Assembly: GCA_043823745.1 (NCBI GenBank)
Contig: JBDRAN010000016.1
Location: forward strand, 1,243 to 65,242
From: Candidatus Omnitrophota bacterium
GTDB taxonomy: Bacteria; Omnitrophota; Gorgyraeia; Duberdicusellales; 4484-171
Length of the DNA stretch: 64,000 nt
Direction of reading: 5' to 3'
Both the position numbers and the translations under genes were made by a program. The notes beneath the pieces were generated by a model. That model ran no database searches, had not been told where the DNA came from, and saw only the letters and a list, made by a program, of their open reading frames with translations. Shown piece by piece: positions 1-64,000 of this stretch; position 1 is the stretch's first letter; each line of letters begins with the position of its first letter.

Positions 1-525
1 AGCCACCCGTACTATAAACTTTCGTGTAAAACGGCGCACCTTTTAACTAAAAAAGGCTACACGATCATCACCGGCGCGGGCCCGGGGATCATGGAGGCGG
101 CGAATAAAGGCGCACTTGCCGCCGGAGGCGTATCGGTAGGCCTTAATATTGTCATTCCTGAGCAGCAGAAACCAAATCCGTACATCAATTATCTTTTAGA
201 ATTTCGTTACTTTTTTGTTCGCAAAGTCATCTTCACGAAATATTCAAAGGCTTTCGTCGTGTTTCCCGGGGGGTATGGCACGCTTGATGAATTATTTGAA
301 GCCCTCGCGCTTATCCAAACCGAGCGGATTGATCCTATCCCGGTGGTATTAGTGGGGAAAAAATTTTGGAACGGTATGCTTTCCTGGTGCAAAGACAAAC
401 TCCTTGGAGAAGGGACATTGATTGAAGAGGACTTAAAGCTTATCTATATCGTTGATACGGCGACTGAGATTGTTTCGGCAATTGAGCGTTTCTACCGCAA
501 GGGTTCTCGTAATCGTAAGGATTGA
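1..525 (+). CDS. LOG-family protein (cytokinin riboside 5'-monophosphate phosphoribohydrolase-like Rossmann-fold protein); 5' end lies outside window
   Basis: Reading frame of the 91..525 ORF stays open back to nt 1 (…LAHLLTKKGYTIITGAGPGIMEAANKGALAAGG…). LOG signatures are present: glycine-rich GxGxxGxMxAxxxGA at the N-terminus and PGGYGTLDELFE in the centre. Confidence 0.75.
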   Translation, partial: SHPYYKLSCKTAHLLTKKGYTIITGAGPGIMEAANKGALAAGGVSVGLNIVIPEQQKPNPYINYLLEFRYFFVRKVIFTKYSKAFVVFPGGYGTLDELFEALALIQTERIDPIPVVLVGKKFWNGMLSWCKDKLLGEGTLIEEDLKLIYIVDTATEIVSAIERFYRKGSRNRKD

Positions 526-827
526 TCGTGAAAGGATTCCTGCGTTCCTGGCAAGAATTTGATCTGGAGGATGTCAAAAAGCATCTTATCGTGGTAGGCG
601 AGCTTTCCTCGGATTGCTTTTGCTGCCGCAAGATAGGGCTTGATTCTCATGCGCGGGCCTGCCCGAGCTGTAAAGCCTATTTTAAATATATGGGGTTTCG
701 TCGGCATGTTGACGGAGGCTATATTCATAAACTTCGCGCCGAACTCCCCAGTATTATTTTTATAGATTTTGATGACTTCAAAAAACTTATCGGGCAGCAA
801 CAAGCGAGGAAACTTTTAGATATTTAG
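522..827 (+). CDS. small Zn-ribbon protein (CxxC…CxxC), hypothetical
   Basis: 101-aa ORF whose TTG/GTG start overlaps the stop of the LOG gene (translational coupling). Has CFCC and CPSC cysteine pairs. No recognisable family. Confidence 0.35.
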   Translation: MIVKGFLRSWQEFDLEDVKKHLIVVGELSSDCFCCRKIGLDSHARACPSCKAYFKYMGFRRHVDGGYIHKLRAELPSIIFIDFDDFKKLIGQQQARKLLDI

Positions 828-904
828 CTGCAAGCCGCAGGCTGCAGGCTTCAAGCTTTTGTATTTTAAGCTTGTAGCATGAAGCGTGCAGCTTGTTTTG
901 CGCC

Positions 905-930
905 TGTGGCTCAATTGGATAGAGCATCTT
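905..930 (+). repeat. tRNA 5'-half (D-arm) fragment duplicating part of tRNA-Arg
   Basis: nt 909..927 (gctcaattggatagagcat) are 19/19 identical to nt 1253..1271 of the intact tRNA-Arg. No anticodon or T arm can be folded from the flanking sequence. Confidence 0.5.
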
Positions 931-1005
931 CAGCCCGAGGCTGATCCGCCTCCTGCGCCTGAGGCGCATCTGCCTCTGGCATGAGGCGGAGGCTTTTGAC
1001 CAAAA

Positions 1006-1266
1006 ATGTGGAGCGTATATGTCATAGAAAGTTTAAGAAATAATAAAAAATACGTGGGTTTTACTTCCAAAGAATCCATCATCAGGCTAAATGAACATAA
1101 TAAGGGATCAAACAGTTGGACGCGACAAAATAGACCTTTTAAGCTTATTTACATCGAAAAGTATAGTCGCGAGCAAGAAGCTAGAGCGCGAGAAAAATTT
1201 TTAAAATCTGGTCAAGGGCGAAAATATTTGGGAAAAGTATTATGCCCCGGTAGCTCAATTGGATAG
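1006..1266 (+). CDS. GIY-YIG nuclease family protein
   Basis: 86-aa ORF with a GIY-YIG core (WSVYVIES…KYVGFT…RLNEHN… spacing typical of the URI/GIY-YIG domain). Its 3' end overlaps the first 23 nt of tRNA-Arg. Confidence 0.55.
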   Translation: MWSVYVIESLRNNKKYVGFTSKESIIRLNEHNKGSNSWTRQNRPFKLIYIEKYSREQEARAREKFLKSGQGRKYLGKVLCPGSSIG

Positions 1267-1317
1267 AGCATTTGGCTTCGGACCAAAGGGTTGCGGGTTC
1301 GATTCCTGCTCGGGGCG
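1244..1317 (+). tRNA. tRNA-Arg (anticodon TCG)
   Basis: Hand-folded cloverleaf: acceptor GCCCCGG/TCGGGGC (one G-U), D-arm GCTC-AATTGGATA-GAGC, anticodon stem TTTGG/CCAAA with loop CTTCGGA (anticodon UCG), T-arm GCGGG-TTCGATT-CCTGC, discriminator G. CCA is not encoded. Confidence 0.8.
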
Positions 1318-1350
1318 TTGGTTGTTTGCTAAAGAGATCTAAAATTTTTC

Positions 1351-1442
1351 GGAGAGGTGCGAGAGCGGTTTAATCGGTACGCCTGGAGAGCGTAAGACCG
1401 CCGAAAAGTGGTCCGAGAGTTCAAATCTCTCCCTCTCCGCCA
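1351..1442 (+). tRNA. tRNA-Ser (anticodon GGA)
   Basis: Acceptor GGAGAGG/CCTCTCC, 3-bp D-stem, anticodon stem TACGC/GCGTA with loop CTGGAGA (anticodon GGA), long variable arm (AGACCGCCGAAAAGTGGTCCG), T-arm GAGAG-TTCAAAT-CTCTC, discriminator G, encoded CCA. Confidence 0.85.
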
Positions 1443-1524
1443 ATTTTTTATTTGCTCTTGAGGCGAGATTTCGGCTATCCCTCTGTAGCGAAATTCACCG
1501 GCGGGCGGTTCGAACTACCTACAC

Positions 1525-2070
1525 ATGAAGCATACGATCCTACCTGTTATAAAAAAACAAGATATTCCTGAGCAATATCGTAATACCCCTATTGGATTAT
1601 TGTTTGAGTATCATAATTTAAAACGCCCCTTTGACGTCTATGTGCAGGCGCAGCTTCTTATCGGCATGTGCATGGATAACCGTAAGCATCTTCATGTGCC
1701 GGATAATTTTGCGTTTATTATACGCTCCGGAGGAGCAAACTTGCGGTATAGTGAATTTAAAGTTTCATACGCGATTGCCGTGGGCAAAGTGAGGCATATC
1801 GCATTGATTGCCCATAATCATTGCGGGATGGTTAATTTGGCTTCACGGAAAGAGGAGTTCATTGACGGCTTAGTCACCAGGGCCGGCTGGAGCAGGGAAT
1901 CGGCCGAGGAGCATTTTATGAATTTGGCTCTTCTGCATGAAATAGGCAATGAAGTAGACTTTATCTTAAGCGAAACAAAGAGATTACGCACGAGATATCC
2001 TAAGATCGAGGTTGCTTCTTTGTATTATCGAGTCGAAGATACTCGGCTCTACGCCATTGTTGAGGGTTAG
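1525..2070 (+). CDS. beta-class carbonic anhydrase-like protein
   Basis: Contains the two beta-CA zinc-ligand motifs C-x-D-x-R (GMCMDNR) and H-x-x-C-G (AHNHCGM) with appropriate spacing. 181 aa. Confidence 0.6.
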   Translation: MKHTILPVIKKQDIPEQYRNTPIGLLFEYHNLKRPFDVYVQAQLLIGMCMDNRKHLHVPDNFAFIIRSGGANLRYSEFKVSYAIAVGKVRHIALIAHNHCGMVNLASRKEEFIDGLVTRAGWSRESAEEHFMNLALLHEIGNEVDFILSETKRLRTRYPKIEVASLYYRVEDTRLYAIVEG

Positions 2071-2129
2071 GAAGGTGGGGGGGGCGTCGTGTTTTTTCTT
2101 TTCAATAATAATGTACATGAAAGGTTAGG

Positions 2130-3026
2130 ATGGGATCATTCAAAAGTGAGTTAACCTGGTCAATTTCGCGCGACAGGCTTTTTCGCGAGTGCAAAAAAGC
2201 TTATTATTTTCACTATTATGCTTCCTGGGGCGGATGGGAGCGCAATGCGCCGGAACTATCCCGAAGAGCGTATCTTCTTCGTAATATTCAGAATATTGAC
2301 GCCTGGATCGGCGATATTGTTCACGAGGTTATTAAATGGGTGCTTACGCAGAAACAGCGAGGCGCGCTCCCGCCGTACGAACAGGCTATCGCCAAAACGA
2401 AACAGATGTTCCTTGCGACGTGGGAGCAGTCGCGAACACAAGCCTGGCGTAATAATGTAAAACACAATTGTAATCTTTTTGAGCATTATTATAAGCGTGA
2501 GCCCACACATGAAGAGCTTAAAGTAAAGTTATCCAAAGCGCAACGCAGCATTACCACCTTTTATGAGTGTGGTTTTCTTGAATCATTAGAGGGTTTATCG
2601 CCTGAGGCGTACGTAGCGGTCGATGAGCTTGATAGTTTTGATTTTGAAGGTATACGAGTTTTTGCGGTTCCTGATTTTGCTGTCCATAAGGATTCGTATG
2701 AATTGTATGATTGGAAAACCGGGAAGCCGAGCGATAACGATGTGCTTCAGCTATCTTGTTATGCTCTCTATGCGCAGGCCAAATGGCAGGCGGTTTTGGA
2801 ACATATACGGATTATTCCTGTTTATTTAGCCCAGGAAGATTTTGCGGTCAGCCCGTCTAGTATCATCGCCCCGGATGAAGTAAAGGTATATATGCGCGGC
2901 AGTATCGGCCAGATGAAGTCCTGTCTTTTTGATATCTCGGCGAATAAGGCCGATGAGCAGAAAATGTTCCGGACCACGGAGGCCTGGCGTTGTAAGAATT
3001 GTAAATTTCAAGAAATATGTCTTTAA
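2130..3026 (+). CDS. PD-(D/E)XK nuclease with Cas4/RecB-like Fe-S cysteine set
   Basis: PD…(D/E)xK core (VPDFAV … ELYDWKTGK). One N-terminal Cys (RECKKAYY) plus the C-terminal C-x2-C-x5-C (CKNCKFQEIC), the arrangement seen in Cas4/AddB-type 4Fe-4S nuclease domains. Confidence 0.6.
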   Translation: MGSFKSELTWSISRDRLFRECKKAYYFHYYASWGGWERNAPELSRRAYLLRNIQNIDAWIGDIVHEVIKWVLTQKQRGALPPYEQAIAKTKQMFLATWEQSRTQAWRNNVKHNCNLFEHYYKREPTHEELKVKLSKAQRSITTFYECGFLESLEGLSPEAYVAVDELDSFDFEGIRVFAVPDFAVHKDSYELYDWKTGKPSDNDVLQLSCYALYAQAKWQAVLEHIRIIPVYLAQEDFAVSPSSIIAPDEVKVYMRGSIGQMKSCLFDISANKADEQKMFRTTEAWRCKNCKFQEICL

Positions 3027-3160
3027 GGCAATAAGCGCGTGTGATATTCAGTTTTCGTTAAAGATCATTAATGCTTCTTCGTGCATGTAATGGAGAAATC
3101 TTTCTTGAGCTCTTCGTTTTCCTACTAAATACTATTTATCCCTGCTATATATAATTAATA

Positions 3161-4399
3161 ATGACTCAACGAATAGTTATTACCGGTCTTGGCGTAGTAA
3201 GTCCCCTTGGCATAGGAAAAGAGGCATTCAGTAAAAACATATGCTCCGGCGTTTCGGGGGTGCGGCCTATCTCCTTGTTTGACACCGCTGATTTTGACGC
3301 TCAAACCGCGGCAGAGATAACGGATTTTGCTCCTGAGCAGTATGTGGGGAAAAAGGGGTTAAGGCTCCTTGATCGTAGCACAAAACTGACCCTTTGTGCT
3401 GCGCACCTTGCCTTGGATGATTCCGGTGTCAGCGTCACGGACGACAATACAAAGGAAATTGGTTTGGTTTTGGCTTCAACGTTTGGGAGCCTTTCCAGTA
3501 TCAGTAACTTTGATCGCGAGGCTCTCTTGGAAGGACCTCAATACGTTAATCCCGCACTTTTTTCAAATACCGTTATTAATTCGCCGGCCAGCCAAGCGTG
3601 TATTAAGTACGGTATTCGTGGTTTTAGCGCGACAATCTCGACCGGTTTTGGCGCAAGCCTTGATGCATTGCACTATGCCGCGTATTCTATACGAGCGGGG
3701 CGCGCCCGCATCGTGCTTGCCGGAGGAGTTGAGGAATTATGTATTCAGATTTTTTTGGGATTCTATAAGAGCGGGCTGCTTTCAATAAAATCTGAAAGAT
3801 TAACGGAAGAGATACGGCCGTTTGATCGAGAACGAAACGGGTTTGTGATAGGAGAAGGGGCGGTATTTTTAGTACTTGAAGAATTAAGGAGCGCCGAGGC
3901 TCGAGGAGCACGCATATACGCGGAGATGTCTGGTTATGGGAGCGGTTTTACGCCGCATTGCACGAGTCGTTATAGCCCGGGCCCTGAAGGATTAAAGCGT
4001 GCGATGCGCCAAGCTCTTGTCCACGGAAAACTTGTTCCGGGCGATATTGATTGCGTTTTTGCGGCGGCAAATGGAAGTCCAAAAGGAGATCGTTTTGAAG
4101 CGGAGGCGATACGCAATGTTTTTAGCAAGGAATCTTCTCGTCCGACAATAACCGCGGTAAAGTCAATGCTTGGAGAAACCTATAGCGCAGGGGGCTCTTT
4201 TGCTGCCGCGGCTGCGTTGTGTGCCCTGGAACGGCAGATGGTTCCGCCCACACTTCATCATGTAACGCCCGACCCCTCATGCACCGTTTCTTCGCTGGCA
4301 ACAGCGCCGCATGCGCACAGCTTGCGGCATGTCCTGGTCAATGCGGCCGGTCCCGGCGGGAACAATTCCAGCCTTGTGTTTTCGAAAGATTTCGGTTAA
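3161..4399 (+). CDS. beta-ketoacyl synthase-like protein lacking the Cys-His-His triad (chain-length-factor / KS-beta-like partner)
   Basis: Thiolase-fold KAS I/II-like sequence (MTQRIVITGLGVVSPLGIGKEAF…NAAGPGGNNSSLVF). The active-site Cys position reads S/T (FSATISTGFGAS), HGTGT is replaced by ANGSPKGD, and GHxxGAAG by GETYSAGG. Confidence 0.75.
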   Translation: MTQRIVITGLGVVSPLGIGKEAFSKNICSGVSGVRPISLFDTADFDAQTAAEITDFAPEQYVGKKGLRLLDRSTKLTLCAAHLALDDSGVSVTDDNTKEIGLVLASTFGSLSSISNFDREALLEGPQYVNPALFSNTVINSPASQACIKYGIRGFSATISTGFGASLDALHYAAYSIRAGRARIVLAGGVEELCIQIFLGFYKSGLLSIKSERLTEEIRPFDRERNGFVIGEGAVFLVLEELRSAEARGARIYAEMSGYGSGFTPHCTSRYSPGPEGLKRAMRQALVHGKLVPGDIDCVFAAANGSPKGDRFEAEAIRNVFSKESSRPTITAVKSMLGETYSAGGSFAAAAALCALERQMVPPTLHHVTPDPSCTVSSLATAPHAHSLRHVLVNAAGPGGNNSSLVFSKDFG

Positions 4400-4450
4400 A
4401 ATAGACGCAGTTTGTGTTAATATAAGATTTTACGTTCAGGAGGATATGCA

Positions 4451-4705
4451 ATGAGCGATATAGAAAAAGAGATACGGGAATTGATCGCGTATGTGCTTGA
4501 GCGAGAGCCATCGGAAATTACACCTGACGTGCGCCTGGTAGAGGATCTAGGAGTTGATTCGATGATGGCTCTTGAAATTCTAGCTGCTACAGAAAAAAAA
4601 TTTAAGATTTCTATTCCGGGAGAGCGTCTTCCTGAAATGAATACGTTGCGCGCAACCGTAGCGATCGCTCAAGAGTACCTGGATGCGAAAGGTCAGTCTC
4701 AATAA
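4451..4705 (+). CDS. acyl carrier protein
   Basis: 84 aa with the phosphopantetheine attachment motif LGVDSMMALE (DSL-type serine). RBS aggagga 7 nt upstream. Confidence 0.85.
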   Translation: MSDIEKEIRELIAYVLEREPSEITPDVRLVEDLGVDSMMALEILAATEKKFKISIPGERLPEMNTLRATVAIAQEYLDAKGQSQ

Positions 4706-4725
4706 CCCATCGTTCCTTTTCTCGC

Positions 4726-5937
4726 ATGAATACACGAATCGTTGCTACCGGCCTCGGGGTTATTTCCTCGTTAGGCATCGGCAAAGATACATTTTGGAAC
4801 GCGGTATGCAAAGGCATGTCGGGTATTTCCCCGGTCACGTCGTTTGATACTTCCGCGTTTCCCACTCACCGCGGCGGAGAAGTCAAGGATTTTAATCCTT
4901 TAGAATTTGTAGGTCAGCGCAAAGCTTCCGCGTTTGGCCGTTCCTCATTGTTTGCGGTCAGTGCTGCCTGTCTTGCCGCCCGTGATGCAAATATTGATTT
5001 TTCCGGAGCGCACGATCGCGCCGGGGTCTGCCTGGGGACCACGATGGGGGAAACAAGGCTTTTTGAGCGTCTTAATGAAGCATGGTCAAAAAAAGGCCAC
5101 CAGAGCATTGAGCCAGGCCTCTTACCGCAGATCCCGCCCTATAGTATGGCTGCTCATGTTGCATCTGAGTTCGGTTTACGGGGTCCGAATTACCTTATCC
5201 CGACAGCATGCGCCGCCGGTAATTACGCCATAGGGTATGCGTGTGATCTCATAAAAGATGGAACGGTTGATCTCATGCTTGCCGGAGGCGTTGACGCTTT
5301 TTCGCGCATAGCCTTTTGCGGTTTTAACCGCCTGTTAGCGGTAGCTCCCGAAGTCTGTCAGCCTTTTGATAAAAATAGAAAGGGGATGATGGTGGGCGAA
5401 GGGGCGGGTATTGTGCTTCTTGAAACTCTTGAACATGCGCGCAGCCGCGGCGCAACTATTTACGCTGAGGTTTTGGGGTACGGCGTCAGCTGTGATGCGT
5501 TCCATATGACCGCGCCCGCGCACCAGGGCATCAAAGAAGCGCTCTGTGCGACGCTGCGCGCGAGCAGCCTGAAGATTGGTGATGTTGATTACCTGAACGC
5601 TCACGGGACAGGTACTCCTGCTAACGACAAAGAAGAGTGCCGCGCGATCAAAGAGGTATTTGGCGATACTTACAAGAAACTGGCGGTAAGCTCTATAAAA
5701 TCGATGCTGGGTCACACCATGGGCGCCGCTTCCGCCCTGGAGGCAATTGCCTGCTGCCTTACGCTTAAATACGGGATTATTCCGCCTACGATTAATTTTT
5801 CAACTCCAGACCCTGACTGCGATATTGATTGCGTGCCGAATATCGCCCGTTGCCGCGACGTGCGCGTTGCGCTTAATAACGCGTTCGCGTTTGGCGGCAA
5901 TAATTCATGCCTTGCGCTTGCGAAATTCCCCTCTTAA
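4726..5937 (+). CDS. beta-ketoacyl-[ACP] synthase (active KS, FabF/FabB-like)
   Basis: Catalytic Cys in PTACAAGNYAIG, His in AHGTGTPANDKEE, His in SMLGHTMGAASALE. Typical KS N-terminus MNTRIVATGLGVISSLG. Confidence 0.85.
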   Translation: MNTRIVATGLGVISSLGIGKDTFWNAVCKGMSGISPVTSFDTSAFPTHRGGEVKDFNPLEFVGQRKASAFGRSSLFAVSAACLAARDANIDFSGAHDRAGVCLGTTMGETRLFERLNEAWSKKGHQSIEPGLLPQIPPYSMAAHVASEFGLRGPNYLIPTACAAGNYAIGYACDLIKDGTVDLMLAGGVDAFSRIAFCGFNRLLAVAPEVCQPFDKNRKGMMVGEGAGIVLLETLEHARSRGATIYAEVLGYGVSCDAFHMTAPAHQGIKEALCATLRASSLKIGDVDYLNAHGTGTPANDKEECRAIKEVFGDTYKKLAVSSIKSMLGHTMGAASALEAIACCLTLKYGIIPPTINFSTPDPDCDIDCVPNIARCRDVRVALNNAFAFGGNNSCLALAKFPS

Positions 5938-6000
5938 ATTTTCTTTCCTTCGGGAAAATATCATGTAACTTTATTTTTTTGTGCTATAATACGTTTTTGT

Positions 6001-6837
6001 ATGGAACCGGTTAATTCAAAAAAATATAATTTTTTTTTCAAAGGGACTAACGGCACAGCGGTCTTGTTGATCCACGGCATTACCGGCACGCCGTCGGAAA
6101 TGAGCTACCTTGGCCGTTCGCTGCATAAGGCCGGTTTTTCAGTCCTCTGTAACGCTCTCCCGAGGCATTGCGCAAGCTTGCATGAGCTTAAAAAGGTTAC
6201 CTGGCAGGAGATTGAGGCAGCGTGTGTTGCTGATTACGAGACCCTCAGCGCGCAGTACCAAAAAGTGTTCATCTGCGGGCTTTCTATGGGGGCGCTTCTG
6301 GCGGTGCATATCGCGCACAAGTTTGCGCACGGGGTAACCGGCATCATCGCGCTTGCACCAACTGTCTTTTATGATGGCTGGGCGCTCCATAAGGGTAAGA
6401 TTTTTCTCGATTTAGCATGGCATATTCCGTATTTGCGCAGGCGCATCAATATCAGGGAAGGCTGGCCGTACGGGCTTAAGGATGAGACAATACGCGGACA
6501 TATTGAACGTTTTTATAAAAGCGCGAACGCCGGCGCTCTTGACGATAAGGTGCTTTTGTTCGGGAGCCCGTTTTTTCCGCTCGCCTGCCTTTATCAGCAT
6601 CATCAGTTTGCCAAAGTAGTCAAAAAGGAATTGTCTGCAGTTTCGACCCCTATCCTTGCGGTTCACGCTCAAGAGGATGATATGGTCAGTATCAAAAACG
6701 CTCAATATCTTCTTGAGCATATCGGTTCGCCGGATAAAAAGTTAGTGACACTCCAGGACAGCTATCATATGATCACCATCGACAAGGAAAAAGACCGCGT
6801 TGCCCGGGAAGTTATCACGTTCATAAATAAATTCTAG
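6001..6837 (+). CDS. alpha/beta-hydrolase fold protein (esterase/thioesterase-like)
   Basis: GxSxG nucleophile elbow (GLSMGALLA), oxyanion-region HGITGT near the N-terminus, C-terminal D/H region. 278 aa. Confidence 0.65.
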   Translation: MEPVNSKKYNFFFKGTNGTAVLLIHGITGTPSEMSYLGRSLHKAGFSVLCNALPRHCASLHELKKVTWQEIEAACVADYETLSAQYQKVFICGLSMGALLAVHIAHKFAHGVTGIIALAPTVFYDGWALHKGKIFLDLAWHIPYLRRRINIREGWPYGLKDETIRGHIERFYKSANAGALDDKVLLFGSPFFPLACLYQHHQFAKVVKKELSAVSTPILAVHAQEDDMVSIKNAQYLLEHIGSPDKKLVTLQDSYHMITIDKEKDRVAREVITFINKF

Positions 6838-6844
6838 TCTAGGG

Positions 6845-8356
6845 ATGGATTACGATGTTGCTGTTATTGGGGCAGGAATCGGAGGGGTTACCGCCGCGTA
6901 TTTTCTTGCGCAGGAGGGTAAGCGGGTAATTCTTTTTGAGCGTGGGCCTCGCGTTGGCGGCTACGCTACAACGTTTAAGCGCAAAGGCTTTACTTTTGAG
7001 TCTTCAATTCATTGTGTTGACGATTTAGCTGATGACGGCGATTTTGCAACACTCCTTGCTGATTCAGGTCTATGGCAGAAAGTAACGTGCCTTCCCGCCA
7101 AGAGTTTTGCCCGCGTTATCTATCCGGAGCACGATTTTATTTTGGATGGCAGTAAAGATACTCTTTTCTCTTATTTTAAATCAACATTTCCCGAGCAGAG
7201 TAAGAACTTTGATAGGCTCAGCAGCGCGCTTGATCGTTTCTATGCTCAATTCGATACCTTCCGCGATTCACGCATCCCGGATTGGATAAATTTTCTTTTA
7301 GCGCCGCTTCGTTTTCCTTCTTTTCTTTCGCTTTCCAAAAAAACAGTTGAGGAATATTTGAGTGCGTACATAACCGATGCTAAAGCACGCGCGTTATTCG
7401 CGAATTTCTGGCATTTCTTAGGGTTACCTCCATCGCAGCTTTCGGCATTTTTTTTCTTTTTGGCCTTCCGGGGGTATTATTGCGATAAGCCGCATTATAT
7501 CCAGGGAGGTTTTAGTAGGCTCCTGGAGGGGATGGTCGAGGGGATAAAAGTAAAGGGTGGCCAGGTTCGTTTTAATACATCAGTGAGTTCTATTATCAGT
7601 GAGGATCAACGGGCGAACGGAGTTCTCACGGAAGCTGGCGAGTGTTTTTTTGTCCCCGCAATAATTTCGAACGTAAATGCTTTGGATACATTAACCAAAA
7701 TGCCCATTGAGGAGTCCATCAAAAAGAATTATCTTGCAAAACTTACCTCTATAGAAAAGTCAATCTCAGGGGTGCAAGTTTACCTTGGCCTTTCGGTTCC
7801 CGCGGCTTCTTTGGGTATGAATAGCCCGATGTTTTTTGTAAATGCAACCTACGATCATGACGCGACCTTTGCCTGCGCGACGAGAGAGGACTATGAGCAT
7901 TGCCTTCTTGAGATCGTCGATCACGCTCAAATCGATTCAACCCTGGCTCCTGTCGGTAAGGGAACCCTTGCGATTATGACGTGCGACCTCTATGAGCATT
8001 GGGCAACGCTCCCGCGGCATGAATATGAAGTAAAGAAGGAGGCTGTTGGTCGTAAGCTCATTGAACGCGTCGAGCGGCTTCTGCCTGGGCTTTCGAAGGC
8101 GATTGAGGTTATCGAGGTTGCCACCCCGCTTACCATGGAGCGCTATACGCGCGCACCGAGCGGCGCGTTGTATGGATTTGCAGCTACGGTTGATCAGGTT
8201 GGGCCGCGGCGTCTTGACCGGAAAACAAAAATGAAAGGTTTGTATCTTGCCGGAGCCTGGACACAGCCGGGTCACGGTGCTCACGCCTGTTTTCTCTCGG
8301 GGTATCTTGCCGCGCAGGAGGTGTGTACCTTTCTGGGGTCGAAAAAAAGATTCTAA
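6845..8356 (+). CDS. FAD-dependent oxidoreductase, phytoene-desaturase (CrtI/CrtD) family
   Basis: N-terminal dinucleotide-binding motif DVAVIGAGIGGVTAAYFLAQEGKRVILFERGPRVGG. Length 503 aa and overall architecture match the CrtI/amine-oxidase superfamily. Confidence 0.7.
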   Translation: MDYDVAVIGAGIGGVTAAYFLAQEGKRVILFERGPRVGGYATTFKRKGFTFESSIHCVDDLADDGDFATLLADSGLWQKVTCLPAKSFARVIYPEHDFILDGSKDTLFSYFKSTFPEQSKNFDRLSSALDRFYAQFDTFRDSRIPDWINFLLAPLRFPSFLSLSKKTVEEYLSAYITDAKARALFANFWHFLGLPPSQLSAFFFFLAFRGYYCDKPHYIQGGFSRLLEGMVEGIKVKGGQVRFNTSVSSIISEDQRANGVLTEAGECFFVPAIISNVNALDTLTKMPIEESIKKNYLAKLTSIEKSISGVQVYLGLSVPAASLGMNSPMFFVNATYDHDATFACATREDYEHCLLEIVDHAQIDSTLAPVGKGTLAIMTCDLYEHWATLPRHEYEVKKEAVGRKLIERVERLLPGLSKAIEVIEVATPLTMERYTRAPSGALYGFAATVDQVGPRRLDRKTKMKGLYLAGAWTQPGHGAHACFLSGYLAAQEVCTFLGSKKRF

Positions 8357-8378
8357 CCGATACGATGCTCTTTCCTTC

Positions 8379-9257
8379 ATGAAGTTCTTTTGGCTGTCAT
8401 TGTTTCTAATTCTTTCCTTATTATTTTTTTCATATCCCTGTTTTGCATTTGACCTGCGTGCGCTCCATGAGGAGGCAGATCGGACTTCATCTGCTGAAGC
8501 TCTTGCCAGGACAGCCCGCAGTAAAAACTCTCCGGATGCCTGGTATGTTTTGGGCCTTACCTATCTTAATGAACATAAGGATGATCTGGCACGTAGTGCA
8601 TTTGGGCGTGTGCACTCGATGAATCCCGCGAGTGTCGCGGGTCGTTGGGGAGAGGCTGAGGTTTTGCGTCGCAAGCATCAACTTAGGGAGAGCGAGAAGA
8701 TTTTGCATGACATTATCGTGCAATCGCCTCAGTTTTCACCAGCCTACATAACCCTTGCCTATATCAAATTCACCAATACCGATTACGCTATCGCAGTATC
8801 GTTGGCGAAGAAGGTCATCGCGCAAGGCAAAGAAAATGTTGATATCAATAATTATACGAGAGCGTATCTTATCGTGGCCGGCAGCCGGGGGATGCTTGCG
8901 CATTACGGAGGGCCGATTGCCAAAGTTACCCAGGGCACTCGCGTATTCAGTATGTTAAAAAAAGCGGAAAGTTTCCAACCTTTCTCAAGCGGAGTTTATT
9001 TTGGTTTGGGTTCATTTTATTTTCTCGCACCCTTTTTTGTCGGGGGTAACATTGATATCGCGGCCGAATATTTTATAAAAGCCATAACCGCTGACCCTTT
9101 ATTTGCCGATTCGTATGCGCGCCTTGCGCAAGTGTATAAACTAAAAAACGATACTGTCCGCTACCACGACCTCATCAAAAAAGCTTTGGATATTGATCCG
9201 GGCAATGAGCTTGCCCTTGATGTACAAAGCGGCCGCTGTAGTTTCATCTGTCCGTAA
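8379..9257 (+). CDS. secreted TPR-repeat protein
   Basis: Signal-peptide-like N-terminus MKFFWLSLFLILSLLFFSYPCFA. TPR-like helical repeats (WYVLGLTYLNEHKDDLARSAFGRV…; AYITLAYIKF…). The ORF-track start at 8247 overlaps the upstream gene, so the internal ATG at 8379 is preferred. Confidence 0.5.
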   Translation: MKFFWLSLFLILSLLFFSYPCFAFDLRALHEEADRTSSAEALARTARSKNSPDAWYVLGLTYLNEHKDDLARSAFGRVHSMNPASVAGRWGEAEVLRRKHQLRESEKILHDIIVQSPQFSPAYITLAYIKFTNTDYAIAVSLAKKVIAQGKENVDINNYTRAYLIVAGSRGMLAHYGGPIAKVTQGTRVFSMLKKAESFQPFSSGVYFGLGSFYFLAPFFVGGNIDIAAEYFIKAITADPLFADSYARLAQVYKLKNDTVRYHDLIKKALDIDPGNELALDVQSGRCSFICP

Positions 9258-10304
9258 TTAAGCCTTCCTTAAGATTATTTCTTCGCTATACGAGATTAGT
9301 TGTTTTCGGTATGGTTCGCGCAGGGGGATGGTTTTGATGGTGCGGCAGGCCTTTTCGACGAATGAGGATATTGTCTGCTCGGCGTACTCAAGGGTTCCCG
9401 CATCGCGTATAATGCGTTGTATTATCAAATGCTCTGCTTGCGTGACGATTTTTGCTTCTAAGATTTTTCGTATGATCGTTTTTGTTTTTGCGCTACTGTG
9501 GCGCCAGGCATGCCAGATAAGAATTGTTTTTTTAGCTTCCTGCAGGTCGGACATCGTTGATTTTCCTATTTTTGTTTCATCTCCAAAAAGGCCTAAAATA
9601 TCATCACGTATCTGAAATGCCCTTCCCCAGAGTATTCCGCAGCGTTCTAATGTATCGAGTGTCCTTCCCGTTGTTCCCGCGAGTATCCCTGCGGTTGTCA
9701 GGGGGCAGACAAAGGTGTAGTGAGCGGTCTTGTAGTCGTATATGTTGGTTACGGTTTTACTCGTTATGTTGTCTATCGCTTCTGCCCCGTAGAGCAACTC
9801 GATAAATTCACCACTTCCCGTAAATACCGCGGCTTCAACTAATTTACGTAACGCTTTTTCCTTGCGTGTGGGGTCCTCATTAATACTGATGAATGCAGCG
9901 ATTGCCATGGCATAGAGGATGTCGCCGATTACTAGACTTAGGTCCTGGCCGTTGAATTTAATATGAGCATACTGCGCTAAGTGATTCCCGAGCTGCGCGT
10001 GCAGCGATGGTTTATCGCGTCTGCGTTCCGCTTTATCAATAATGTCATCGTGGATGAGCATGAAGGTGTGTAATAACTCTATGGCGATAGCGCTGCGATA
10101 AAGCCCCGTTTGCCTGTGGCGTGCTAGGCCTTTGTAGGCAAGGACAAAAAGAGTAGGCCGCAGGCGCTTTCCCGGCCGCAAAACAAATTCTTTGAGGTGC
10201 TTGGCAAGAAGGGGAGAAAGGCGTTTGAGCCGGTAGAGGCGTTCGGCATCGCGCAGGAAACGCGAAAGCTCTTTTTCGATTCTATTTTTTATTTCCAAAA
10301 CCAT
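9258..10304 (-). CDS. polyprenyl diphosphate synthase (trans-isoprenyl diphosphate synthase family)
   Basis: First aspartate-rich motif LIHDDIIDKAERRR and second motif FQIRDDILGLFGDETKIGKS. 348 aa. One of only two minus-strand genes in the window. Confidence 0.8.
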   Translation of the reverse strand: MVLEIKNRIEKELSRFLRDAERLYRLKRLSPLLAKHLKEFVLRPGKRLRPTLFVLAYKGLARHRQTGLYRSAIAIELLHTFMLIHDDIIDKAERRRDKPSLHAQLGNHLAQYAHIKFNGQDLSLVIGDILYAMAIAAFISINEDPTRKEKALRKLVEAAVFTGSGEFIELLYGAEAIDNITSKTVTNIYDYKTAHYTFVCPLTTAGILAGTTGRTLDTLERCGILWGRAFQIRDDILGLFGDETKIGKSTMSDLQEAKKTILIWHAWRHSSAKTKTIIRKILEAKIVTQAEHLIIQRIIRDAGTLEYAEQTISSFVEKACRTIKTIPLREPYRKQLISYSEEIILRKA

Positions 10305-10357
10305 AGTGCTTTATGGTATCATAATCCTAATATTCCGACAAACAAAATATAGGTGTT

Positions 10358-11299
10358 ATGGCTCACCATGAGAATCGCACAACTCCCGGAATTACTGCTT
10401 ATCTGCGCGCCTTGCGCCTCCCTTTTGCCACCGCAAGCATCTTTCCTTTTTTAGCCGGTTCTTTCTTGCCGCATAGTGCTTTTCGCGGTATCAAGTGTAT
10501 GTTGGGCCTGGGTGCGGCTCTTTTTACACATTTGGCAGCTAATCTGATCAATGATTACGCTGATTCAAAATCAGGCGCTGACTGGCAGGACGTCAATTTT
10601 TATAAATTTTTTGGCGGTTCAAAGCTGATACAAGAGGGTGTTTTTTCTGAAAAGTTCTATCTGCGTTTTGCTATAGCCTGCGGTAGTTTTGCAACTCTCT
10701 GCGTGATATTGTTGGCTGTTCTGCTCAGCAATGCTTCAATTGTTATTTTTTATGGCATTATCGTGTTCTTAGGTTTTTCATATTCCCATAAGCCTCTGCA
10801 ATTTTCGTACCGGCGCATGGGAGAGTTTATTATTTTCATTCTTTTTGGCCCGACTCTGGTTATGGGTGGATATTTTATACAGACCGGAAAATTTCCCGCC
10901 ATCGAAAGTTTTTTGGTTTCCCTTCCCTTTGCTTTTTTTACCACGGCAATTTTGTTTTCTAATGAAATACCGGATTACGAGACTGACATAAAGGTAAAAA
11001 AATTTACCTGGGTGAGCATTACCGGAAAATCTTCGGCGTTTATTCTGTACGGCGTGCTGATGGCCGCCGGATTCATCTCTATAGCTAGTAATATCGCGCG
11101 CGGGAATCTGAGCCTGATTTCTTTGTGTTCGTATCTGGCCCTCGTGCCTGCCGTGAAGGCATTCTCCATCTTAAAAGGGCACTACAACGATAAAGTGCAA
11201 TTAATGCGCTCATCACAGTTGACCATTGGAGTGCAAGTCTTAACGAGTATCATCATGATAATCGATATAATAAAGGGACAGGTTCATTTAATTTATTGA
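10358..11299 (+). CDS. UbiA-family aromatic prenyltransferase (MenA/UbiA-like)
   Basis: Polytopic membrane protein with the UbiA Asp-rich motif NLINDYADSKSGAD and a second D-rich region (EIPDYETD). 313 aa. Confidence 0.75.
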   Translation: MAHHENRTTPGITAYLRALRLPFATASIFPFLAGSFLPHSAFRGIKCMLGLGAALFTHLAANLINDYADSKSGADWQDVNFYKFFGGSKLIQEGVFSEKFYLRFAIACGSFATLCVILLAVLLSNASIVIFYGIIVFLGFSYSHKPLQFSYRRMGEFIIFILFGPTLVMGGYFIQTGKFPAIESFLVSLPFAFFTTAILFSNEIPDYETDIKVKKFTWVSITGKSSAFILYGVLMAAGFISIASNIARGNLSLISLCSYLALVPAVKAFSILKGHYNDKVQLMRSSQLTIGVQVLTSIIMIIDIIKGQVHLIY

Positions 11300-11330
11300 C
11301 AGGCTATTCACTGCGTCATACAATGCTGGC

Positions 11331-12026
11331 ATGCCACGAGTAGCCCGGAGCATTCTTTCCGATATACCATATCACATCATTCATAGAGGCAATAACCGTC
11401 AAAAGATATTTTTTTCCGACTCTGATCACCTCTATTTTTTATCATTGATGCACGAAGCTAAGAAGAAGCATCCATGCAAGATATACTCGTATGCCTTAAT
11501 GCCAAATCATGTTCATTTTCTTTTAGAGTCTTTCCAGCAAGTCGAAAATCTTGCCAAATTTGTTAAATTAGTAGCGCAGAAATACGCGCAATATATAAAT
11601 AAAGCTCAGAGAAGAACAGGTACGTTATGGGAGGGCAGGTTCAAGAGTTCGCCCGTATCCCAGGATAGCTATTTATTGGCCTGTACCAGATATATAGAGC
11701 TGAATTCCGTAAGAGCAAATATTATTAACGATCCTGCTGATTATAAATGGAGCAGCTATAGATTCAAAACAGGTGATAGAAACTTTTGTTCATTGCTAGA
11801 TATGGATCCGCTCTATACAGACTTAGGCAGCGATGAAAAGGAGAGGCAGGCTAATTACAAGAAATGGTTCAGTCAGAGCATCCCGGAGGAAGAATGGGAT
11901 CTTATACGTAAAGCAGTGAATAAAGGAGGCGTTTTTGGAAATATTCAATTTAAGGAAAAACTGGAAAGACTGCTTGGGAGAAAGCTCGATATAAGAAAGA
12001 GGGGAAGGCCTGAAAAGAATGATTAA
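11331..12026 (+). CDS. IS200/IS605-type Y1 (HUH) transposase, REP-associated tyrosine transposase (RAYT)-like
   Basis: HUH motif HVHFLLE, catalytic Tyr region GTLWEGRFKSSPVSQDSYLLACTRYIELNSVRANI. 231 aa. No tnpB partner and no obvious terminal hairpins. Confidence 0.7.
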   Translation: MPRVARSILSDIPYHIIHRGNNRQKIFFSDSDHLYFLSLMHEAKKKHPCKIYSYALMPNHVHFLLESFQQVENLAKFVKLVAQKYAQYINKAQRRTGTLWEGRFKSSPVSQDSYLLACTRYIELNSVRANIINDPADYKWSSYRFKTGDRNFCSLLDMDPLYTDLGSDEKERQANYKKWFSQSIPEEEWDLIRKAVNKGGVFGNIQFKEKLERLLGRKLDIRKRGRPEKND

Positions 12027-12112
12027 AATGAACCCGTCGCGGTTTTTCGTCCCGGTTTTTATGATCGTAGAATGCGATAACGTTCATAATCAAAGTAACT
12101 AGGTAAGGGGGT

Positions 12113-12742
12113 ATGATGAAGAAATTACTACATATTATCGCGACCCCGCGTGCTGAAGCGTCAGCAACGCTTAAGATTTCCGGAGAATTTCTTACATGTT
12201 GTGCCGATGAGCGTAGGGATTGGAAAATAGAAACACTGAATCTTTTTGATAAAAAGTTGCCGGCATTGACTGTTCAGCACATAGAGGGGAAATTCCATTT
12301 GTTGGGAGGGGAAGATTTGCCTGATGAGTTAAAGGAAGCTTGGAGGGAGCTCATCGTCTATATTGAACAATTTTCTTTTACGGACGAGTATTTAATCTCC
12401 TGCCCGATGTGGAATTTTAGCATTCCTTATGTTTTGAAGCACTATCTTGATATCATTGTTCAACCGAAATATTTATTTCGCTACACTCCGAACGGCCCCG
12501 AAGGCCTTATGAAGAATAAAAAAATGGTGATAATCACATCCCGCGGCGGCGATTATTCCGGCGAACCGGCCCGGTCATATGACCATCAAATCCCGTACTT
12601 AAAGGCTATTTTCAATTTTGTAGGCATTACCGATATCCGGTTTATCAACGCGCAACCCATGGATGCCATGGGGCCCGATATCCGGAGAGCAAAGATTGAA
12701 ACCGCGTCGTCAGAGGCGAAGACAATAGCTTTGCGATTTTAG
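12113..12742 (+). CDS. FMN-dependent NADH-azoreductase / flavodoxin-like (AzoR/AcpD family)
   Basis: N-terminus MKKLLHIIATPR…S.S and the family motif CPMWNFSIPYVLKHYLD. About 200 aa. Confidence 0.65.
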   Translation: MMKKLLHIIATPRAEASATLKISGEFLTCCADERRDWKIETLNLFDKKLPALTVQHIEGKFHLLGGEDLPDELKEAWRELIVYIEQFSFTDEYLISCPMWNFSIPYVLKHYLDIIVQPKYLFRYTPNGPEGLMKNKKMVIITSRGGDYSGEPARSYDHQIPYLKAIFNFVGITDIRFINAQPMDAMGPDIRRAKIETASSEAKTIALRF

Positions 12743-12753
12743 CGCATCACGCG

Positions 12754-13485
12754 ATGAAAAAGATTTCTCTTAAACTACAATTATCGTTAGCTCTTTTTTT
12801 ATATGCGATAGTTTTGTCTGCGCAGGAACATAGTTTATCCTTTTTAGGAAAATGTATAATAGCGGTTGCCTCGTGCGCGTTTTTTGACTCACTCTATTCT
12901 TTTATTAAATCGAAGAAGTTCCGCATAACCGAAAGTTCCTTAATTACCGGGCTCATTATCGGGTTTGTGTTGGTATCCTCAGCTTCATGGTGGTTTTTTG
13001 TATTGGCGGGATTCTTGGCAATTAATTCAAAGTATTTCATCCGGTTTAAAGAAAAGCACATTTTCAATCCCGCTGCCGCGGGAATCTTTTCAGTTGTGCT
13101 TATCGGTAATCAAGCTACGCAGTGGCACGGGGCATTTGCCAGCTATTTCATTATACCTTTCGGGTTGTATATAGCTTGGCGGATACGAAAAATCTCTATT
13201 GTCTGCGCTTACTTTTTAATGTCTATTTTTTTATCGGCAATGTACGCCTATTGTTCGAAGCGGCCGTTTATCGATCAGATACAATACGCCAACTACTTTT
13301 TTATGTTTGTCATGCTTATCGAACCAAAAACATCGCCCTTTGGTTCCCGGCAAAAGGTGGTATTCGGTTTATTGGTCAGCCTAAGCGCTTTTATTTTATA
13401 TACTGTAAAATTTGCCTATGATGCGGATTTACCCGCGCTCTTAATCGGTAATTTATTATTTGTGTTATTCGGTAGAAAAGGGTAG
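12754..13485 (+). CDS. hypothetical polytopic membrane protein
   Basis: 243 aa, several hydrophobic segments. No recognisable catalytic motif. Confidence 0.4.
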   Translation: MKKISLKLQLSLALFLYAIVLSAQEHSLSFLGKCIIAVASCAFFDSLYSFIKSKKFRITESSLITGLIIGFVLVSSASWWFFVLAGFLAINSKYFIRFKEKHIFNPAAAGIFSVVLIGNQATQWHGAFASYFIIPFGLYIAWRIRKISIVCAYFLMSIFLSAMYAYCSKRPFIDQIQYANYFFMFVMLIEPKTSPFGSRQKVVFGLLVSLSAFILYTVKFAYDADLPALLIGNLLFVLFGRKG

Positions 13486-13500
13486 AAAGGGAGGGCGGGT

Positions 13501-13941
13501 ATGGATAAAAAAATCAGCAGGCGCGAGTTTCTAAAAAAGGGAACGCAGATTGTAGCGGGTGCGGTTGCTCTGAGCGCGTGTGGCGATTTGTTTTCCATGG
13601 ATCTATTCACCAAGAGGAACATTAATGAGGTAGCTGCCGGGGACGATAACTTTGTTGTTTATTTGAGCGTCTTGGAAAAAGACAAGGCAGTAAATTTTAT
13701 GTATAAGGAAAAAAAAGCGATCGTACTTTATAACGGCGGGGACGTAAAAGCTTTCGAAAATATCTGTACGCATAAGGGTGGATTGACTAAATTGGTGAGC
13801 GATAAACTCGTTTGTCAATGGCATGGCGCCCTTTTTGATCCGGTAACAGGTATTGCCCTGAAGGGGCCTGCTCCTAGCGGGTCAAGACTTCCCTCGATAC
13901 CGGTGCGCGTGCGCGATGAAAAAATATATGTGAACGCGTGA
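13501..13941 (+). CDS. Rieske [2Fe-2S] domain protein with Tat signal
   Basis: Twin-arginine motif SRREFLKKG followed by a hydrophobic stretch. Rieske ligand boxes CTHKGG and CQWHGALFD. Confidence 0.7.
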   Translation: MDKKISRREFLKKGTQIVAGAVALSACGDLFSMDLFTKRNINEVAAGDDNFVVYLSVLEKDKAVNFMYKEKKAIVLYNGGDVKAFENICTHKGGLTKLVSDKLVCQWHGALFDPVTGIALKGPAPSGSRLPSIPVRVRDEKIYVNA

Positions 13942-14218
13942 TGAGCCAGCGATAAAAGGGGCGTAGATCGTAAACGTAAGGATGAAAGTTTAGGCGGTAT
14001 GAAGATCGTTTTCGTGCCCGGGAATTTGTTTACTGCATAATGTTGTGGAGTTTTGAGCCCAAAGTTAAGCGATCAGCCTGCCTGGATTCTGTGTCGGCAG
14101 CAGGAATTTTTAGGAAAAATATTTTTTTTGCGGATGAGGCGCGTTCGATTATTCTTCGCGCCTCATAAGAGAAGAGTTTTTTAAAGTAGGTTGGGAAAAG
14201 CGCTATTTACGAAGCCTT

Positions 14219-15745
14219 ATGAATGATGTTCCGGAAAGTAGTATTGTATCGAGCCAGTCCATATCCATTGGGAAGCATTTCTGTGATGATTTACCTACCA
14301 AGTTCCAGCCACACATAGGCAATATTCTCGTAACCGGCGCCTCAGGGTATATCGGCGGAAGGTTAGTGCCTGAGTTATTGGTGCGAGGGTATAAGGTCAG
14401 CGTTATGGTGCGAGGGGCTTCTCCCGAATATCTTACCCTATGGCCCGGCGTCAAAGTAACAGTGGCTGACGCATACGACATAGAGCGTTTAAGAATCGCA
14501 CTTACCGGTATCGATACCGCGTATTATCTCATTCATTCTTTGCGTCTTGGGCCAAAGAAGTTTGCTTCCGCAGACATGCACGCGGCAAAAAATTTTAAGC
14601 AAGCAGCAGAGGAGATGAATACCAAGCGGATTATATATCTCGGAGGCCTTGGTGATATTAGAAGTTCGTTATCATCTCATTTGCGCAGTCGTGCGGAAGT
14701 AGCAGAAATACTCAAAGGAGGGAAGATTCCGGCGACCATTCTTCGCGCTGCGGTAATCGTTGGTTCCGGCAGCGCTTCCTATGAGATCATTCAGGATTTG
14801 GTAAGAAAACTACGAATTATTCTGGTTCCATCTTGGGCAAAGAACAATTGCCAGCCCATAGCTATACGGGATGTTATCAAATATCTCGTTGGAGTACTCG
14901 AAACGCCCCAAACTTCCGGAAAATCATTTGATATCGGAGGAAAAGATATCTTAACATATGAAATAATGCTTGAGGAGTTGGCGAAGATTCTGAGAAAGAA
15001 GATCATCTTTCTGCCGGTCGCTTTTTCAAATATTTCATTTTACGCATATATCGCGAGCCTGGTTACTCGAGTTCCGGCCTCCATAACGGAATGCCTGATG
15101 GAGGGATTAAAAAATGAGGTTATTTGTCATGACGACTCCATTAAAAGCGATATACCTTTTGAAACGTTATCGTACAAAGAGGCAATCGTAAAAGCGATGT
15201 CCCGGGAAGAACAAGACAAAGTCTATACCCGATGGTCTGACGCGTACCCGCCGGCTCACGAATTGGCCATAAAGCTTCACGAACTCAAAAAAAAGCCCGC
15301 GTATACGGCTGGGTACTCGCTTCTTACCGATAAGCCGACTCATGCGCTTTTTAATTCTATTTGTCGGATTGGGGGCAGGGAGGGATGGTTTCACAGTAAT
15401 TGGCTGTGGCGGTTACGAGGTAGTATAGACCGAGTTTTACTTGGCGTAGGGTCGGTCCGCGGGAGAAAGAGTCAAACCAGCGTAAAGATAAATGATGTAA
15501 TAGATTTCTGGCGCATTGAAGATTTAAAGGATAATGAGAGGCTTCTTTTGCGCGCCGAGATGAAAATACCGGGCAGGGCATGGCTTGAGTTTAGGATCGC
15601 GGCAGAGGACAATAAAAAAAGATTAAGCATACAGGCCCATTATGATACCCAAAGTGTTTTTGGCGTAATGTACTGGTATGTATGTTTGCCATTGCATCAT
15701 TTTATTTTTCATAATCTTATTAGGGAGATCGAGAGGCGGAGTTAA
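14219..15745 (+). CDS. NAD(P)-binding (NmrA/SDR-like) protein fused to a DUF2867-type C-terminal domain
   Basis: Rossmann motif ILVTGASGYIGGRLVPELLVRGYKV. The roughly 500-aa length and C-terminal half fit the YbjT-like NAD(P)H-binding plus DUF2867 architecture. Confidence 0.55.
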   Translation: MNDVPESSIVSSQSISIGKHFCDDLPTKFQPHIGNILVTGASGYIGGRLVPELLVRGYKVSVMVRGASPEYLTLWPGVKVTVADAYDIERLRIALTGIDTAYYLIHSLRLGPKKFASADMHAAKNFKQAAEEMNTKRIIYLGGLGDIRSSLSSHLRSRAEVAEILKGGKIPATILRAAVIVGSGSASYEIIQDLVRKLRIILVPSWAKNNCQPIAIRDVIKYLVGVLETPQTSGKSFDIGGKDILTYEIMLEELAKILRKKIIFLPVAFSNISFYAYIASLVTRVPASITECLMEGLKNEVICHDDSIKSDIPFETLSYKEAIVKAMSREEQDKVYTRWSDAYPPAHELAIKLHELKKKPAYTAGYSLLTDKPTHALFNSICRIGGREGWFHSNWLWRLRGSIDRVLLGVGSVRGRKSQTSVKINDVIDFWRIEDLKDNERLLLRAEMKIPGRAWLEFRIAAEDNKKRLSIQAHYDTQSVFGVMYWYVCLPLHHFIFHNLIREIERRS

Positions 15746-15750
15746 GTAAG

Positions 15751-16716
15751 ATGAGAAATAAAATTTTATCACTTTGTTTTATCGGATTCTTTGTATTTTC
15801 TTTTAACGGTTGCGGTCAGCGCGATGGTGCAAAAATGGTTGACTTGAGTAAACGAGAAGAACTCAAAGTCATTTCCCAGGATTCTCCGGTAATAAAAATT
15901 GGGCTTATTCCGGAGCAAGATATCCGCAAGATGGCCGCACGATATGAGCCCCTTGCCGAATACTTGAGCAAAAAAATAAATATGAAGGTAGTCCTGGTAT
16001 ACTTGGACAGTTATAGTGACGTATGCGATAAATTTATTAATAAACAATTAGACGCCGCATTTTTCGGCAGTTTTAGTTATGCGTTGACGCATGCGAAAGC
16101 GCACATTGAGCCCATCGCCCGTCCTGATTATGACGGTACTTCAACATATCGAGGGCTTGTCGTAGTTAAAAAGGTCAGCGCTATAGAAAATCTCGCAGAC
16201 ATGAAAGGTAAACGATTAGTCTTGGTGCATAGGGCAACCTACGCAGGATATTTGTACCCCCTTGTTTACTTTAAGCGTCAAGGGATTGATAACCTTGAGG
16301 AATACTTTTCCAAGGCCATGTTTGTCGGCGGTCACGATAAGGCTCTCTTTGCTCTTTTAAAAGGCGATGCCGATGTTGCTATTATTAAGGACTTAGTATA
16401 TAAGAGGATAGTTAAAGAAAATCCGGATTTAGAAAAACAACTCATTATTTTATCTGTTTCAGCCCCGGTTCCTTCAAATGCTCTCTGCGTGAGCAGGGAT
16501 TTCCCCCCGGACTTAAAAAGTATGATAACCGTGGCTTTATTGGAGTTAGACAAAGATAAAGAGGGTAAGCCTGTTTTGGAAGCACTGGGAGGCGCGACTC
16601 GGTTTATTGCGACTGATGATAGTGAGTATTTTAATCTTTATGAAGCGATAAAAGTATTGGGAGTAGATTTAAGGAGTTACCCCTACTATGATCGTCCGGA
16701 TATGGGATTTAAGTGA
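15751..16716 (+). CDS. PhnD/SsuA-like periplasmic substrate-binding lipoprotein (phosphonate/phosphite-binding family)
   Basis: Lipoprotein signal MRNKILSLCFIGFFVFSFNGC. Type-2 periplasmic binding-fold sequence (KIGLIPEQD…YLDSYSDV…FFGSFSYA). Confidence 0.55.
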   Translation: MRNKILSLCFIGFFVFSFNGCGQRDGAKMVDLSKREELKVISQDSPVIKIGLIPEQDIRKMAARYEPLAEYLSKKINMKVVLVYLDSYSDVCDKFINKQLDAAFFGSFSYALTHAKAHIEPIARPDYDGTSTYRGLVVVKKVSAIENLADMKGKRLVLVHRATYAGYLYPLVYFKRQGIDNLEEYFSKAMFVGGHDKALFALLKGDADVAIIKDLVYKRIVKENPDLEKQLIILSVSAPVPSNALCVSRDFPPDLKSMITVALLELDKDKEGKPVLEALGGATRFIATDDSEYFNLYEAIKVLGVDLRSYPYYDRPDMGFK

Positions 16717-16743
16717 GCGGGGAGGATTGAGGCCAGCGGTATC

Positions 16744-18153
16744 ATGAATAATGTTTCCGGATGCACAGTTAAGCGGTCGTGGAGTTTGCGCAATAAAATA
16801 CTATTGAGCATGACTGCGCTTGTTTTCTTGTTTGGCCTGAGCACAACCTTGATTATCCGGACGATTCTCCTTGGTGTGTTGCGAACGGAATTCCAGCACA
16901 AAGGATTAAGCTCAGCCAGGACCATCGCTGCCAACAGCGTTATGGATATTTTGACTCAGAATACCTCGCGGCTTAAGCTACTGGTGGAAAACGAAAAGAA
17001 ATTGGATCCCGATACCGCCTACGTTTTTATTATCGATGCTTCAGGGCGCATACTCACCCATACGTTTGAGGGGGGGTTTCCGGTAGATCTCATTAATGCA
17101 AATGTTCTTACGAAGAACAAAGATTTTAATATACAGCTCTTAGATACTCAGCGGGGCTTTATTTATGATATCGATGTCCCCATTCTCCTGGATGCAAGCA
17201 TAATCGGCCAGGTGCGTTTGGGAGTTCTTCAAAGTGGTATTCAAAAGACAATTGCGTTGATTGACGTAACTATTGCTATCGTTGCATTGAGCATCATTGT
17301 CGTCAGCATGCTCTTAGCTAATAAGATTTCCGCTCTCATTACCGATCCGATTTCCAGGCTCGTGAAGGCAGTGCAATTAATCAAAAAAGGAGATTTTTCG
17401 ACTCGATTAACGGTTACCAGCAGGGATGAAATAGGGTTCCTGGCAGACGCTTTTAATAGCATGGCGGCTGATCTAAAGCAGCTGATAGGACAGAAGGAAG
17501 AATTTACAAAACTTGAAGAGAGAAAGAAAATCGCTCTAGATTTACACGATAATTGCGCTCAGGATCTTGCCAATTTAATTAAAAGGCTTGAATTCTGTGA
17601 AAGGCTCTTTAAAATAGAACCCATTAAGGCATTTGAAGAATTAGCGATCTTACGAGACAATATTAGGGAGCATCTCGTCAAAACGCGCCAGATTATATAT
17701 GGATTTAAAGGGCAGGGTCACGAAGATTTTATTTTATTGGAAGAAATAAGAGAGTATATAGCGCAGTATGAGCGCTATACTAATATTTACGTTACCTTAA
17801 GCGTTTCAGAATCTATTACTGCGGATATCCTGGCAGACAAATCAAGGAATATTTACTTTATCATCACCGAAGCGCTTACGAATGTTAGAAAGCATGCAAA
17901 TGCTCATAACGTGCAGATACATTTAGACAATACGTCCTTAAATGAATTAAACATAAACATAAAGGATGACGGAAAAGGGTTTAATGTTCGTGAGGTCGAA
18001 TCAACCGCATCGCGCCTGGGAAAATGGGGTTTAATGAGCATGCGCGAGAGGCTGTCATTTCTGAAGGGAAGCATGTCTATAAACTCGACGCCCGGTCAGG
18101 GAACCGAGATTTCTGTCAGGATACCCCTTGGTACATTAGAGTTTGAAATATAA
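16744..18153 (+). CDS. sensor histidine kinase, NarX/LiaS-like (HAMP + HisKA_3 + HATPase_c)
   Basis: TM segments, HAMP-like linker (RLVKAVQLIKKGDFSTRLTVTSRDEIGFLADAFNSMA), H-box LDLHDNCAQDLANL, ATPase G-boxes (DDGKGFN … GQGTEISVRIP). Confidence 0.8.
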   Translation: MNNVSGCTVKRSWSLRNKILLSMTALVFLFGLSTTLIIRTILLGVLRTEFQHKGLSSARTIAANSVMDILTQNTSRLKLLVENEKKLDPDTAYVFIIDASGRILTHTFEGGFPVDLINANVLTKNKDFNIQLLDTQRGFIYDIDVPILLDASIIGQVRLGVLQSGIQKTIALIDVTIAIVALSIIVVSMLLANKISALITDPISRLVKAVQLIKKGDFSTRLTVTSRDEIGFLADAFNSMAADLKQLIGQKEEFTKLEERKKIALDLHDNCAQDLANLIKRLEFCERLFKIEPIKAFEELAILRDNIREHLVKTRQIIYGFKGQGHEDFILLEEIREYIAQYERYTNIYVTLSVSESITADILADKSRNIYFIITEALTNVRKHANAHNVQIHLDNTSLNELNINIKDDGKGFNVREVESTASRLGKWGLMSMRERLSFLKGSMSINSTPGQGTEISVRIPLGTLEFEI

Positions 18154-18168
18154 CAAGAGGGAAGGATT

Positions 18169-18822
18169 ATGCCGGATACTATACGATTATTTATCTGCGA
18201 TGATCATATGTTGTTTCGCCAGGGTATCAGGAAATTACTAGAGTTAGAGCCTGGTATGGTGGTCGTTGGCGAAGCCGGCAGCGGCCAGGTAATGTTGGAT
18301 GCGTTGAAGAAAACTGGGCCTGATGTGATATTGATGGATATCGGCATGCCCGGCATGGACGGCGTTGCCGCCACATTTAAGGTTAGAAAAATATTTCCCA
18401 GTGCAAAAATTATTATTCTTACCGTTTATGAAGATGAGCCGCATATTTTTAAGGCAATTAAAGCGGGGGCCATGGGATATTTGTTAAAGGACGTCTCTTT
18501 CGATGAGTTGTTGGAAGCCATCCGTAGTGTTTATAAAGGAGAGGCATTGATTCAGCCGGCGATAGCTACTAAGGTTTTAAAAGAATTTGCCATGCTGGAT
18601 AAAAGAGAGATTAAAGGAGGGGATAAATTCTATAATGATTTGACCGAAAGGGAAAAAGAAGTCTTGCGCTTGATCGCCCTGGGAGGCTCTAATAAGGAAA
18701 TTGCACAAAAGCTCGCTATTTCCGAAAAGACCGTCAAGAACCATATTGGTAACATATTTCAGACTCTTCACGTAAACAGCCGCACTCAAGCCGCCATCTA
18801 CGTTTTGAGTAAGAAAAGCTAA
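18169..18822 (+). CDS. response regulator, NarL/LuxR family (REC + HTH_LuxR)
   Basis: Receiver Asp region (FICDDHM … VILMDIGMPGMDG) and C-terminal LuxR HTH (LTEREKEVLRLIALGGSNKEIAQKLAISEKTVKNHIGNIF). Confidence 0.85.
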   Translation: MPDTIRLFICDDHMLFRQGIRKLLELEPGMVVVGEAGSGQVMLDALKKTGPDVILMDIGMPGMDGVAATFKVRKIFPSAKIIILTVYEDEPHIFKAIKAGAMGYLLKDVSFDELLEAIRSVYKGEALIQPAIATKVLKEFAMLDKREIKGGDKFYNDLTEREKEVLRLIALGGSNKEIAQKLAISEKTVKNHIGNIFQTLHVNSRTQAAIYVLSKKS

Positions 18823-18852
18823 GTCGATATTTTTTACTGCATCATGGGACTA

Positions 18853-18885
18853 AAGGCCTAGAGAAATCTAGGCCTTTTTATTTTG
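18853..18885 (+). terminator. rho-independent terminator after the two-component operon
   Basis: aaaggcctag-agaaat-ctaggccttt stem-loop followed by tttatttt. Confidence 0.7.
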
Positions 18886-18979
18886 GAAAAATAGGACTTA
18901 CGGCATTTGCGTAAAGCGTAATAAAAAATATAATAAGCTCATTCTAATTCACTTCTATCCTTAATATCTTTAAGTACAG

Positions 18980-19612
18980 ATGAAGTGGTTCATTTCACAG
19001 GATACCATCAAATCGTCTTTCCAAAAAACCCTGCAAGAGCATTGCGGCGAAAAGGTAACCCATTGTTATCAATGCGGCAAGTGTTCCGCGGGCTGCCCTA
19101 TTGCTTACCAAATGGATTATCTTCCCAACCAAATTATTCGAATGGTGCAGTTAGGCATGGAGAAGGAGGTTTTATCCAGTAACACCATGTGGCTGTGCGC
19201 TTCTTGTATTACCTGCACTTCCCGGTGCCCGAGGGAGATTGATATTGCTGAAATCATGGATTACCTACGACGGCGGGCATACAGAAAAGGTATCATGCCT
19301 AAAAGAGATATCGAGATACCTCTTTTTAACAAGATTTTTCTGAAAAACATCGAACTATTCGGAAGGCTTTTCGAGATGGGCCTTATTGGTATGTTTAATA
19401 CCTTAAGCGGAGAGTTTTTTAAAGATGTGCCTTTGGCGCCAACGATGTTTTGGAAGCGTAAAATCGGCGTCTTGCCGCATCGGATCAATAATATCAAAGA
19501 AGTAAAAGAAATTTTTAAGAAAGCGGGAAAACTGGGCCGCGCCCGCAGAGGAAGGTTAGTCTACCCTAACCTGATATTTTTTAATCTATTGCGAAAGTTA
19601 TGGAGAAAATAG
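18980..19612 (+). CDS. hdrC: heterodisulfide reductase subunit C-like protein (2x[4Fe-4S])
   Basis: Two ferredoxin-type motifs CYQCGKCSAGCP and CASCITCTSRCP with HdrC-like spacing. About 210 aa. Confidence 0.7.
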   Translation: MKWFISQDTIKSSFQKTLQEHCGEKVTHCYQCGKCSAGCPIAYQMDYLPNQIIRMVQLGMEKEVLSSNTMWLCASCITCTSRCPREIDIAEIMDYLRRRAYRKGIMPKRDIEIPLFNKIFLKNIELFGRLFEMGLIGMFNTLSGEFFKDVPLAPTMFWKRKIGVLPHRINNIKEVKEIFKKAGKLGRARRGRLVYPNLIFFNLLRKLWRK

Positions 19613-19632
19613 AGAAATTAAAATAGTTTATT

Positions 19633-19742
19633 GAGTTCATAGAGTTTATAGAGTTCATAGGGTTATGAAGAACGCAACGAACTCAAGCAACTCAAAGAAC
19701 TCAAAGAACTCAAAGAACTCAAGCAACTCAACGAACTCAAAT
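19633..19742. repeat. heptamer microsatellite tract (gagttcatag / tttatag then aactcaa[a/g][g/c] x8)
   Basis: Directly visible tandem iteration between hdrC stop and hdrB start. The two halves are reverse-complementary families (ttgagtt vs aactcaa). Confidence 0.8.
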
Positions 19743-20618
19743 ATGAAATACGCCTATTATCCCGGGTGCTCGTTGCATTCAACTGCCAGAGAGTATGATA
19801 TGTCTGCCCGGGCGGTTGCTGAGGCTCTCGGAATAGAACTTTTGGAAATTCCTGATTGGATATGTTGTGGTGCCACTCCCGCGCACATCACGATGCATCT
19901 TTTGTCGATCGCTCTTCCGGTAAAGAATCTCCTAAAGGCAAAAGCTATGGGTTCTTATGAAGTAGCGACTTGCTGCGCTGCCTGTTTTAGCCGTTTGAAG
20001 ATTGCCAATGAATTTATGGAAAATAATCCTGAGCATCGTAAAAAAGTAAATGAGATAGTGGGCGAAGAATATAGGGGAGAGGTTAAGGTACGGCATTTTC
20101 TAGATATAATCGTCAATGAATTTGGATTAAAGAATCTCGAGCAGAAGGTAGTAGATAAGTTAAGCGGATTAAAAGTAGCCTGTTATTACGGTTGCCTTTT
20201 AACCCGTCCGCATGAAGTTACTCAGTTTGATGATCTGGAGGCTCCGCATTCGATGGATGATTTGATGAAAACAATCGGGGTAGAGCCTGTTTCCTGGCCG
20301 TATAAGACCGAATGCTGCGGAGCAAGTTTTTCCCTTACCCGGACCGATATTGTACTTAAGCTCTCGGGCGATATTTTGCAGATGGCGGCCGATGAAGGCG
20401 CAGAAGCTATTGTGGTAGCTTGCCCCTTGTGCCAATCAAATCTGGATTTAAGGCAAGCGGCGATTAATAAGAAGTTTAAGAAGAATTTTCAGATGCCGAT
20501 TTTTTATTTTACCCAATTAGTAGGCTTGAGTTTAGGGATCGATCCTAAAAAATTGGGGTTCAGTAGGCATATTGTTAATCCTATGCCGTTGTTGAGAGAA
20601 AAAATAATAAGTTATTGA
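19743..20618 (+). CDS. hdrB: heterodisulfide reductase subunit B-like protein (CCG domains)
   Basis: Starts MKYAYYPGCS as in HdrB. Two cysteine-rich CCG domains (WICCGATP…CAACF and CYYGCLL…ECCGASF…CPLCQ). The ORF-track start 19665 runs through an upstream microsatellite and is not preferred. Confidence 0.75.
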   Translation: MKYAYYPGCSLHSTAREYDMSARAVAEALGIELLEIPDWICCGATPAHITMHLLSIALPVKNLLKAKAMGSYEVATCCAACFSRLKIANEFMENNPEHRKKVNEIVGEEYRGEVKVRHFLDIIVNEFGLKNLEQKVVDKLSGLKVACYYGCLLTRPHEVTQFDDLEAPHSMDDLMKTIGVEPVSWPYKTECCGASFSLTRTDIVLKLSGDILQMAADEGAEAIVVACPLCQSNLDLRQAAINKKFKKNFQMPIFYFTQLVGLSLGIDPKKLGFSRHIVNPMPLLREKIISY

Positions 20619-20748
20619 GTTATAGGGTTATTGGGTTATAGAGTTAAACCCAAGTAACCCAAGTAACCCAAGTAACTCAAGTAACTCAAGTAACTCAACG
20701 AACCCAATAACTCAATAGACTCAAGTAACCCAAGTAACCCAAGTAACT
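20613..20748. repeat. microsatellite tract (gttatag / ttgggtt then caagtaac[c/t] x10) filling the hdrB-hdrA junction
   Basis: Visible tandem 9-mer cccaagtaa / ctcaagtaa repeats. Begins at the hdrB stop codon and ends at the hdrA ATG. Confidence 0.8.
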
Positions 20749-22773
20749 ATGAAGATAGGCGTATTCATTTGTCATTGCGGTACTAATATCTCCGCAACCG
20801 TGGATGTGGAAAAGGTTGCGCAGGCATTATCCCTCTTTCCAAAAGTTAAATTCTCCACCACCTACAAATATATGTGCTCTGATCCCGGGCAAGGCCTCCT
20901 TCGGCAGTCGATTAAAGAGCACAAATTAGATCGCATTGTTATCTCTTCTTGCAGTCCGCGTCTGCATGAGAAGACTTTTAAGAAGTGCGTTGAGGATGCC
21001 GGAATAAATCCTTACTTAGTGGAAATGGCTAATATTCGCGAACACTGTTCCTGGGTGCATCGTGACAGGGAACAAGCGACTAAAAAGGCAATAGAAATTA
21101 CAAGGATGGCCGTGGCTAAAGTTTCGCGCGACAAGCCTTTGCAGAAGACGTATACATCCATCGAAAAGAAGGTTTTGATTATTGGCGCAGGTATATCCGG
21201 TATACAGTCGGCCATTGATATTTCTTTTGCCCGTTATCCGGTAACTATGATTGAGAAGGAGCCGACCATCGGAGGCAGGATGGCCCGTTTTGATAAGACC
21301 TTTCCTACTCTTGATTGTGCAGCTTGCATTTTGACTCCTAAAATGGTTACCGTGGCTCAGAGTGAATATGTTACTATTCATACTTATTCTGAAGTAGAAG
21401 AGGTTAGCGGCCATATCGGTAATTTTAAAGTTAAATATAGAAAGAAGGCGCGTTCCGTTGATTTACATAAATGCACCGGTTGCGGCGCTTGTTGGAATAA
21501 ATGTCCGGTGAAAGTTGACTCTGAGTTTGATTTGGGTCTAGGAAAAAGGAAAGCAATATACGTACCATTTGCGCAGGCTGTTCCTAATGTCCCGGTGATT
21601 GATAGAAAGAATTGCCTTTGGTTTACCCCGTTAGAGAAAGCCCCGGACAAAGCCGGTGAAAAAAGTTCTCTAACGGGGTTTACGCAGAAGAAATGCGGCC
21701 TGTGTAAAAAAATCTGTTCCTTCGGGGCTATTGATTATGATATGCAGGATGAAATTATTGAAGAAAAATTCGGCGCCATAATTGTCGCTACCGGCTTTGA
21801 GCAATTTGACCATGCGGTTTACGGCGAATACGGCTACGGAAAGTTTAAAGATGTGATTACAGGCTTACATTTTGAACGTATGGCGAATTCTTCCGGGCCG
21901 ACGGAAGGTAAGATTGTCCGGCCTTCAGACGGGAAAGAAGCGCAGGATGTCGTATTTATTCAGTGTGTGGGCTCGCGCGATGAACAGAAAGGCGTGCCCT
22001 ATTGTTCGCGTCTCTGTTGTATGTACACCGCAAAACACGCGCTTTTACTTAAAGAGCATAATAAAGATTCACAGGCCTATGTTTTTTATATTGACATTAG
22101 AGCCGCAGGTAAGAATTATGAGGAGTTTTTAAAAAGAGTCCAGACTGATTATGGTGCGGTTTATTTAAGGGGAAGGGTTTCGCGCATTTTTGAAAAGGGC
22201 GGTAAACTTATTGTCAGGGGCGCTGACACTTTAAGCGGCGGGCAGGTAGAAATAAAGGCAGATTTGGTGGTTTTGGCTACGGGCTTGATTGCCCAGCCGG
22301 ACGCGGTAAAACTTGCTCAGATGCTGCATATCCCGTATGACCAGAATAATTTTTTTACCGAAGCACACCCTAAACTTGCGCCGGTTGAAACCATAACCAG
22401 TGGAATTTATCTTACGGGTGCTTGTCAGTCACCCAAGGATATACCGGATACGGTGGCCACTGCTTCCGCTGCTTCAGTGAAGGCTTTGGGGCTGATGGTA
22501 CAGGATACATTAGAAAGAGAGCCTATCGTGGCTAAGGTTAATCCTGATGCATGTTCCGGATGTCGTGCCTGCATCCAAGCTTGTCCATTTAGTGCTATAG
22601 AGGAAAATGAAATTGAAGATAGAAGACTTAAGCGCAAAAGAATCGTGGCTAAGGTCTTGGAAGGAGTTTGCACTGGCTGTGGCAACTGCACTGCGGTTTG
22701 CCGAATGGCGGCTATAGACTTGGAAGGTTTTACCAATAGGCAGGTTATGGAAGAAATTGAAAGTCTTAGTTGA
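20749..22773 (+). CDS. hdrA: heterodisulfide reductase subunit A-like FAD/Fe-S protein
   Basis: N-terminal Cys cluster (MKIGVFICHCGTNIS). FAD-binding VLIIGAGISGIQSA. Ferredoxin motifs CTGCGACWNKCP, CSGCRACIQACP and CTGCGNCTAVC. C-terminal Cys-rich inserted-ferredoxin arrangement. 674 aa. Confidence 0.8.
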   Translation: MKIGVFICHCGTNISATVDVEKVAQALSLFPKVKFSTTYKYMCSDPGQGLLRQSIKEHKLDRIVISSCSPRLHEKTFKKCVEDAGINPYLVEMANIREHCSWVHRDREQATKKAIEITRMAVAKVSRDKPLQKTYTSIEKKVLIIGAGISGIQSAIDISFARYPVTMIEKEPTIGGRMARFDKTFPTLDCAACILTPKMVTVAQSEYVTIHTYSEVEEVSGHIGNFKVKYRKKARSVDLHKCTGCGACWNKCPVKVDSEFDLGLGKRKAIYVPFAQAVPNVPVIDRKNCLWFTPLEKAPDKAGEKSSLTGFTQKKCGLCKKICSFGAIDYDMQDEIIEEKFGAIIVATGFEQFDHAVYGEYGYGKFKDVITGLHFERMANSSGPTEGKIVRPSDGKEAQDVVFIQCVGSRDEQKGVPYCSRLCCMYTAKHALLLKEHNKDSQAYVFYIDIRAAGKNYEEFLKRVQTDYGAVYLRGRVSRIFEKGGKLIVRGADTLSGGQVEIKADLVVLATGLIAQPDAVKLAQMLHIPYDQNNFFTEAHPKLAPVETITSGIYLTGACQSPKDIPDTVATASAASVKALGLMVQDTLEREPIVAKVNPDACSGCRACIQACPFSAIEENEIEDRRLKRKRIVAKVLEGVCTGCGNCTAVCRMAAIDLEGFTNRQVMEEIESLS

Positions 22774-22826
22774 TGGTTTATAGTCTATAGTTTATAGCTA
22801 TAAACCATACACCATAAACTATAAAC
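22774..22826. repeat. self-complementary tttatag/ctataaac repeat hairpin at hdrA-4HB junction
   Basis: gtttatagtctatagtttatagctataaaccatacaccataaactataaac; the left half is the reverse complement of the right half. Confidence 0.75.
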
Positions 22827-22847
22827 TTGAGGAGCGAAGCGACGAAT

Positions 22848-23201
22848 ATGTTTGGGTTTGAAAAGCTTGAAGTATGGCAAAGAACACGAGAGTTTTTAAA
22901 AGGAATTTATAAAGTTACAACTAATTTTCCAAAAGAAGAACAATTTGGGTTATCGCAACATGTGCGAAAAAGTGCGGTTTCTATTCTTTCTAACATTGCA
23001 GAAGCAACAAGTAGATTTGGCGATGTTGATTTTAAAAGATTTATCGAAATAGCAATAGGTTCTTTATATGAGACCATAAGTCAGTTGTTCATAGCTTTAG
23101 ATAATAATTATTTAGATAAGAAAAATTTTGAAGCTCTTTACAAAGATGCAGAAATTATAGTTAAAATGCTTAGCAAACTTTCAAAATCGCGAGGGATCTA
23201 A
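22848..23201 (+). CDS. four-helix-bundle protein (TIGR02436 / 23S rRNA intervening-sequence protein family)
   Basis: MFGFEKLEVWQRTREFLKGIYKVTTNFPKEEQFGLSQHVRKSAVSILSNIAEATSRFGDVDFKRFIEIAIGSLYET… is the characteristic sequence of this family. RBS gaggag upstream of ATG 22848. Markedly AT-rich relative to the flanking hdrA and mvhD. Confidence 0.75.
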   Translation: MFGFEKLEVWQRTREFLKGIYKVTTNFPKEEQFGLSQHVRKSAVSILSNIAEATSRFGDVDFKRFIEIAIGSLYETISQLFIALDNNYLDKKNFEALYKDAEIIVKMLSKLSKSRGI

Positions 23202-23202
23202 C

Positions 23203-23667
23203 GTGCAGAGCGAATTTAGCCATAAACCATCAACCATCAACCATCAACCAGAAGATTGGGAGCCTAAAATAGTCGGATTCTTATGTAATTGGTGCAGTTA
23301 CGCCGGAGCGGATTTAGCCGGGACTTCACGTATGGAATATCCTCACAATATCAAAATTATCAGGGTTCCCTGCTCCGGAAGAGTGAACCCGCTTTTTGTG
23401 CTTAAGTGCCTCATGAACGGCGCGGATGGAGTATTGGTTTCCGGCTGTCATATTGGTGATTGTCATTATTCAGAAGGCAATTTCTACGCGCGTAGGCGTT
23501 TTGCCGTATTGCAGAAGCTTCTTGAGTACGCGGGGATTGACCCGAGGAGATTTCAGATGTCCTGGGTTTCTGCGTCAGAAGGACAAAAGTGGGCCACGTT
23601 GGTCAAGGGATTAGTGGAGGAGATTAAGCAGGCAGGGCCTAATAAGTTGATAGTTGATAGTGTATAG
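23203..23667 (+). CDS. mvhD: MvhD/FlxD-like hydrogenase delta-subunit-type [2Fe-2S] protein
   Basis: KIVGFLCNWCSYAGADLAG … RVPCSGRVNPLFVLKCLMNGADGVLVSGCHIGDCHY matches the methyl-viologen-reducing hydrogenase delta subunit domain. The GTG start is uncertain because the N-terminal 15 codons run through a ccatcaa microsatellite. Confidence 0.7.
   Translation: MQSEFSHKPSTINHQPEDWEPKIVGFLCNWCSYAGADLAGTSRMEYPHNIKIIRVPCSGRVNPLFVLKCLMNGADGVLVSGCHIGDCHYSEGNFYARRRFAVLQKLLEYAGIDPRRFQMSWVSASEGQKWATLVKGLVEEIKQAGPNKLIVDSV
23216..23250. repeat. ccatcaa / ataaacc heptamer repeat at 5' end of mvhD ORF
   Basis: cataaaccatcaaccatcaaccatcaacca, read in frame as KPSTINHQP. Confidence 0.7.
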
Positions 23668-23706
23668 TTGATGGCTATAAACCATCAACCATAAACCATA
23701 AACGAA
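23660..23706. repeat. ataaacc/ccatcaa repeat hairpin at mvhD-frhB-like junction
   Basis: gtatagttgatggctataaaccatcaaccataaaccataaacg; ttgatgg pairs with ccatcaa. Confidence 0.7.
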
Positions 23707-24588
23707 ATGATTGAAGAAGTAAAGAATAAGGCAAAGGAATTATTAAGAACCAAACAAGTTGATTTGATTATTGGTTATAAAAGAGCATCTGACGGAGTAT
23801 TTGCAATACCTTGTTTTATCTATAAGGAAAAGGAGGCAGATGTCTTAATCTGGGATGCCTATTGCGTGTATAACCTCGCTAATTATTTGAAGGATTTTCC
23901 CGGCAACAAGGTAGGGATAATAGCCAAGGATTGCGATATTAAATCGATTATCGTCCTGTTGCAGGAGAATCAGCTGAAACGGGAAGATGTCTTTATTATT
24001 GGTATCGAATGTATGGGGGTAGTTAATGAGAAGAAGCTGGACAGGCGGAACACAGATGCCGAAGAAATAGGTTACCATGAGAAATGCCGTGCTTGTAAAC
24101 CGGCGATACCGGTTTTTTGTGATGTAGTGATAGCTGGAGAAAAGAAAGAACCAGCTCATCATGCACAGGAGGATGCATACGTCTCGGTGCGTACATTCGA
24201 AGCAAAATCACTCAAAGAAAGATTTAAATTCTGGGAGGAAGAGTTTAAAAGATGTATCCGCTGTTATGCCTGCAGGCAAGTTTGTCCGATGTGTTACTGT
24301 CCGCGCTGTGTGGCGGATCAATCCATGCCGGCATGGTTCTCCAGGGCAACGGATTACAAGGGAAATTTGTCTTGGAACCTTACGCGCGCGATTCATTTGG
24401 CAGGAAGGTGCATTGATTGCGGCGAATGTGAAAGAGTCTGCCCAGTCGGCATTCCTTTGCGGGATATCAATAAAAAGCTGGAGAAAGACGTACAGGAGAT
24501 GTTTAAGTACACGGCAGGGACAAGTATTGAACAGAAACCTCTTCTTGCCGGTTTTGATAAAAATGATCCGGATGAATTCATTAAATGA
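23707..24588 (+). CDS. FrhB/FdhB/FlxC-like iron-sulfur flavoprotein subunit (4Fe-4S dicluster)
   Basis: C-terminal CIRCYACRQVCPMCYC … CIDCGECERVCP ferredoxin-like clusters. N-terminal half resembles the F420-hydrogenase beta-subunit fold. Assignment is by family resemblance only. Confidence 0.5.
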   Translation: MIEEVKNKAKELLRTKQVDLIIGYKRASDGVFAIPCFIYKEKEADVLIWDAYCVYNLANYLKDFPGNKVGIIAKDCDIKSIIVLLQENQLKREDVFIIGIECMGVVNEKKLDRRNTDAEEIGYHEKCRACKPAIPVFCDVVIAGEKKEPAHHAQEDAYVSVRTFEAKSLKERFKFWEEEFKRCIRCYACRQVCPMCYCPRCVADQSMPAWFSRATDYKGNLSWNLTRAIHLAGRCIDCGECERVCPVGIPLRDINKKLEKDVQEMFKYTAGTSIEQKPLLAGFDKNDPDEFIK

Positions 24589-24790
24589 GGCCACAACTTA
24601 CGGAGCCGCCGCTTCAGAAGCAGGCGAACGTAAGTTGTTTGGTCGAATTTATCCCGAGCTTACGCAGAAAATTTCAAAGAAATTTTCAAGTGTTTAAGCG
24701 AGGGGTAGTTGTGGAAGGTGCTAATCCACAAGGGATAGGCCTTCCTGATACCATTAAAGGAAGGGCTTAATCCACCGACTTTAGTCGGTT

Positions 24791-25795
24791 GTGGGGTGCG
24801 GGATGCAAAGAATTATAACCAAAGAAGAGCTTAGCTCTACATTAAAAGAACTCCTGAAGGAGTACGAAGTTATTGCCCCCAAGGACCTGTCTAACAAGGG
24901 CATTTTTTATCAGGAGATTTCAGATGTCGCAGATTTATGCTTGGGGGGCGGATTTGCCATCGAGCCCATAAAGAAATTTTTCCTCGAGCCTTGTTCCCGG
25001 ATTTGTAAGCATAGTCAAGATGATGGAGCAGGAGCTCAGGCCATAGAGCAACCCCAGAAAAAAAGGATTATTATCGGGGCTCGCCCCTGTGAAGCACGCG
25101 GCCTTGAGCTTTTAGACAAGATATTTGATGGTGAGCTCAAAGATAGTTTTTATATCAATAACCGCGCTCGGACCCTTATTGTCGGCCTGGCCTGTAATGA
25201 ACCTGATGGGTGCTGTTTCTGTACTTCTATGAGCGGCTCGCCCGTGGAAACCCGGGGGATGGATGCTCTATTGTTTGATTTTGCAGATACGTATGTCGTA
25301 GCAGTAATTACCGAGAAGGCAAAAAATATATTTGGCTCATTTGGAAAAGAACTCGACGCTCAAACTAAGAGAAGTTGGGAAAAGGATAATGAAAAAAGGA
25401 TTAATTCCTTGCAGAAGAAAATATCCCCCCCCAAGAGCATGGATGATATTTTTCAAAGCGATTATTGGAAAGAAGCTTCTCAATCTTGCTTAAGTTGTGG
25501 GATTTGCACCTTTTTATGCCCGACGTGCCACTGTTTTGATCTTATTGACGAAGAAAGAAAGATGTTTCGGTGTTATGACGGCTGTGCCTTCCCGGATTTT
25601 ACCCTTGAAGCATCAGGTGGAAATCCTCGGCCAGGCAAAAAAGAACGCTACCGCCAGCGGGTTTATCATAAATTTGATTATTTTAAGAAAAATTTCGGCG
25701 AAAATCTTTGTGTTGGCTGCGGAAGATGCATTAGGCATTGTCCGGTTAAGATAGATATAGCAGAAATCGTCGCTAACGCGCCGATTAGCGGATAG
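24791..25795 (+). CDS. AsrA/HydB-like 4Fe-4S subunit (sulfhydrogenase beta / anaerobic sulfite reductase subunit A family)
   Basis: Cys clusters CCFCTSMSGSP, CLSCGICTFLCPTCHC and CVGCGRCIRHCP, with length near 330 aa as in AsrA/HydB. Confidence 0.55.
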   Translation: MGCGMQRIITKEELSSTLKELLKEYEVIAPKDLSNKGIFYQEISDVADLCLGGGFAIEPIKKFFLEPCSRICKHSQDDGAGAQAIEQPQKKRIIIGARPCEARGLELLDKIFDGELKDSFYINNRARTLIVGLACNEPDGCCFCTSMSGSPVETRGMDALLFDFADTYVVAVITEKAKNIFGSFGKELDAQTKRSWEKDNEKRINSLQKKISPPKSMDDIFQSDYWKEASQSCLSCGICTFLCPTCHCFDLIDEERKMFRCYDGCAFPDFTLEASGGNPRPGKKERYRQRVYHKFDYFKKNFGENLCVGCGRCIRHCPVKIDIAEIVANAPISG

Positions 25796-25796
25796 T

Positions 25797-25878
25797 CGAT
25801 GTAGTTTATGGTTTATGGCAGTAATCTTCTCCCAAGCTATAAACCATACACCATCAACTATCAACTAAATTGTAAACT
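25797..25878. repeat. tttatgg/ccataaac repeat hairpin at asrA-like / asrB-like junction
   Basis: gtagtttatggtttatgg … ctataaaccatacaccatcaactatcaact; the two arms are complementary. Confidence 0.7.
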
Positions 25879-26760
25879 ATGCAAAATATTTATTTGCCTC
25901 ATTTAGCTGAAATAATTGATATCAAGCAGGAAACCCCTGATGTAAAGACGTTTAAACTGCACTTTACGGACGAGGCTGTAGCAAAGACATTCGATTATAA
26001 GCCCGGCCAATTCGTAGAATTATCGGTTTTCGGAGAAGGAGAAGCAACATTCTGTATTTCTAACTCTCCTACGCGGGGGATTCTTACCAAATCAACCAAC
26101 TCAACGAACTCAAGTAACTCAACGAACTTTATAAACTCTATAGAATGCAGCGTTAAACGTATGGGGAAGGTTACTCAGGCCCTCCACGAACTAGACGTTG
26201 GGGATATGGTTGGTATTCGGGGTCCCTACGGTAATGGTTTCCCGGTTGCAGACTTAAAGGGTAAAAACCTCGTGTTTGTTGCCGGCGGTATCGGGCTTGC
26301 GCCCCTGCGTTCTTTGATTAATTATGTCCTGGATAAGCGCAGCGATTTTAAGACCATTACCATTGTTAACGGCGCCAAGACCTCCAGGGACTTAGTCTAT
26401 CAAGATGAGTATGAAACGTGGAAGAAAGGAAAAGATACCTTCTTGCATTTAACCGTTGATTGTAATGAAGAAAATTGGACGTGCATGGTGGGGGTAGTGC
26501 CGAAGATTTTAGAAGAAATTAAACCGACGTGTAACGGCAGTGTGGCTATCGTATGCGGCCCCCCGGTCATGATTAAATTTACCATGCCTGTTCTTTTGAA
26601 GCTGGGGTTTTGCCCTGAGGCCATAATTACGACACTAGAAATGAGGATGAAATGTGGTTTGGGTAAATGCGGTAGATGCAATATTGGCAATCTCTATGTT
26701 TGTAAGGATGGCCCGGTTTTTACGTATCAACAGTTAGAGAGCCTCAACTTCGAGTATTAA
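25879..26760 (+). CDS. AsrB/HydG/PyrK-like FAD/NAD(P)-binding [2Fe-2S] oxidoreductase subunit
   Basis: Ferredoxin-reductase-type FAD-binding beta-barrel (KPGQFVELSVFGEGEATFCIS). NAD-binding LVFVAGGIGLAPLRS. C-terminal 2Fe-2S C-x-C-x2-C…C (CGLGKCGRCNIGNLYVC). Carries a roughly 20-aa in-frame STNS-rich insert encoded by an aactcaa microsatellite. Confidence 0.65.
   Translation: MQNIYLPHLAEIIDIKQETPDVKTFKLHFTDEAVAKTFDYKPGQFVELSVFGEGEATFCISNSPTRGILTKSTNSTNSSNSTNFINSIECSVKRMGKVTQALHELDVGDMVGIRGPYGNGFPVADLKGKNLVFVAGGIGLAPLRSLINYVLDKRSDFKTITIVNGAKTSRDLVYQDEYETWKKGKDTFLHLTVDCNEENWTCMVGVVPKILEEIKPTCNGSVAIVCGPPVMIKFTMPVLLKLGFCPEAIITTLEMRMKCGLGKCGRCNIGNLYVCKDGPVFTYQQLESLNFEY
26088..26150. repeat. in-frame aactcaa microsatellite inside the asrB-like CDS
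   Basis: accaaatcaaccaactcaacgaactcaagtaactcaacgaactttataaactctatag encodes TKSTNSTNSSNSTNFINS. Confidence 0.75.
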
Positions 26761-26762
26761 TT

Positions 26763-28013
26763 ATGATTAAAGTTAGTCAAGCGTTACAGATAATCCTGAA
26801 TTCCGTGAAGGCTATCGATTCTGAATGCGTGAGTCTCGTGGATGCGCAGGCTCGGGTGTTATCAGAAGATATTTATGCGGGTGAATGTATTCCGGGGTTT
26901 GATAATTCCGCGATGGATGGATATGCGATTGCGTCAGTTGATAGTAAAGGCGCGTCAAAAGATAGCCCAAAGATTTTAAAAGTGTGCGGTGCTCTTAAAG
27001 CGGGTGATATGCCCACCACCATAGTAAAGCCCAATCAAGCAATGAGGATTATGACTGGTGCGCAATTACCTCGAGGCGTCGATAGCGTAGTAATGGTTGA
27101 AGATACTAAAATAAAATTCCAAATCCAAAATTCCCAACCGCAGAAAAAAGAATATATAGAAATCTTTAAAGAGGTAAAGCCGGGAGAAAATATAAGAAAG
27201 GCAGGTGAAGATGTAAAGAACGGCGAATTAGTGATTTCGAGCGGTACGCTCCTTAAGCCCGCGCACATTGGATTATTAGCTTCGTTAGGCAAAGCAAAGG
27301 TAAAAGTCGCGAGAAGGCCTAAAGTTGCTATCGTGGCTACCGGCGATGAAGTAATGGATGTAAAAGGCAAATTAAAACCCGGAAAGATTAGGAGCTCCAA
27401 TACGTATACCCTATATGCTCAGATAATTAAGAGCGGCGGTATTCCCAAGAATTTAGGTATAGCCAAAGATAGGCTTCTCGAGTTAGAAAAAAAGATAAAA
27501 CGTGGCCTTGATTGTGATATTATTCTTACTTCAGGTGGGGTTTCAGTGGGAGACTATGATTTAGTAAAGGTTGTCTTAGCTAAGATAGGAACTAATATAA
27601 AATTTTGGAAGATAGCTATGCGGCCGGGAAAACCTTTAGTTTTTGGCACGCTTTTCGCCTCAGGCGGAAAGGGAATACTCGTATTTGGCTTACCGGGAAA
27701 TCCCGTTTCCAGTATGGTGAGTTTTGAGATATTTGTAAGGCCGGCAATCTTAAAAATGTTAGGCCAAAAATATAATGATAAAAAAAAGGAGGTGGAAGCG
27801 GTAGTAGAGGAGGATATACAGAAAAAGTCGGGCTTTAGATATTTTTTAAGAGCAAACACACGGTGGGAGCAAGGAAGGTATCGCACAAAGACTACCGGCC
27901 TCCAGGGATCAGGTATATTAAAATCAATGGCTTTGGCCGATAGTTTAATCATCCTTCCTGAAGATAAAGAGTTTGTTGAAAAAGGCGAAAAAGTTACAGT
28001 ACGGTTTTTATAG
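26763..28013 (+). CDS. moeA: molybdopterin molybdotransferase MoeA
   Basis: 416 aa. MoeA N-terminal region (…GFDNSAMDGYAI…) and the MoCF-binding GG(V/T)SVGDYD motif (TSGGVSVGDYDLV). Confidence 0.85.
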   Translation: MIKVSQALQIILNSVKAIDSECVSLVDAQARVLSEDIYAGECIPGFDNSAMDGYAIASVDSKGASKDSPKILKVCGALKAGDMPTTIVKPNQAMRIMTGAQLPRGVDSVVMVEDTKIKFQIQNSQPQKKEYIEIFKEVKPGENIRKAGEDVKNGELVISSGTLLKPAHIGLLASLGKAKVKVARRPKVAIVATGDEVMDVKGKLKPGKIRSSNTYTLYAQIIKSGGIPKNLGIAKDRLLELEKKIKRGLDCDIILTSGGVSVGDYDLVKVVLAKIGTNIKFWKIAMRPGKPLVFGTLFASGGKGILVFGLPGNPVSSMVSFEIFVRPAILKMLGQKYNDKKKEVEAVVEEDIQKKSGFRYFLRANTRWEQGRYRTKTTGLQGSGILKSMALADSLIILPEDKEFVEKGEKVTVRFL

Positions 28014-28054
28014 GGCGTCACAAAAGTTCCGCCCTTGATTATACCAGGAGGTGC

Positions 28055-28606
28055 ATGATGTTTAAATATTTTGACACTTCGACTTTGCTCTCCCCCGACA
28101 AGTTCGGGATTCGCCCTGAGCGAGTGAAACGAGTCGAAAGGCTCAATGTTAATGGTGAGTGGAATCGAACCATTAAATTTATGCTGGTTTTGAGTTTGGT
28201 TTTTGGTTTTACCTTGAGTTCAGTTTCTGCCAAAGAGCATGCACAGGAACATGCTGATGCAGTAACTTCTGCTACGCCTCAATTAAGGCCTGATGAGGTA
28301 GTGATTACAGGCAAGGTTATTTGTTTAGGCTGCCATTTAAAGAAGGAAAAACAGGCAAAGGCCCAATGTTCCATTTATGGACACACCAACGCTTTGAGCG
28401 TAGAAAAAATCATCGACGCCCAAGGCAAGAGCATTAATGAGTTAAAAGGCAAGATATATCAATTTCTGCATAACGAAAAGTCCGACGAATTAATTAAAGA
28501 TCATAGCTACACAGATAAGGTAATCATTGTGGTGGGTAAGGTTTATTTGGAAGCGAATATTGTAGAGGTTAACTTTTTCAAAGAAAAGGAGGGTGGAGAG
28601 AGATGA
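28055..28606 (+). CDS. hypothetical secreted protein
   Basis: Contains a signal-peptide-like stretch MLVLSLVFGFTLSSVSA, so the true start may be the internal Met near 28181. No family recognised. Confidence 0.35.
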   Translation: MMFKYFDTSTLLSPDKFGIRPERVKRVERLNVNGEWNRTIKFMLVLSLVFGFTLSSVSAKEHAQEHADAVTSATPQLRPDEVVITGKVICLGCHLKKEKQAKAQCSIYGHTNALSVEKIIDAQGKSINELKGKIYQFLHNEKSDELIKDHSYTDKVIIVVGKVYLEANIVEVNFFKEKEGGER

Positions 28607-29814
28607 GGAGGATATCTATTTTTATTATAGGTTTCGCGTTTATTTTTTCTTGTGCACCAAAAGGCTTTGCCGCTACCGATGAAGAGATCCAGGCCTTAAA
28701 AGTGCAGGTGGGGGAGTTAATGCAGCGTATTGATAAATTGGAAATTGAGCAAGTGCAATCTAAAGCCGAGGTGGTTAAGGCTAAGGAGCAGCCCAAGGCA
28801 CCGGAAAGCTTAGAAGGCAGAGTGGTTAAGTTAGAGGAGGATATAAAAAAGGTGCCTAAAATTGCCAATTTCCTTAAAGGCGATATGAAAATCGGCGGCT
28901 ATGTCCAGCCACGATATACGGCCGGCGTAGACAAAAAGATAAACGATGCTTTCTCTATTTCAAACACTAAATTAGCCGTATCGGGCCACGTGGTTCCCGA
29001 AGTTGCCTACAAGTTAGAAATCGGGCCGCACCAAAGCCCCGGTACTAGCATACTCTATGACGCTTTTTTGAAGCTCGAATACTTTCCTAAAGTAAAAATT
29101 ACTATGGGCCAGTTCAAGGCGCCGTTTAGCGAAGAATTTATCACATCGAGTTCTGACATTAAAACAGCTGCCCGCGCGCTGTTTCAGGGAACCTTATCTC
29201 ATGAGTACGCTACGGGCGCCATGATCGATGGCGATATACTCGATACCTTATATTACGCTATTGCTGTTACAAACGGCACCGATAGAAGCATTGCCGAAAA
29301 TAACGAAGCGAAGGATAGCTATGGAAGGTTAGTATATTCGCCCTTTAAGAAGTCAGAAAACGCATTGCTTAAAGGCTTACGACTCGGTACCGCTGTCCAG
29401 TATGGCAGGCAACCTCGCAGCGGAAACAATGAAGGAGACAGGCTAAGGAATTTAGGCATGCTGAAACATACTTACAAGGGTTGGACATTTCAATCCGAGT
29501 ATGCGCATCAATCTCAGGAGCAGATACCCGGTGCAGCTGAATCAAGCATTAATGGCAAAGGGTGGTATTCGCTGCTTGCGTACAAATTTCCGTTGAAAGT
29601 CTTTAAGTATGATACTGAGCTTGAACCCGTAGTGAAGGTTGAACAATACAATCCCGATACGTCCTTAGACAAGAATCGGCGAGATATGTATACGGCGGGT
29701 TTGACGTGGTATCTGAATAAATATGTGTATGTTATGGCTAATTATCAGTTTAGGGACGAACAGAATGAGAATTCCGATAATAGATTTATTTTGCAGAGCC
29801 AGGTAAAGTTTTAA
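28603..29814 (+). CDS. outer-membrane porin (phosphate-selective porin O/P-like) with N-terminal coiled coil
   Basis: Signal peptide [23 protein letters not shown]. Coiled-coil segment. Alternating beta-strand pattern. C-terminal …QSQVKF with terminal Phe. Confidence 0.6.
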
Positions 29815-29852
29815 AGACAACAAACAGGAGTAATCCTGGGGGAAGGAGGTGG

Positions 29853-30752
29853 ATGGTGAAGAAAGATCATAAGGAAGAGACTGTTTCTTTCGCGCAAAGT
29901 AAGTTAAGCCGTAAAGGTTTTTTGAAGTTAGGGTCTTTGGTGGGAGTGGCGCTGGTCGCCTCGGGGATACCGAAAGAAGTACTCGCTGCGGGAGAGCATG
30001 AGCAAGAAACGTTTAAAGCTAAGTGGAAAGAAGGTGATGACGTCCTTTTGCGCATGCAGGATGATTTATCTCGTGCTTTACGTAAGCCCAGAGAACAGCG
30101 CGCATGGACAATGGTCATAGACGTGCGCAAATGCGTGGGTTGTTTTGCGTGTACTATTGCTTGCAAGGCTGAGAATGTTTCTCCTCCGGGAGTAGTTTAC
30201 CGCCGCGTGCTTGACCTGGAAACCGGCAAATACCCCGCTCCAAAACGGGATTTTGTGCCGGTACTCTGCAACCACTGTGAAACCCCACCCTGTGTTGCTG
30301 CGTGTCCGGTAAAAGCAACCACCAAGCGTGAAGATGGCATTGTGGATATGGACTATAAAAAGTGTATCGGTTGTCGCGCTTGTCTAAATGCTTGTCCATA
30401 TGGCTCCCGCCAGTCTGACTTTGGCCAGTTTTACACCAAAGATACTCCTGCAATACAGGCTTATGAGCTGCGTCCCGCCTTTGAATACAAGAAAGAATGG
30501 CCGAGGATTAAAGGTCAATCGCCTATCGGCAATGCCCGTAAATGCCATTTCTGCATACATAGGATAGAAAGGGGAGAATTGCCTGCATGCGTGGTTACCT
30601 GTCTGGGAAAGGCTACGTATTTCGGTGACAAAGAAGACAAAGACAGTTTAGTCGTAAGTATCATTAGTCAAAATAAAACCAAAAGACTTAAAGAAAATCT
30701 GGGTACTAAACCCCGAGTTTATTATATCGGCCTTGAGGAGGTGCAATTATGA
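29853..30752 (+). CDS. ttrB: molybdopterin oxidoreductase 4Fe-4S subunit (TtrB/PsrB/NrfC-like), Tat signal with R-K variant
   Basis: Four ferredoxin-type clusters ([57 protein letters not shown]). N-terminal [20 protein letters not shown]. Confidence 0.75.
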
Positions 30753-31717
30753 CACAAATTAGTTTCGCACCCTTTTGTAATTTTAACAGTGCAGTGCCAT
30801 GGGGCTTATGGGTAACAATGTATGTTTGGTTAGTCGGCATCTCTGTCGGAAGCTTTGTTCTCGTGATGTGGGGAAACATTAAAGGAAGCGAGAACCTCAA
30901 AGCCTTGACTAAGCCGGCAACACTACTCTCTATCTCCGCACTTTTAGCCGGGCTTTTAAGCATCCAGATTGATTTAGGGCATATTGAGAGGTTCCCTAAA
31001 TTATTTTTATCCCCTAACTTCAATTCAGTCATGGCTTGGATGGCTTGGCTCTATACCGGCTATGTGGCGGTGCTTTTGGTTTCTTTGCGTTGGCAAAAAA
31101 AAGAAATGCCTAAATTATTTTGTGGCTTTTCCGTAATTTTTGCCATGGTTGCGCTTATTGCGGAAAGCCTTCTTTTTGCGCTGCCGCCCGGGAAAATCTG
31201 GCATTCATTGTTTTTTCCTCTCCATTTCATTACTTCATCTTTTGTCTCAGGTATCGCCGCGTTGATAATTCTTACGGCAATCTTAAAAGTTAGGCAGGCT
31301 CGAGATCAGCTGCTTAAATCCTTGGGGAAAATAGCCCTGCCCTTTGTTATTCTCAATACCTTTGTTGAAATTATTGAGTTAGCAACCCATAAAAGCTTAT
31401 TTCATCCGGCAGGTTTGATTTTACTTTTGGCAAACATCATCATTATAGCGCTTTTACTAAAGTGCAAAACCGGTGGAATTATTAAAGTCGGGTACCTTGG
31501 TTTAATCCAGGTATTATTCTCCAAGTATCACTCCATAATATCTGCCCAGGTCATAGAGCCGTATAAAGGTTTTGCTTTGGCCTATATCGAACCAAGGCTT
31601 AATTACAGTTATGCGCCTTCACTTTTTGAAATTTTTGTAACTGTAGGCTTATTGGTTATGGTGTTGGTAGTTTTTTATTTCCTTTATAAAATCTTTCCTT
31701 TGACTAAGGAGGCATAA
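30749..31717 (+). CDS. ttrC: NrfD/PsrC/TtrC-family integral membrane quinol-interacting subunit
   Basis: 322-aa polytopic membrane protein (about 8 TM) directly between the Fe-S and catalytic subunits. Start overlaps the ttrB stop. Confidence 0.65.
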
Positions 31718-31720
31718 GAG

Positions 31721-34700
31721 ATGAATATCATCCGTAAAATCTCCAAGCAAAAAATATCTCGCAAAGGGTTTTTGAAGACGTCAGCATTTTTAGGGGGTTC
31801 TTTAATTTTATCTCAGCATCTGGAAAAGGCATATGCCGCTATCGCCAAATCAAGCCGGCAGGTTCTTACGCGCGAAGAAGAATATGAACTGGCAAGGCCG
31901 GAGAATATTCTTTACAGCGTCTGCTTGCAGTGTAACACCGGCTGCGGCATCAAGGCCAGGCTGTTGAATGGCCTTTTGGTAAAAATAGAAGGAAACCCTT
32001 TAAACCCCTGGACGCTGACGCCTCATCTGCCGTATAAAACTTCTGTTTTTGATATCACCAAGACAGACGGCACGCTTTGCCCCAAGGGCCACGCAGGTAT
32101 CCAGACTCTGTATGACCCCTATCGGATTGTTAAGGTCTTAAAACGCTCCGGGCCCCGCGGCTCAAACAAATGGAAGACCATTTCTTTTGAACAGGCGATC
32201 ACCGAGGTTGTGGAGGGCGGAAAATTGTTCTCGGATATCGGAGAGGACAGGCATGTTGAAGGTTTTAAAGATGTCTGGGCTTTACGCGATGCCAAGCTTG
32301 CCAAGGCAATGGCGAAAAAAGTAAAAGATATCCAGAATGAAAAAGACAAGGAAAAAAAGAAAGCCCTGATAGAAGAATTTAAAAGCGAATTTAAAGATAG
32401 CCTACACACGCTGATAGATCCAGAGCATCCCGACTTTGGCCCTAAAAACAACCAGTTTACCTTTATGTGGGGGAGAGTGAAAGGAGGCCGTTCTGATTTG
32501 ATTTCTCGTTTTACCAAGGATGCCATTGGTTCGGTAAATGCCCATGGCCACACTACTGTTTGCCAGGGCTCGCTTTATTTTACCGGCAAGGCAATGAGTT
32601 ATCAGTGGGACTATGATGCAAAAGATGAGAAGATGAAATGGACCAAAGAAAAGAAATTTTACTGGCAGTGCGATACGGCAAATTCCGAGTTTATCATCTT
32701 TGTGGGCGCTTCGCCTATGGAAGCAAATTACGGACCCCCGCTGCGCGTCGGTAAGCTTACCGAGAATCTCACGTCCGGTAAAGTTAAATTTGCGGTGATC
32801 GATCCGCGGTTTTCTAAGACTGCCGCTAAGGCCTGGAAATGGATCCCGGCGCTGCCCGGCTCAGAGGGCGCTTTTGCCTTGGGAATGATACGCTGGATTA
32901 TAGAAAACAAACGATACGATAGCAAGTTTCTTTTTAATGCCAATAAGGCTGCCGCGAGCAAAGACAAAGAGCCAACTTGGTGCAACGCAGGTTGGTTGGT
33001 AAAAATGGAAGAAGGTTCACCGGGCGCATTTTTGCGCGGTTCGGATATCGGGATAGCTAAGGAAACGCGTACGTTTGTTGACAAAAAAACCGGAGAAGAA
33101 AAACCGTATGAATTTGATGCTTTTGTGGTTTTTAATGAAAACGCACCCGTAACGTTTGATCCGAACGATGAAAAAAATGCCGTGGAAGGCGATTTATTCG
33201 TAGACACCGAGATTAACGGAATTAAGGCAAAAAGCGTTTTGCAGCTTCTTCGAGAGCAGGCAAATACCCGTTCTATCGAAGAATGGGCCCAGATCTGCGG
33301 CGTAGCGGCGAAGGATATCGAGGAGCTGGCTGCAGAGTTTACCAGCCACGGTAAAAAAGCCGCGGCGGACATTCACCGCGGAGTATCCCAGCATACCAAC
33401 GGTTTCTATAATGTGTATGCCTGGTATTCGTTGAATTTACTCATCGGCAATTTTGATTGGAAGGGCGGCATGGTTCAGCTTACTACGTATAATCACATGG
33501 GAGAAAAAGAAGGCCAGCCGTATAGCCTTAAAGACATGCATCCGGGAAAGGTGTCCGGTTTCGGGGTAGATATTATCAGGCATGGGGAATATGAGAAATC
33601 CACGATCTTCAACGGTTATCCTGCAAAGCGGCCGTGGTATGCGATTGCTTCCGATATCTACGAGGAGATCATCCCTTCCATAGGCGATGCTTACCCATAT
33701 CCGATAAAAATATTAATGTCGTATATGGCGGCACCCACATACTCGCTGCCCGCAGGCCAAACCAATATTGAGATATTGGTTGATACCAGCAAGGTTCCTT
33801 TGTATATTGCCAACGACATTACCGTCGGTGTAACTTCAATGTATGCGGACTATATTTTTCCCGACCTTTCTTATCTGGAGCGTTGGGAATTTCAAGGGTC
33901 GCACCCCTCGATGCCGGGTAAGGTTCAGCCCATACGGCAACCCGTGGTTGCGCCGCTTACCGATACGGTAAAAGTATTCGGCGAAGACGCGCCCTTGTCT
34001 CTTGAAACCCTACTGTTGGGGTTAGCTGAAAAACTTGGGCTTCCCGGTTTCGGTACGGATGGGTTTGGTAAGGGTAAAGACTTTAAAAAAGAGGAGGATT
34101 TTTATCTTAAGATGGCCGCTAATGTCGCTTTTGGCGAGAAGGCCGACGCCAGCGATAGCGTACCGGATACTGACGATAAAGAAAAGGAACTCTTTGCGAG
34201 TTCGCGCCGGCATTTGCCGGACTCGGTTTTTAACATGTCCCGCTGGAAAAATGCCAGCGGTAGTTATTTTGACAAGGTAATCTATGTTTTAAACCGCGGA
34301 GGAAGATTCCAGGATTACGAGAAGTTTTACGACGGGGATCAGCTTAAGAATAAGTATGGCAAATTGGTCAATTTGTACTGCGAAAAAATAGCAAAATCGA
34401 AGAATGCGATGACCGGAAAATATTTTTTAGGCCTGGCAGGTTATTTTCCGATAAGTGACTGTTTAGGAAAGTCTCTCGAGGACGAGAAGCAGGGGTATGA
34501 CATGCATTTGATTACCTATCGGGAAATCAGCCAGTGTAAAACTAGGACCATAACTAATTATTGGCTGGCGGGGCTCCTGCCGGAAAATTTTATTCTCATT
34601 AACGCTTCAGATGCCCGGAAAAAAGGGTTGACGAATGCAAGCCGCGTTAAAGTCGTATCTGTTTCTAACCTCGAAGGAGTCTGGGATTTGAAAAACGGCC

Positions 34701-34972
34701 GGCGGTTGCCAATGATTGGGAAGATAAAGGTTACCGAAGGCATGCGGCCGGGTGTTATCGCTTTTTCTTTAGGCCATGGCAACTGGGCGACCGGTTCAAG
34801 CGATCTTACGGTGGATAACCAGCTCGTCAGGGGAGATAAGCGCCGCGGCAGTGGTGTTCATTGTAATGCCGCGATGCGCATTGACCCGTATCTTAAAAAC
34901 ACCTGCCTGTTGGATTTAGTGGGAGGGAGCGTTTCTTTCTATGATTCTAAAGTTAAATTAGTCAAAGTGTAG
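31721..34972 (+). CDS. ttrA: molybdopterin (bis-MGD) oxidoreductase catalytic subunit, tetrathionate-reductase-like (TtrA-type; substrate not determinable)
   Basis: 1083 aa. Tat-type N-terminus ISRKGFLKTSAFLGG. N-terminal 4Fe-4S motif CLQCNTGCGIKARL…C. Size and B-C-A gene order match the ttrBCA operon rather than psr/phs (A-B-C). Confidence 0.65.
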   Translation: MNIIRKISKQKISRKGFLKTSAFLGGSLILSQHLEKAYAAIAKSSRQVLTREEEYELARPENILYSVCLQCNTGCGIKARLLNGLLVKIEGNPLNPWTLTPHLPYKTSVFDITKTDGTLCPKGHAGIQTLYDPYRIVKVLKRSGPRGSNKWKTISFEQAITEVVEGGKLFSDIGEDRHVEGFKDVWALRDAKLAKAMAKKVKDIQNEKDKEKKKALIEEFKSEFKDSLHTLIDPEHPDFGPKNNQFTFMWGRVKGGRSDLISRFTKDAIGSVNAHGHTTVCQGSLYFTGKAMSYQWDYDAKDEKMKWTKEKKFYWQCDTANSEFIIFVGASPMEANYGPPLRVGKLTENLTSGKVKFAVIDPRFSKTAAKAWKWIPALPGSEGAFALGMIRWIIENKRYDSKFLFNANKAAASKDKEPTWCNAGWLVKMEEGSPGAFLRGSDIGIAKETRTFVDKKTGEEKPYEFDAFVVFNENAPVTFDPNDEKNAVEGDLFVDTEINGIKAKSVLQLLREQANTRSIEEWAQICGVAAKDIEELAAEFTSHGKKAAADIHRGVSQHTNGFYNVYAWYSLNLLIGNFDWKGGMVQLTTYNHMGEKEGQPYSLKDMHPGKVSGFGVDIIRHGEYEKSTIFNGYPAKRPWYAIASDIYEEIIPSIGDAYPYPIKILMSYMAAPTYSLPAGQTNIEILVDTSKVPLYIANDITVGVTSMYADYIFPDLSYLERWEFQGSHPSMPGKVQPIRQPVVAPLTDTVKVFGEDAPLSLETLLLGLAEKLGLPGFGTDGFGKGKDFKKEEDFYLKMAANVAFGEKADASDSVPDTDDKEKELFASSRRHLPDSVFNMSRWKNASGSYFDKVIYVLNRGGRFQDYEKFYDGDQLKNKYGKLVNLYCEKIAKSKNAMTGKYFLGLAGYFPISDCLGKSLEDEKQGYDMHLITYREISQCKTRTITNYWLAGLLPENFILINASDARKKGLTNASRVKVVSVSNLEGVWDLKNGRRLPMIGKIKVTEGMRPGVIAFSLGHGNWATGSSDLTVDNQLVRGDKRRGSGVHCNAAMRIDPYLKNTCLLDLVGGSVSFYDSKVKLVKV

Positions 34973-34982
34973 GGGGTGCGAT

Positions 34983-35369
34983 ATGCCAAAAATTTTGATT
35001 ATCGATGACGACCCCGATATTACCGAGGCGATGCGGGTCGTTTTAGAAAACAAGCAATATCAGGTCGTCGTGGCCGGAAGTGGCGACGAAGGATTGCGCC
35101 GGGTACGAATCGAGAAGCCCGATTTGATTATTTTGGATGTGATGATGGAAACCGGCGACAAAGGGTTTGAGGTAGCGCGAGCGCTTAAGCAGGACAAAGA
35201 TTGTTGTGGTACCCCCATACTGATGCTAACCGCCATCAGGGAAAAAACCGGCTTAGGTTTTGAAAAGGAAGCAGGGGATCCGGATTGGCTTCCGGTAGAT
35301 GACTATTGCGATAAGCCGCTGAAGCCCGATGAGTTGGTGGCGAAAGTAGAAACGTTGTTACGAAAATGA
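34983..35369 (+). CDS. single-domain response regulator (receiver only)
   Basis: ILIIDDDPDITEAM…DLIILDVMM…TPILMLTA; 128 aa with no output domain. Confidence 0.75.
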   Translation: MPKILIIDDDPDITEAMRVVLENKQYQVVVAGSGDEGLRRVRIEKPDLIILDVMMETGDKGFEVARALKQDKDCCGTPILMLTAIREKTGLGFEKEAGDPDWLPVDDYCDKPLKPDELVAKVETLLRK

Positions 35370-35521
35370 GCTATCGGGATCTCTTCACAGACGGCTTTAT
35401 GCCGTAGATATATATACATACTATAATTTACTCCTTGCGTGGACAAGGTGAAATTTTCTAGCGATGATTTCACCGTAAGCTTCGGAGTTAAATTAGCTTC
35501 GTAAATTTAAGGAGGTGCGTG

Positions 35522-35698
35522 ATGCGAATCTTCGGAATAGGGATACAGGAGCTCCTGATAATTTTTCTTATTTGCCTGTTAGTCTTTGGAGCGCGTAAGC
35601 TTCCTGAGATCGGCAAGGCTTTAGGTAGAACCATAAAAGAATTTAAGAAATCCATGAAAGAAATAGGCGCTGAAGGCGAAGACGAAAAGAAAAAATAA
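35522..35698 (+). CDS. tatA: twin-arginine translocase subunit TatA/E (not in supplied ORF track; 58 aa)
   Basis: Manual translation [58 protein letters not shown]. Has the TatA TM helix plus the hinge FGxxKLPExGKxLGxxIKEFK. RBS aggagg 8 nt upstream. Confidence 0.8.
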
Positions 35699-35747
35699 CG
35701 GGTATATCCTTTAATCTCCTCGATTACCGAGCTCAATTGTCTTATCA

Positions 35748-36467
35748 ATGCACATAGATTACAAGTTGACCTTAGTCGAACATCTTGATGAACTAAGGAA
35801 AAGGGTTATCCTTTGCCTGGTTACGCTTGGGCTATGTATGGCATTGAGTTTGCCATTTGCTTCTTCTGTTCTTAAAATTTTAAAACTGCCGGCTTCCGGC
35901 CTCATAGGAAAATTAGCCTTCTTTGGCCCGCAGGAAGCATTCACAATCTATATGAACATCGGTTTTTTTTGCGGCCTGGTCATTTCAATGCCCCTGCTCT
36001 TATACCAGCTTTGGGCATTTGTCGTTCCGGCTCTTGAGGATAGATTTAAAAAGCGTATTGGCCTTTTTATTGTGTTTTGCTTCATTTCGTTTATTGCAGG
36101 ATGCCTTTTCGCTTTTTTTTTGCTCATACCTCCCGCATTAGAATTTTTATTGAACTTCGGTAAGGATGATCTGGAGCCGATAATCTCTGCGCAAACGTAT
36201 ATCTCTTTTGTCATCACGCTTACCGTGGCCTGCGGTTTTATCTTTCAGATGCCCGTCGTAAGCTTAATCTTGACAAAAATCGGAATATTGCATCATCGCA
36301 TCTTAAGAGATAAATACAAATATGCCGTAGCGATTATTTTCGTGATAGCGGCAATAATTACTCCGACTACGGACGCTTTTAATATGCTTATGTTGTCCGT
36401 TCCGATGATTTGCCTCTATGAATTGAGTATCTGGGTTTCATTTTTCGCGAGGTATAAGTCACCATGA
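35748..36467 (+). CDS. tatC: twin-arginine translocase subunit TatC
   Basis: MHIDYKLTLVEHLDELRKRVI… typical TatC N-terminus. 6-TM profile. 239 aa. Confidence 0.85.
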   Translation: MHIDYKLTLVEHLDELRKRVILCLVTLGLCMALSLPFASSVLKILKLPASGLIGKLAFFGPQEAFTIYMNIGFFCGLVISMPLLLYQLWAFVVPALEDRFKKRIGLFIVFCFISFIAGCLFAFFLLIPPALEFLLNFGKDDLEPIISAQTYISFVITLTVACGFIFQMPVVSLILTKIGILHHRILRDKYKYAVAIIFVIAAIITPTTDAFNMLMLSVPMICLYELSIWVSFFARYKSP

Positions 36468-37042
36468 CTGCGATAATCCTTGCGGGCGGGAAAGCTACCC
36501 GCATGAAAGGCCGGGATAAGGCATTCCTGAAAATTAACAATGAGCCGTTCATAGAGCGACAGATAAGGCTGCTTAAGAAAATTTTTAAAAAAATTATCAT
36601 TGTCACTAATTCTAGCGAACGGTACCGCGTCGTACGCGGAGTAACCATCGTGTGCGACATAATTCCACATCTGGGTCCTTTGGGCGGGATATACTCCGGC
36701 CTTACGGCATCAAGTTCTTTTTGTAACTTTGTGGTTGCCTGCGACATGCCGTTTCTCGATACGGGTTTCATTGAACATATGCATAGAGAGTATTATGGTT
36801 ACGACGCGGTTGTTCCCAGGATTAACGGCAAATACGAACCGCTGTTTGCTTTCTATTCTAAACGGTGCCGTATAGTTATTAGGCAATTGCTTGATGAAAA
36901 AATATTTAAAATGAGCGAACTGTGCTCGAGAATAAGGGTGCGGGAAATTACTGAGGAAGAAATCCGGCACTGTGCGGTTGGCGAAAAAATGTTTACGAAT
37001 ATCAATACCGAAAAAGATTTTGCATATGTGTATGCTGGCTGA
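36464..37042 (+). CDS. mobA: molybdenum cofactor guanylyltransferase MobA
   Basis: N-terminal AIILAGGKATRMKGRDKAFL nucleotidyltransferase motif. 192 aa. Confidence 0.8.
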   Translation: MTAIILAGGKATRMKGRDKAFLKINNEPFIERQIRLLKKIFKKIIIVTNSSERYRVVRGVTIVCDIIPHLGPLGGIYSGLTASSSFCNFVVACDMPFLDTGFIEHMHREYYGYDAVVPRINGKYEPLFAFYSKRCRIVIRQLLDEKIFKMSELCSRIRVREITEEEIRHCAVGEKMFTNINTEKDFAYVYAG

Positions 37043-38006
37043 CCACTATAACCGCGTTATCGATTACCTGCGGATATCCATCACGGACCGGTGCAACCTG
37101 CGGTGCATCTATTGCATGCCGGAAGGCGGCGTCGTTCGCAAGGTAGTGTCGGAAATACTTAGCTTTGAAGAAATAATACGAGTCGTAAAGGTTTGCAGTA
37201 CCATAGGCATTCGTAAGATAAAAATAAGCGGAGGCGAGCCTTTGATGCGTAAAGGCTGTTGCAAGCTTTTGGAGTCGCTTATACGCCTTCCTAAGATACA
37301 AGAGGTGTCTCTTACCACAAACGGATTGTTAGTGAGGCAGCATAGTAAAGATTTGAAAGAAGCCGGCCTCAGGAGGATGAACATAAGTATCGATACCTTG
37401 GACGCGCGAAAGTTCAGGCGTATCGCAGGGCAGGGCGAATTAGCGGATGTTTTAGACGGTATAGATGCCGCGATCGAAGATGGTTTTTTTGTTAAATTGA
37501 ACGTCGTGATGATGAAGGGAGTAAACGACAATGAAATAATGGAGTTTATGCATTTTGCAGGCGAGCGGAAGCTGATTGTCAGATTTATCGAATTAATGCC
37601 TATGGTCGAGAGCAGGCTTTTGAATAAAGATTTTTATTTGTCCTGCGATGCGGTTAAGAAGAGGCTCGAATCGCTGGGCAGCTTAAAGCCTATTCGCGTC
37701 AAATCTTTCGGGAATGGCCCGGCGCACTATTTTGAGATAGAAAATCATCCGTGTCCCGTGGGTTTCATTAGTTCGATAAGTTGCAAATTCTGCTCAAGCT
37801 GTAACCGGATACGGCTTACCTCTACCGGGATGCTCATGCCGTGTTTGGCCGGCAGCGATGGGTTTGATTTAAGAGTTCCTTTGCGCCGCAATAAGGAGGA
37901 AGAAATCATGGCTGTGGTACGCACAACGATTCTTGGCAAACCTCCTGCGCATGACTTTGCCTTTTCTTCTCCCCGGCAATACCTGATGTCTCAAATCGGA
38001 GGTTGA
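37032..38006 (+). CDS. moaA: GTP 3',8-cyclase MoaA (radical SAM)
   Basis: YLRISITDRCNLRCIYCMPEGG radical-SAM CxxxCxxC motif. C-terminal second cluster cysteines (CKFCSSCNRIRLTSTG). The start at 37032 (MLADHYNRV) is preferred over the track start 36972. Confidence 0.85.
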   Translation: MLADHYNRVIDYLRISITDRCNLRCIYCMPEGGVVRKVVSEILSFEEIIRVVKVCSTIGIRKIKISGGEPLMRKGCCKLLESLIRLPKIQEVSLTTNGLLVRQHSKDLKEAGLRRMNISIDTLDARKFRRIAGQGELADVLDGIDAAIEDGFFVKLNVVMMKGVNDNEIMEFMHFAGERKLIVRFIELMPMVESRLLNKDFYLSCDAVKKRLESLGSLKPIRVKSFGNGPAHYFEIENHPCPVGFISSISCKFCSSCNRIRLTSTGMLMPCLAGSDGFDLRVPLRRNKEEEIMAVVRTTILGKPPAHDFAFSSPRQYLMSQIGG

Positions 38007-38533
38007 TGATCGTGATATTGTTCAACTTATTTCTTGCTTTTCTAAGGGTTGGGTTATGCGCCGTCGGCGGCGCGTATTCCTTTTTACCTTTAATCGAGAA
38101 AGAGGTTGTACAGCGGTATCACTGGCTTAGCGGCGAGGAATTTTTGGATGTGCAAGGTATAACCCAGGTGTTCCCGGGGGCTATTTCCATTAAGTATGCC
38201 ACCTATACCGGATACAAGATGGGAGGTATTTGGGGGGTAATCCTGGCAAATCTGGGTAATATTTTAGCCCCGACGCTTCTGATAATTTTTGCTTCGGCTC
38301 TTTATGTCCGGTATAAGAATGCCCCGGTGCTTAAAGGTTCTTTTGATGCTATCCGCCTTTGCGCTTTTGCCATGCTTATTGCGGTCGCCTTTCAGACAAT
38401 AAATGTGCGCAGCTTAATACACACAAGAAGCATTCTCATCGTTGTCTTATCGTTTGCTATTTTTATTTTCACCAAGATTCATCCTGCAATAGTCATAATT
38501 GTGGCAGCAATTATAGGGGGGGTCTGGAGATGA
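38003..38533 (+). CDS. chromate-transporter (ChrA) family half-size membrane protein
   Basis: LRVGLCAVGGAYSFLPLIEKEVVQRYHWLSGEEFLDVQGITQVFPGAISIKYATYTGY matches the CHR family signature region. 176 aa. Confidence 0.6.
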   Translation: MMIVILFNLFLAFLRVGLCAVGGAYSFLPLIEKEVVQRYHWLSGEEFLDVQGITQVFPGAISIKYATYTGYKMGGIWGVILANLGNILAPTLLIIFASALYVRYKNAPVLKGSFDAIRLCAFAMLIAVAFQTINVRSLIHTRSILIVVLSFAIFIFTKIHPAIVIIVAAIIGGVWR

Positions 38534-38976
38534 GTAAGGGCGTTCGTATGATCGATATAGGCAAAAAAGCCGTGACCTTACGGGAAGCGTGCGCCGCGGC
38601 GCGCATTCGTCTGAAGCCGCAAACAATAACGCTAATCAGAGAAAAAAAGATTCCTAAGGGTGATATCTTTACCCTGGCCCAATGCGCCGGAATCCTGGCA
38701 GCCAAGAAAGTCGATGAATTAATACCTCTGTGTCATCCCCTGGCTCTTGAGCATACTGATATACGTTTTACCTTAGAGAAGGAAGGGGTTGCAATTCTTG
38801 TCCGATGCAGAACAAGATCAAAAACAGGCGTAGAGATGGAGGCCATGGTTGCCTGTTCCCTTGCGGCTTTAACCATATATGATATGTGTAAGTCGGTTGA
38901 CCGGGGCGCGGTTATCGAAGAGATAAAGCTAATGGAGAAAAAAGGTGGAAAGAGCGGGCACTACAAAAGAAGATAG
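38530..38976 (+). CDS. moaC: cyclic pyranopterin monophosphate synthase MoaC
   Basis: MSKGVRMIDIGKK…LIPLCHPLALEHTDIRF…EMEAMVACSLAALTIYDMCK is the MoaC core. RBS gggggg upstream of ATG 38530. The track ORF start 38359 lies in the upstream gene frame region. Confidence 0.8.
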   Translation: MSKGVRMIDIGKKAVTLREACAAARIRLKPQTITLIREKKIPKGDIFTLAQCAGILAAKKVDELIPLCHPLALEHTDIRFTLEKEGVAILVRCRTRSKTGVEMEAMVACSLAALTIYDMCKSVDRGAVIEEIKLMEKKGGKSGHYKRR

Positions 38977-39418
38977 CGGAAACGCTACGGTCAGAGCGAT
39001 TTGTGTTTCAGGAGAGAAAGGCGTACAAAAACAGAGTGTCGGCACGGGTATTCTTAAAGAAAATTTTGGTATCATAAACGATGCTCATGCCGGGTCGTTG
39101 CGCCAGGTAAGCCTTTTGGCTGAAGAGTCTATAGAGAGAATGAAAGATAAAGGTTTAACCGTAACGTTCGGTGATTTTGCCGAGAATATCGTCACGAGGG
39201 GGATCGATTTAAAAATCTTGGCACTCGCCACAAAGATTAAGATAGGGGGGGGAGCAATTCTGGAAGTAACACAGATCGGCAAAACGTGTGTATCACGGTG
39301 CGCTATTTATTATAAAACAGGAAATTGTATAATGCCAAAGGAAGGCATTTTTGCTAAAGTAACAAAAGGTGGTATAATTAAAGTCGGCGATCGATTGGAG
39401 GTGATAAAAGATGTATAA
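38945..39418 (+). CDS. MOSC-domain protein (YiiM-like)
   Basis: …GILKENFGIINDAHAG…VTFGDFAENIVTRGIDL…GAILEVTQIGKTCVSRCAIY… is the MOSC beta-barrel with conserved Cys. The start is uncertain because it overlaps the moaC 3' end. Confidence 0.6.
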   Translation: MERAGTTKEDSGNATVRAICVSGEKGVQKQSVGTGILKENFGIINDAHAGSLRQVSLLAEESIERMKDKGLTVTFGDFAENIVTRGIDLKILALATKIKIGGGAILEVTQIGKTCVSRCAIYYKTGNCIMPKEGIFAKVTKGGIIKVGDRLEVIKDV

Positions 39419-39887
39419 AGTAGCGGTATTGACAATCAGCGACAAATGTTCCTTGGGGCAGCGGGAAGATAAAAGCGGAAAAATCGTGCAAGAACTTATC
39501 GGGCAACTTCCCGCCGAAATAGTAAGGTATGAGATTATACCCGATGAGCCGGAATTGATTAAGAAAAAATTAATTGATTATTGCGACAACCTTAAGGTGG
39601 ATTTGGTCCTAACCGACGGGGGGACGGGGTTTACCGCCCGAGACTTTACCCCTGAGGCGACAAAAGAGATTATCGAAAGAGAAGTTCCCGGAATACCCGA
39701 GGCAATGCGGACGGAGTGCCTCAAGATTACTAAAAAGGCGATGTTGTCCCGGGGGAGGTCCGGTATTAGAGGAAAGACTTTAATTATCAATCTGCCGGGG
39801 AGTTCTCGCGGCGCACAAGAGTCTCTGGAGGCCATTATGGGCGGTCTTGCCCACGGCCTTGATATGATTGCCGAAAAGCAGCATTGA
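39411..39887 (+). CDS. mogA: molybdopterin adenylyltransferase MogA/MoaB
   Basis: MYKVAVLTISDKCS…DLVLTDGGTGFTARDFTPEATKE…GIPEAMR; MoCF-binding domain, 158 aa. Confidence 0.8.
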   Translation: MYKVAVLTISDKCSLGQREDKSGKIVQELIGQLPAEIVRYEIIPDEPELIKKKLIDYCDNLKVDLVLTDGGTGFTARDFTPEATKEIIEREVPGIPEAMRTECLKITKKAMLSRGRSGIRGKTLIINLPGSSRGAQESLEAIMGGLAHGLDMIAEKQH

Positions 39888-41242
39888 GAGGGATGAAAGA
39901 TCTTAATTCGTGCACGGGGCTTGTTGAAAGGCTTTTCTGGTTGGTGAAGTTACGATGGATTGCGGTAGCCGGCGTGCTATTGACTATCCTATTGACGAGC
40001 AGAGTTTTTAGATTTGTTTTGCCGTTCTTCTCTCTTTTCCTGCTGGCCTTTTTTCTTATTATTTGTAATTTAGTTTATATCGTGCTGCTGAAACGTTATT
40101 CTTCCGTATGTAAACGTTTTGATCCTCATCTGCCGGATGTGTGGTCATTCGGAATCATTAACGGAATTGCCAACATTCAGATTTCCTTCGATTTGCTTAT
40201 TCTTATGGCCCTTATTCATTTCTCCGGGGGCATAGAAAATCCTTTCTTATTTTATTCTATCTTCCACATGACTATTGCTAGTATTCTCCTTTCCCGTTGG
40301 GAAAGTTTTCTACAGGCAACGTTGGCTGTGTCTTTTTTTAGCATTATGGTAGTTTCGGAATATTCGGGGGTCCTGCCGCATTATTCCTTAACAGGATTTA
40401 TGGCTGTTGGTCAGTATAAAAATCTTGGTTACGTTGGAGGAATTTCTTTTGTTTTTGTTACTACTTTGTACATTGCGGTTTACATGGCGACTTCCATTGC
40501 ACGTAGGTTGAGGCAACGCGAAAGGTTACTAAGACAAGCCAATGTGCTGCTTAACGAAAAGGATCGTGCCAAGAGTGAATACGTTGTGCGAGTTTCTCAC
40601 GATATTAAGGAGGACTTGGCTGCGATTCAGAGTTGCCTTGAGCCTGTTGAAGGAGGAATAACAGGGGAGCTTAATTCGCGACAGAAGGATTTGATTTCAA
40701 GGGCCGTGCATAGGACTCAAAAACTTCTTTTTTTTGTCAAAGCGCTCCTGGAGATAACGCGTATCCGGTTGAGCCAAGAAATAAAAATGGACTATTTTTC
40801 TTTTAAGGAGATAGTTTCGGAGGCAGTCGGCCAGATTTCTTCGAAGGCCAAAGCAAAAAATATATCGGTAACTGCGTTTGTGGAGCCTACAATAGATAAA
40901 ATCAGGGGAGCAAAAGAATACTTGCAGGAAACAATCACGAATCTTTTGGCAAATTCGGTAAAATATACACCCAGTGAAGGAAGGATTAATATTCATGTTA
41001 CCGACAAAGGCAATTCAATACTTATGAAGATTGAAGATACCGGTATTGGTATTCCCAAAGACGATATGCCTAAGATATTCGATGAGTTTTACAGGGCTTC
41101 AAATGCAAAAGAGGTGGAGAGAGACGGTACGGGGCTGGGCTTATCCATTGCCAAACAGGTTATAGAAAGACATAACGGAAAGATTTGGGTTGAATCGAAA
41201 GAGGGGCACGGTAGCGCATTTTATATTTTGTTGTCGAAATAG
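39884..41242 (+). CDS. membrane-anchored sensor histidine kinase (HisKA + HATPase_c)
   Basis: Multi-TM N-terminal sensor. H-box VSHDIKEDLAAIQS. ATPase motifs NLLANSVKYT and DTGIGIP…GTGLGLSIAKQV. Confidence 0.8.
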   Translation: MRGMKDLNSCTGLVERLFWLVKLRWIAVAGVLLTILLTSRVFRFVLPFFSLFLLAFFLIICNLVYIVLLKRYSSVCKRFDPHLPDVWSFGIINGIANIQISFDLLILMALIHFSGGIENPFLFYSIFHMTIASILLSRWESFLQATLAVSFFSIMVVSEYSGVLPHYSLTGFMAVGQYKNLGYVGGISFVFVTTLYIAVYMATSIARRLRQRERLLRQANVLLNEKDRAKSEYVVRVSHDIKEDLAAIQSCLEPVEGGITGELNSRQKDLISRAVHRTQKLLFFVKALLEITRIRLSQEIKMDYFSFKEIVSEAVGQISSKAKAKNISVTAFVEPTIDKIRGAKEYLQETITNLLANSVKYTPSEGRINIHVTDKGNSILMKIEDTGIGIPKDDMPKIFDEFYRASNAKEVERDGTGLGLSIAKQVIERHNGKIWVESKEGHGSAFYILLSK

Positions 41243-41368
41243 ATCAGCAAAGCTGGGTATTAAAGTATGAATGTCTGTCTCTTGAAGGCGGACGTTTTGT
41301 ATATAATTATCTTTCAAATAGCTATATCATTGTTGAGGACAGAAGAAACAAGGCTTGCGCGATAATGT

Positions 41369-43036
41369 TTGTCCGTTCTTCTTCCGTTGCTAATTATTGA
41401 GAAGATGAATATTTTAAAAACTGTAGGCACTCGGGGCATAAAAAAAATTTACACCTCGCCGGTAATCCCTATTTTTATATTCTGCGCTGCAATTGTGTAC
41501 TTTTTTCACTTCGATATCTTTTTGAGCAGTGATTCTGCGTGGAGTGGAATTGCCTCAATGCAACTTCTGCGAAGGGGGTTGCAGTACCTGCCGTATCTTG
41601 ATGCGTGGGGGCTTTCGTATTTATTCGGGTATTATCTGATCCAGTATTTTCTTTTAAATTTATTACAGCAGGGTTTATCTTCCAATTTAATGGAAGCATT
41701 AAACCTTATCACGGGAGCAGTTTCGGTGTGCAATGTAACTCTGATTTATGTTATGTTTCGTAAGATCTCTTTTAACAAAATGCTTTCTTCATGTATGGCA
41801 ATATTCTACTTTTTCATCCCCATGGTATTTCAATTATCGTTGTATACAAATCCGAACACATATTCGCTTTTTTTCTTTATTTCATCGAATATTTTTTTCA
41901 TATCGTACTTGTTGGATTCAAAAAAAACCAATCTTGTTCTATTGTTATTCTTTTCGGTTCTTTCTTTGCTGGTTAGGGTCGATACGATTTTATCTTATTG
42001 TTCTTTTCTGTCATGGGCTTTAGTGCTTAATAAGTCATTTAAAAGAGCATTATTTGTCTGTTTTTTTACGATGTTTGTGTCATTCATTATTTTTGTAATA
42101 ATTCAGAAGTTATTGCTTGGTCAAGGCATATTGGATGGAAGAGCATTTACAGGTTTCTCGTCTCTCGATTACGATTTCTTTAACGTTCGCTCGATGGTCG
42201 TAGCAATCGGACACATTTTCTTTTCAGCGGGAATAGGTTTGGTTTGTATAAGCCTTTTTTTTATTGCTCGCTGTCTGTACCTACGTGATTTTAAAATACC
42301 GCTTGCAACGCTAATCTGGATATTCCCTGTATTGGTTTATATAACAATTATGGCTAAATATCATGTTAGCAGGTACTGCGTGATTTCATTTATTGGATTT
42401 TTATTGCCGGTTGGGTTTATCGCGCGGAGCTTTTGCGGAAGCAAAAAGAAACGGATCGTGATCTTTTTTATTATGATCGGCATTATTGTTTTTGGAAGCA
42501 TGCCGTTGTCATATTTTCTTGTGAAGACTCATTATCCGTTGAGGAAGCATTATAAACCAGGAGAAAGAATCGTTGTTGAATACACTCCCTTAGGTAATAT
42601 ATTTACCAATGCTTACAGTCTGCGAGAGGAGAAGCGTCGTGCATGGTATACTGCCGAACAAGTAATCAGAAAATATAATAAAGTTATTGTGGTGGCTGAT
42701 AATACCTGTATATTGCCTTATATTTATTTTTTGTATTATTTATTTGAAAATGTTGGACAAGAAGAAGTCACGGTGCATACTCGTAGATATACGGCTTTTA
42801 ACAGGGAACTTATTTTTATAGATATAGGTTTGGAGCGTGATAGAACAATAGCGCCACGGTATGATCGAAAAATTGTATTGGATTGTTTGAATAACCCTCT
42901 CTACGATCAATTTGTGTTGCTCGTACCACCGTACATCTGCGAGAGGGATCGACAATTGTGTGACGAGATGGAAAAGAAATGTTCACAAGAAAAAAGAATT
43001 TTGGTTAAAGTTAATGACCCTCATCAAGCGCAATGA
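41369..43036 (+). CDS. large polytopic membrane protein, possibly an ArnT/PMT-like (GT-C fold) glycosyltransferase
   Basis: 555 aa with at least 10 hydrophobic segments and a very AT-rich, Phe/Ile-rich composition unlike neighbouring genes. Family assignment is by architecture only. Confidence 0.3.
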   Translation: MSVLLPLLIIEKMNILKTVGTRGIKKIYTSPVIPIFIFCAAIVYFFHFDIFLSSDSAWSGIASMQLLRRGLQYLPYLDAWGLSYLFGYYLIQYFLLNLLQQGLSSNLMEALNLITGAVSVCNVTLIYVMFRKISFNKMLSSCMAIFYFFIPMVFQLSLYTNPNTYSLFFFISSNIFFISYLLDSKKTNLVLLLFFSVLSLLVRVDTILSYCSFLSWALVLNKSFKRALFVCFFTMFVSFIIFVIIQKLLLGQGILDGRAFTGFSSLDYDFFNVRSMVVAIGHIFFSAGIGLVCISLFFIARCLYLRDFKIPLATLIWIFPVLVYITIMAKYHVSRYCVISFIGFLLPVGFIARSFCGSKKKRIVIFFIMIGIIVFGSMPLSYFLVKTHYPLRKHYKPGERIVVEYTPLGNIFTNAYSLREEKRRAWYTAEQVIRKYNKVIVVADNTCILPYIYFLYYLFENVGQEEVTVHTRRYTAFNRELIFIDIGLERDRTIAPRYDRKIVLDCLNNPLYDQFVLLVPPYICERDRQLCDEMEKKCSQEKRILVKVNDPHQAQ

Positions 43037-43206
43037 TAAAATATCACGTTTATGGGTCATAGCTTATGCGGCGTATACATAATTTGCAGTGGAGATGGGA
43101 GAGCCGGTTAGATTATGCGTATTAAGCTTTAATTGCCACACGCGACAGAATTGATGCGTTGATCATTGGGATACTTTTCATATATTTGCGTTATGGAGGT
43201 TGCAGC

Positions 43207-43300
43207 TTGACATGTGCGTCGAGATATGGTATATAGATAACAACAATGAAGTTACAATGAAGGCAATGAAGCCTCAATGTGTTTAGCATTGAGGCTTTTT
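43207..43300 (+). ncRNA. candidate small RNA with its own promoter and terminator; three CAAUGAAG motifs
   Basis: TTGACA (43207..43212), a 17-nt spacer, then TATATA (43230..43235). About 50 nt later comes an intrinsic terminator gcctcaatg-tgtttag-cattgaggc followed by ttttt (43271..43300). The transcribed portion reads aacaaCAATGAAGttaCAATGAAGgCAATGAAGcctcaatg…. Confidence 0.35.
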
Positions 43301-43316
43301 AGTTTATAGGTGCAAT

Positions 43317-43362
43317 GAAGCCCTTTTGTAAGCAGAGTTTTGCTTATGGAAGGGCTTTTTTT
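43317..43362 (+). terminator. second intrinsic terminator
   Basis: gaagccctt … aagggcttc stem enclosing an inner hairpin, followed by ttttttt. Confidence 0.5.
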
Positions 43363-43700
43363 AATGAGCAGATGCTTTTCTGTTTCTTCGAAACAGAAAA
43401 GCATAGTCCCGCGACAAGCGGGGCGTCTGCGAATTAACTCGACGAGCTTCGGTAAATTTTCAGAGAAAATTTACCCGATATACAGGCGAGTCGAAGACGA
43501 GGAGTAACCGTGAGTTTTGAAGAGTTGTTAATGAGCAGATACTTTTCTGTTTCTTCGAAAACAGAAAAATATAGTCCCGCGATAAGCGGGGCGTCTGCGA
43601 ATTAGTTCGACGAGCTTCGGTAAATTTTCAGAGAAAATTTACTCGATATCCAGGCGAGTCGAAGTCAAGGGGTAACCATGAGCTTTGAAGAGTTATTAAC
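43363..43700 (+). repeat. 167-bp tandem direct duplication (2 copies) of the sigma-factor leader plus first 8 codons
   Basis: Copy 1 is 43363..43529 and copy 2 is 43530..43700, at over 90% identity. Each copy contains three perfect or near-perfect hairpins: cttttctgtttc-ttcgaa-gaaacagaaaag, cccgc-gacaa-gcggg, and ggtaaatttt-cagag-aaaatttacc. Copy 2 ends in ATGAGCTTTGAAGAGTTATTAAC (the sigma gene start). Copy 1 ends in the same sequence with a GTG start. Confidence 0.85.
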
Positions 43701-44196
43701 CAGGATTAAGCCAAAACTACGGGGCATTGCCGTTAAGCTTGATGGCCGGTATACGTCTTTTAATGATGATGACCTTTGTCAGGAGGCGCTGTGTGTTCTT
43801 TGGGAAAAGTATCAGAGAGGCGAACTTTCCAATAAGACCGATAGTTATATTCTGCAGGGTTGTCTTTTCTTTCTGAAGAACTACATTCGCAAGGCATACA
43901 CCAGAATCGATTCGCTTTCAATGAGTCTTGAAAAAACGGTTAATGAAAACGAGGATACGCTCGAAGATTTTGTTCCGGCAGAGGAATCGTGCCCGCAGGT
44001 GCGACGCAGCGGGTATCTTGAGCGTGATATTCGAGCCTATTTGGATGAACGGGAAGCAGTAGTGCTTGCGTTGTATATTCGAGATTTTACCACTCGTGAG
44101 ATCGGTTGCCGGCTTGGCATTTCTCACGTCATGGTGGTTAAGATTATTGCTCGAATTAAGGTAAAATGTTCCGCGCTTAAGGAAGAAATTATGTAG
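43678..44196 (+). CDS. small sigma-70-family RNA polymerase sigma factor (ECF-like, regions 2 and 4)
   Basis: C-terminal region-4 HTH (FTTREIGCRLGISHVMVVKIIARIK) and an N-terminal region-2-like segment. 172 aa. Confidence 0.5.
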   Translation: MSFEELLTRIKPKLRGIAVKLDGRYTSFNDDDLCQEALCVLWEKYQRGELSNKTDSYILQGCLFFLKNYIRKAYTRIDSLSMSLEKTVNENEDTLEDFVPAEESCPQVRRSGYLERDIRAYLDEREAVVLALYIRDFTTREIGCRLGISHVMVVKIIARIKVKCSALKEEIM

Positions 44197-44265
44197 ATAG
44201 TGGTTACCAAGAATTCTTTAAAGTTACTTGTATCATTGTAAAACACAGTGTTGTGTATAAAACAA

Positions 44266-44300
44266 AGCCGTTCTCGATGAAAGAACGGCTTCTCTAATTT
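44266..44300 (+). terminator. probable intrinsic terminator after the sigma-factor gene
   Basis: agccgttct-cgatgaa-agaacggct stem-loop followed by a T-rich tract (tctctaatttt). Confidence 0.45.
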
Positions 44301-44367
44301 TAGACAGCGGCGTCTTTATATCCAGAGGTGGATACCGAGACGCCGTCTTAATTTGTGAGGAGTACTA

Positions 44368-44687
44368 TGAAAAAAGTCGAATGTATTATTCGTCCCGAGT
44401 ATTTAAAAAATCTTACAGATGAGTTGCTTTTAGCCGGTATCGGCGGTATGACCGCCAGCGAGGTTAAAGGATTTGGCAGAGAAGTCACAAGGCCAGAGAA
44501 CTACTTGTTTTTACCCAAGACAAAGATTGAACTCTATATCACTGATGATCAGGTCCAGAGTATAGTTGCTGTTATTAGGCGTTGTTGTAATGACGGTAAG
44601 CTTGGTAGCGGGAAGATCGCTATTATTCCGCTTGAGGGTTGCGTGAGGGTTAGGACTGGAGAAAAAGAAGAAGCAGCTTTATTGTAA
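44368..44687 (+). CDS. nitrogen regulatory protein P-II (GlnB/GlnK family), copy 1
   Basis: MKKVECIIRPE… with T-loop region and C-terminal …GDGKIAIIPLEGCVRVRTGE. RBS gaggag. About 106 aa. Confidence 0.8.
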
Positions 44688-44698
44688 AAAAAGGAGGA

Positions 44699-45490
44699 GT
44701 GATGAGGGTGCGTAAAAAAGTTTTGTTGGCTTGTGTGATGACCTTAATGGGTGGTATGTCATTGTCTGATTATTCATACTCTACGCCTTCGACGCACATC
44801 TGGGCACCATCAACGGATGTCCAGAAGTATGGCGTTATGCATGTAACGAGTGATGCCTACTTTGCATCGGAGCGGGATTCTCTCGGTAACAGGCCCGATA
44901 CTGTTACTAATGTGGGCTTAACAACCGGGGTTTTACCGTTTGAAAGGTTTAATATGGAACTGGGTTTTGACCATAAAAGCGGTTTGGGAGACCTTGACGA
45001 TTACCCCATGTATTTTAATGTAAAGCTCGGGGTTCCTGAAGATTCTTTTTGTAAATTCTTTCCTGCGCTTGCAGTTGGAATCTATGATGTGGGTACCGAG
45101 CGCAATAAGACGAATAATGATGTTTTCTATGGCAAGGTGGCTAAAACGATCTCTATAAACGATTTTTCTTTGGGCAAACTCTCGGCGGGTTATTTCAGAG
45201 GAAATTCAAAGTTACTTTTAAATGGTAACGGGGAAAAAGATAATGATGGGGTATTTGCCGCATGGGAAAGGAATATTCCCGAGATATCTGATCGGTTCTG
45301 GATTTGCGTAGAGTATATGGGTTCAGAAAGTTCCTATGGCGCCTGGAGCTATGGTTTTGCCTGGAAGTTTTCGGATAATGTTTCAGCGCTCCTCGGGTAT
45401 AGTCGCTACAACAATTCCAATCTCGCTGATACGGTTACGCTGCAGGTAGATATTGATTTTGATTTGTTTAGCAAAATCTTTAAGAAATAG
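44699..45490 (+). CDS. hypothetical secreted / outer-membrane-like protein between P-II genes
   Basis: Signal-peptide-like N-terminus (KKVLLACVMTLMGGMSLS). Gly/Tyr/Ser-rich beta-strand-like composition. No family recognised. Confidence 0.35.
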   Translation: MMRVRKKVLLACVMTLMGGMSLSDYSYSTPSTHIWAPSTDVQKYGVMHVTSDAYFASERDSLGNRPDTVTNVGLTTGVLPFERFNMELGFDHKSGLGDLDDYPMYFNVKLGVPEDSFCKFFPALAVGIYDVGTERNKTNNDVFYGKVAKTISINDFSLGKLSAGYFRGNSKLLLNGNGEKDNDGVFAAWERNIPEISDRFWICVEYMGSESSYGAWSYGFAWKFSDNVSALLGYSRYNNSNLADTVTLQVDIDFDLFSKIFKK

Positions 45491-45500
45491 GGAGGCTCGT

Positions 45501-45851
45501 ATGAAAAAAATTGAAGCTATTATCCGTTCAGAAAAAGTTGGCCAGATACGCCAAGCTCTTGAGAAAACAAACTGTACGGGGCTAACCTTGATTCAGGTAG
45601 GCGGGCAGGGGTGTCAAAAAGGTATGGTTCAAAAATGGAAAAATTACGAATACAAAGTTGGTATTTTGCCAAAAACAAAAATAGAAATTGTTGTGGATGA
45701 CGATAGCGTGAAAACCATTGTTGCGGTAATTTGTGAAGCTGCAAAGACCGGTGAATGCGGTGACGGAAAGATATTCATTTATCCGGTAGAAGAAGCGATA
45801 CGGGTACGCACCGGAGAAACCGGACTCGCGGTGCTTTCGTCTGATAAGTGA
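45501..45851 (+). CDS. nitrogen regulatory protein P-II, copy 2
   Basis: MKKIEAIIRSEKV…GDGKIFIYPVEEAIRVRTGE. RBS gggagg. The track ORF start 45453 is not preferred. Confidence 0.8.
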   Translation: MKKIEAIIRSEKVGQIRQALEKTNCTGLTLIQVGGQGCQKGMVQKWKNYEYKVGILPKTKIEIVVDDDSVKTIVAVICEAAKTGECGDGKIFIYPVEEAIRVRTGETGLAVLSSDK

Positions 45852-45939
45852 GCCAGGAGCATGCATGCAAAGAAAATTACATATTTTATTGTTTGGGTTT
45901 ACTCGGTTCGATAAACAAACCAATTAAAAGGAGGGTTAC

Positions 45940-47256
45940 ATGAAAAGATTTTTCCTTGTAGTGTTGGCACTGGGTGCGCTGCTGTGTAGCGTGGGTGCGC
46001 CGGTATTTGCGCAGGAGGCTGCGGCCGTGATTGATACCGGCGATACGGCTTGGATCTTGATTTGTTCGGCGCTTGTTCTCCTAATGACTCCGGCGCTGGC
46101 ATTTTTCTATGGTGGTATGGTCAGAAAGAAAAATATGCTGAGTGTTCTGATGCAATGTTTCATTATTATGGGTGTGTTGAGTATTCAGTGGGTACTCATC
46201 GGTTATAGCTTATCTTTTGCTCCCAGTAATGGCTTTTGGGGAGGATTAAAGTGGTTTGGTTTAAACGGAGTAGGACTTACCCCGTATGCGGATTACGCGG
46301 GAACCATTCCACACCAGGCGTTTATGATCTTTCAGGGAATGTTTGCCATTATTACGCCGGCACTTATTATTGGTGCGTTTGCCGAGCGCATGAAGTTTTC
46401 GGCATTCCTGATATTTACGGTCTTATGGGCGACTTTTGTGTACAATCCGTTGTGCCATTGGGTTTGGGGTATCGGCGGCTGGCTGAGGAATTTAGGTGCG
46501 CTTGATTTTGCCGGCGGGACGGTGGTGCATATTAATGCGGGTATTGCCGCCCTGGTTACCGCGTTAGTTATCGGGAGGCGTAAGAATCTTGATACCAATA
46601 CTCCAACGCCGCACAATATTCCCTTTGTCGTGCTGGGTACGGGTCTTTTGTGGTTTGGCTGGTTTGGTTTCAATGCCGGCAGCGCTCTCGGTGCCAACGG
46701 TATTGCGGTGAACGCGTTTGTAGTGACGAACACCGCCGCGGCTGCCGCAGCATTAAGTTGGGCATTCTTAGAGTGGATTCGTAACGGCAAACCGACGATG
46801 TTTGGTGTTGCCTCCGGTGCGGTTGCCGGACTTGTTGCTATCACTCCTGCAGCAGGATTTGTGAGTGTGATCCCGGCTATTGTGATAGGATTATTGGTAA
46901 GCGTTTTTTGTTTTATCGCCGTAAGCATCATAAAACCAAAACTTGGGTACGATGATTCGCTCGATGCGTTCGGTGTCCATTGCGTAGGTGGAATCTGGGG
47001 CGCGCTGGCTACCGGTTTATTTGCCTCCAAGCTCGTCAATCCGGCTGGCGCTGATGGTTTGTTTTTCGGAAACCCTAAACTGTTCCTGATCCAGCTTCTT
47101 ACGGTAGTGATTACTATCGTGTACACCTTTATTGTTACCTTTGCGATCTACAAGTTAATCGACATCTTTATGGGTGTCCGCGTCGGCGAGAAAGATGAGC
47201 TTATAGGCCTCGATCTTACGCAGCACCGGGAGAGGGCGTATACCGTTTTAGAGTAG
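45940..47256 (+). CDS. amt: ammonium transporter (Amt family) with signal peptide
   Basis: Signal peptide, 11 TM helices, and the Amt signature region (…DFAGGTVVHINAGIAALV…). Confidence 0.85.
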   Translation: MKRFFLVVLALGALLCSVGAPVFAQEAAAVIDTGDTAWILICSALVLLMTPALAFFYGGMVRKKNMLSVLMQCFIIMGVLSIQWVLIGYSLSFAPSNGFWGGLKWFGLNGVGLTPYADYAGTIPHQAFMIFQGMFAIITPALIIGAFAERMKFSAFLIFTVLWATFVYNPLCHWVWGIGGWLRNLGALDFAGGTVVHINAGIAALVTALVIGRRKNLDTNTPTPHNIPFVVLGTGLLWFGWFGFNAGSALGANGIAVNAFVVTNTAAAAAALSWAFLEWIRNGKPTMFGVASGAVAGLVAITPAAGFVSVIPAIVIGLLVSVFCFIAVSIIKPKLGYDDSLDAFGVHCVGGIWGALATGLFASKLVNPAGADGLFFGNPKLFLIQLLTVVITIVYTFIVTFAIYKLIDIFMGVRVGEKDELIGLDLTQHRERAYTVLE

Positions 47257-47316
47257 CCGTTGGACGTGAGACGATGGACGTTCGCTCGCACGGCGCTTGT
47301 TGCGCCAGGCTCGCTT

Positions 47317-47386
47317 GGACGAGGGATGAAGGACGAGGGATGATGGACGAGGGACGAAGGACGCAATACTCAATACTCAATACTTT
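47317..47386. repeat. short tandem repeats (ggacgagggatga x3-4 then caatact x3) in the amt-glnK spacer
   Basis: Directly visible: ggacgagggatgaaggacgagggatgatggacgagggacgaaggacg caatactcaatactcaatact. Confidence 0.75.
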
Positions 47387-47413
47387 AACTAATGTTAACA
47401 AAAAGGAGTCATC

Positions 47414-47755
47414 ATGAAACTTATCATTGCTATCATCCAGCCGTACAAATTAGAAGAGGTAAAAGAAGAATTGTATAAATCAGAAGTCAATCTTGTTACG
47501 GTCAATGAAGTTCTTGGTCATGGCCGCCAGAAAGGAGTAACCGAAGTCTATCGCGGTGCCAAGGAGACAGGAAATCTTTTGCGTAAGATTCGCCTTGAGA
47601 TCGCGGTAAACGATAATTTTGTCGAACCAACCGTCAAGGCAATCGTTAAAGGGGCAAAAACAGGGGAGACTGGAGACGGCAAGATCTTCATCCTCGATCT
47701 TAAAGAATGCGTGCGTATCCGCACCGAGGAGCGCGGGTCCGCGGCGATTGGGTAA
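47414..47755 (+). CDS. glnK: nitrogen regulatory protein P-II (GlnK-like), copy 3
   Basis: MKLIIAIIQPYKLEEVKEEL…RGAKE(T-loop)…GDGKIFILDLKECVRIRTEE. 113 aa. Confidence 0.85.
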   Translation: MKLIIAIIQPYKLEEVKEELYKSEVNLVTVNEVLGHGRQKGVTEVYRGAKETGNLLRKIRLEIAVNDNFVEPTVKAIVKGAKTGETGDGKIFILDLKECVRIRTEERGSAAIG

Positions 47756-47817
47756 ATAATCTTGTTCTTTTAAAACTCTTCGCGTGTAGTACAATATTTA
47801 TGAGAGTCGTGTAATCT

Positions 47818-48215
47818 GCGGCACCCGGCTTAATTGGAATAGCCGGTACGCACTTTCTGTGCGGCACCCGGCTGAATCGCACCCGGCGCTTAATATACCT
47901 GGCGCTAAACGGTATGGCGCCAGTATTGCCCTTCTGGGCAAGAATTGCGCCGGTAGCGCACAAAGCGCATACTCGTCCTTCCTTTGAGGCGAGGTATGTA
48001 TGCTTGTGCGTTAGAATAGCCGGTACGCACTTTTTGTGCAGCACCCGGCTTAATCGGTATAGCCGGCACCTTGCCTTTAGTGCACCCGGCATAATCGGAT
48101 ACGCCGGTGTACGCTTTTGCGTTAGATCGGCAAGTGCAGCTTTTCTGGCTAGTGCGCAATTTCTGTGCAGCATCCGGCTTATTTGGAATAGCCGATGCGC
48201 ACTTTCTGTGCAGGG
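47818..48215. repeat. tandem array (about 5 units, several degenerate or interrupted) of a roughly 43-bp double-hairpin element, REP/BIME-like
   Basis: Unit GCACCCGGCTTAATYGGWATAGCCGGTRCGCACTTTYTGTGCR recurs head-to-tail at about 47821, 47864 (split by a roughly 120-bp insertion), 48041, 48086 and 48169. Each unit contains CCGGCT…AGCCGG and GCAC…GTGC inverted repeats. Confidence 0.6.
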
Positions 48216-48225
48216 AGGATTGTGC

Positions 48226-48675
48226 ATGATTGTGGATCGTTTGGAGAACGCGGAGATGTATCTTGGTCTCCATCCTGCTTTTGAAAAAGCCTTTGAGTTT
48301 CTGCGCCGCGCCGGCCTCAGCGCTTATGCTGACGGTCGCTATGAAATAGAAGACGGGCGTATATTTGTTCTTGTTTCATCGAATGAGCCTAAAGGAAAGG
48401 GTAAAGTGTTGCTTGAGGCGCATCGGAAGTACCTTGATATCCAGGTCTCTCTGGATACCCTCGATTGTATCGGGTATAAGCCTTTAAGCGATTGTAGGCA
48501 TTGCGCTCAGGGGTATGATGCGGCGCGGGATTGTGAGTTTTTCTCCGATGCGGTGGTATCATGGTTTGAGCTTGATCGAGGATCCTTTGCTGTCTTTTTT
48601 CCTTCTGATGCCCACGCGCCCCTGGCAGGCGTTGTGCCCGTGCGAAAGGCAGTCATAAAGGTTCCGGTATGGTAG
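48226..48675 (+). CDS. YhcH/YjgK/YiaL-family protein (DUF386, TabA-like)
   Basis: MIVDRLENAEMYLGLHPAFEKAFEFL… typical N-terminus of this family. 150 aa. RBS gggagga. The track ORF start 47914 runs through the repeat array and is rejected. Confidence 0.6.
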   Translation: MIVDRLENAEMYLGLHPAFEKAFEFLRRAGLSAYADGRYEIEDGRIFVLVSSNEPKGKGKVLLEAHRKYLDIQVSLDTLDCIGYKPLSDCRHCAQGYDAARDCEFFSDAVVSWFELDRGSFAVFFPSDAHAPLAGVVPVRKAVIKVPVW

Positions 48676-48874
48676 TATGTTTTCAACCGGCTTCTAAGTA
48701 ATAGTCGTAAGCGCTAATCTCTTTTTTCTAATCATGGCCCGTTTGGCTCTGGGGTTGGGGATAGGGGGGTAACCGTAAAAATTTAAAACAATGCTTTGAT
48801 TTTTTTAAACGTGTGGTAAAATAATAACAATCAACTGAAGTAGGGTATAGCGATACCTCTTTTGAGGATGCGAG

Positions 48875-49051
48875 ATGCCAAAACATAGCAGTAAGTTTGC
48901 TAAATTTTTTAAGAAAAACGGAAAAATGCTAGTGCTTGGACTAATATTTATTATCGTTGGGATAGTAGCTTTTCTTGCCTTTCAGGAAGATAATGCGCTT
49001 AAAAGCCAGAACCAAGAGGAAGCTAAGGTGATTGTTATTCGTAAGTGGTAG
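48875..49051 (+). CDS. possible small membrane protein (58 aa), not in ORF track
   Basis: Manual translation MPKHSSKFAKFFKKNGKMLVLGLIFIIVGIVAFLAFQEDNALKSQNQEEAKVIVIRKW with one TM helix. No RBS is evident. Confidence 0.25.
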   Translation: MPKHSSKFAKFFKKNGKMLVLGLIFIIVGIVAFLAFQEDNALKSQNQEEAKVIVIRKW

Positions 49052-49310
49052 TCTTTACAGGGTGCGGGTTGGTAAAAGTGCCTCGCGTGGTTACCAAACG
49101 CGACCCTTTTTTACTTGTATGGTAAGATGGTAACCGCGGGCACAGAGTAGTGTTTGCGGGAGTAAGGCAGGCAAATGCAAGAACGAAGGCGTTCAGGTAG
49201 CCGTAGGTAAGGCTAAAAGAACGCTTTTTTTATTATGTGGCAACAAGAGTCACGGGGGCAATAAGCCGTCGTAAAGGTAAAAAAAGTTCATTATTTCTAG
49301 GAGGTGTACA

Positions 49311-51506
49311 ATGGCAGTACGACAAGAAGCATTATTCAGGATAAAAAGCACGGATTTAGCAAAAGTAGAGGTGCCTAAAAAAGTTTCGACCTATTATGGT
49401 GAAAATACTTTCAGCGTCGAGACGATGCAGAAGCATATCTCTAAAGAAACGTTTGAGGCGTTTAAGGTTTGGATGGCGGAAGGAAAAACGATCAGCCTGG
49501 AGCAGGCCAACGAAATCGCTGACGCCATGAAAGAGTGGGGTCTTGCGCGGGGCGCAACGTATTATACGCATTGGTTTCAGCCCATGACCGGCCTGACTGC
49601 CGAGAAGCATGATAGTTTTATTTCTGTTACCAGCCAGGGTAAAGTTATCGAAAAATTTTCCGGTAGTAAACTTATTCAGGGTGAGCCCGATGCAAGCAGT
49701 TTTCCTTCAGGCGGTATTCGTGCCACATTTGAAGCGCGCGGGTACACCGCATGGGATCCTTCAAGTCCCGCGTTTATTATCGAGAGTAAACTCGGTAAAA
49801 CGCTCTGCATCCCGACAATTTTCATTTCGTATCATGGAGAAGCTCTTGATCAGAAGCTGCCGCTTCTTCGTTCCGATGACGCGTTGAGCAGGTCAGCCGT
49901 CGAGTTGTTGAGGCTCTTTGGTCATAAGGATGTAACCAAGGTATTTTCCACTTGCGGACCCGAGCAGGAATATTTTTTAATCGACAAGCATTATTACGAT
50001 TTACGTCAGGATCTGGTGATGACGGGTAGGACTTTGATGGGAGCGCCTTCACCGAAGGGCCAGCAACTTGAGGATCAATATTTTGGTACCATCAAGGAGC
50101 GCGTCGTCAATTTCATGTTTGAAGTGGCAGAGGAGGCGTATAAGCTGGGTATTCCGCTGATGACGCGTCACAATGAGGTTGCTCCGCATCAATATGAATT
50201 TGCGCCGATTTTTGAAGAATCAAATCTCGCTGCGGATCATAATCAACTACTTATGGACTTAATGAAGAAAGTCGCTCTTCGTCACAATCTCGTGTGTCTG
50301 TTGCACGAGAAACCATTTGCGGGTATTAATGGAAGCGGAAAGCATTTAAACTGGTCACTTGCGGATAATAACGGCAATAATCTTCTCAATCCCGGTAAAA
50401 CCCCTGAAGATAATCTACAGTTTCTCGCGGTGCTGGTTGCGGTTCTGCGTGCAGTCTACCTGCATGCCGATCTTCTGAGGGCAAGCGTCGCTCTTGCGGG
50501 AAATGAGCATCGCCTTGGCGCTAATGAAGCGCCTCCGGCAATAATCAGCGTGTTTTTGGGCGAGCAGCTTTCGGCAATTTTGGACGTGATTGTCAAAGGC
50601 ACCAAGAAAGAAATCTCTAAACACGGAGTCGTTGACCTGGGCCTGGCGCGTCTTCCGCGGTTCGATAAAGACATGACCGATAGGAATCGCACTTCACCGT
50701 TTGCCTTCACCGGTGCTAAATTTGAATTTCGCGCTGTCGGATCCTCTCAGAATATTTCAACCTCCATTACCGTTATTAACACCATCGTAGCGGAAAGCCT
50801 TGATTATGTAGCGCAAAAAATTCGCAAGAGCTCCGCCGGCAAGAAGAATTTCAATGTAGCGGTTATGCAGGTTATTGCAGAACTTGCCAAGGAGACCGAA
50901 AAGATTCGTTTTGAGGGCAATAACTATGCTCCGGAGTGGGTTACGGAAGCAAAAAAGCGCGGACTTCCCAATGTGGCGTCAACCTGTGAAGCGCTCAAGG
51001 CGCTTATCAAGAAAGAAAATATTGCGCTCTTTGAGAAATGCAAGATTTTCACCGAAGAGGAGGTCGTCGCGCGTTACCACATCTGGTTGCATACCTATGC
51101 GTTGGTCATTGAGATTGAGGCGAGCACGCTCAACGAAATGGTTAATGCCAGTGTCGTGCCTTCGAGTCTTGAGTACGCAAAGTTGCTCGAAGACAATCTT
51201 ACCGCTCTTATCCAGCTGACAAAAAGCGCTAAGCTTAAGATAGAAAAGGGCGCGCTTGATGATCAGCGTGAACATTTATGCGAGGTAGTTTCTAAAATCT
51301 ACTATGTCAGGCGTAATACAAAAGCTCTCATTGCAATGCTTAAGAAAGCCGCAGCATTTGGTGGGGAGGCTAAAGGTAAGCTTTATTTCAGCGAGCTTAA
51401 GCCGCTTATGGAGCATATCAGAAGACACGTTGATGATTTAGAGTGCGTAATTTCTGATGAACACTGGGATTTGCCTAAGTATCGCGAAATGCTCTTTATA
51501 CAGTAA
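49311..51506 (+). CDS. glnN: glutamine synthetase type III (GlnN)
   Basis: 731 aa (GSIII size class) with GSIII N-terminal and catalytic-domain sequence (…NGSGKHLNWSL…). RBS aggagg. Confidence 0.8.
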   Translation: MAVRQEALFRIKSTDLAKVEVPKKVSTYYGENTFSVETMQKHISKETFEAFKVWMAEGKTISLEQANEIADAMKEWGLARGATYYTHWFQPMTGLTAEKHDSFISVTSQGKVIEKFSGSKLIQGEPDASSFPSGGIRATFEARGYTAWDPSSPAFIIESKLGKTLCIPTIFISYHGEALDQKLPLLRSDDALSRSAVELLRLFGHKDVTKVFSTCGPEQEYFLIDKHYYDLRQDLVMTGRTLMGAPSPKGQQLEDQYFGTIKERVVNFMFEVAEEAYKLGIPLMTRHNEVAPHQYEFAPIFEESNLAADHNQLLMDLMKKVALRHNLVCLLHEKPFAGINGSGKHLNWSLADNNGNNLLNPGKTPEDNLQFLAVLVAVLRAVYLHADLLRASVALAGNEHRLGANEAPPAIISVFLGEQLSAILDVIVKGTKKEISKHGVVDLGLARLPRFDKDMTDRNRTSPFAFTGAKFEFRAVGSSQNISTSITVINTIVAESLDYVAQKIRKSSAGKKNFNVAVMQVIAELAKETEKIRFEGNNYAPEWVTEAKKRGLPNVASTCEALKALIKKENIALFEKCKIFTEEEVVARYHIWLHTYALVIEIEASTLNEMVNASVVPSSLEYAKLLEDNLTALIQLTKSAKLKIEKGALDDQREHLCEVVSKIYYVRRNTKALIAMLKKAAAFGGEAKGKLYFSELKPLMEHIRRHVDDLECVISDEHWDLPKYREMLFIQ

Positions 51507-51643
51507 ATACGAGAGACTGCTCCTGGTGCGTCAAGCCATCTTGCATGGGAACCTATGGCACCGGTATTGCTGCAAAGGGTTGACGTGCCAATTCTTTAGA
51601 CGCCCCTACGGACTCCATGGTTTACCATTGGTGATCGATAGCC

Positions 51644-52342
51644 ATGATTCTTTTTTTAAAGCATGCCCTTACGGAAGGACCGGGGTTGTTGGGCGATTTT
51701 TTCGCTCAAACATCGTGGTGCCGGCATACGGTCGAACTTTGGGATAAGCAGCCGTTGCCGGAACTTTCTGAGTGTGAAGCTATTGTAACTCTCGGCGGCC
51801 CCATGAATGTTTACGAAACGAAGAAACTTTCGTTTCTTGCGGCTGAGGAGGTTTTTTTGCGTGATGCGGTTACTCAAAGAATTCCGGTTCTGGGAATTTG
51901 TCTGGGAGCGCAGCTTTTAGCAAAAATAAGCGGCGCCAACGTGATGCGTGCGCCAGAGCAGGAAATTGGCTGGTATAACGTGAGCCGGACCGAGCAGGGA
52001 AGAGCTGACGCGCTTCTTGAGGGTTTACCGGATTCTTTTGAGGTATTCCAGTGGCACGCGGATACTTTTACCATACCGCCGGATGCTTCTTTGATTGTGA
52101 CCGCGGATGTATGTAAGCATCAGGCTTTCCGTGTCGGACATACTGCCTGGGGTTTGCAATTTCATCCGGAAATGACTCAGCCGATGCTTGCCGAGTGGCT
52201 CACCAGGTGTCCTGACGGTTATGACGCGCAATTGATTATGAGTGATTATCTAAGAAAAAAAGATTCTTATCAGCGGTGCGCACAGGTGTTATTTTCTAAT
52301 TTTGCGCGTAGCATCATGCATCGTACCGCGGTTAATAATTAG
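51644..52342 (+). CDS. class-I (type 1) glutamine amidotransferase-like protein
   Basis: Catalytic Cys elbow GICLGAQLLA and a His region (FQWHAD…FHPE). Confidence 0.65.
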   Translation: MILFLKHALTEGPGLLGDFFAQTSWCRHTVELWDKQPLPELSECEAIVTLGGPMNVYETKKLSFLAAEEVFLRDAVTQRIPVLGICLGAQLLAKISGANVMRAPEQEIGWYNVSRTEQGRADALLEGLPDSFEVFQWHADTFTIPPDASLIVTADVCKHQAFRVGHTAWGLQFHPEMTQPMLAEWLTRCPDGYDAQLIMSDYLRKKDSYQRCAQVLFSNFARSIMHRTAVNN

Positions 52343-52377
52343 TTTTTTATCCCACGTTGCTCAATCCATAGGCATTT

Positions 52378-52754
52378 ATGATTACATTGTTAGTCATTGA
52401 AGACGAGCGTCGAGTATATGACCTGCTTTCATCCACGTTGAAGGAGCAGGGATATTCTTTTATTGACCAGCCGCACAGTGGCGGCGTTATTAAGCTGATT
52501 AAAAAACCCAAATGCGCCGAAAGACGCTTATTGGCGAGCGCATGATGGAATTTAAGAATATTGCATTGCAGCAGAGGGGCGCTGAATTATACCGGGCTAC
52601 GATCGAAGATATCGAGAAAACACTGATTGAATCGGCGCTTGAACATACCGAGGGGAATCAACGTAAAGTAGCGCGCACCGTGGGGATAAACCGTAATACG
52701 TTGTGTACGAAAGTAAAAAAATTTGCTATTCAGTCAGAGCAGTGGAGAACGTAA
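52378..52754 (+). pseudogene. remnant of a sigma54-dependent (NtrC-family) response regulator: 55-codon receiver N-terminus then frameshifted Fis-type HTH, central AAA+ domain absent
   Basis: Frame 1 (52378..52544) gives MITLLVIEDERRVYDLLSSTLKEQGYSFIDQ…. The overlapping frame (52512..52754) gives …LIESALEHTEGNQRKVARTVGINRNTLCTKVKKF, which is the NtrC/Fis HTH_8 consensus. No sigma54-activator ATPase motifs (GAFTGA, Walker) lie between them. Confidence 0.5.
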
Positions 52755-52872
52755 TAGTTTGTTAATGAACCGCAAGCTTCAGGTTTCAAGACGCAGGCTA
52801 CGAGATACAGAACGGATGCAAAAACTTTTTAAGCTTTTATCCTGCAGCCTGCAGCAGTAATTTAATAAAACT

Positions 52873-55800
52873 ATGGGCTACAACCATTTCCCCAAACCAC
52901 AAGGCCTATATAACCCTGAATACGAGCATGATTCGTGTGGGGTAGGTTTTTTGTGTAATATTAAAGGCAAAAAAACTAACTATGTGGTGCGGCAGGCGCT
53001 TGAGGTATTACGTCGTCTTTCGCATCGCGGCGCGACCGGAGCTGATCCTAAAACCGGAGACGGCGCCGGCGTGCTCATGCAAATGCCGCATGAGTTTTTT
53101 AAGAACGTATGCGAAGGCGCCCGTATTGATTTGCCGGACTTTGGATTGTACGGAACCGGCCTTATCTTTTTACCCACCGAATCGGGCGAGCGGGAATTGT
53201 GCAAGAAAATTTTTGCACGGATTGTTAAAGAGGAAGCTCAAGAGTTACTCGGTTGGCGCAGCGTGCCGGTTGATAATACTACCATCGGCAAAACAGCGCG
53301 TTCAATCGGGCCGGCTATCGAGCAAGTTTTTATCGCCAGAAACAAGGTGATCCGTGATCAGCTTTCCTTTGAGCGCGTTCTCTATGTTATCCGAAAGAGA
53401 ATAGAAAATGAGGTTCTTGCATTACGAATGTCCCAGCAATCATTTTTTTACATCACTAATCTTTCAAGCCGCACATTCGTATATAAAGGCCTTCTTATGC
53501 CTGATCAGCTTGAGGGTTTTTTCCTTGATTTAAAAGATCCTGCCATAGTCAGCGCTTTGTGTTTGGTGCATTCTCGGTATAGCACCAATACTTTTCCTAC
53601 CTGGAATTTGGCTCAGCCGTTTCGTTTTCTGGCGCATAACGGTGAAATCAACACGCTGCGCGGCAATATCAATTGGATGCGTGCACGAGAAAGCTTGCTT
53701 GCAAGTTCATTGTTCGGCTCCCGTCTTAAAAAGTTGCAGCCTTTCATCGTTCCTGGCGGCAGCGATTCTGCAGCCATCGATAATATTTTTGAGCTTTTAA
53801 CCCTTTCCGGTAAAGATCTTGCTGGAGCAATGATGATGCTTATCCCGGCAGCTTGGGAGCAAAACGATCTTCTTAACAAAAAGGTTCGCGATTTCTACCG
53901 GTATCATGCCTGCTCTATGGAACCCTGGGACGGTCCTGCGGCGATCGCGTTTACCGACGGCACGCGGGTGGGCGCGGTACTTGACAGAAACGGTTTACGT
54001 CCCGCACGATATATTATTACGAAAGATGATTTTGTGGTGATGGCGTCAGAGATGGGAGTGCTTGATATTAAACCGGAGGATATCCTTGTTTCCGGAAGGC
54101 TCCAGCCCGGTAAGATGTTTTTTATTGATACCGAAGACGGCCGTATCATTGAGGATCAAGAAATAAAAAAACGAGTAGCTGCGCGGAATCCTTACGGAGC
54201 GTGGCTTACGGATAACGTTGTTGCACTGGCAACGTTGCCGCCCGCTCCATCCACACTAAAAGTTAAAAACGCGAAAGCCATGCTTGCGGCTTTTGGATAT
54301 ACGCGGGAGGATTTAAAAATTATCATCAAGCCCATGGCAGAAGAAGGTAAAGAACCGATCGGTTCAATGGGCAACGATATTCCGCACGCAGTATTGTCAA
54401 AGAATCCGCAGCTTTTGTATACCTATTTTAAGCAGTTATTTGCGCAGGTGACTAACCCCGCGATTGATCCGATCAGGGAAGAGTTGGTTATGAGCCTTGA
54501 AAGCTATATCGGTGCACAAAAGAATCTTTTGGATGAAACGCCCGAGCATTGCCGGAAATTTTATGTGCGCAACCCTATCTTAAGCAACGCGGATGTTGCT
54601 AAAATAAAACGTATTCGGACTGGGGGATTTAAGACAAAAACAGTTTCCATTTGTTTTGCGGCCAAGCGCTCCGGTGATCTACACCGGGCACTCGTGGGTA
54701 TCTGTCGTCAGGCTACATCGGCGATAAAGGAAGGGTTTACGTTTCTGGTGCTCAGCGACCGCGGTGTTGACGAAAAACATGCGGCGATTCCGACTCTGCT
54801 TGCGCTCTCGGCGCTTCATCAGCACTTAGTACGTAAATCATTGCGTAGTCGCATAGGTATTATTATTGAAAGCGCGGAGCCGCGCGAGGTTCACCATTTC
54901 GCGCTTTTATTTGGATACGGCGCCGGCTGCATTAATCCGTATGGCGCCTACGAAGCAATTAAACTCATGATCACCCAAGGCGATATTTCTGCGGATGGCC
55001 GGGAGGCAGAAGAAAACTATGTCGAGGCCGTTAAGACCGGGATCATGAAGATTTTATCTAAAATGGGTATTTCGACCCTGCAAAGTTACCGCGGCGCGCA
55101 GATATTCGAGGCATTAGGAATCCATCAGGATGTTATCGATGAATGTTTTACCGGTACCGCCTCGCGTATCGGAGGTGTTGATTTTGACATAATTGAGCGT
55201 GAAGCGTTGTTGCGCCATGCCCGGGGGTATGGCATCAAGAATGATGACGAATTCGTAAGTGGCGGACTTTATCAATGGCGCCGTGACGGGGAGTTTCATC
55301 TCTGGAATCCGGAAAGTATCGCATGCCTACAGGATGCTACGCGGCTCAATAGTTTTGCAAAGTACCAGGAGTTTAGCCGGCTCATTAACGATCAATCAAA
55401 AAATCCCACCACCATACGCAGCCTTTTTAATTTTAAGAAACAAACTCCTGTTTCGATCGAGGGTGTAGAACCTTTCGAAGATATTTTTAAGCGTTTTGCC
55501 ACCGGCGCCATGAGCTTCGGTTCAATATCGAAAGCTGCACATGAAACTCTGGCGATCGCGATGAATCAGTTAGGCGGAAAATCGAATACCGGTGAAGGTG
55601 GGGAAGACCCGGCGCGGTTTGTTCCGCTTGCCAGCGGTGATTCGGCGCGCAGCGCGATAAAACAGGTTGCCTCGGGCCGTTTCGGGGTTACCACGAATTA
55701 TCTGGTGAATGCCGACGAGCTGCAGATAAAAATAGCTCAAGGTGCAAAGCCCGGCGAGGGCGGGCAACTTCCGGGGCATAAGGTCAGCGCGATTATTGCG

Positions 55801-57393
55801 CGTACTCGCTATACGACCCCGGGTGTAACGCTCATATCACCGCCGCCGCATCATGATATTTATTCCATTGAGGATTTGGCGCAATTGATTTTTGATTTAA
55901 AGAATGTGAATCCTTCGGCGCGCATCAGCGTGAAGCTTGTTTCCGAGGTCGGCGTGGGCACGGTTGCTGCCGGTGTTGCCAAGGGGCATGCTGATATGAT
56001 CCTTGTTTCGGGTGGTGACGGAGGAACAGGCGCCTCGCCATTAAGTTCTATAAAACACGCGGGACTTCCTTGGGAATTGGGAATTTCCGAGACCCATCAA
56101 ACACTTGTTTTGAACGGACTTCGTTCGCGCGTGCGTCTTCAAACTGACGGACAGATGCGTACCGGAAGGGACGTAGCGATTGCTGCGATGCTGGGGGCGG
56201 AAGAGTTTGGATTTTGTACGGCGGCGCTCGTTATTTCCGGGTGCGTGATGCTGCGGCATTGTCACCTGAACAATTGTTCGGTTGGTGTTGCCACGCAGGA
56301 TGAGTTGCTTGAGCATCGTTTTCGGGGGAAACCGGAATATCTGGTCAATTATTTTAATTTTGTTGCCCGGGAGCTGCGTGAAATCATGGCAAGTCTTGGC
56401 GTGCGCAGCCTTAATGAATTAGTCGGAAGAACCGATTTGCTTTCGGTTAACGAGGCGATTCTCCCGTGGAAGGCTACGGGGATCGATCTTTCAAAACTGC
56501 TCTATCAGCCGCAGTCAAAACGTAATGCAAGCGTTTATTGCACGAGCCTGCAGGAACATGATGTCGATAAGGTACTTGACCGAAAGCTCATTGAGCAGGC
56601 GCGTCAGGTATTTGAGAACCGGCTTCCCGTTAAGCATGAGTTTGTGATTCATAATACCGATAGAGCGACCGGCGCGATGTTAAGCGGCGCGATGGTTAAG
56701 CGTTTCGGTGAGGGCGGTCTTGGCGAGGATACCATTCATTATGTTTTTAGAGGTGTTGCCGGACAAAGTTTCGGCGCGTTTCTGTCAAAAGGAATCACAT
56801 TTGAGCTTGAAGGTATGGCAAATGATTATGTCGGAAAAGGTATTTCAGGCGGAAAAATTATTATATACCCGGATACGCGTAGCACCTTTACGTCTCATAA
56901 AAATATTATCATAGGAAATACGACGTTTTATGGGGCGATTTGCGGCGAGGCTTACATTCGAGGGGTTGCCGGAGAGCGATTTTGTATCCGTAATTCCGGG
57001 CTTCTCGCGGTTGTTGAGGGCGTGGGGGATCATGGATGCGAATACATGACGGGTGGCGTCGTAGTGATCATGGGTGCTGTCGGAAGAAATTTTGCTGCAG
57101 GAATGAGTGGTGGAATCGCGTACGTATATGACGTGAACCGTGATTTTAAGAAGAAATGTAATTTTGAAATGGTGGAGTTAGAGCGTTTGACTTCCGATGA
57201 TGCAGTCCATATTCGTAATTTATTGCACAATCACTATACGTATACCAAGAGTGATGTTTCAAAGAGTGTCTTTGACAATTTTACGAAGGAGCTTAAGCAT
57301 TTTATCAAAGTAATGCCGATTGAATATAAACGGGTTTTGGCAGTGCAAAAGAGTGAGCAGAAAGCAGGGCTGGCGGATGAGTCAGATGGATAA
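52873..57393 (+). CDS. gltB: glutamate synthase large subunit (GltB)
   Basis: 1506 aa. Ntn-amidotransferase start CGVGFL. FMN and 3Fe-4S regions. C-terminal GXGXG beta-helix domain. Confidence 0.9.
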   Translation: MGYNHFPKPQGLYNPEYEHDSCGVGFLCNIKGKKTNYVVRQALEVLRRLSHRGATGADPKTGDGAGVLMQMPHEFFKNVCEGARIDLPDFGLYGTGLIFLPTESGERELCKKIFARIVKEEAQELLGWRSVPVDNTTIGKTARSIGPAIEQVFIARNKVIRDQLSFERVLYVIRKRIENEVLALRMSQQSFFYITNLSSRTFVYKGLLMPDQLEGFFLDLKDPAIVSALCLVHSRYSTNTFPTWNLAQPFRFLAHNGEINTLRGNINWMRARESLLASSLFGSRLKKLQPFIVPGGSDSAAIDNIFELLTLSGKDLAGAMMMLIPAAWEQNDLLNKKVRDFYRYHACSMEPWDGPAAIAFTDGTRVGAVLDRNGLRPARYIITKDDFVVMASEMGVLDIKPEDILVSGRLQPGKMFFIDTEDGRIIEDQEIKKRVAARNPYGAWLTDNVVALATLPPAPSTLKVKNAKAMLAAFGYTREDLKIIIKPMAEEGKEPIGSMGNDIPHAVLSKNPQLLYTYFKQLFAQVTNPAIDPIREELVMSLESYIGAQKNLLDETPEHCRKFYVRNPILSNADVAKIKRIRTGGFKTKTVSICFAAKRSGDLHRALVGICRQATSAIKEGFTFLVLSDRGVDEKHAAIPTLLALSALHQHLVRKSLRSRIGIIIESAEPREVHHFALLFGYGAGCINPYGAYEAIKLMITQGDISADGREAEENYVEAVKTGIMKILSKMGISTLQSYRGAQIFEALGIHQDVIDECFTGTASRIGGVDFDIIEREALLRHARGYGIKNDDEFVSGGLYQWRRDGEFHLWNPESIACLQDATRLNSFAKYQEFSRLINDQSKNPTTIRSLFNFKKQTPVSIEGVEPFEDIFKRFATGAMSFGSISKAAHETLAIAMNQLGGKSNTGEGGEDPARFVPLASGDSARSAIKQVASGRFGVTTNYLVNADELQIKIAQGAKPGEGGQLPGHKVSAIIARTRYTTPGVTLISPPPHHDIYSIEDLAQLIFDLKNVNPSARISVKLVSEVGVGTVAAGVAKGHADMILVSGGDGGTGASPLSSIKHAGLPWELGISETHQTLVLNGLRSRVRLQTDGQMRTGRDVAIAAMLGAEEFGFCTAALVISGCVMLRHCHLNNCSVGVATQDELLEHRFRGKPEYLVNYFNFVARELREIMASLGVRSLNELVGRTDLLSVNEAILPWKATGIDLSKLLYQPQSKRNASVYCTSLQEHDVDKVLDRKLIEQARQVFENRLPVKHEFVIHNTDRATGAMLSGAMVKRFGEGGLGEDTIHYVFRGVAGQSFGAFLSKGITFELEGMANDYVGKGISGGKIIIYPDTRSTFTSHKNIIIGNTTFYGAICGEAYIRGVAGERFCIRNSGLLAVVEGVGDHGCEYMTGGVVVIMGAVGRNFAAGMSGGIAYVYDVNRDFKKKCNFEMVELERLTSDDAVHIRNLLHNHYTYTKSDVSKSVFDNFTKELKHFIKVMPIEYKRVLAVQKSEQKAGLADESDG

Positions 57394-57472
57394 CTGGTAG
57401 CTACCAGCTCTCAGCTCTCAGCTTTCAGCTATCAGCCAGGGAAATACAAAAAGCTGAAGACTGATAGCTGAC

Positions 57473-57600
57473 GACTGTCCCGTTTCCTATAATATTATAA
57501 TAAGGTGCGGGACGCCCCGAACCTTGATAAGCAAATAAAGAAAACGGGTGCTGTCCCGTTTCCTATAATAGTTTATTAAGGTGCGGGACGCCCCGAATCC
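57473..57600. repeat. two copies of a roughly 55-bp direct repeat, each with a GTCCCG…CGGGAC inverted repeat, in the gltB-gltD spacer
   Basis: ctgtcccgtttcctataatattataataaggtgcgggacgccccgaa at 57473..57527, again at 57552..57600 (about 90% identical). Preceded by the palindrome ctggtagctaccag, (cagctnt)n repeats and the inverted repeat cagctatcag / ctgatagctg. Confidence 0.8.
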
Positions 57601-57645
57601 GTGTAATTATTACAGGTAACGGGATTGAAAGCTTATTAAAAAATT

Positions 57646-59091
57646 ATGAGTGATGTAAAAGGATTCCTCAAAGTTAAACGGAAAACGGCAGAATGTCGGC
57701 CTGTCGCCGTGCGTATTAAAGATTATCGTGAGGTGATGAATTTGCATTCGCGCACGGTAACGGTTGAGCAGGCATCGCGCTGCATGGATTGCGGAACCCC
57801 GTTTTGTCATTGGGCGTGTCCGATCGGCAATTATATTCCGGAGTGGAACGATCTTGCATTCCGCAGGCAATGGGAGAAAGCGTTTCGTTTTCTTGATTCT
57901 ACCAATAATTTTCCCGAAATTACCGGAAGGCTGTGCCCGGCGCTCTGTGAGTACAGTTGTGTGCTGGGGATCAACGATGACGCAGTTACGATCAGAGAGA
58001 ATGAGCTTGCGATTATTGAACATGCTTTTAAAAAAGGCTTTATTAAAGCGCGGCCGCCCGCAAAGCGGACCGGGAAAAAAATTGCCGTAATCGGTTCGGG
58101 GCCCGCGGGACTGGCGGCAGCGGCACAGCTTAATCGTGCGGGGCATCATGTGGTTGTTTTTGAACGCGATGACAAGGCAGGAGGAATTCTTCGTTACGGC
58201 ATTCCTGATTTTAAGCTTGAGAAGCGTATTATCGATCGAAGGCTGAAGATTCTTCGTGATGAGGGGATTGAGTTTTGCTGTAGCATCGATGTAGGTGTCG
58301 ATTATACCGCCGCCAGGCTTAGAAAAGAATTTGACGTAATATGTTTATGCGGCGGATCGCGCGTTCCGCGCGATCTTGCTATTGGGGGACGCGAGTTACG
58401 CGGTATTTACTTTGCGATGGATTATCTTGTGCAATCCAATCGCCGCGTTGCAGGTACATTGATTCCCGCAGCTTCTTGTATTGGTGCGAAAAATAAGCGC
58501 GTGATAGTCATCGGAGGAGGAGATACGGGCGCTGATTGCGTAGGTACCGCACATCGTCAAGGAGCACGGAGTGTATCTCAGATTGAAGTCATGCCAAAGC
58601 CGGAGTCATGCCGCAGCATAGAGTATCCGTGGCCAAAGTACCCCTTGTTGCTTAAGACATCGACAAGTCACCAGGAAGGCGGCCAGCGTCAGTGGTCAAT
58701 CTTAACAAAGGAGTTTTCCGGTTCGCACGGTGATGTAAAAAAAATAGTATGCAGCCGCGTTGAGTTTACGCAACAGGCAGGCAATGCGTGTCCGGTTGCA
58801 AAAGAAATTGTTGGTTCCGAATTTGAAATCGACGCGGACATGGTCGTACTCGCGGTCGGTTTTCTCCACCCCGAGCATAGCCCTTTATTATCCAGCCTTG
58901 GTGTTTGTTATGATGGTCGCGGGAATGTTAAAACCGATGAACATTGTATGACGAGTGCCAAGGGGGTATTTAGTGCCGGTGATATGCGTCGTGGCCAATC
59001 CCTTATCGTTTGGGCTATTGCCGAAGGTCGTACCGCCGCGCATGCAATTGATACCTGGCTTATGGGCAGAAGTAACCTTCCGGTGATCTAG
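57646..59091 (+). CDS. gltD: glutamate synthase small subunit (GltD, NADPH-dependent)
   Basis: N-terminal Fe-S cysteines (CMDCGTPFCHWACP), two dinucleotide-binding motifs (VIGSGPAGLAAA; VIGGGDTGADC). 481 aa. Confidence 0.9.
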   Translation: MSDVKGFLKVKRKTAECRPVAVRIKDYREVMNLHSRTVTVEQASRCMDCGTPFCHWACPIGNYIPEWNDLAFRRQWEKAFRFLDSTNNFPEITGRLCPALCEYSCVLGINDDAVTIRENELAIIEHAFKKGFIKARPPAKRTGKKIAVIGSGPAGLAAAAQLNRAGHHVVVFERDDKAGGILRYGIPDFKLEKRIIDRRLKILRDEGIEFCCSIDVGVDYTAARLRKEFDVICLCGGSRVPRDLAIGGRELRGIYFAMDYLVQSNRRVAGTLIPAASCIGAKNKRVIVIGGGDTGADCVGTAHRQGARSVSQIEVMPKPESCRSIEYPWPKYPLLLKTSTSHQEGGQRQWSILTKEFSGSHGDVKKIVCSRVEFTQQAGNACPVAKEIVGSEFEIDADMVVLAVGFLHPEHSPLLSSLGVCYDGRGNVKTDEHCMTSAKGVFSAGDMRRGQSLIVWAIAEGRTAAHAIDTWLMGRSNLPVI

Positions 59092-59205
59092 TAGCCTTAA
59101 AGCGCATAAATACGTTATTCCTTCCGGCGGGCCTACACCCCGAAATATTGACGCCCCACAGAAAAATGGTAAGATACCCCCATATGTATATAGATATATA
59201 AGGAG

Positions 59206-59682
59206 GTGTTTATGGCGCAAGAGGGAATCCAGAAAAAGATGATCGAGTTGCTCGCCCAGAACGAAGAAATTATTTCAGAATTATACCTGCATTGCGCGCG
59301 CAAGAACATTGCGCAGTATAGTTTCTGGAGTACGCTCGCGCAAGAAGAGCTTTTACACGCCAGTTGGCTCCGTAAATTGGGTGCCGATATTGAAAGCGGT
59401 AAGGTTCGCCTTGACGAGAATCGTTTCAGAGCCGACACGATTGAAGAATCAATACGGAGTATTGAGGGTCACCTTGCGCAGTTTCGTCAGAAACCGCCTT
59501 CGTTGAAAGAAGCGATTGCGGTAGCAGAAACCATTGAATCAACGCTTGCTGAAAGTGAATTTTTTAAGGTATTCGCTACTGATGATCCCCTGTTACAGGG
59601 ATTATTACGTGCGCTTGCGCAGGCATGCGTTGAGCATCGCAACCGACTCCTCGAGATGGCGCGTAAGGAAGGCGTTTCGTAA
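59206..59682 (+). CDS. hypothetical helical protein
   Basis: All-helical predicted composition. No diagnostic motif. The start may be the ATG at 59212. Confidence 0.3.
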   Translation: MFMAQEGIQKKMIELLAQNEEIISELYLHCARKNIAQYSFWSTLAQEELLHASWLRKLGADIESGKVRLDENRFRADTIEESIRSIEGHLAQFRQKPPSLKEAIAVAETIESTLAESEFFKVFATDDPLLQGLLRALAQACVEHRNRLLEMARKEGVS

Positions 59683-59736
59683 TACCGAGAGCGCGATTGC
59701 CGGTCGCGATGAGAACAACTCCTGGGCAAGGAGAAG

Positions 59737-60156
59737 ATGCAGTTTAGATTTCGCAAAGAAGATTTATTGATAATTACGTTATTGTCGATATTACTGGTTC
59801 TTGAGCTTTTCATTGTTCTCTCGATCGCTATTTTTCAGAAGCTTACCTTCCTGATCGCTCTTTTTATCGGCACCATAAAAGTTCTTTCCGCTGCGTTTCT
59901 TATTCTTAATATTTTCTTTTTAATTGCGACACTCCTCTTAAAGGAAAAGAAACTGGTCAATGCGTCCTGGCGCGCGTATCTGAAAGAGTCGATGCGGTTT
60001 TCTTTGAGTGCTTCCATCATTGCGATGTTCGCGCTTAGTGCATCAGCGTTTTTGGGAATGGTGCTTTTCGCGGGGATAAGCAGGTTGTACCATCTTTCTG
60101 CACTTGATAATTTTATAGAATCGTTGCGTTTCTGGGTTGCGCGCAATATATATTGA
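59737..60156 (+). CDS. hypothetical membrane protein
   Basis: 139 aa with 3-4 hydrophobic segments. Confidence 0.35.
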   Translation: MQFRFRKEDLLIITLLSILLVLELFIVLSIAIFQKLTFLIALFIGTIKVLSAAFLILNIFFLIATLLLKEKKLVNASWRAYLKESMRFSLSASIIAMFALSASAFLGMVLFAGISRLYHLSALDNFIESLRFWVARNIY

Positions 60157-60665
60157 TAATGCGTATTTTGGTTGCAAGCATTGCCGTCGGTATCGTATGT
60201 GCGACTATTGCGGCTAATCATACCCTTCCATGCCTTTCTCAAGACCTCCTTCGCGTTATTATCAATCAATTGCTCTGTAGTATTGTCGGTTTTTCGTTTG
60301 GAACGTATAGTACCCTTTCCGTGTTTTGTTTGTTTTCGCGGCGCGCCTATGATTTTTCACCCCTGGTGGTTGCGGCAGGCCTCATCGGGGGAGCCATCGC
60401 GGGTTTATTATTTTTTTATTTTGTTCTAGCAGCGGTAAGTTTATTGATGTTGCGTTCGTTGCTTTTTATGCCTTCGTGGGTTTCCAGTCTTGTTCTCAAC
60501 CTGACTCGTTTGGGGAGTATCATCGGGTGCGCGCTTTATGCGGGTAGCCATGCGCTGAGAGTGAAAAAACCATTGCCCAAAAATTTTTTTCTTCGTTTCG
60601 TCAGTTTCGCTATCGGGTCTCTTATTTTGTTTCTTCCCCTCATTTTTCTTTGGACTACCTGCTAA
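60153..60665 (+). CDS. hypothetical membrane protein
   Basis: 170 aa with about 5 hydrophobic segments. Start overlaps the previous stop. Confidence 0.35.
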   Translation: MIMRILVASIAVGIVCATIAANHTLPCLSQDLLRVIINQLLCSIVGFSFGTYSTLSVFCLFSRRAYDFSPLVVAAGLIGGAIAGLLFFYFVLAAVSLLMLRSLLFMPSWVSSLVLNLTRLGSIIGCALYAGSHALRVKKPLPKNFFLRFVSFAIGSLILFLPLIFLWTTC

Positions 60666-60729
60666 AAACCATTGCCCTGCTTATTTTTATCTTGTAATAG
60701 CTCTTTGCTTGTGATAATATTTTTCAGTT

Positions 60730-62259
60730 ATGCAAACATTACTCTACTGTACTGCAAAGGCGGGATCGAAGGTTTCCATGCCTTTTCCTGTTTCTGTCGC
60801 GTCCAAGAAAAAGGCTATCGTGGCAAGCGATAGTGCGCTGGTCATCCTCAGCGAAGAATTCTTAAAGCGCAATAAAGGTTTGCGTGCAGCCCAATACCCC
60901 GGTAAGGTATTCCTTATTCATTGTGCCGCGGAAGGCAAAGGGAACTTAGCACTTCTTAAGATGCACGGATGTTTTGATTATTTTACCGATCATGATTCTG
61001 CAAAAATAATTCTTTTTAAGATTCAGCGTGCGCTTAACACCGTTGATTTTAAAGTTCGTATCGGGAACTTGGAGCGCGAGCTTTCCAGCCGTCATCGTAA
61101 AATAGAAAAAATCGTCTTAACGGACCCTCTTACCGGATGCTATAACTGGAGATATTTTCTTAGGCGCGCGCAACAGGAGCTAAGCCGTGCCCGCAGGCAT
61201 TTAAGCAAGCTTTCCTTTGTCGTTATCGATATCGATCATTTCCGTCAGATTAACGAGATGTATACCGTTAAATTCGCCGATCACGTCATCAAGGAGATGG
61301 CGGGGATTTTGCAGGATAACCTTCGTCAGGAAGATATCCTTGCCCGCTGGCGGGAGGATGAGTTTTTTATTATTTTGCCTTATCAGGGCCGCACGGAGGC
61401 GTATCGTGTAGGGACGCGAATCAGGAATAAGATTTCCGCATATCGGTTTCAGCACAAGAATATAACAGTACGCCTTAAAGTGAGCGTATGCATGGTTTCG
61501 TTCCCCGAGGATAGAATTTTTAGCGTTAAAGATGTCATCAATACTCTTGAGCGTTGCCTGATTGAAGTAAAACGCAGAGGGGGTGACAGCGCGATGCTTT
61601 ATTCTCAGCCGCAGCCGGTTTTGATCGAGAAAGGAGAGAAGAAAGAAACTGTCGGAGAACTTAAGAGTAAGATAGAGCGGCTCAATAGTCTTTTGAGCCG
61701 TGATATTTTGGAAATGATTTTTGGCTTCGCGCGCGCTATCGAAGCTAAAGATTCATACACGGGAAGGCATGTCGAAACAACATCCCTCTTGGCGGAGAAA
61801 ATAGCCAAAGAGTTGCAATTGCCAAGCCAGGAAGCGGAAAATGTCAAGCGCGCCGCGGTTTTGCATGACTTAGGGAAAGTTGGCATTGAGGAGAGCATTC
61901 TTTCTAAAAAAGGTCCGTTGACCTTTAAGGAAAAAGAGGTTATAAAGTCCCACCCGTGGATTGCGGCGGAGATTTTGCGGGAGATACACGGTCTTCGCGG
62001 CGCTATTCCCGCAATTTTGTATCATCACGAGCGCTATGATGGAAAGGGTTATCCGATTGGTCTTAAGGGCGAAGAGATCCCTTTAAGTGCGCGTATCGTG
62101 GCGATATCCGACGTATATCAAGCGCTCGTTAGTGATCGGCCGTATCGGAAGGCTTTCACCAAGCGGCAAGCTTTAAGTATTATTAAGAATGAGTCAGGGA
62201 AGCAATTTGATCCCAAGATCGTTAAGATATTTCTAAAGGTAATTAAGAAAATCGATTAG
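60730..62259 (+). CDS. degenerate-GGDEF domain plus HD-GYP phosphodiesterase domain protein
   Basis: GGDEF-fold region whose signature reads RWREDEFFIILP (REDEF instead of GG[D/E]EF). C-terminal HD-GYP (AAVLHDLGKVGI … HHERYDGKGYP). Confidence 0.75.
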   Translation: MQTLLYCTAKAGSKVSMPFPVSVASKKKAIVASDSALVILSEEFLKRNKGLRAAQYPGKVFLIHCAAEGKGNLALLKMHGCFDYFTDHDSAKIILFKIQRALNTVDFKVRIGNLERELSSRHRKIEKIVLTDPLTGCYNWRYFLRRAQQELSRARRHLSKLSFVVIDIDHFRQINEMYTVKFADHVIKEMAGILQDNLRQEDILARWREDEFFIILPYQGRTEAYRVGTRIRNKISAYRFQHKNITVRLKVSVCMVSFPEDRIFSVKDVINTLERCLIEVKRRGGDSAMLYSQPQPVLIEKGEKKETVGELKSKIERLNSLLSRDILEMIFGFARAIEAKDSYTGRHVETTSLLAEKIAKELQLPSQEAENVKRAAVLHDLGKVGIEESILSKKGPLTFKEKEVIKSHPWIAAEILREIHGLRGAIPAILYHHERYDGKGYPIGLKGEEIPLSARIVAISDVYQALVSDRPYRKAFTKRQALSIIKNESGKQFDPKIVKIFLKVIKKID

Positions 62260-62285
62260 CCTGCCACCGTCGCGCACTCCACCGT

Positions 62286-62777
62286 ATGATTCAATACATT
62301 AAAGATTCGCAGAAAATTACCAAAGACCAATTGTATATGCAGGCTGCGCTAGCGGAAGCCGAAGCTGCAGCTTCTGAGGATGAGGTTCCGGTAGGAGCGG
62401 TTATCGTGCACCGAGAGGGGATTATTGCTCGCGCGCACAATCAAATAGAACGTCTTTGTGACCCCACCGCGCATGCAGAGATACTGGCAGTAACCCAGGC
62501 GGCGGCTTTCTTGAAAAAAAAATGGCTCGTTGATTGTGCCTTGTATGTTACGATTGAGCCTTGTTTAATGTGCGCGGGCGCGCTTGTCCTTGCGCGCTTA
62601 GGAAAGCTTGTGTTTGGGGCATCCGATTCTAAAACCGGCGCCTTCGGCTCAAAAGCTGATATCAATACGCTTGGCCTCAATCACCGTATTCGCGTACGCA
62701 AGGGCGTATTCGGCGAAGAATGCGGCCAGCTTATAAACGGCTTTTTCTTGGCCAAGCGTAAGTTAAAAAAAGTCTAG
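62286..62777 (+). CDS. tadA: tRNA-specific adenosine deaminase TadA
   Basis: CDA zinc motifs HAEILA and PCLMCAGA. About 150-163 aa. Confidence 0.85.
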   Translation: MIQYIKDSQKITKDQLYMQAALAEAEAAASEDEVPVGAVIVHREGIIARAHNQIERLCDPTAHAEILAVTQAAAFLKKKWLVDCALYVTIEPCLMCAGALVLARLGKLVFGASDSKTGAFGSKADINTLGLNHRIRVRKGVFGEECGQLINGFFLAKRKLKKV

Positions 62778-62984
62778 GAAGAATCTTTGCCTTTTTGAAG
62801 CGTTTTTTGATATAATCGGAAAATAATCAAGATAGCAATAATCTTTTGTGCTATGTGGCTCTCATCGCCGCGTCTATATACTCAAAGAATTCCTTCGGCA
62901 TTCTTTGAGAACGCGTCGATATCAGTGAATCTAAGTTTTTTGTACGCTTGCGAACGCAAACTTCAAAAAACTAAGAGTCACTAA

Positions 62985-63205
62985 ATTTTCTGAGAATGTG
63001 TTGAGATAACCAACCCTAAGACTTTTGTTCGCTGAGGCTCCAAAAGCCTAAGGGTTGGTAATCAGTTGTTCTTTCAAGAATTAGTTTATCCCTCAACACA
63101 TCTGAATACTCATAAAATTTATACTAAATTTTATGAGAATGTGTTGAGATAACCAACTCTAAGATTTTTGTTCGCTAAAGCTCCAAAAACCTAAGAGTTG
63201 GTAAG
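62985..63205. repeat. two roughly 78-bp direct repeats immediately upstream of tRNA-Ser(TGA)
   Basis: ttttctgagaatgtgttgagataaccaaccctaagacttttgttcgctgaggctccaaaagcctaagggttggtaa at 62985..63062, again at 63128..63205 (about 90% identical). Each carries an accaaccct…agggttggt inverted repeat. Confidence 0.8.
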
Positions 63206-63294
63206 GAGGAGTGGCAGAGTGGTCGAATGCGGCGGTCTTGAAAACCGTTAGACCCGCAAGGGTCTCGTGGGTTCAAATCCTACCTCCTCCGCCA
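63205..63294 (+). tRNA. tRNA-Ser (anticodon TGA)
   Basis: Acceptor GGAGGAG/CTCCTCC, anticodon stem CGGT/ACCG with loop CTTGAAA (anticodon UGA), long variable arm, T-arm GTGGG-TTCAAAT-CCTAC, discriminator G, encoded CCA. Confidence 0.85.
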
Positions 63295-64000
63295 TTGCAA
63301 CCAATTCGAACCTTTGCGCTCATCATCTAGCAGCGCGAGGGTTCGAATTTTGCTATGTGCGACACAATAAGGCTTAAAATTCTTCTCATCCCCGCTAAAA
63401 AGCTGATAAAAGTCGTTTTCTTTGGTTAAGATCGGCTCTAGACTTATGGGCCCCAGTAGCTCCTTAAGTGCCAGGGAAGAGGAGACGGTGTTCTTATTTA
63501 AGGTTTCTCGTAAGTTTTCCAGTCTGTGCTTGATCCATTCCTTAGGCGGCACTTTAAAGCTATTCTCCTTTTGAAACTCCAAAGATCCAACTTCCTGCTT
63601 TAGTTCATCGCTATTCTTTTCTGCCTCGGTTAAAGCCTCGGATACAGCCTTTGAAACATTACCTAACTTGATAAAGTTAAGGTAGTTTTGTATTTCTTGT
63701 TGGATCTTCTCATATTGAGCATTTTTTTTCTTGACCAGTTCGGGCACTTCGTTAAATCCTTCGGCTGCGATCTTTTCGACGTTCTTGTAGACATATTCGA
63801 GGTTTTCGGTAGTCAATAAATTCTCTTTGAGCTCTTTGATAATGATCTCTTCGATTCTTTTGCGGGGAATAAGGAGCGTGTTATTGCAGGTTTTTCTTCC
63901 GGCATTATAACAGCCATAGTAGCCGGTGCCTTTACCGCTCATAAGAACAATAGCTCCACCGCAGGTGTTACATCTCATCAAACCGGAAAGTAAGTGATTG
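63280..64000 (-). CDS. large serine recombinase, C-terminal part (recombinase zinc-ribbon + coiled-coil); 5' end beyond window
   Basis: …CNTCGGAIVLMSGKGTGYYGCYNAGRKTCNNTLLIPRKRIEEII… is the zinc beta-ribbon of large serine recombinases, followed by a coiled-coil. The reading frame is open to the window edge. The stop at 63280 overlaps the 3' end of tRNA-Ser by about 15 nt. Confidence 0.7.
   Translation of the reverse strand, partial: NHLLSGLMRCNTCGGAIVLMSGKGTGYYGCYNAGRKTCNNTLLIPRKRIEEIIIKELKENLLTTENLEYVYKNVEKIAAEGFNEVPELVKKKNAQYEKIQQEIQNYLNFIKLGNVSKAVSEALTEAEKNSDELKQEVGSLEFQKENSFKVPPKEWIKHRLENLRETLNKNTVSSSLALKELLGPISLEPILTKENDFYQLFSGDEKNFKPYCVAHSKIRTLALLDDERKGSNWLQWRRR

Follow-up and report, generated by a model that had tools for sequence, protein, structure and literature searches.

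The segment at positions 3161–11299 of a 64-kb stretch of DNA from Candidatus Omnitrophota (hereafter the window) encodes two ketosynthase (KS) homologues, one of them lacking its catalytic residues, followed by genes of lipid and isoprenoid metabolism, and raises the question of whether all of them serve a single pathway. Pfam and NCBIfam profile searches, used for the gene calls, recovered each of the eight genes named in the preliminary description in its place and in its proposed family. They are listed below together with two flanking genes.

2130–3026, + strand: PD-(D/E)XK nuclease gene (Pfam PDDEXK_1)
3161–4399, + strand: KS1, triad-less FabF paralogue (Pfam ketoacyl-synt N and C domains)
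4451–4705, + strand: dedicated acyl carrier protein, ACP (Pfam PP-binding)
4726–5937, + strand: KS2, intact ketosynthase of the amxFabF2 type (PDB match, NJ tree)
6001–6837, + strand: alpha/beta serine hydrolase of the monoacylglycerol-lipase/Est30/LipS type (Pfam Hydrolase_4)
6845–8356, + strand: CrtI-superfamily FAD flavoenzyme (below-cutoff NCBIfam matches to crtI_fam at 158 bits and carot_isom at 154 bits)
8379–9257, + strand: secreted TPR protein (Pfam TPR families)
9258–10304, − strand: short-chain-type polyprenyl diphosphate synthase (Pfam polyprenyl_synt)
10358–11299, + strand: UbiA-family (MenA/UBIAD1-like) membrane prenyltransferase (Pfam UbiA)
11331–12026, + strand: IS200/IS605-type Y1 transposase (Pfam Y1_Tnp, from the precomputed annotation of the locus)

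In the best explanation, which as a whole was given a probability of about 0.7, the segment consists of two adjoining yet separable modules. Module A (3161–8356) would be a lipid module, a minimal Omnitrophota counterpart of the FAS-like system that anammox bacteria encode in 'Cluster I', and module B (8379–11299) a conserved Omnitrophota isoprenoid block of the carotenoid or quinone type.

The genes from KS1 through the TPR gene run in one direction with gaps of 7–63 bp. The gap between the flavoenzyme and TPR genes is 22 bp, no terminator above chance was found to separate module A from the TPR gene, and the latter may be co-transcribed with the module. The TPR gene likely starts at the ATG at 8379 and probably not at the TTG at 8247; the former gives a protein of 292 aa, the length also called by NCBI for this locus. 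The polyprenyl synthase gene, described earlier as convergent, is so only with respect to the TPR gene, which it abuts at 9257/9258; it is divergent from the UbiA gene (53-bp gap). The PD-(D/E)XK nuclease gene is a syntenic upstream neighbour, a boundary marker outside the pathway, and in the closest relative (L113/L114) a gene 64% identical to it immediately precedes KS1. On the downstream side, the isoprenoid block breaks off at the Y1 transposase gene.

The alignment of KS1 revealed that all three residues of the Cys-His-His triad were replaced, as had been proposed, with two of the substitutions differing from those described. In place of the active-site Cys stands Phe (motif STGFGAS), and not Ser or Thr, which are located 2–3 residues upstream. 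The His303 column contains Ala, the expected Asn being found one position later, and His340 is indeed replaced by Glu, with Lys335 retained. In 120 homologues that share about 50% identity, Phe occupied the Cys column in 111 and Tyr in 6, and both the Glu in the second His column and the Lys were invariant (120/120). As judged from these sequences, the loss of the triad is a conserved family trait, neither a chance event nor recent decay.

The best PDB match of KS1 was chain C of 9s5h (328.5 bits, about 42% identity), followed by B. subtilis FabF (249 bits). The 9s5h entry is heteromeric; where the triad would stand, its chain C carries Val/Asn/Glu, and an ACP chain is added in 9s5i. No organism is named in the PDB copy; we infer that both entries represent the amxFabFmut/amxFabF2/amxACP complex of the anammox bacterium B. 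fulgida, since the triad replacement and the ACP chain match the amxFabFhet structures described in bioRxiv 10.64898/2026.05.19.726425. According to that work, amxFabF2 and amxFabFmut co-purify as an obligate KS/CLF-like heterodimer, each subunit being inactive alone, which decarboxylates malonyl-amxACP and yields acetoacetyl-ACP, whereas residues of the dead subunit amxFabFmut shape the chain-length preference. The tunnel residues Phe135, Thr138 and Val139 of amxFabFmut are conserved in KS1 and were kept by 90, 91 and 89, respectively, of 93 members of the KS1 family, but not by KS2-type or canonical FabFs. KS1 is therefore predicted from its sequence to be a chain-length-factor-like subunit, an orthologue-type relative of amxFabFmut.

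KS2 retains Cys-His-His and the gate Phe, in agreement with its earlier description as intact, and is the predicted catalytic subunit. Its best PDB match was 9s5h_B (496 bits, about 55% identity), followed by Iga11 (342 bits). The ACP carries the DSM serine motif and, in the alignment, a basic EKKFK stretch after helix II. Its three top PDB matches were 7qv0_D, 7auf_A and 9s5i_E (53.6–49.2 bits), the last being the ACP chain of the heterodimer entry and all three taken to be amxACPs, whereas canonical ACPs scored 36–43 bits. The identity of the ACP to its anammox counterpart was roughly 40%.

In an NJ tree, the triad-less proteins, KS1 and amxFabFmut among them, formed a monophyletic clade (100/100 bootstraps) and KS2 grouped with amxFabF2 (91/100 bootstraps). 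A sample of 22 ordinary FabFs, like E. coli FabF, was placed outside both clades, and two further, divergent KS paralogues encoded in the same clusters fell between these clades. The subunit-wise best matches to 9s5h/9s5i and the same grouping outside canonical FabF support the reading of KS1, ACP and KS2 as a KS/CLF-type heterodimer with its own ACP in a specialised lipid pathway, as the preliminary description had suggested. A heterodimer probably forms in the Omnitrophota host too, given that KS1 and KS2 share 42% and 55% identity, respectively, with the crystallised chains. A simple charge count of the sequences did not reproduce the interface electrostatic asymmetry reported for the heterodimer, the crystallised chains included.

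The same data bear on the view that both KS genes encode ordinary FabF paralogues of the housekeeping kind, KS1 decaying in a pseudogene-like manner and the neighbours being unrelated. The FabF equivalog models were indeed the strongest (330 and 428 bits, below the cutoff of 494), and in some relatives the module adjoins plsX-fabH-fabD-fabG. However, both proteins lie outside the sampled FabFs, and the KS1 substitutions are fixed in more than 100 homologues together with the conserved Lys335 and tunnel residues, which amounts to purifying selection on a non-catalytic role. Moreover, canonical fab genes coexist with the KS module in four loci (L110, L053, L062 and L058). In L110 the module lies immediately 5' of rsmD-coaD-yceD-rpmF-plsX-fabH-fabD-fabG, and is thus an addition to ordinary fatty-acid synthesis and not its replacement. 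The housekeeping origin was considered very improbable.

The hydrolase possesses the nucleophile elbow GLSMG, matches the thermostable monoacylglycerol lipase 5xks (100.8 bits) and is predicted to be a release or acyl-transfer enzyme. The flavoenzyme, whose predicted role is the modification of C=C bonds in the acyl chain, belongs to a CrtISO/RetSat-like, Omnitrophota-specific subfamily: about 70 homologues of 44–54% identity come nearly all from Omnitrophota, and JGI names them prolycopene isomerases and the more distant ones retinol saturases. It is 25–27% identical to kuste3607/3336 and CrtI. Most related loci carry a flavoenzyme of the kuste3607 type, with 32% identity to kuste3607 versus 25.6% for the flavoenzyme of module A, which is of a different type.

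The neighbourhoods of 86 related KS1 loci were surveyed within about 10 kb. Among the 31 loci with at least 6 kb available downstream, KS2 was present in 29, ACP in 28, DH in 27, KR in 25, a CrtI-superfamily flavoenzyme in 21 and a thioester reductase in 5. The hydrolase and flavoenzyme recur with the KS module, adjacent to it in four independent loci and within 6 kb in one; at 61–65% identity, the hydrolase accompanies the flavoenzyme in L001/L110, L097, L115 and L116. Their proposed link with the KS genes was thus upheld, but it does not extend to the TPR, polyprenyl synthase and UbiA genes, which were encountered near KS1-type genes in 0/31 and 0/86 loci. Unlike in most relatives, KR and DH are absent from the module in the window, which may work differently there or be partly disabled. 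The KS1-ACP-KS2 order without KR/DH is also present in L116 and in L113/L114, whose KS1 is the closest (55%).

Module B was examined from the side of its own relatives. The polyprenyl synthase was best matched among NCBIfam models by encapsulin-cargo polyprenyl transferase, GGPP synthase and IdsA. The residue at −5 relative to its DDIID motif is Phe, which we take to be a short-chain marker, and the enzyme probably makes GGPP. For the UbiA protein, MenA models scored up to 105 bits, all below cutoff, and UBIAD1 was the sole PDB match. It belongs to a large Omnitrophota family, of which three genomic contexts were sampled (L118, L119 and L120), the gene being always divergent from a polyprenyl synthase gene. 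In L118, the TPR, polyprenyl synthase and UbiA genes form the same trio in the same order and orientation (55%, 54% and 57% identity, respectively), with the TPR gene located between lycopene-cyclase genes and the polyprenyl synthase gene. The trio is preceded in L118 and L120 by crtI, crtB and two lycopene-cyclase-domain genes, and in all three contexts Pyr_redox_2 and DoxX come after UbiA. Within 8 kb of the trio, L118–L120 contained no KS genes.

These contexts weigh on the view of all eight genes as one cluster, in which the KS/CLF-made chain would be prenylated by UbiA with the polyprenyl synthase product, giving a prenylated polyketide, a quinone-like compound or a pigment lipid. The genes are contiguous, with co-directional KS1–TPR genes, short gaps and no convincing terminator, and a CrtI-family enzyme sits where crt genes stand in other Omnitrophota. 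Nevertheless, the trio was near none of the 86 KS1 loci, and the UbiA block lacks KS genes in 3/3 sampled genomes, with carotenoid genes beside it in two and Pyr_redox_2/DoxX in all three. In the closest relative, the PDDEXK-KS1-ACP-KS2 genes are followed by a FemAB-like gene and not by isoprenoid genes. The polyprenyl synthase gene is on the opposite strand, the flanking IS200-type transposase suggests a rearrangement, and enzymes that could provide a UbiA-type acceptor (an aromatase, a cyclase or one that forms aromatic acids) are absent. Such a single cluster, put forward for the hydrolase-to-UbiA genes in the preliminary description, was judged quite unlikely. The isoprenoid genes downstream of the KS genes appear as conserved but unrelated neighbours, in line with part of the refutation set out in that description. 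Under the two-module reading, module B would have lost its usual partners in this lineage (crtI, crtB, cyclases, lytB, Pyr_redox_2 and DoxX are missing from the 64-kb window) and come to adjoin module A, beside the transposase.

In the pathway proposed for module A, KS2 alone would be catalytic and KS1 would supply part of the acyl-binding tunnel, helping to set the accepted chain lengths. The heterodimer would act on the dedicated ACP, with malonyl-ACP decarboxylation priming the chain before its extension. Housekeeping enzymes such as FabG and FabZ might carry out ketoreduction and dehydration in trans, the flavoenzyme could isomerise, saturate or desaturate a C=C bond of the chain, and the hydrolase could release or transfer the product. 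This product would be a specialised fatty-acyl lipid, neither a ladderane nor an aromatic polyketide.

More specifically, module A might produce a conjugated polyene acyl chain, as in ishigamide or aryl-polyene synthesis, with the flavoenzyme acting on the polyene. Such a product would be a particular version of the specialised lipid and does not contradict it. CrtI-family enzymes act on conjugated polyenes, and the relatives encode KS/CLF, KR, DH and ACP without an enoyl reductase, their DH matching Pfam ApeI-like and ApeP-like families. Iga11, the ishigamide KS that was second among the PDB matches of KS2, is the closest structural homologue of amxFabF2 (bioRxiv 10.64898/2026.05.19.726425). 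On the other hand, in the window, without KR and DH, FabG, FabZ and FabI acting in trans would give a saturated chain, and KS1 is unrelated to Iga12/ApeC-type CLFs, with Iga12 (6kxd_B) not appearing among the best 60 of 71 PDB matches at E<=1e-30. The anammox heterodimer also preferred C6–C8 saturated probes, with no polyene product shown (bioRxiv 10.64898/2026.05.19.726425). The polyene was regarded as unlikely, although worth some weight.

The homology of KS1, ACP and KS2 to anammox Cluster I proteins also suggests a ladderane lipid cluster, the label that antiSMASH gives to such KS pairs, and 'ladderane' clusters have been called by antiSMASH in Omnitrophota MAGs (PMC9902471). However, no homologues of the B12-radical SAM enzymes kuste3608/kuste3342 were found in the whole 64-kb window, no dehydratase of the amxFabZ type is present, and the flavoenzyme is of another subfamily than kuste3607. 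Ladderanes have been reported only from anammox Planctomycetota (PMC9902471; bioRxiv 10.64898/2026.05.19.726425). Ladderane is an unlikely product, and the locus being a ladderane cluster as such was given hardly any credence.

Among known systems, module B resembles carotenoid clusters (crtE, crtB, crtI, split lycopene cyclase and UbiA in a C50-type layout), its trio being 54–57% identical to the Omnitrophota trio there, but it stands in a window devoid of the partner genes. MenA/UBIAD1 quinone prenyltransferases provided the best model and PDB matches of its UbiA protein, with the MenA scores below cutoff.

Module A shares with the KS-alpha/KS-beta pairs of type II aromatic PKSs (actinorhodin, 1tqy) an active and an inactive KS-fold subunit, the latter shaping the acyl cavity, and a dedicated ACP. 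Nonetheless, KS1 scored 328 bits to 9s5h_C but only 166 and 173 bits to the act CLF and the act KS, respectively, the aromatic CLF has Gln instead of Phe at the Cys position, and the cyclase, aromatase and ketoreductase typical of aromatic PKSs are missing from the window. Dead subunits of the KS1 type seem to have evolved independently of the aromatic CLF, from FabF-like ancestors. With highly reducing type II PKSs (Iga11/Iga12, 6kxd) and aryl-polyene systems, the relatives of the module share the KS/CLF, KR, DH and ACP logic lacking an enoyl reductase, together with the ApeI/ApeP-like DH, and Iga11 is the second PDB match of KS2 (342 bits). The window itself differs in the absence of KR and DH and of aryl-polyene accessory genes (aryl starter, LolA-like, MMPL exporter, acyl- or glycosyltransferases), and in KS1, which is neither an Iga12- nor an ApeC-type CLF.

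The comparison with anammox Cluster I (K. stuttgartiensis kuste3603–3608; B. fulgida) revealed differences in the host (Omnitrophota versus anammox Planctomycetota), in gene order (dead KS, ACP, live KS in the window), in the Cys position (Phe versus Val or Thr), in the flavoenzyme subfamily, in the extra monoacylglycerol-lipase-like hydrolase and in the lack of the FabZ-type dehydratase and the B12-radical SAM enzyme. Nevertheless, both systems combine a triad-less FabF paralogue with an intact KS of the FabF2 type, an ACP of their own and a CrtI-superfamily flavoenzyme. In the dead subunits of both, the Cys is replaced by a hydrophobic residue and the second His by Glu, an Asn lies close to the position of the first His, and the Lys and the Phe/Thr/Val tunnel residues are retained. 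The KS and ACP proteins are best reciprocal matches subunit for subunit, with shared clades.

All genes named in the preliminary description were recovered by the ORF listing and by the Pfam and NCBIfam scans. They are given below together with the transposase gene that follows them. The same locus is present on a 9.5-kb contig of GCA_018827245.1. KS1, the flavoenzyme and the UbiA protein each have a database entry with 100% identity.

Genes of the locus (KS1 to UbiA confirmed by ORF listing and Pfam/NCBIfam scans)
3161-4399, + strand, triad-less ketosynthase (KS1)
4451-4705, + strand, acyl carrier protein (ACP)
4726-5937, + strand, intact ketosynthase (KS2)
6001-6837, + strand, alpha/beta hydrolase
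6845-8356, + strand, CrtI-superfamily flavoenzyme
8379 (most likely start) to 9257, + strand, TPR protein
9258-10304, - strand, polyprenyl synthase
10358-11299, + strand, UbiA-family prenyltransferase
11331-12026, IS200/IS605-type Y1 transposase, directly after UbiA, at the usual place of Pyr_redox_2/DoxX

Upstream of KS1, genes for tRNA-Arg(TCG) and tRNA-Ser(GGA) were located at 1243-1442, followed by a gene for a PD-(D/E)XK (Cas4-like) nuclease at 2130-3026; the closest relative has the nuclease gene in the same position (64% identity). The Rfam scan detected tRNAs only. Past the transposase, the 12113-13941 region encodes a Flavodoxin_2 protein resembling NAD(P)H:quinone oxidoreductases, a short RnfD/NqrB-family membrane protein (243 aa, with the model matched in its first part only) and a small Rieske protein whose leader is Tat-like.

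The alignment of KS1 with E. coli FabF and KS2 revealed that all three catalytic residues are gone, as the preliminary description had claimed, but the exchange of Cys to S/T reported there was due to a small misalignment. The Cys is replaced by Phe, the first His by Ala (with Asn next to it) and the second His by Glu, and Lys335 is kept. Across 120 homologues (about 50% identical), Phe stood in the Cys column in 111 and Tyr in 6, and both the Glu in the second-His column and the Lys were found in all 120. The loss of the triad in KS1 is thus a stable, selected state and not decay. A KS1-like pattern was described for Kuste2805 (Phe/Asn/Lys/Glu) and Kuste3606 (Val/Asn/Lys/Glu) of K. stuttgartiensis (Rattray et al., PMC2649909 Table 2), and chain C of PDB entry 9s5h carries Val, Asn and Glu at the triad positions. 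KS1 displays the traits expected of the family of amxFabFmut, the dead KS of anammox Cluster I: Cys-His-His is lacking, a hydrophobic residue takes the place of Cys, Asn lies close to the first His, Glu replaces the second His, and Lys335 is retained. Phe135, Thr138 and Val139, the tunnel residues of amxFabFmut, are all present in KS1 as well. In the triad-less family they are retained in 90/93, 91/93 and 89/93 sequences, respectively, and they are different in KS2-type proteins and canonical FabFs.

A search of KS1, KS2 and the ACP against all PDB sequences gave 9s5h_C as the best match of KS1 (328.5 bits, then B. subtilis FabF with 249; the act CLF reached 166) and 9s5h_B as that of KS2 (496 bits, then the ishigamide ketosynthase Iga11 with 342). 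The Cys-His-His triad is intact in KS2, as it is in chain B of 9s5h, and KS2 is specifically related to amxFabF2, the live KS of Cluster I. The entry 9s5i has an ACP chain in addition. The top three PDB matches of the window ACP were 7qv0_D, 7auf_A and 9s5i_E (53.6-49.2 bits, with other ACPs at 43 or below), which we take to be amxACPs, the carriers of Cluster I; by this modest margin, the locus contains a dedicated amxACP-like carrier. From this make-up (a dead chain C, an intact chain B and, in 9s5i, the ACP chain), we infer that 9s5h and 9s5i are the heterodimer structures of bioRxiv 10.64898/2026.05.19.726425. According to that work, amxFabF2 and amxFabFmut, each inactive alone, were co-purified as a heterodimer which decarboxylates malonyl-amxACP, forms acetoacetyl-ACP and favours C6-C8 probes, and Phe135 and Val139 of amxFabFmut line the tunnel and alter the chain-length preference (bioRxiv 10.64898/2026.05.19.726425). 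When charges were counted over the helix-loop-helix and partner-helix interface segments, the electrostatic asymmetry published for the heterodimer did not emerge, not even from the crystallised chains.

In a neighbour-joining tree of 181 KS sequences (bootstraps on an 82-taxon subset), amxFabFmut and KS1 formed a monophyletic triad-less clade (100/100 bootstraps), and KS2 was grouped with amxFabF2 (91/100). E. coli FabF and the 22 ordinary FabFs that were sampled lay outside both clades, and two divergent extra KS paralogues of the same clusters were placed between them. KS1 is 42% identical to amxFabFmut, KS2 55% identical to amxFabF2, and KS1 and KS2 share 34% identity. For some Omnitrophota members, identity to amxFabFmut reaches 50-52%, the level seen between family members, hence the anammox proteins fall within the diversity of the KS1 family. 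By every informative sequence feature, the locus is a member of the amxFabFmut/amxFabF2-type KS/CLF family.

The earlier idea of a KS/CLF pair is therefore supported by the PDB matches, the clades in the tree and the conserved tunnel residues. The closest relative is amxFabFmut and not the type II PKS CLFs envisaged there, the act CLF scoring only 166 bits. An aromatic type II PKS is improbable, with Phe instead of the CLF Gln at the Cys position of KS1 and a distant match to the act CLF; no cyclase/aromatase family was seen among the Pfam matches for 1525-22773. A placement of both KS proteins inside the canonical FabF/FabB clades, which the preliminary description had named as counting against its idea, was not seen, as both lie outside the sampled FabFs. 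On the model for housekeeping FabF (TIGR03150, cutoff 494), KS1 and KS2 reached 330 and 428 bits, and KS2 passed the broader PRK07314 subfamily model (409 vs 387). Canonical housekeeping FabF was rejected on the TIGR03150 scores and the tree.

To compare neighbourhoods, 86 non-redundant loci with a KS1-family protein were collected from genome, metagenome and assembly look-ups, and their neighbours were scored by tblastn. A scan of genome contigs with patterns from a single query returned mainly canonical FabFs; the metagenome scan with the family alignment was far more informative, and KS1-family patterns gave at least 554 metagenome matches. The counts below are for the 31 loci in which 6 kb or more of sequence follows KS1.

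Neighbours of KS1-family genes (31 loci, 6 kb or more of downstream sequence)
Ketoreductase (KR): 25/31
FabZ/ApeI-like dehydratase (DH): 27/31
ACP: 28/31
KS2: 29/31
CrtI-superfamily flavoenzyme of any type: 21/31
of these 21, type closest to kuste3607 (32% identity): 18
of these 21, type of the window: 3
Thioester-reductase-domain protein: 5/31
Hydrolase of the window: 3/31
TPR, polyprenyl synthase, UbiA, crtB or crtI homologue: 0/31, also 0/86 of all loci

These counts show that the usual Omnitrophota module has a KR together with five of the six gene types of anammox Cluster I, but not the B12-radical SAM enzyme. The DH of one such locus (L028) had amxFabZ as its best PDB match by a small margin (117.6 vs 107 bits). 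The B12-radical SAM enzyme was absent from the window and from all related loci except one. The tblastn searches with kuste3608 and kuste3342, both B12-dependent radical SAM proteins, gave no match in the 64-kb window. A complete ladderane cluster was thus rejected for the window, which has no radical SAM enzyme, no amxFabZ and a different flavoenzyme.

The exception is L058 (positions 111-10742 of the metagenome contig Ga0209254_10001667), in which a methyltransferase, a dead KS, DH, KS2 and ACP are directly followed by a radical SAM enzyme that shares 29% identity with kuste3608, with a histidine kinase next and fabH, plsX and yceD on the opposite strand. Its dead KS is of the Phe/Ser/Glu type, Omnitrophota-like and not with the anammox Val. 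Outside anammox-type sequence, none of the other loci (about 86 in all) has a radical SAM neighbour like that of Cluster I.

At L110:16147-21144 (also L111 and L112), the order KS1-KR-ACP-DH-KS2-hydrolase-flavoenzyme lies directly upstream of rsmD-coaD-yceD-rpmF-plsX-fabH-fabD-fabG (the first rsmD-like), a housekeeping fatty-acid/phospholipid cluster, and the module of L058 adjoins yceD-plsX-fabH. The module therefore exists alongside ordinary fatty-acid synthesis and is located together with lipid genes.

Several further arrangements were noted in the related loci. A third KS paralogue with an intact Cys-His-His triad, 23-29% identical to KS2 and usually beside the flavoenzyme, was found at L044:4874-6016, L045:8864-10078, L086:14597-15802, L089:13166-14377, L100:14583-15761 and L101:4176-5387; in the tree, these paralogues are intermediate between canonical FabF and the clades of the module. 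L086:5470-15802 holds two complete dead-KS modules in tandem, with Tyr in one and Phe in the other at the Cys position. At L115:20257-20756, the ACP and DH genes of the module are separated by two inserted genes, one for a ParE-type toxin and one for a small partner. Genes for a dihydrolipoyl-dehydrogenase (E3)-like protein, a lipoate-ligase-like protein (LplA-B_cat) and a small lipoyl carrier precede the module at L028:7309-9500 and probably in L006 upstream of 8819. Given the preference of the anammox heterodimer for C6-C8, a link of the module of this subclade with octanoyl-ACP is conceivable by analogy. As a general explanation, an octanoyl-ACP/lipoate role was set aside, as the lipoyl genes lie upstream in one subclade only and the flavoenzyme and the reductase would be left unexplained.

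The window departs from the usual module in its content. The gaps between its KS genes are 51 and 20 bp, so that no remnants of KR or DH are left; neither gene is located between the two KS genes or close to them, and a tblastn search with the KR and DH of L028 detected none anywhere in the 64-kb window. The order KS1-ACP-KS2 is not unique, as it also occurs in L113/L114, the closest relative (55% identity for KS1, with the PDDEXK gene likewise upstream), and in L116. The hydrolase and flavoenzyme genes form a tight pair, 7 bp apart in the window, which adjoins the KS module in L001/L110-112, L097 and L116 and lies 6 kb off in L115. Just upstream of this pair, a FemAB-like/Acetyltransf_6 gene (351-398 aa) recurs on the opposite strand, at L097:8779-9975(-), L114:3990-5045(-), L115:7761-8921(-) and L116:7928-9073(-). 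The 351-aa minus-strand gene after KS2 in L114 was considered as a polyprenyl synthase, but it proved to be FemAB-like/Acetyltransf_6 and 53% identical to that of L116. The window has no FemAB-like gene, and its KS2-hydrolase gap is only 63 bp.

The hydrolase is similar to Est30-type carboxylesterases and to monoacylglycerol lipases of bacteria, and it retains the nucleophile motif GLSMG along with candidate Asp and His residues. The flavoenzyme falls into a subfamily specific to Omnitrophota with about 70 members (44-54% identity), which are labelled prolycopene isomerase by JGI and whose more distant relatives are labelled retinol saturase; the PDB sequence search turned up no solved CrtISO or RetSat structure. 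It stayed below the cutoff of every carotenoid model, and assignments to CrtI (crtI_fam, 158.5 vs 238.1) and CrtISO (carot_isom, 154.4 vs 586.9) were rejected. It is 25-27% identical to kuste3607, kuste3336 and Pantoea CrtI. In the comparison with kuste3607 (sequences from PMC4790861 Table S6) it reached 25.6% identity and 96 bits, about as distant from kuste3607 as from CrtI, so it was not accepted as the kuste3607 orthologue. The AO28-type flavoenzyme common in the related loci is closer (32% identity, 180 bits).

The preliminary description had joined the TPR, polyprenyl synthase and UbiA genes with the KS genes in one cluster, a proposal that is improbable, since none of the three genes is found near KS1 in any of the 86 loci and the trio occurs elsewhere in a KS-free block. 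The UbiA protein has more than 120 homologues with 52-60% identity, a large Omnitrophota family of which three genomic contexts were sampled.

Carotenoid-like/UbiA blocks
L118:2098-11742 (1.8-Mb record, CP070807.1): crtI, phytoene/squalene-synthase-family gene, two 102-aa lycopene-cyclase-domain genes, TPR, polyprenyl synthase (-), UbiA, Pyr_redox_2, DoxX
L120:3069-10502: order as in L118
L119:6070-10428: lytB, polyprenyl synthase, UbiA, Pyr_redox_2, DoxX

No KS gene was found within 8 kb of the UbiA block in any of the three. The crtI beside crtB in L118 is a true crtI (422.6 bits on crtI_fam). Between the window and L118, order and orientation of the trio are the same, with identities of 55% (TPR), 54% (synthase) and 57% (UbiA), and crtI, crtB, the cyclases, lytB, Pyr_redox_2 and DoxX had no match in the 64-kb window. 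The match to the L118 block and the missing partners indicate that the trio is very probably a fragment of a separate, conserved isoprenoid block, the adjacency of which to the KS module is specific to the lineage of the window. A Y1_Tnp gene similar to that of the window also lies about 5 kb downstream in L120.

The isoprenoid block may be of the carotenoid or of the quinone type. The layout in L118-L120 recalls C50-carotenoid clusters with a UbiA-type elongase, but their UbiA proteins score best on MenA models. For the window protein, membership in the UbiA superfamily is clear (Pfam 81.8 vs 34.2), the best models were MenA, all below cutoff, and the sole PDB match was UBIAD1. MenA itself was rejected (best MenA model 104.8 vs cutoff 264; TIGR00751 69.8 vs 102), and no men genes were seen in the window or in L118-L120. 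The polyprenyl synthase matches GGPP-type models and has Phe at position -5 of DDIID, a sign of short-chain synthases, and it looks like a short-chain enzyme.

The gap between the flavoenzyme and TPR genes is 22 bp and no terminator was detectable between them, in a promoter/terminator scan whose counts equalled the shuffled expectation, so the TPR gene might be co-transcribed with the KS module. A shared pathway of the KS module and the isoprenoid block is not supported by the comparative evidence, and annotation should keep the polyprenyl synthase and UbiA genes apart from any cluster predicted around the KS genes.

For the module itself, homology and the conserved tunnel residues suggest that KS2 would be catalytic and KS1 its chain-length-factor-like partner. 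By analogy with the anammox enzyme, priming would occur by decarboxylation of malonyl-ACP on the dedicated ACP and be followed by extension. Ketoreduction and dehydration are assumed to be supplied in trans, as KR and DH are missing from the 64-kb window. The CrtISO/RetSat-like flavoenzyme may modify a C=C bond, with isomerisation or saturation slightly favoured by the subfamily resemblance, and the lipase-like hydrolase may release or transfer the product, for which other variants would use a thioester reductase. Because the relatives combine KS/CLF, KR, DH and ACP without an enoyl reductase, an unsaturated chain, such as a polyene, is an appealing candidate for the product.

Ladderane biosynthesis is a long-standing open question, with the dead-plus-live FabF heterodimer as its only biochemically characterised piece. 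In the 2026 preprint (bioRxiv 10.64898/2026.05.19.726425) and a 2026 review, Cluster I is still treated as ladderane-specific and the role of the flavoenzyme as unknown. The present comparison tentatively suggests, at somewhat below even odds (about 0.45), that, in Cluster I, the KS/CLF pair, the ACP, the dehydratase and the phytoene-dehydrogenase-like enzyme are not specific to ladderanes and that they are one offshoot of a large lipid-synthesis module widespread in Omnitrophota. If so, the module would make an acyl lipid, probably unsaturated or polyene, in non-anammox bacteria, and the radical SAM step would be the only one peculiar to ladderane formation. In Omnitrophota, this pair of subunits and its ACP are conserved, in the locus and about 86 relatives, most of which also have the dehydratase, ketoreductase and kuste3607-like flavoenzyme, and one alone the radical SAM enzyme; the relatives thereby narrow down what is ladderane-specific. 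The natural variants, with or without KR and DH and with release by hydrolase or thioester reductase, could help to work out the product of the core module.

In the literature searched, 'ladderane' BGC calls in non-anammox bacteria, including Omnitrophota, figure only as unexplained antiSMASH hits (PMC9902471, PMC11968836). Given this and the view of Cluster I as ladderane-specific, the Omnitrophota family, its Phe/Glu signature, the two release variants and the minimal form without KR and DH appear undescribed. Calls of this kind in such genomes would mark an uncharacterised lipid pathway and not ladderanes. Compared with anammox Cluster I, the window differs in lacking the radical SAM enzyme and amxFabZ and in the type of its flavoenzyme, and, if the above reading is true, it represents a minimal, hydrolase-releasing variant of the Omnitrophota module.

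Follow-up and report, generated by a model that had tools for sequence, protein, structure and literature searches.

Why should almost every gene junction of one bacterial operon be filled with short tandem repeats? The question is raised by a stretch of 64,000 nucleotides from Candidatus Omnitrophota bacterium (GCA_043823745.1 JBDRAN010000016.1:1243-65242), the whole of which is called the window here and which contains the cluster hdrCBA-4HB-mvhD-frhB-asrA-asrB. A preliminary description of this DNA had placed tandem 7-9-mers at six of the seven cluster junctions, had read the unit families as reverse complements of each other and had regarded the tracts as clustering at junctions, not as randomly scattered. 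These points stand, and the gene identities then given agree with Pfam. The program TRF finds arrays at the same six junctions, and the cluster, which spans 6.5 kb, holds nine of the 12 window arrays with a period of 7-9 and a score of at least 40; 30 dinucleotide-preserving shuffles of the window contain 0.07 such arrays on average and one at most. The exception is the frhB/asrA spacer, which is longer than in relatives (0-102 nt) and lies in a 251-nt region folding at -91.3 kcal/mol; a search with its sequence gave no convincing match elsewhere.

Table 1. Repeat tracts and related features of the window, with TRF arrays and predicted RNA folds (kcal/mol; z against shuffles).
Feature	Position	Strand	TRF arrays (period)	Basis or content	Fold
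Heptamer hairpin outside the operon	826..900	+		unrelated units (AGCTGCA...)	-38; z -3.2
Family A hairpin, hdrC/hdrB junction	19625..19741	+	19625-19664, 19668-19741 (9)	TRF, arm pairing, fold	-29.6; z -4.2
Family A hairpin, hdrB/hdrA junction	20605..20747	+	20610-20646 (8), 20647-20747 (9)	TRF, arm pairing, fold	-37.0; z -5.2
IVS-like 4HB cassette, hdrA/mvhD junction	22768..23250	+	22776-22826 at hdrA/4HB (7)	Pfam, TIGR, PDB, boundary conservation	-18.1; z -2.3 (hdrA/4HB)
CCATCAA run, 5' part of mvhD	23220-23250		23220-23250 (7)	TRF	
Solo family B hairpin, mvhD/frhB junction	23645..23703	+	23645-23672, 23677-23703 (7)	TRF, arm pairing, fold	-13.2; z -2.8
frhB/asrA spacer	24589..24802	+		no 7-9-mer arrays; strongly self-structured	
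Solo family B hairpin, asrA/asrB junction	25785..25868	+	25804-25818, 25853-25867 (7)	TRF, arm pairing, fold	-32.2; z -5.2
Family A half-element inside the asrB-like gene	26086..26150	+	26086-26128 (9)	CA-rich orientation only, 9-nt units	
Direct heptamer arrays, amtB/glnK junction	47317..47384	+		GGACGAG x6.7, CAATACT x3	
Heptamer hairpin, gltB/gltD junction	57394..57480	+		CAGCTCT x4.6 and complement	-29.4; z -2.4

The inverted arms of the cluster tracts are 75-94% complementary, and at five junctions the RNA fold is more stable than that of shuffled sequences (Table 1). Every junction had been expected to fold, but the 4HB/mvhD tract by itself does not do so beyond shuffles (z +1.1); the same is true of the tract inside asrB (z +0.2). 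Nor are the tracts spacers throughout, as the CCATCAA run lies within the mvhD ORF and several left arms contain the stop codon or the last codons of the upstream gene. No terminator-like features were found at the cluster tracts, and no G.U or sense-strand bias in the elements. A test for selection on sense-strand RNA stems was negative (sense fold more stable in only 9 of 20 elements), and for most window hairpins the antisense fold is the better one. The tract at the amtB/glnK junction, previously taken for a recurrence of the same pattern, is real, but its units are unrelated and it forms no hairpin (z -0.5). The hairpin between gltB and gltD starts directly after the gltB stop codon.

The possibility that the tracts are a conserved, built-in feature of the hdr operon was considered and rejected. 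Five relatives (L001-L003, L081 and L082; 77-80% HdrA identity) keep the other seven genes in the same order, and both the arrays and the 4HB gene are absent from them. Their genes overlap or abut, with junctions of about -4 to +50 nt. In L002, hdrC and hdrB overlap by 4 nt (relatives have no spacer here or one of no more than about 50 nt), and mvhD and frhB overlap too. Since the closest relatives do without the tracts, the hdr operon does not include them by design. The similar tracts, made of other units, at amtB/glnK and gltB/gltD speak against such a design as well.

The tract between hdrA and mvhD encloses a gene. Its ORF (22848-23201) encodes a four-helix-bundle (4HB) protein of 117 amino acids, which matches PF05635 (9e-36), TIGR02436 (110 bits) and PDB entry 2gsc (4e-17). 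The gene belongs to this family, that of the "S23p" protein of 23S-rRNA intervening sequences (IVSs). We know of no enzymatic activity of the 4HB protein. The GT-rich left array (22768-22797) contains the hdrA stop codon TGA (22771-22773); an additional CA-rich arm (22798-22827) and the SD sequence GAGGAG (22829-22834) precede the ORF. Beyond it, a restart GTG at 23203 leads into the CA-rich right array (23220-23250), which is translated in frame as an N-terminal extension of MvhD, SHKPSTINHQP; in relatives MvhD starts with MTSNEKTWEPK. The arms of the cassette pair at -24.0 compared with -12.6+-2.8 kcal/mol.

On Omnitrophota contigs, homologs of the 4HB protein with 72-91% identity occur in four host junctions: hdrA/mvhD, hemB/hemL, hemB/hemA and JAB/hemA. 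All four have the left array TTAGTTGATGGTTGATAGTnTATAGTTTATAG and the right array GCCATAAACCATCAACTATAAACCATAAAC in common, and the homology among them stops exactly at the arrays. The arms of the cassette copies pair with z values of -1.5 to -6.9. An array-encoded extension, HKPSTINHK, is read in one frame on MvhD, HemL and HemA, and array runs are also in frame in HemB and CobA-HemD of relatives. Between the window and the relative L163 the 4HB protein is 89.7% identical, its neighbors 65-82%. The 4HB gene, which had been taken for one more subunit of the complex, is thus cargo of a repeat element. The core of this element is about 480 nt long and consists of a GT-rich array, an SD, the 4HB gene, a stop, a new start and a complementary CA-rich array. 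Its topology is that of an rRNA IVS, in which a stem surrounds an S23p ORF, but it lies between co-transcribed protein genes. In the available data the signs of mobility that were sought (a transposase, a target-site duplication, a within-species pair of empty and filled sites) were not found. The arrays outnumber the 4HB genes, so that they may have come first, with the gene as a passenger recombining into them. The Omnitrophota sequences all come from MAGs or metagenome contigs, and the contigs are frequently broken at these repeats.

Two further junctions carry the ends of the cassette without its gene. Between mvhD and frhB, the left arm GTTGATAGTTGATAGTGTATAGTTGATGG codes for the final MvhD residues and the TAG stop codon (23665-23667), and the right arm CTATAAACCATCAACCATAAACCATAAAC finishes 3 nt short of the frhB-like ATG (23707); the arms match the cassette termini and are joined at GGC/GC. 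Between asrA and asrB, the left arm includes the asrA stop codon TAG (25793-25795), the loop is about 16 nt long and the right arm is GCTATAAACCATACACCATCAACTATCAACT, with the asrB-like ATG at 25879. Both hairpins are cassette termini that lack the gene, that is, solo or MITE-like derivatives. Elsewhere the asrA/asrB junction is occupied by a different 9-mer array (L161) or by 4HB cassettes (L144, L125 and L126).

The remaining cluster tracts are built of longer units. At the hdrC/hdrB junction the left array is AGTTCATAG x4.4 and the right array AAGAACTCA x8.2; the hdrB ATG (19743) stands 1 nt beyond its end, and an ATG in the hdrB frame (19665) occupies the apex of the hairpin. At hdrB/hdrA, the left array AGTTATAG/AGTTATTG includes the hdrB stop codon TGA (20616-20618), and the right array AACCCAAGT/AACTCAAGT x11.3 adjoins the hdrA ATG at 20749. 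The tract inside the asrB-like gene is, as the preliminary description had it, an in-frame and lineage-specific insert. The segment that it encodes, ...GILTKSTNSTNSSNSTNFINS..., lies in a loop of the FAD-binding domain; aligned with the sulfhydrogenase gamma subunit 9nez_C, it stands opposite a gap. AsrB here has 293 amino acids, whereas typical homologs, which lack the tract, have 274-276 (275 in the closest relatives). The site, between NSPTR and IECSVKRMG, is a recurrent insertion hotspot among homologs. An exact, non-periodic 19-mer, CTCAAGTAACTCAACGAAC, is common to positions 20685-20703 (hdrB/hdrA) and 26109-26127 (asrB), and is found again with one mismatch at 19718-19736 (hdrC/hdrB); none is expected by chance. 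Its presence at three sites points to copying between the sites and not to independent slippage. These three tracts would represent a second family (A), linked to the cassette by the same architecture only; a family A copy bearing cargo was not found in the data.

The association of the gene with arrays extends to other lineages. Of 11 further 4HB genes from Nostoc, Geminocystis, Riemerella and metagenome contigs, ten have flanking arrays, which are complementary in seven to nine of these. In L144, L125/L126 and L114, each divergent 4HB gene has a distinct array of its own on one side and the complement of this array on the other. Among eight plasmid-borne 4HB genes picked for taxonomic spread, heptamer arrays flank seven and are complementary in four (z -2.3 to -8.2); two more have non-complementary arrays and one has none. 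In Riemerella the sole array scoring at least 40 within 50 kb sits 45 nt from the 4HB gene. In Nostoc the cassette is accompanied by nearby solo pairs of its own family.

By combining these observations, we consider it probable that the tracts are lineage-specific selfish DNA, namely IVS-like cassettes and their solo derivatives, which have colonized intercistronic junctions while preserving expression.

Similar elements are known. REP/BIME, Correia (CREE) and MITE elements are short, non-coding, palindromic and multi-copy, lie between genes that are transcribed together and form structures in the mRNA; RNase III is reported to act on Correia hairpins, and REPs stabilize upstream mRNA. We know of no sequence similarity between any of these and the window elements, whose arms are tandem arrays and not unique inverted repeats. 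Neither a RAYT nor any other transposase accompanies the window elements, and no target-site duplication was detected at them. Rickettsia palindromic elements (RPE) are small repeats inserted in frame in surface loops or linkers of housekeeping proteins, which are not destroyed by them. The inserts in AsrB, and in HemB and CobA-HemD of relatives, resemble RPE in this respect, but are not known to be related to them in sequence and are much shorter (about 30-60 nt). All coding copies have the CA-rich orientation, which is free of stops, and the one in AsrB is non-palindromic.

The closest likeness in cargo is to the 23S rRNA IVSs of Coxiella burnetii, Leptospira, Brucella and Xanthomonas, which carry the same protein family (PF05635/TIGR02436, PDB 2gsc), are of similar size (about 430-480 nt), enclose the ORF in stem-forming terminal inverted repeats and are transcribed by read-through from the host promoter. 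In the Coxiella IVS, heptameric repeats border the S23p ORF, and the tandem copies ahead of it number 2 or 3 among strains (PMC4990558). In contrast to these IVSs, which sit in helix 25 or 45 of 23S rRNA, the cassette lies between protein-coding genes of an operon, its stems consist entirely of heptamer arrays, it gives the upstream gene a stop codon and the downstream gene a start codon and an in-frame linker, and it has gene-less derivatives and in-frame coding copies. The preliminary description had called the repeat pattern unknown among operon features. Heptamer SSRs between genes are nevertheless on record from cyanobacteria, Xanthomonas and Beggiatoaceae, with intercistronic and paired inverted arrays among them (PMC4692102, PMC4679880), as STRR (Calothrix/Nostoc), TAACTGA (Beggiatoaceae, cyanobacteria, Bacteroidetes) and GGGAATC (Xanthomonas). 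Like the present tracts, they are tandem 7-nt units found mainly between genes, often just 5' of start codons and also inside operons (pecE/pecF), with paired inverted arrays in Xanthomonas and rapid turnover of length and sequence among relatives (PMC4679880, PMC4692102). Those studies describe a single dominant unit per genome and no gene linked to the arrays, whereas here the units vary by site, 8- and 9-nt units occur, the arrays are paired with their complements and the 4HB gene is physically joined to one family.

Could the tracts serve the host instead, as REP-like intercistronic RNA elements that adjust subunit stoichiometry in the hdr operon through differences in mRNA stability or processing? 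The five junction hairpins that beat shuffles, their exact placement from stop to start codons and the mvhD/frhB hairpin of L163, which is kept although built from wholly different heptamers, would agree with this, as would the rRNA IVS stems around the same gene family, which are RNase III substrates (in Coxiella cleavage is located at the first repeat; PMC4990558). Such a role is unlikely, given that the nearest relatives run the same operon without tracts, that unrelated operons and coding regions contain the same elements, that these travel with a selfish-looking gene, and that strand bias and terminator features are lacking. It is quite improbable that the tracts are plain neutral microsatellites, produced by local slippage in AT-rich spacers and unrelated to the 4HB gene. 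Among long SSRs, those with heptamer units form the most frequent class in many prokaryotes and lie mainly between genes (Mrazek 2007 as cited in PMC4679880, PMC4692102), the units vary from site to site and the Coxiella copy number is variable, but slippage alone does not account for a run followed by its own reverse complement, and leaves unexplained the shared 19-mer, the identical termini around one gene in four host junctions and the enrichment of arrays beside 4HB genes in other phyla.

Slipped-strand contingency loci are a very improbable alternative, in which gain or loss of 7 nt in the CCATCAA run would frameshift MvhD from its cassette-supplied start and leader length would tune translation, switching the complex on or off. 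A heptamer is not a multiple of three and this run is in the mvhD frame, phase variation through a heptanucleotide SSR is known for Haemophilus hmw1A, with RNase III involved (PMC8262952, PMC12721329), and the Coxiella repeats vary between 2 and 3 copies. Yet the run has equal length in the window and L163 despite substituted units, the runs are short and imperfect (3 perfect units), the coding tracts with 9-nt units keep the frame, and the targets are core energy-metabolism genes rather than surface antigens. Misassembly of repeats into MAG junctions can practically be dismissed: contigs of relatives often end in such arrays (L165, L166, L170 and L171; L161 starts 100 nt upstream of asrB), but the cassette has intact reading frames in independent NCBI, JGI, ENA and Logan assemblies, finished cyanobacterial and Riemerella replicons show it as well, and the flanking ORFs of the window are all intact.

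The sequence shows how the design of the element keeps the host operon working. The GT-rich arm supplies a TGA, TAG or TAA that ends the upstream ORF. In the reading frame used, the CA-rich arm has no stop codon and becomes a translated N-terminal or loop extension (MvhD and AsrB here; HemL, HemA, HemB and CobA-HemD in relatives) or otherwise an unstructured, SD-less leader adjoining the next start codon. An SD is absent at hdrB, hdrA, frhB and asrB (0 to +2.1 kcal/mol; the median of 50 other genes is -5.7). These genes would be translated by ribosomes coming from the upstream ORF, which might unfold the hairpin on reaching the stop codon that its 5' arm overlaps, and this melting would then take the place of the coupling through ATGA overlaps seen as ancestral. 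Like the stems of rRNA IVSs, the long stems may be RNase III substrates. RNA processing, translational occlusion or coupling, and slippage are conceivable effects of the tracts. The arrays possibly change by slippage during replication and by template switching within hairpins, and copies might spread when arrays recombine with each other or through some activity connected with the 4HB protein. A package of gene and repeats that is found in cyanobacteria and other phyla may explain the origin of many bacterial 7-base repeats.

The tandem 7-, 8- or 9-mers noticed in the preliminary description at six of the seven junctions of the hdr cluster, together with one tract within the asrB-like gene, were recovered by TRF. 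The window, which derives from a Candidatus Omnitrophota MAG, contains 12 arrays scoring at least 40, compared with 0.07 in dinucleotide shuffles, and nine of the 12 lie within the hdr cluster. The arrays are mainly intergenic (9/12 fully so), and three overlap coding sequence, at the N-terminus and the C-terminus of MvhD and in a loop of AsrB. Family B arrays, which form the termini of the cassette around the 4HB gene and two solo hairpins, are heptamer SSRs (at least three head-to-tail 7-nt units) with a period of 7 and 3.6-4.4 copies. Family A arrays, found at hdrC/hdrB, at hdrB/hdrA and in asrB, have a period of 8-9 and fit the heptamer definition only loosely. A GT-rich run is followed by its own CA-rich reverse complement at five junctions. 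The proposal that each junction can fold into a hairpin holds for five junctions, which are more stable than their shuffles (z -2.3 to -5.2), but not for the CCATCAA run 3' of the 4HB gene or the in-frame asrB tract; these are single CA-rich arms, and neither folds. The original observation is thus confirmed, and its interpretation is partly supported.

Location of the operon, its repeat elements and other features (window coordinates unless a locus is named)
Feature	Position	Description
hdr cluster	18980-26760	order HdrC, HdrB, HdrA, 4HB, MvhD, FrhB-like, AsrA-like Fer4_22, AsrB-like FAD/NAD
Cassette	22768-23250	hdrA/mvhD; GT-rich array, SD, 4HB ORF, restart codon, CA-rich array
4HB ORF	22848-23201	117 aa, four-helix bundle
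Solo hairpin, family B	23645-23703	mvhD/frhB
Solo hairpin, family B	25785-25868	asrA/asrB
In-frame tract, family A	26086-26150	asrB
frhB/asrA spacer	24589-24802	no 7-9-mers
Heptamer hairpin	826-900	adjoins the 19-nt tRNA-Arg copy
19-nt copy of tRNA-Arg 5' part	909-927	gctcaattggatagagcat
Region beside tRNA-Arg	904-1318
86-aa ORF	1006-1266	overlaps start of tRNA-Arg
tRNA-Arg	1243-1318
Tandem duplication	43358-43699	167-168 nt, 91% identity, internal hairpins in each copy
Sigma-70 region-4-like ORF	43678-44196	directly downstream of the duplication
47-nt element, two copies	57475-57597	gltB/gltD spacer, downstream of heptamer hairpin; CTGTCCCGTTTCCTATAAT...GGTGCGGGACGCCCCGAA
L001 insertion	L001 3340-3700	mvhD/frhB; about 360 nt, long near-perfect inverted repeat (ctcgtctctttggtcagaggctggctgcaaaaag ... 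complement)
L116 array	L116 8740-8900	hdrC/hdrB; 9-mer GTAACTCAT x8, left arm partly complementary
AsrB inserts	L161 300-450; L162 1730-1860	38-42 aa (GFGYGFGH..RKPNHG..)
HemB repeat peptide	L164 1869-2960	about 21 aa (K/Q-KPARPGKAKRAGETRVQKPE), twice in one protein

Judged from the sequences of relatives, the tracts are insertions and no ancestral feature of the operon. The same seven genes, with neither arrays nor the 4HB gene, are found in five loci from the nearest genomes and metagenome contigs (L001-L003, L081 and L082; L-numbers designate loci fetched from other genomes or contigs), whose HdrA proteins are 77-80% identical to that of the window. Their junctions measure about -4 to +50 nt versus 39-214 nt in the window; hdrC, hdrB and hdrA overlap by ATGA in L002, and hdrA and mvhD overlap in L001. 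Scans of genomes and metagenomes with HdrA gave no relative closer than 80%, and exact-protein look-ups for the window HdrA and AsrB gave no match. Arrays of unrelated units are also present elsewhere in the window, in amtB/glnK, in gltB/gltD and in the region upstream of gltB, so the phenomenon concerns this genome as a whole and not the hdr cluster in particular.

Several other insertions or repeats were seen in passing. L001, which has no heptamer tracts, carries a distinct inverted-repeat insertion, suggesting that these operon junctions are recurrent landing sites. In L116, from an unrelated lineage with 54% HdrA identity, the array units are 8/9 identical to units of the window hdrB/hdrA array; this array was set aside as evidence for horizontal spread, because the match could be due to chance given the number of arrays compared. 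The frhB/asrA spacer lacks the short repeats yet is 214 nt long, whereas the corresponding spacers of relatives measure 0-102 nt; it folds on itself very strongly (-91 kcal/mol for 251 nt, including several 10-bp stems free of mismatches), and BLAST gave only a marginal 54-nt match. The two copies of the 47-nt element in the gltB/gltD spacer are 94% identical and 76 nt apart. The tandem duplication matches no Rfam family. The ORF overlapping tRNA-Arg has no NCBIfam match and by eye resembles small GIY-YIG-type proteins; the region around it has the look of a further small selfish insertion next to a tRNA gene.

The key finding is that, as far as sequence can tell, the 4HB gene is the cargo of a repeat element. 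The protein belongs to PF05635 (E=9e-36) and TIGR02436 (110 bits versus a cutoff of 24), the S23p family of 23S-rRNA intervening sequences (IVSs), and matches PDB 2gsc (E=4e-17); PADLOC gave no defence-system match for it. Its homologues reach 91% identity, a level that no housekeeping protein of this genome attains (80% for HdrA and 82% for AsrB), and most of them lie on very short contigs. The contexts that were fetched represent four host junctions, namely hdrA|mvhD (L163, the same site as in the window), hemB|hemL, hemB|hemA and JAB|hemA. In all four, the same GT-rich array (gtttatag/ttgatag/tgtatag) and an SD precede the 4HB gene, and the gene is followed by a stop, a new ATG or GTG and then a complementary CA-rich array (gccataaaccatcaactataaaccataaac). 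Homology between the contexts starts and stops at the arrays. Between the window and L163 the 4HB proteins are 89.7% identical, compared with 70% for the C-terminus of HdrA, 82.5% for MvhD and 65% for FrhB. The two arms pair far more stably than shuffled controls in the window (-24.0 vs -12.6±2.8 kcal/mol), in L163 (-52.3 vs -21.8±4.2 kcal/mol) and in L144, a 4HB locus found by profile search (-62.3 vs -23.5±4.8 kcal/mol); the other cassettes give z values of -1.5 to -6.9.

From the start codon that the cassette provides, the downstream array is read in one constant frame, adding an 'HKPSTINHK'-type N-terminal extension to MvhD, HemL and HemA; the native MvhD of L001 begins MTSNEKTWEPK. The peptides predicted from the arrays are SHKPSTINHQPEDWEPK in MvhD and STNSTNSSNSTNFINSIECSVK in AsrB. 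Gene calls leave a spacer of only 3-40 nt beside the 4HB copies in heme operons, as if arrays were lacking there, but the arrays are present, and translation of the following gene takes in the downstream one. At mvhD/frhB and asrA/asrB, the hairpins are the two termini of the cassette joined without the gene, and in relatives family B arrays are found in frame as well, one in the linker of CobA-HemD and, as a complete hairpin, one in HemB.

Two further observations concern the heme operons. One copy of the HemB repeat peptide of L164 occupies the site where L170 and L167 hold an in-frame family B hairpin, which implies another family of in-frame mobile mini-inserts. The 4HB protein (P0135) is identical in L169 and L170-L172 and the same hemA follows it, and the upstream neighbor is either a JAB-domain gene or hemB, a difference that points to strain variation or to rearrangement at the cassette.

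The AsrB-like protein, which is closest to the sulfhydrogenase gamma subunit 9nez_C and has a 100% identical entry from an NCBI Omnitrophota MAG, carries the in-frame tract as an insert. AsrB homologues are typically 274-276 aa long, and the window protein has 18-20 additional residues between NSPTR and IECSVKRMG; alignment with homologues bore out the earlier suspicion that the segment is absent from typical members. In alignment with the solved 9nez_C it falls opposite a gap, which suffices to place the segment in a loop. At least eight other AsrB homologues have unrelated low-complexity inserts of 8-42 aa at the same point. The asrB tract and the hdrB/hdrA junction have in common an exact 19-mer that covers two different unit variants; it recurs with one mismatch at hdrC/hdrB, with none expected by chance. 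This marks the family A tracts as copies of one another. The inserts of L161 and L162 at this hotspot are encoded by hairpin-prone 30-42-nt tandem units with complementary ggctttggcc/ggccaaacc motifs, and the annotated AsrB start codon of L161 lies within a 9-mer array.

The layout of the elements makes it possible to describe how they may be tolerated. The left arms contain the stop codons of hdrB, hdrA, mvhD and asrA, and the right arms lack stops in the reading frame that is used. None of the four genes immediately following an array has an SD; the SDs of the 4HB gene and mvhD come from the cassette. Ribosomes terminating on the upstream ORF would melt the hairpin and re-initiate, replacing the lost coupling by ATGA overlap. 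The arrays probably evolve by slippage and by template switching within the hairpin, and the mvhD/frhB junction of L163 forms a hairpin of -38 kcal/mol from heptamers entirely different from those of the window. The stems may also be substrates of RNase III, by analogy with rRNA IVSs. The preliminary description had suggested that the repeats could act as RNA processing or stability elements or as translational occluders. Stable folding at five junctions is in keeping with such a role. Arguing against an RNA function selected by the host, a test for sense-strand or G.U bias gave no signal (the sense strand is more stable in 9/20 elements), scans of the junctions for terminators and promoters found nothing beyond chance and no terminator-like features, and the elements have no match in Rfam.

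An automatic search for complementary array pairs, which required consensus units within one mismatch and missed the degenerate arrays of the window, found 13 pairs across 10 other loci. The association between the gene and the arrays extends beyond these contigs. Searching about 2.4 Mb of fetched loci with a profile revealed four more 4HB loci, L144, L125 and L126 (a related pair representing one lineage) and L114; each gene lies between a different array and that array's reverse complement (CAGTCGG x34 and its complement in L144). A tblastn search of plasmids gave 28 records, most of them from Nostocales, with Riemerella in addition. Eight plasmid genes were picked for taxonomic spread before their flanks were seen; seven have heptamer arrays on the flanks, complementary in four (Nostoc GGGAGTA/CCCTACT, Geminocystis AAGGGAA/TTTCCCT, Riemerella GGTTTAA/AACCTTG, and Picosynechococcus). 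In Nostoc punctiforme there is only a short partial complement downstream, and in Pseudanabaena (L176) direct arrays, AAAGCTA x14 and AAAGCCA x10, lie on both sides. Such arrays are otherwise infrequent: 50 kb of Riemerella DNA contains a single array scoring at least 40, located 45 nt from the 4HB gene. The two strongest arrays in the Nostoc edaphicum stretch flank the 4HB gene, and about 4 kb away lies a complementary pair that belongs to the same unit family but encloses no gene, a layout like that of the window. Flanking arrays were thus present in 14 of the 15 junctions or genes examined. These 15 cases suggest a cross-phylum association of gene and array, which may prove to be general. 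Several of the plasmid 4HB genes are inside cas operons; those of Picosynechococcus (L175) and Pseudanabaena, both with arrays, lie in CRISPR-cas operons at cas10|cmr3 and cas6|cas4. The literature searched contained no paper on the operon-junction form or on a general association of 4HB genes with arrays.

Among known elements, the closest likeness is to IVSs. The Coxiella IVS has inverted repeats at its ends and a variable number of tandem heptamers ahead of S23p, and RNase III cuts it at the first repeat (PMC4990558). Only in rRNA IVSs is RNase III known to excise the element from the primary transcript (PMC4990558), and the window element lies between hdrA and mvhD, hence outside helix 25 or 45 of 23S rRNA; Rfam at the gathering threshold found three tRNAs and no rRNA in the window. 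The solo hairpins resemble MITEs in having terminal inverted repeats, shared with the cassette termini, no coding capacity and several copies, and family A resembles them in occupying three sites that share the 19-mer; no target-site duplication was seen when filled sites of the window were compared with the empty sites of L001 and L002, and no transposase is near the elements within the window. A phase-variable contingency locus, as had also been proposed, would agree with the in-frame heptamer run in mvhD, but the translated right array has equal length in L163, the left arrays being organized differently, in a comparison where no relative is nearer than about 80-90%. REP/BIME elements, with their 35-40-nt imperfect palindrome consensus and RAYT, are by inspection unlike these tandem-array arms. 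The feature is best described as an IVS-like cassette that carries a 4HB gene and has both gene-less and in-frame derivatives, and it links two known kinds of element, heptamer SSRs and the intervening sequences of rRNA.

Bacterial genomes have been known to contain heptamer repeats since 1990, and the history of rRNA intervening sequences is about equally long. To our knowledge, no origin or function is accepted for either. The present locus ties the two physically, as the same protein family is found inside each, between complementary heptamer arrays, and here in ordinary operons. A wider reading, tentative and on balance doubtful, is that TIGR02436/S23p, Avd-like 4HB genes define widespread, unrecognized selfish cassettes with complementary heptamer-array termini. 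The cassettes and their gene-less derivatives would then be the source of much of the heptamer SSR load of cyanobacteria (STRR), Bacteroidota, Omnitrophota and others and of the S23p-bearing 23S IVSs, and the pentameric 4HB protein would recognize the arrays, in the form of RNA or single-stranded DNA, and help them to expand, persist or spread.

The repeats at the junctions explain why MAG contigs of these organisms break there. If the association holds genome-wide, it would offer a testable explanation of where IVSs and a major class of prokaryotic microsatellites come from, and would identify a small natural module (three-frame stop, SD, ORF, restart codon and open linker) that translationally coupled genes can accommodate between them without being silenced. 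It would also be a warning for annotation, since the 'HKPSTINHK' extensions and low-complexity loops of Omnitrophota enzymes would be derived from the element.

Follow-up and report, generated by a model that had tools for sequence, protein, structure and literature searches.

A candidate ANTAR-type leader and a probable tandem duplication of a dispersed structured element upstream of an ECF-like sigma factor gene in Omnitrophota

The sigma factor gene and the repeat before it

The window, by which we mean the whole 64,000-nucleotide stretch of Candidatus Omnitrophota DNA analysed here, carries on its + strand an ECF-like sigma-70 gene with a Shine-Dalgarno (SD) sequence AAGGGG at 43667–43672, an ATG at 43678 and a stop at 44196 (43667–44196 overall), encoding a protein of 172 aa. 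The protein matched NCBIfam TIGR02937 over residues 2–164 with 45.1 bits against a cut-off of 42.9, and a 100% identical protein from Candidatus Omnitrophota is named as sigma-70 family. Region 4 gave weak Pfam matches below the cut-off in the protein itself, and its homologues carry both the Pfam region 2 and region 4 domains. By its length, its TIGR02937 match above the cut-off and its region 2/4 homologues, it resembles the ECF (group IV) sigma-70 factors, which contain only regions 2 and 4 in about 170–200 aa, but it differs from ECF sigma factors in that no adjacent anti-sigma gene was seen here. The sigma family is greatly expanded in Omnitrophota, with 519 matches at E ≤ 1e-3.

The sigma gene heads a P-II/Amt nitrogen cluster (44367–47256, +), in which Pfam identified P-II genes at 44367–44687 and 45498–45851 and an ammonium transporter gene at 45940–47256; a 263-aa ORF without a Pfam family match lies between the two P-II genes. 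The same P-II/ORF/P-II/Amt order was found at the related locus L004.

Directly before the gene, Tandem Repeats Finder (TRF) reported a sole array at 43361–43699, with a period of 168, 2.0 copies, 91% matches and a score of 571. An earlier note on this DNA had described two near-identical head-to-tail copies of 167 bp, and TRF and pairwise alignment confirmed this arrangement with a unit length of 168 bp, the boundary strings also placing the units at 43363–43530 and 43531–43698 (+). The copies differ by 14 substitutions and one 1-nt indel, a divergence of 9%, and their longest identical stretch is 36 nt. Each unit carries a ribosome-binding site and the first 8 codons of the sigma gene. As had also been described, and as is evident from the ORF list, copy 2 terminates in AAGGGG-N5-ATG and the codons MSFEELLT of the 172-aa ORF (43678–44196), and copy 1 in GAGGAG-N5-GTG and MSFEELL, followed by a 31-codon dead-end ORF (43510–43605). 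This relic translation start (43499–43605, +; SD GAGGAG at 43499–43504, GTG at 43510), recognised from the ORF list and the copy alignment, opens the putative uORF MSFEELLMSRYFSVSSKTEKYSPAISGASAN, which stops within GAAUUAG of copy 2.

The breakpoints lie in TTNTTAA microhomologies, reading TTTTTAA/TGAG on the left, TTGTTAA/TGAG at the junction and TTATTAA/CCAG on the right. The duplication probably joined two such short microhomologies via slippage or illegitimate recombination. The first marks the left edge of the element and the second happens to fall in sigma codons 7–9, which would account for the inclusion of the ribosome-binding site and 8 codons in the copied stretch; the upstream start copy would later have drifted from ATG to GTG, now opening the uORF. 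The duplication is fairly old. Since most differences between the copies within the folded part leave the structure intact, one of them being a double change from G-C to A-U, selection may still act on both copies. The duplication per se appears to be an ordinary microhomology-mediated event of little consequence.

The earlier note had named an assembly artefact, together with absence of the leader upstream of orthologous sigma genes, as what would undo its proposal; the duplication is not such an artefact. Repeats can be joined wrongly in metagenome assemblies, and a break in one Logan contig falls within the region, as might be expected of a falsely expanded repeat. Such an explanation is nevertheless extremely improbable, given that the copies differ at 15 positions and so are not one locus read twice, and that the contig JAHJZK010000384.1 (GCA_018827245.1; L001; 2131 bp), much shorter than the source contig of the window, covers both copies with 0 mismatches. 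The Logan contig (L002; SRR10598176) begins at window position 43613, inside the repeat region and exactly at the first 31-mer exclusive to copy 2, its first 30 nt being present in both copies. With k=31, which we take to be the setting of the Logan graph, this start is the expected graph branch, and both copy versions are therefore implied in the SRR10598176 reads. The two assemblies that span the site both hold two copies. A phase-variable or contingency repeat, and with it the suggested dosage or phase-variable control, is unsupported, as the units measure 168 bp, are 9% diverged and share at most 36 identical nt, and both spanning assemblies are two-copy.

An ANTAR-type leader upstream of the repeat

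The feature that is conserved across orthologues lies at 43207–43362, upstream of the repeat and outside the coordinates covered by the earlier note. By sequence reading, a sigma-70-type promoter occupies 43207–43235 (+), with TTGACA at 43207–43212, a 17-nt spacer ending in TATGG, and TATATA at 43230–43235, and the pattern TTGACA-N17-TAtAaA, with a TG upstream of the −10 box, also occurs in ten related loci (L003, L004, L007–L012, L017 and L018). Our consensus scan omitted this promoter, its rule requiring a T at −10 position 6. The transcript would start at about 43241, directly before two mini-hairpins read at 43242–43273 (+), AAC-AAUGAA-GUU at 43242–43253 and GGC-AAUGAA-GCC at 43262–43273, each a 3-bp stem capped by a hexaloop whose positions 1 and 4 are A and G. 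The pair, as AAC-AAYGAN-GUU and GGC-AAYGAN-GCC, is confined to the closest orthologues, the leader being limited to the closest clade of the sigma family.

The terminator scan placed intrinsic terminator 1 at 43268–43300 (+), with the 5′ arm GAAGCCUCAAUG, 13 pairs and a T-rich tail; its stem (43268–43298) uses the GCC at 43271–43273 that is also the 3′ arm of mini-hairpin 2. A third mini-hairpin, GC-AAUGAA-GC at 43312–43321, overlaps intrinsic terminator 2 (43312–43362, +; terminator scan, 19 pairs), whose stem at 43317–43358 is followed by a U-run. In the window genome terminator 2 has one clear mini-hairpin only, with a 2-bp stem, and GGC-AAYGAA-GCC with terminator 2 is conserved in L003, L004, L007, L008, L010, L011 and L014. 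The hexaloop hairpins and both intrinsic terminators at 43242–43362 had escaped the earlier note.

An ANTAR target has been defined as two adjacent hexaloop hairpins with A1 and G4 (PMC3369931). At 43242–43300, the duplicated unit excluded, dual hexaloop hairpins, A1/G4 and mutual exclusion with a terminator were all present. Genes encoding GAF and ANTAR domains lie directly upstream in L009, L012 and L018 (Pfam; ANTAR 70–77 bits), and a GAF-ANTAR motif match was found beside the leader in six relatives (L009–L012, L017 and L018); tblastn detected no GAF-ANTAR gene in the 64-kb window.

Control specific to the sigma gene is thus most likely exerted by this ANTAR-type switchable terminator pair, as far as can be judged from sequence. 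Transcription from the conserved promoter would halt at terminators 1 and 2 by default, and binding of a GAF-ANTAR protein to the hexaloop mini-hairpins would permit read-through, presumably by antitermination; the duplicated element would then fill the space between the two conditional terminators and the sigma ribosome-binding site. The segment 43242–43362 matches the design of dual hexaloops and overlapping terminators in the ANTAR leaders of EutV, NasR and AmiR, with nitrogen-related counterparts in Geobacter GnfK/GnfR and NasT, and it resembles them further in that GAF-ANTAR genes adjoin the orthologous leaders and that the genes downstream are nitrogen-related. By contrast, the output gene here encodes an ECF-like sigma factor and follows two terminators in series, the relatives have a GAF and not a receiver domain as sensor, and the window has no ANTAR gene; the ANTAR motif does not extend to the duplicated element. 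Gating by GAF-ANTAR antitermination at two serial terminators thus appears to apply to ECF-like sigma genes heading P-II/Amt clusters in Omnitrophota, which, if true, would put an RNA-level switch atop a sigma-factor cascade in an uncultured phylum.

Fold and distribution of the duplicated element

Both copies are predicted to fold strongly, with energies of −62.2 kcal/mol for copy 1 and −55.9 kcal/mol for copy 2 (z = −6.2 and −4.8, respectively), and none of 200 shuffles folded as well as either, which bears out the earlier description as a highly structured 5′ leader. That description had also listed three strong hairpins per copy; their strength is upheld, but not the 11–12 bp given for the first stem, which has 15–16 bp in copy 1 and about 10 bp in copy 2, nor their arrangement in a simple row. 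In the predicted fold, hairpins 1 and 2 form a three-way junction inside the stem GCAGAU/GUCUGC that closes them, with UUAAU/AUUAA as the outer stem. Hairpin 3 caps a second domain, which further comprises a lower stem, a tandem G.A loop and a 6–7-nt 3′ bulge UAUNCAG. The structured element of copy 1 (43361–43495, +; fold, regex match and 73.1 bits with covariance model R1) comprises a P0-P1 domain at 43361–43437 (+), in which UUAAU-GA and GA-AUUAA flank the three-way junction of the fold, and a P2 domain at 43438–43495 (+), with a CGAC/GUCG stem, a tandem G.A loop, the 6-nt bulge UAUACA(G) and the tip GGUAAAUUUU/AAAAUUUACC. The element of copy 2 (43528–43663, +; fold, R1 70.8 bits) has its P0-P1 domain at 43528–43605 and its P2 domain at 43606–43663.

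The ensemble predicts that the copies fold independently and that the sigma SD and AUG are about 0.5 unpaired, with no sequestration of the SD by the element. The terminator scan found no + strand terminator within 43363–43677, and the consensus scan no promoter of the unit's own on the + strand inside it. As the sequence 5′ of the element varies among copies, being a terminator, a stop codon or a reversed SD, and no own promoter was found, an independent small-RNA gene is unsupported. K-turns are defined by a 3-nt bulge, which none of the family members has, and a kink-turn reading of the GA loops was therefore rejected: in the copy here, symmetric 2x2 tandem G.A loops occupy the P0/P1 junction and P2, and in other members the loops are 3x2 GAA/RA. 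The conserved motifs were also considered as −35/−10 boxes of an ECF promoter and dismissed, their spacing ranging from 8 to about 100 nt.

The earlier note had suggested a covariation analysis of homologous leaders, and this supports the helices. A single-copy homologue with compensatory changes lies upstream of a 64%-identical sigma orthologue (L004). Across the family, 90.7% of cells in P2 are paired, with 8 double-change pairs, 0/500 shuffles as good and 23–53% in slid controls, and RNAalifold recovered P2 independently, with compensatory changes in 7 of its 13 pairs. The variable P1 domain was not alignable across members with MAFFT, and its pairing was counted by a script anchored on the flanking motifs, which gave 3.79 of 4 positions paired in the P1 closing stem against 2.29 in cross-element controls. 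Given the compensatory changes in the L004 homologue and the family-wide covariation, the structure is, on this comparative evidence, evidently under selection. The Rfam search likewise suggested for the repeat yielded no family: Rfam 15 at the gathering score returned only tRNAs for the whole window, 43000–44400 at E ≤ 10 gave chance matches and nothing relevant, and four other element-bearing loci gave nothing relevant at E ≤ 0.1.

The element, whose full layout is UUAAU-GA-(variable P1)-GA-AUUAA followed by the bulged hairpin P2, is present as at least 7 units in the 64-kb window, on both strands: two at 43.4 kb, one each at 24.6 kb and 35.4 kb, and about three at 62.9–63.2 kb. The member at 24581–24706 (+; R1 23.4 bits), between two co-directional Fe-S protein genes (Pfam), has the full layout UUAAAUGAG-P1-GAAUUUA-P2 with a compensatory change in P0. 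A reduced member at 35428–35510 (−; R1 21.4 bits) abuts the reversed SD of a + strand tatA-like gene (ATG 35522; TatA_B_E and TatC by Pfam). An array of about three units at 62861–63204 (−; R1 30.5 and 25.8 bits), between a deaminase gene and a tRNA-Ser (63205), contains another tandem duplication, whose period is 143 bp and whose units are 91% identical (repeat family D6). Multiplication of modules in tandem thus recurs, in this array and in the leader of L014. The build is modular, ranging from P0-P1 alone (L030) and P0-P1 with a mini P2 (L012, L014) to the full element and tandem arrays. Within the window only the tandem pairs are alike (91%), the other copies sharing the scaffold at 21–30 bits against 71–73.

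In other Omnitrophota the element lies, in either orientation, beside class IV aminotransferase/ilvE-like genes (two loci), yajC, amtB, HTH-glnA, ACP and tatA; among these and its neighbours in the window, it is antisense to eight. Even where antisense to the neighbour, the strand depicted here tends to fold better: in 17 of 19 copies it has the greater stability of the two strands (sum −112 kcal/mol). Some motifs, among them UUAAUGAG and GAAUUAA, do not differ even between distant genomes, and motifs are conserved across genomes whose sigma orthologues share only 50–60% identity; the bulge sequence is lost in more distant members (those at 24.6 kb and 35.4 kb in the window, L011 and L013). 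The family members were collected with a pattern and a model derived from the window itself, so that this census is biased and incomplete, and nhmmer with a three-sequence profile retrieved close relatives only. A nitrogen-specific association, suggested by the amtB, glnA, P-II and aminotransferase neighbours, was rejected because most such loci had been fetched via the sigma gene, and copies found independently of it sit at yajC, tatA, ACP, tRNA and Fe-S genes.

Of about 13 sigma orthologues, 4–5 have the complete element, 3 have part of it and 6 have none. Homologues in single copy were found in L004, L009, L010 and L087, and the element is missing or replaced in L003, L007, L008, L011, L013, L017 and L018. 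In L018, terminator 2 is directly followed by the SD with no element between, and in L012 the element is placed between the two terminators.

Taking these observations together, we consider it probable, at roughly 0.6, that the repeat arose when a single copy of a two-domain intergenic element, dispersed and common in Omnitrophota, was duplicated in tandem in this lineage only, with control of the sigma gene residing upstream.

Possible roles of the element

The earlier note had proposed that the repeat acts as a cis-regulatory RNA of the sigma gene, such as a riboswitch, an attenuator or a platform for an anti-sigma factor or sRNA, the two copies affording cooperative, dosage or phase-variable control. 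The unit does lie in the 5′ leader immediately before the SD and is strongly structured, and three to four orthologous leaders retain it with compensatory changes. However, about half of the orthologous leaders lack it, its placement differs in L012, and it is found at unrelated genes in both orientations, antisense to many. Neither a consistent position and orientation nor an expression platform was found for it. The SD is not sequestered, the unit holds no + strand alternative of terminator and anti-terminator, copies 9% diverged with at most 36 identical nt are unlike a contingency repeat, and no Rfam family matches. A sigma-specific role is therefore very unlikely, being largely refuted by the distribution of the element. 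Tandem riboswitches and aptamers, for example glycine riboswitches, similarly have two similar structured domains serially in one 5′ leader, but the units here each include the SD and start codon in duplicate form, revealing an accidental segmental duplication, and the element has no consistent gene association, expression platform or Rfam match.

A selfish mobile repeat without host function (MITE, REP or BOX-like), the tandem copy being a by-product of its propagation, would account for the many intergenic copies in both orientations, their optional presence at orthologous sites and differing positions in leaders, the mosaic, modular build with tandem arrays, and the nearly identical P2 cores on four contigs of one metagenome (L088–L091). 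The element resembles the pneumococcal BOX/RUP/SPRITE repeats, E. coli REP/BIME and the Neisseria Correia elements in being multi-copy, intergenic, in either orientation and strongly folding, with modular tandem sub-units, predicted co-transcription with neighbours and optional presence at orthologous sites (PMC3049150). Unlike them, its copies in the window are highly diverged except for the tandem pairs, one strand is favoured, and its motifs span a phylum-level group and not one species. High within-genome similarity was not found in the 64-kb window, where the copies share the scaffold only and give no sign of recent spread, and motifs are conserved among genomes whose sigma orthologues have diverged considerably. 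No terminal inverted repeats or consistent target-site duplications were recognised by eye, the ends sharing only TTAAT (P0), and viral contigs yielded no copies. We regard this origin as unlikely.

Conversely, the strand preference and the identical motifs point to a specific partner, suggesting that the element is not merely passive DNA. It could be a functional RNA or single-stranded DNA ligand for a hypothetical conserved Omnitrophota protein, perhaps a nuclease involved in processing, a global regulator that binds RNA, or an enzyme of the HUH/RAYT type that binds hairpins, in which case the duplication would double the sites in the sigma leader. Consistent with this are the invariant unpaired or weakly paired motifs (UUAAU-GA...GA-AUUAA, the UAUNCAG bulge and the AAAUUU of the distal stem) beside freely covarying stems, the preference for the given strand irrespective of gene orientation, the retention of the element at the orthologous site upstream of an ilvE-like gene in two different metagenomes (L086 and L088), and the mostly structure-neutral changes between the copies. 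Against it, the purine-rich loops lack the 3-nt bulge of a kink-turn, more distant members do not preserve the sequence of the P2 bulge, and no promoter or terminator of its own is apparent; we therefore hold this reading to be rather doubtful. The broader proposal that the unit belongs to an undescribed phylum-wide class of structured nucleic acids in Omnitrophota, one strand being selected whatever the direction of the neighbour and acting as an RNA or ssDNA protein ligand, is put forward tentatively as a minority possibility. In the layout described for this class, UUAAU-GA-(variable P1)-GA-AUUAA precedes a hairpin that has an internal loop rich in purines, a 6–7-nt 3′ bulge and an AAAUUU-containing tip, and tandem copies would, if the proposal holds, alter the number of binding sites at particular genes.

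For the copies before the sigma gene, we favour the reading that the duplicated element is a dispersed one multiplied by chance, and that, judging from its modelled fold, it most likely serves as a generic folded 5′-UTR module, which would act, if at all, through mRNA stability or processing, or by binding some factor. Intergenic regions of Omnitrophota carry a conserved, covarying two-domain element missing from Rfam, which annotators of leaders, riboswitch candidates and small RNAs in this phylum will keep encountering and whose copies should not each be taken for a gene-specific regulator. Many but not all of these copies are flanked by TTA...TA.

The duplicated leader and its origin

The only long-period array that Tandem Repeats Finder reports in the window spans 43361-43699 (period 168, 2.0 copies, 91% matches, score 571), bearing out the head-to-tail duplication described in the earlier note, and pairwise alignment of the units shows 14 substitutions and one 1-nt indel. 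The 3′ end of unit 2 is the start of the 172-aa sigma ORF (43678-44196; AAGGGG-N5-ATG and the first codons, MSFEELLT), whose product is 100% identical to an NCBI protein named as a sigma-70 family factor from a Candidatus Omnitrophota MAG. In unit 1 the corresponding end reads GAGGAG-N5-GTG and MSFEELL and runs on into a 31-codon ORF (43510-43605) that stops within unit 2.

The earlier note had allowed that the duplication might be an assembly artefact, which was not borne out. The 9% divergence of the units excludes repeat collapse or expansion, and both units are present in L001 (JAHJZK010000384.1, GCA_018827245.1, 2131 bp), an NCBI contig far shorter than the window's source contig, which matches window 43135-45265 with zero mismatches. 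In addition, L002, a Logan contig from run SRR10598176, begins at window 43613: the initial 30 nt are common to both units and the initial 31-mer is unique to unit 2, the start expected of a branch point in a k=31 graph (the value we assume for the Logan assembly) if the reads hold both versions of the unit.

The boundary sequences, namely GGGCTTTTTTTAA followed by TGAGCAG at the left edge, GAAGAGTTGTTAA followed by TGAGCAG at the junction and GAAGAGTTATTAA followed by CCAGGAT at the right edge, therefore indicate that a TTNTTAA microhomology was present at each of the two sites joined by the duplication. The first forms the start of the folded element carried by each unit, directly 3′ of the terminator U-run, and the second falls by chance within codons 7-9 of the sigma gene, so that the SD and eight codons were included. 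As the sigma genes of relatives start with ATG-AGC (L003) or ATG-AAT (L004), unit 2 retains the ancestral start, and drift has altered that of unit 1 (ATG to GTG, AGC to AGT, TTA to TTG). The duplication itself is an ordinary event.

Fold of the element and selection on its structure

Both units fold far more stably than shuffled versions, at -62.2 kcal/mol (z = -6.2) and -55.9 kcal/mol (z = -4.8). All three hairpins per unit described earlier are present in the predicted fold, but they are organised as two domains. In domain 1, hairpins 1 and 2 form a three-way junction with P1 (GCAGAU/GUCUGC), the stem that closes them off, and beneath P1 come a tandem G.A loop and the outermost stem, P0 (UUAAU/AUUAA). 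Domain 2 (P2) has CGAC/GUCG as its lower stem; above this are another tandem G.A loop, a short stem of GC(U)/(G)GC, 6-7 nt bulged out on the 3′ strand (UAUACAG or UAUCCAG) and, at the tip, the hairpin GGUAAAUUUU/AAAAUUUACC. When the whole leader is folded, the two copies form independently and the sigma SD and AUG are about half unpaired; no + strand terminator was found inside the repeat. The folded part differs between units by one G-C to A-U double change, one A-U to G.U, one mismatch turned into a pair, one disrupting change, three loop or bulge changes and one loop indel, differences compatible with both copies still folding, the counts being too small for a test.

Across the element family, three results agree that the structure is under selection. 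Standard pairs fill 90.7% of cells in an alignment of 11 P2 sequences, with both-side changes in 8 of the 21 pairs; none of 500 shuffles reached these values, and sliding the partners gave pairing of 23-53%. When 12 full elements were given to RNAalifold, P2 was again recovered, 7 of 13 pairs being compensatory. The closing pairs of P1 are formed at a mean of 3.79 out of 4, versus 2.29 when halves of different elements are combined, and CG, GC, AU and UA are all seen at the same positions; the covariation analysis proposed in the earlier note supports the helices. P0 is nearly invariant, the exceptions being the copies at 24.6 kb (UAAAU/AUUUA) and 35.4 kb (UUAAAUU/AAUUUAA). Moreover, in 17 of 19 copies, some of them antisense to the adjacent gene, the given strand has a more stable fold than the complementary one (sum -112 kcal/mol); the G.A loops and G.U pairs account for part of the difference. 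The Rfam search that had also been proposed returned no family for the unit or any other element copy, and no copy was found in viral contigs.

An interspersed family and the role of the second copy

Family members were found with window-derived probes, 64 kb of this genome being covered. L004 (GCA_028713415.1; 64% protein identity in the sigma factor) has the same gene order, sigma, P-II, 261-aa ORF, Amt and P-II, and a single element copy with compensatory changes in its leader; L009, L010 and L087 carry one copy each. The leader of L003 (76% identity) differs 3′ of terminator 2, five loci (L007, L008, L011, L013, L017) have other sequences at the element's position, in L018 the SD directly follows terminator 2, in L012 a reduced element sits between the two terminators, and L014 has a P1-type module in three copies. 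The position between terminator 2 and the SD is hypervariable and gathers different repeats by lineage. In L011 (2200-2480) and L013 (1-165) this gap holds a different repeat of GTTACGAA/GTAAC units. The orthologous leader of L008 (~2170-2290) has a direct duplication of CCCGCCTTGATGAGCCGTAAGGC..., including a stem-GAGC-loop-GCGAG-stem motif as in P2.

A domain 2 pattern scan of metagenome contigs returned six loci, only one of them a sigma leader. A covariance model built from the 11 domain 2 sequences (R1), whose E-values are rough, added copies in L011, L013 and L054, plus a second one each in L010 and L090. It also matches the window at 24645-24708 (+; diverged, full member 24581-24706), 35428-35494 (-; diverged, member 35428-35510), 63089-63155 (-) and 62861-62923 (-). 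The 63089-63155 and 62861-62923 matches fall in an array of roughly three units (62861-63204, -) with a tandem duplication of its own (143-bp period, 91% identity, 62980-63061 and 63123-63204). Anchoring on TTAATGAG...GAATTAA gave ~21 P0-P1 modules in 507 kb of DNA, and L030 has one without P2, between terminator and SD.

The neighbours are unrelated genes, and the element adjoins them in both orientations. It lies on the opposite strand to genes for class IV aminotransferase (L086, L088), YajC (L091), AmtB (L013), HTH-glutamine synthetase (L011), acyl carrier protein (L090) and, at window 35428-35510, a TatA-like protein (ATG 35522) followed by TatC; all these opposite-strand protein-gene copies adjoin a reversed SD (CCTCC followed by TTAATGAG). 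The 62861-63204 array is antisense, upstream of tRNA-Ser. Co-directional copies are those of the sigma leaders, the 24.6-kb copy between two Fe-S protein genes, one in L089, and those 3′ of the sigma terminator in L010, L012 and L054.

This distribution misfits a regulator of one gene class. Of the earlier note, the observation is confirmed and its interpretation stands in part: the leader is structured, but a sigma-specific cis-regulatory RNA was not borne out. The element belongs with interspersed structured intergenic repeats, with unusually deep conservation. The strand asymmetry of folding is the main reason against dismissing the family as passive DNA, and a binding site for a putative conserved factor is conceivable, if rather unlikely. 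Most likely, the duplicated element is a generic folded UTR module, its second copy neutral or nearly so. The relic GTG, with its good SD, may be translated; ribosomes on this uORF would unwind P0-P1 of copy 2, halting 72 nt before the sigma ATG.

An ANTAR-type leader upstream, and other repeats

The conserved feature of orthologous sigma leaders lies upstream of the duplication, at window 43207-43362. A conserved promoter (TTGACA at 43207, 17 nt, TATATA at 43230) precedes mini-hairpins 1 (43242-43253, AAC-AAUGAA-GUU) and 2 (43262-43273, GGC-AAUGAA-GCC), terminator 1 (43268-43298 plus U-run), whose 5′ arm takes in the GCC of mini-hairpin 2, mini-hairpin 3 (43312-43321, GC-AAUGAA-GC) and terminator 2 (43317-43358 plus U-run), which mini-hairpin 3 overlaps. 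The published recognition element of ANTAR comprises two small hexaloop hairpins with A1/G4, the second mutually exclusive with a terminator (PMC3369931); the sigma leader likewise has an A1/G4 hexaloop pair, the second overlapping terminator 1. The same mini-hairpins are limited to the closest orthologues (L006-L018), in six of which (L009-L012, L017, L018) the leader is immediately preceded by a gene whose 3′ end encodes an ANTAR-like motif, with GAF and ANTAR confirmed by Pfam (70-77 bits) in L009, L012 and L018; no GAF-ANTAR gene was found in the 64-kb window. Downstream of the sigma gene are P-II, a 263-aa ORF, P-II and an ammonium transporter, and Geobacter GnfK/GnfR are a known case of ANTAR antitermination in a nitrogen cascade (PMC2995071). 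From the leader, the GAF-ANTAR genes upstream of orthologous leaders and the nitrogen genes, we infer that antitermination at two serial terminators would govern sigma expression, and, judged by its sequence, the leader is a further putative ANTAR-target RNA. P-II may also be under ANTAR-type control, because a hexaloop hairpin with A1 and G4 (AAC-AAAGCC-GUU) is present at ~44258-44269.

Just downstream of that hexaloop, the sigma-P-II gap (44258-44350) contains a long GC-rich hairpin (GACAGCGGCGUCU...UAUCCAGAGGUGGAUA...AGACGCCGUC); a similar one precedes an element copy in L054 (~3240-3300). A GGACGAG 7-nt repeat (47317-47363, 6.7 copies) separates the ammonium transporter from the third P-II-like gene (~47415-47756), and the ~440-nt noncoding stretch from there to the next ORF (47780-48226; ATG 48227) has a hairpin module (GCACCCGGCTTAATTGGAATAGCCGGTAC GCACTTTCTGTGC) repeated four to five times, with no Rfam match at gathering score. 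Upstream of an ORF starting at 57646, two 47-nt direct repeats (57475-57597; CTGTCCCGTTTCCTATAATA...AAGGTGCGGGACGCCCCGAA; 94% identity, 76 nt apart) each have a TATAAT-like box inside a GTCCCG...CGGGAC hairpin. The 32 nt at 896-927 are 88% identical to 1240-1271, in the 5′ half of tRNA-Arg (1243-1318) ~340 nt downstream; ARAGORN and Rfam both predict no tRNA at 896-927, possibly a tRNA fragment or pseudogene. Direct-repeat arrays of 7-9 nt (AAGAACTCA, AACCCAAGT, CCATCAA/CCATAAAC, AGTTCATAG) flank several genes over a 7-kb stretch (19625-19741, 20610-20747, 22768-22839, 23219-23258, 23645-23716, 25836-25875 and 26071-26158) and could pair across genes, since some are the reverse complement of others.
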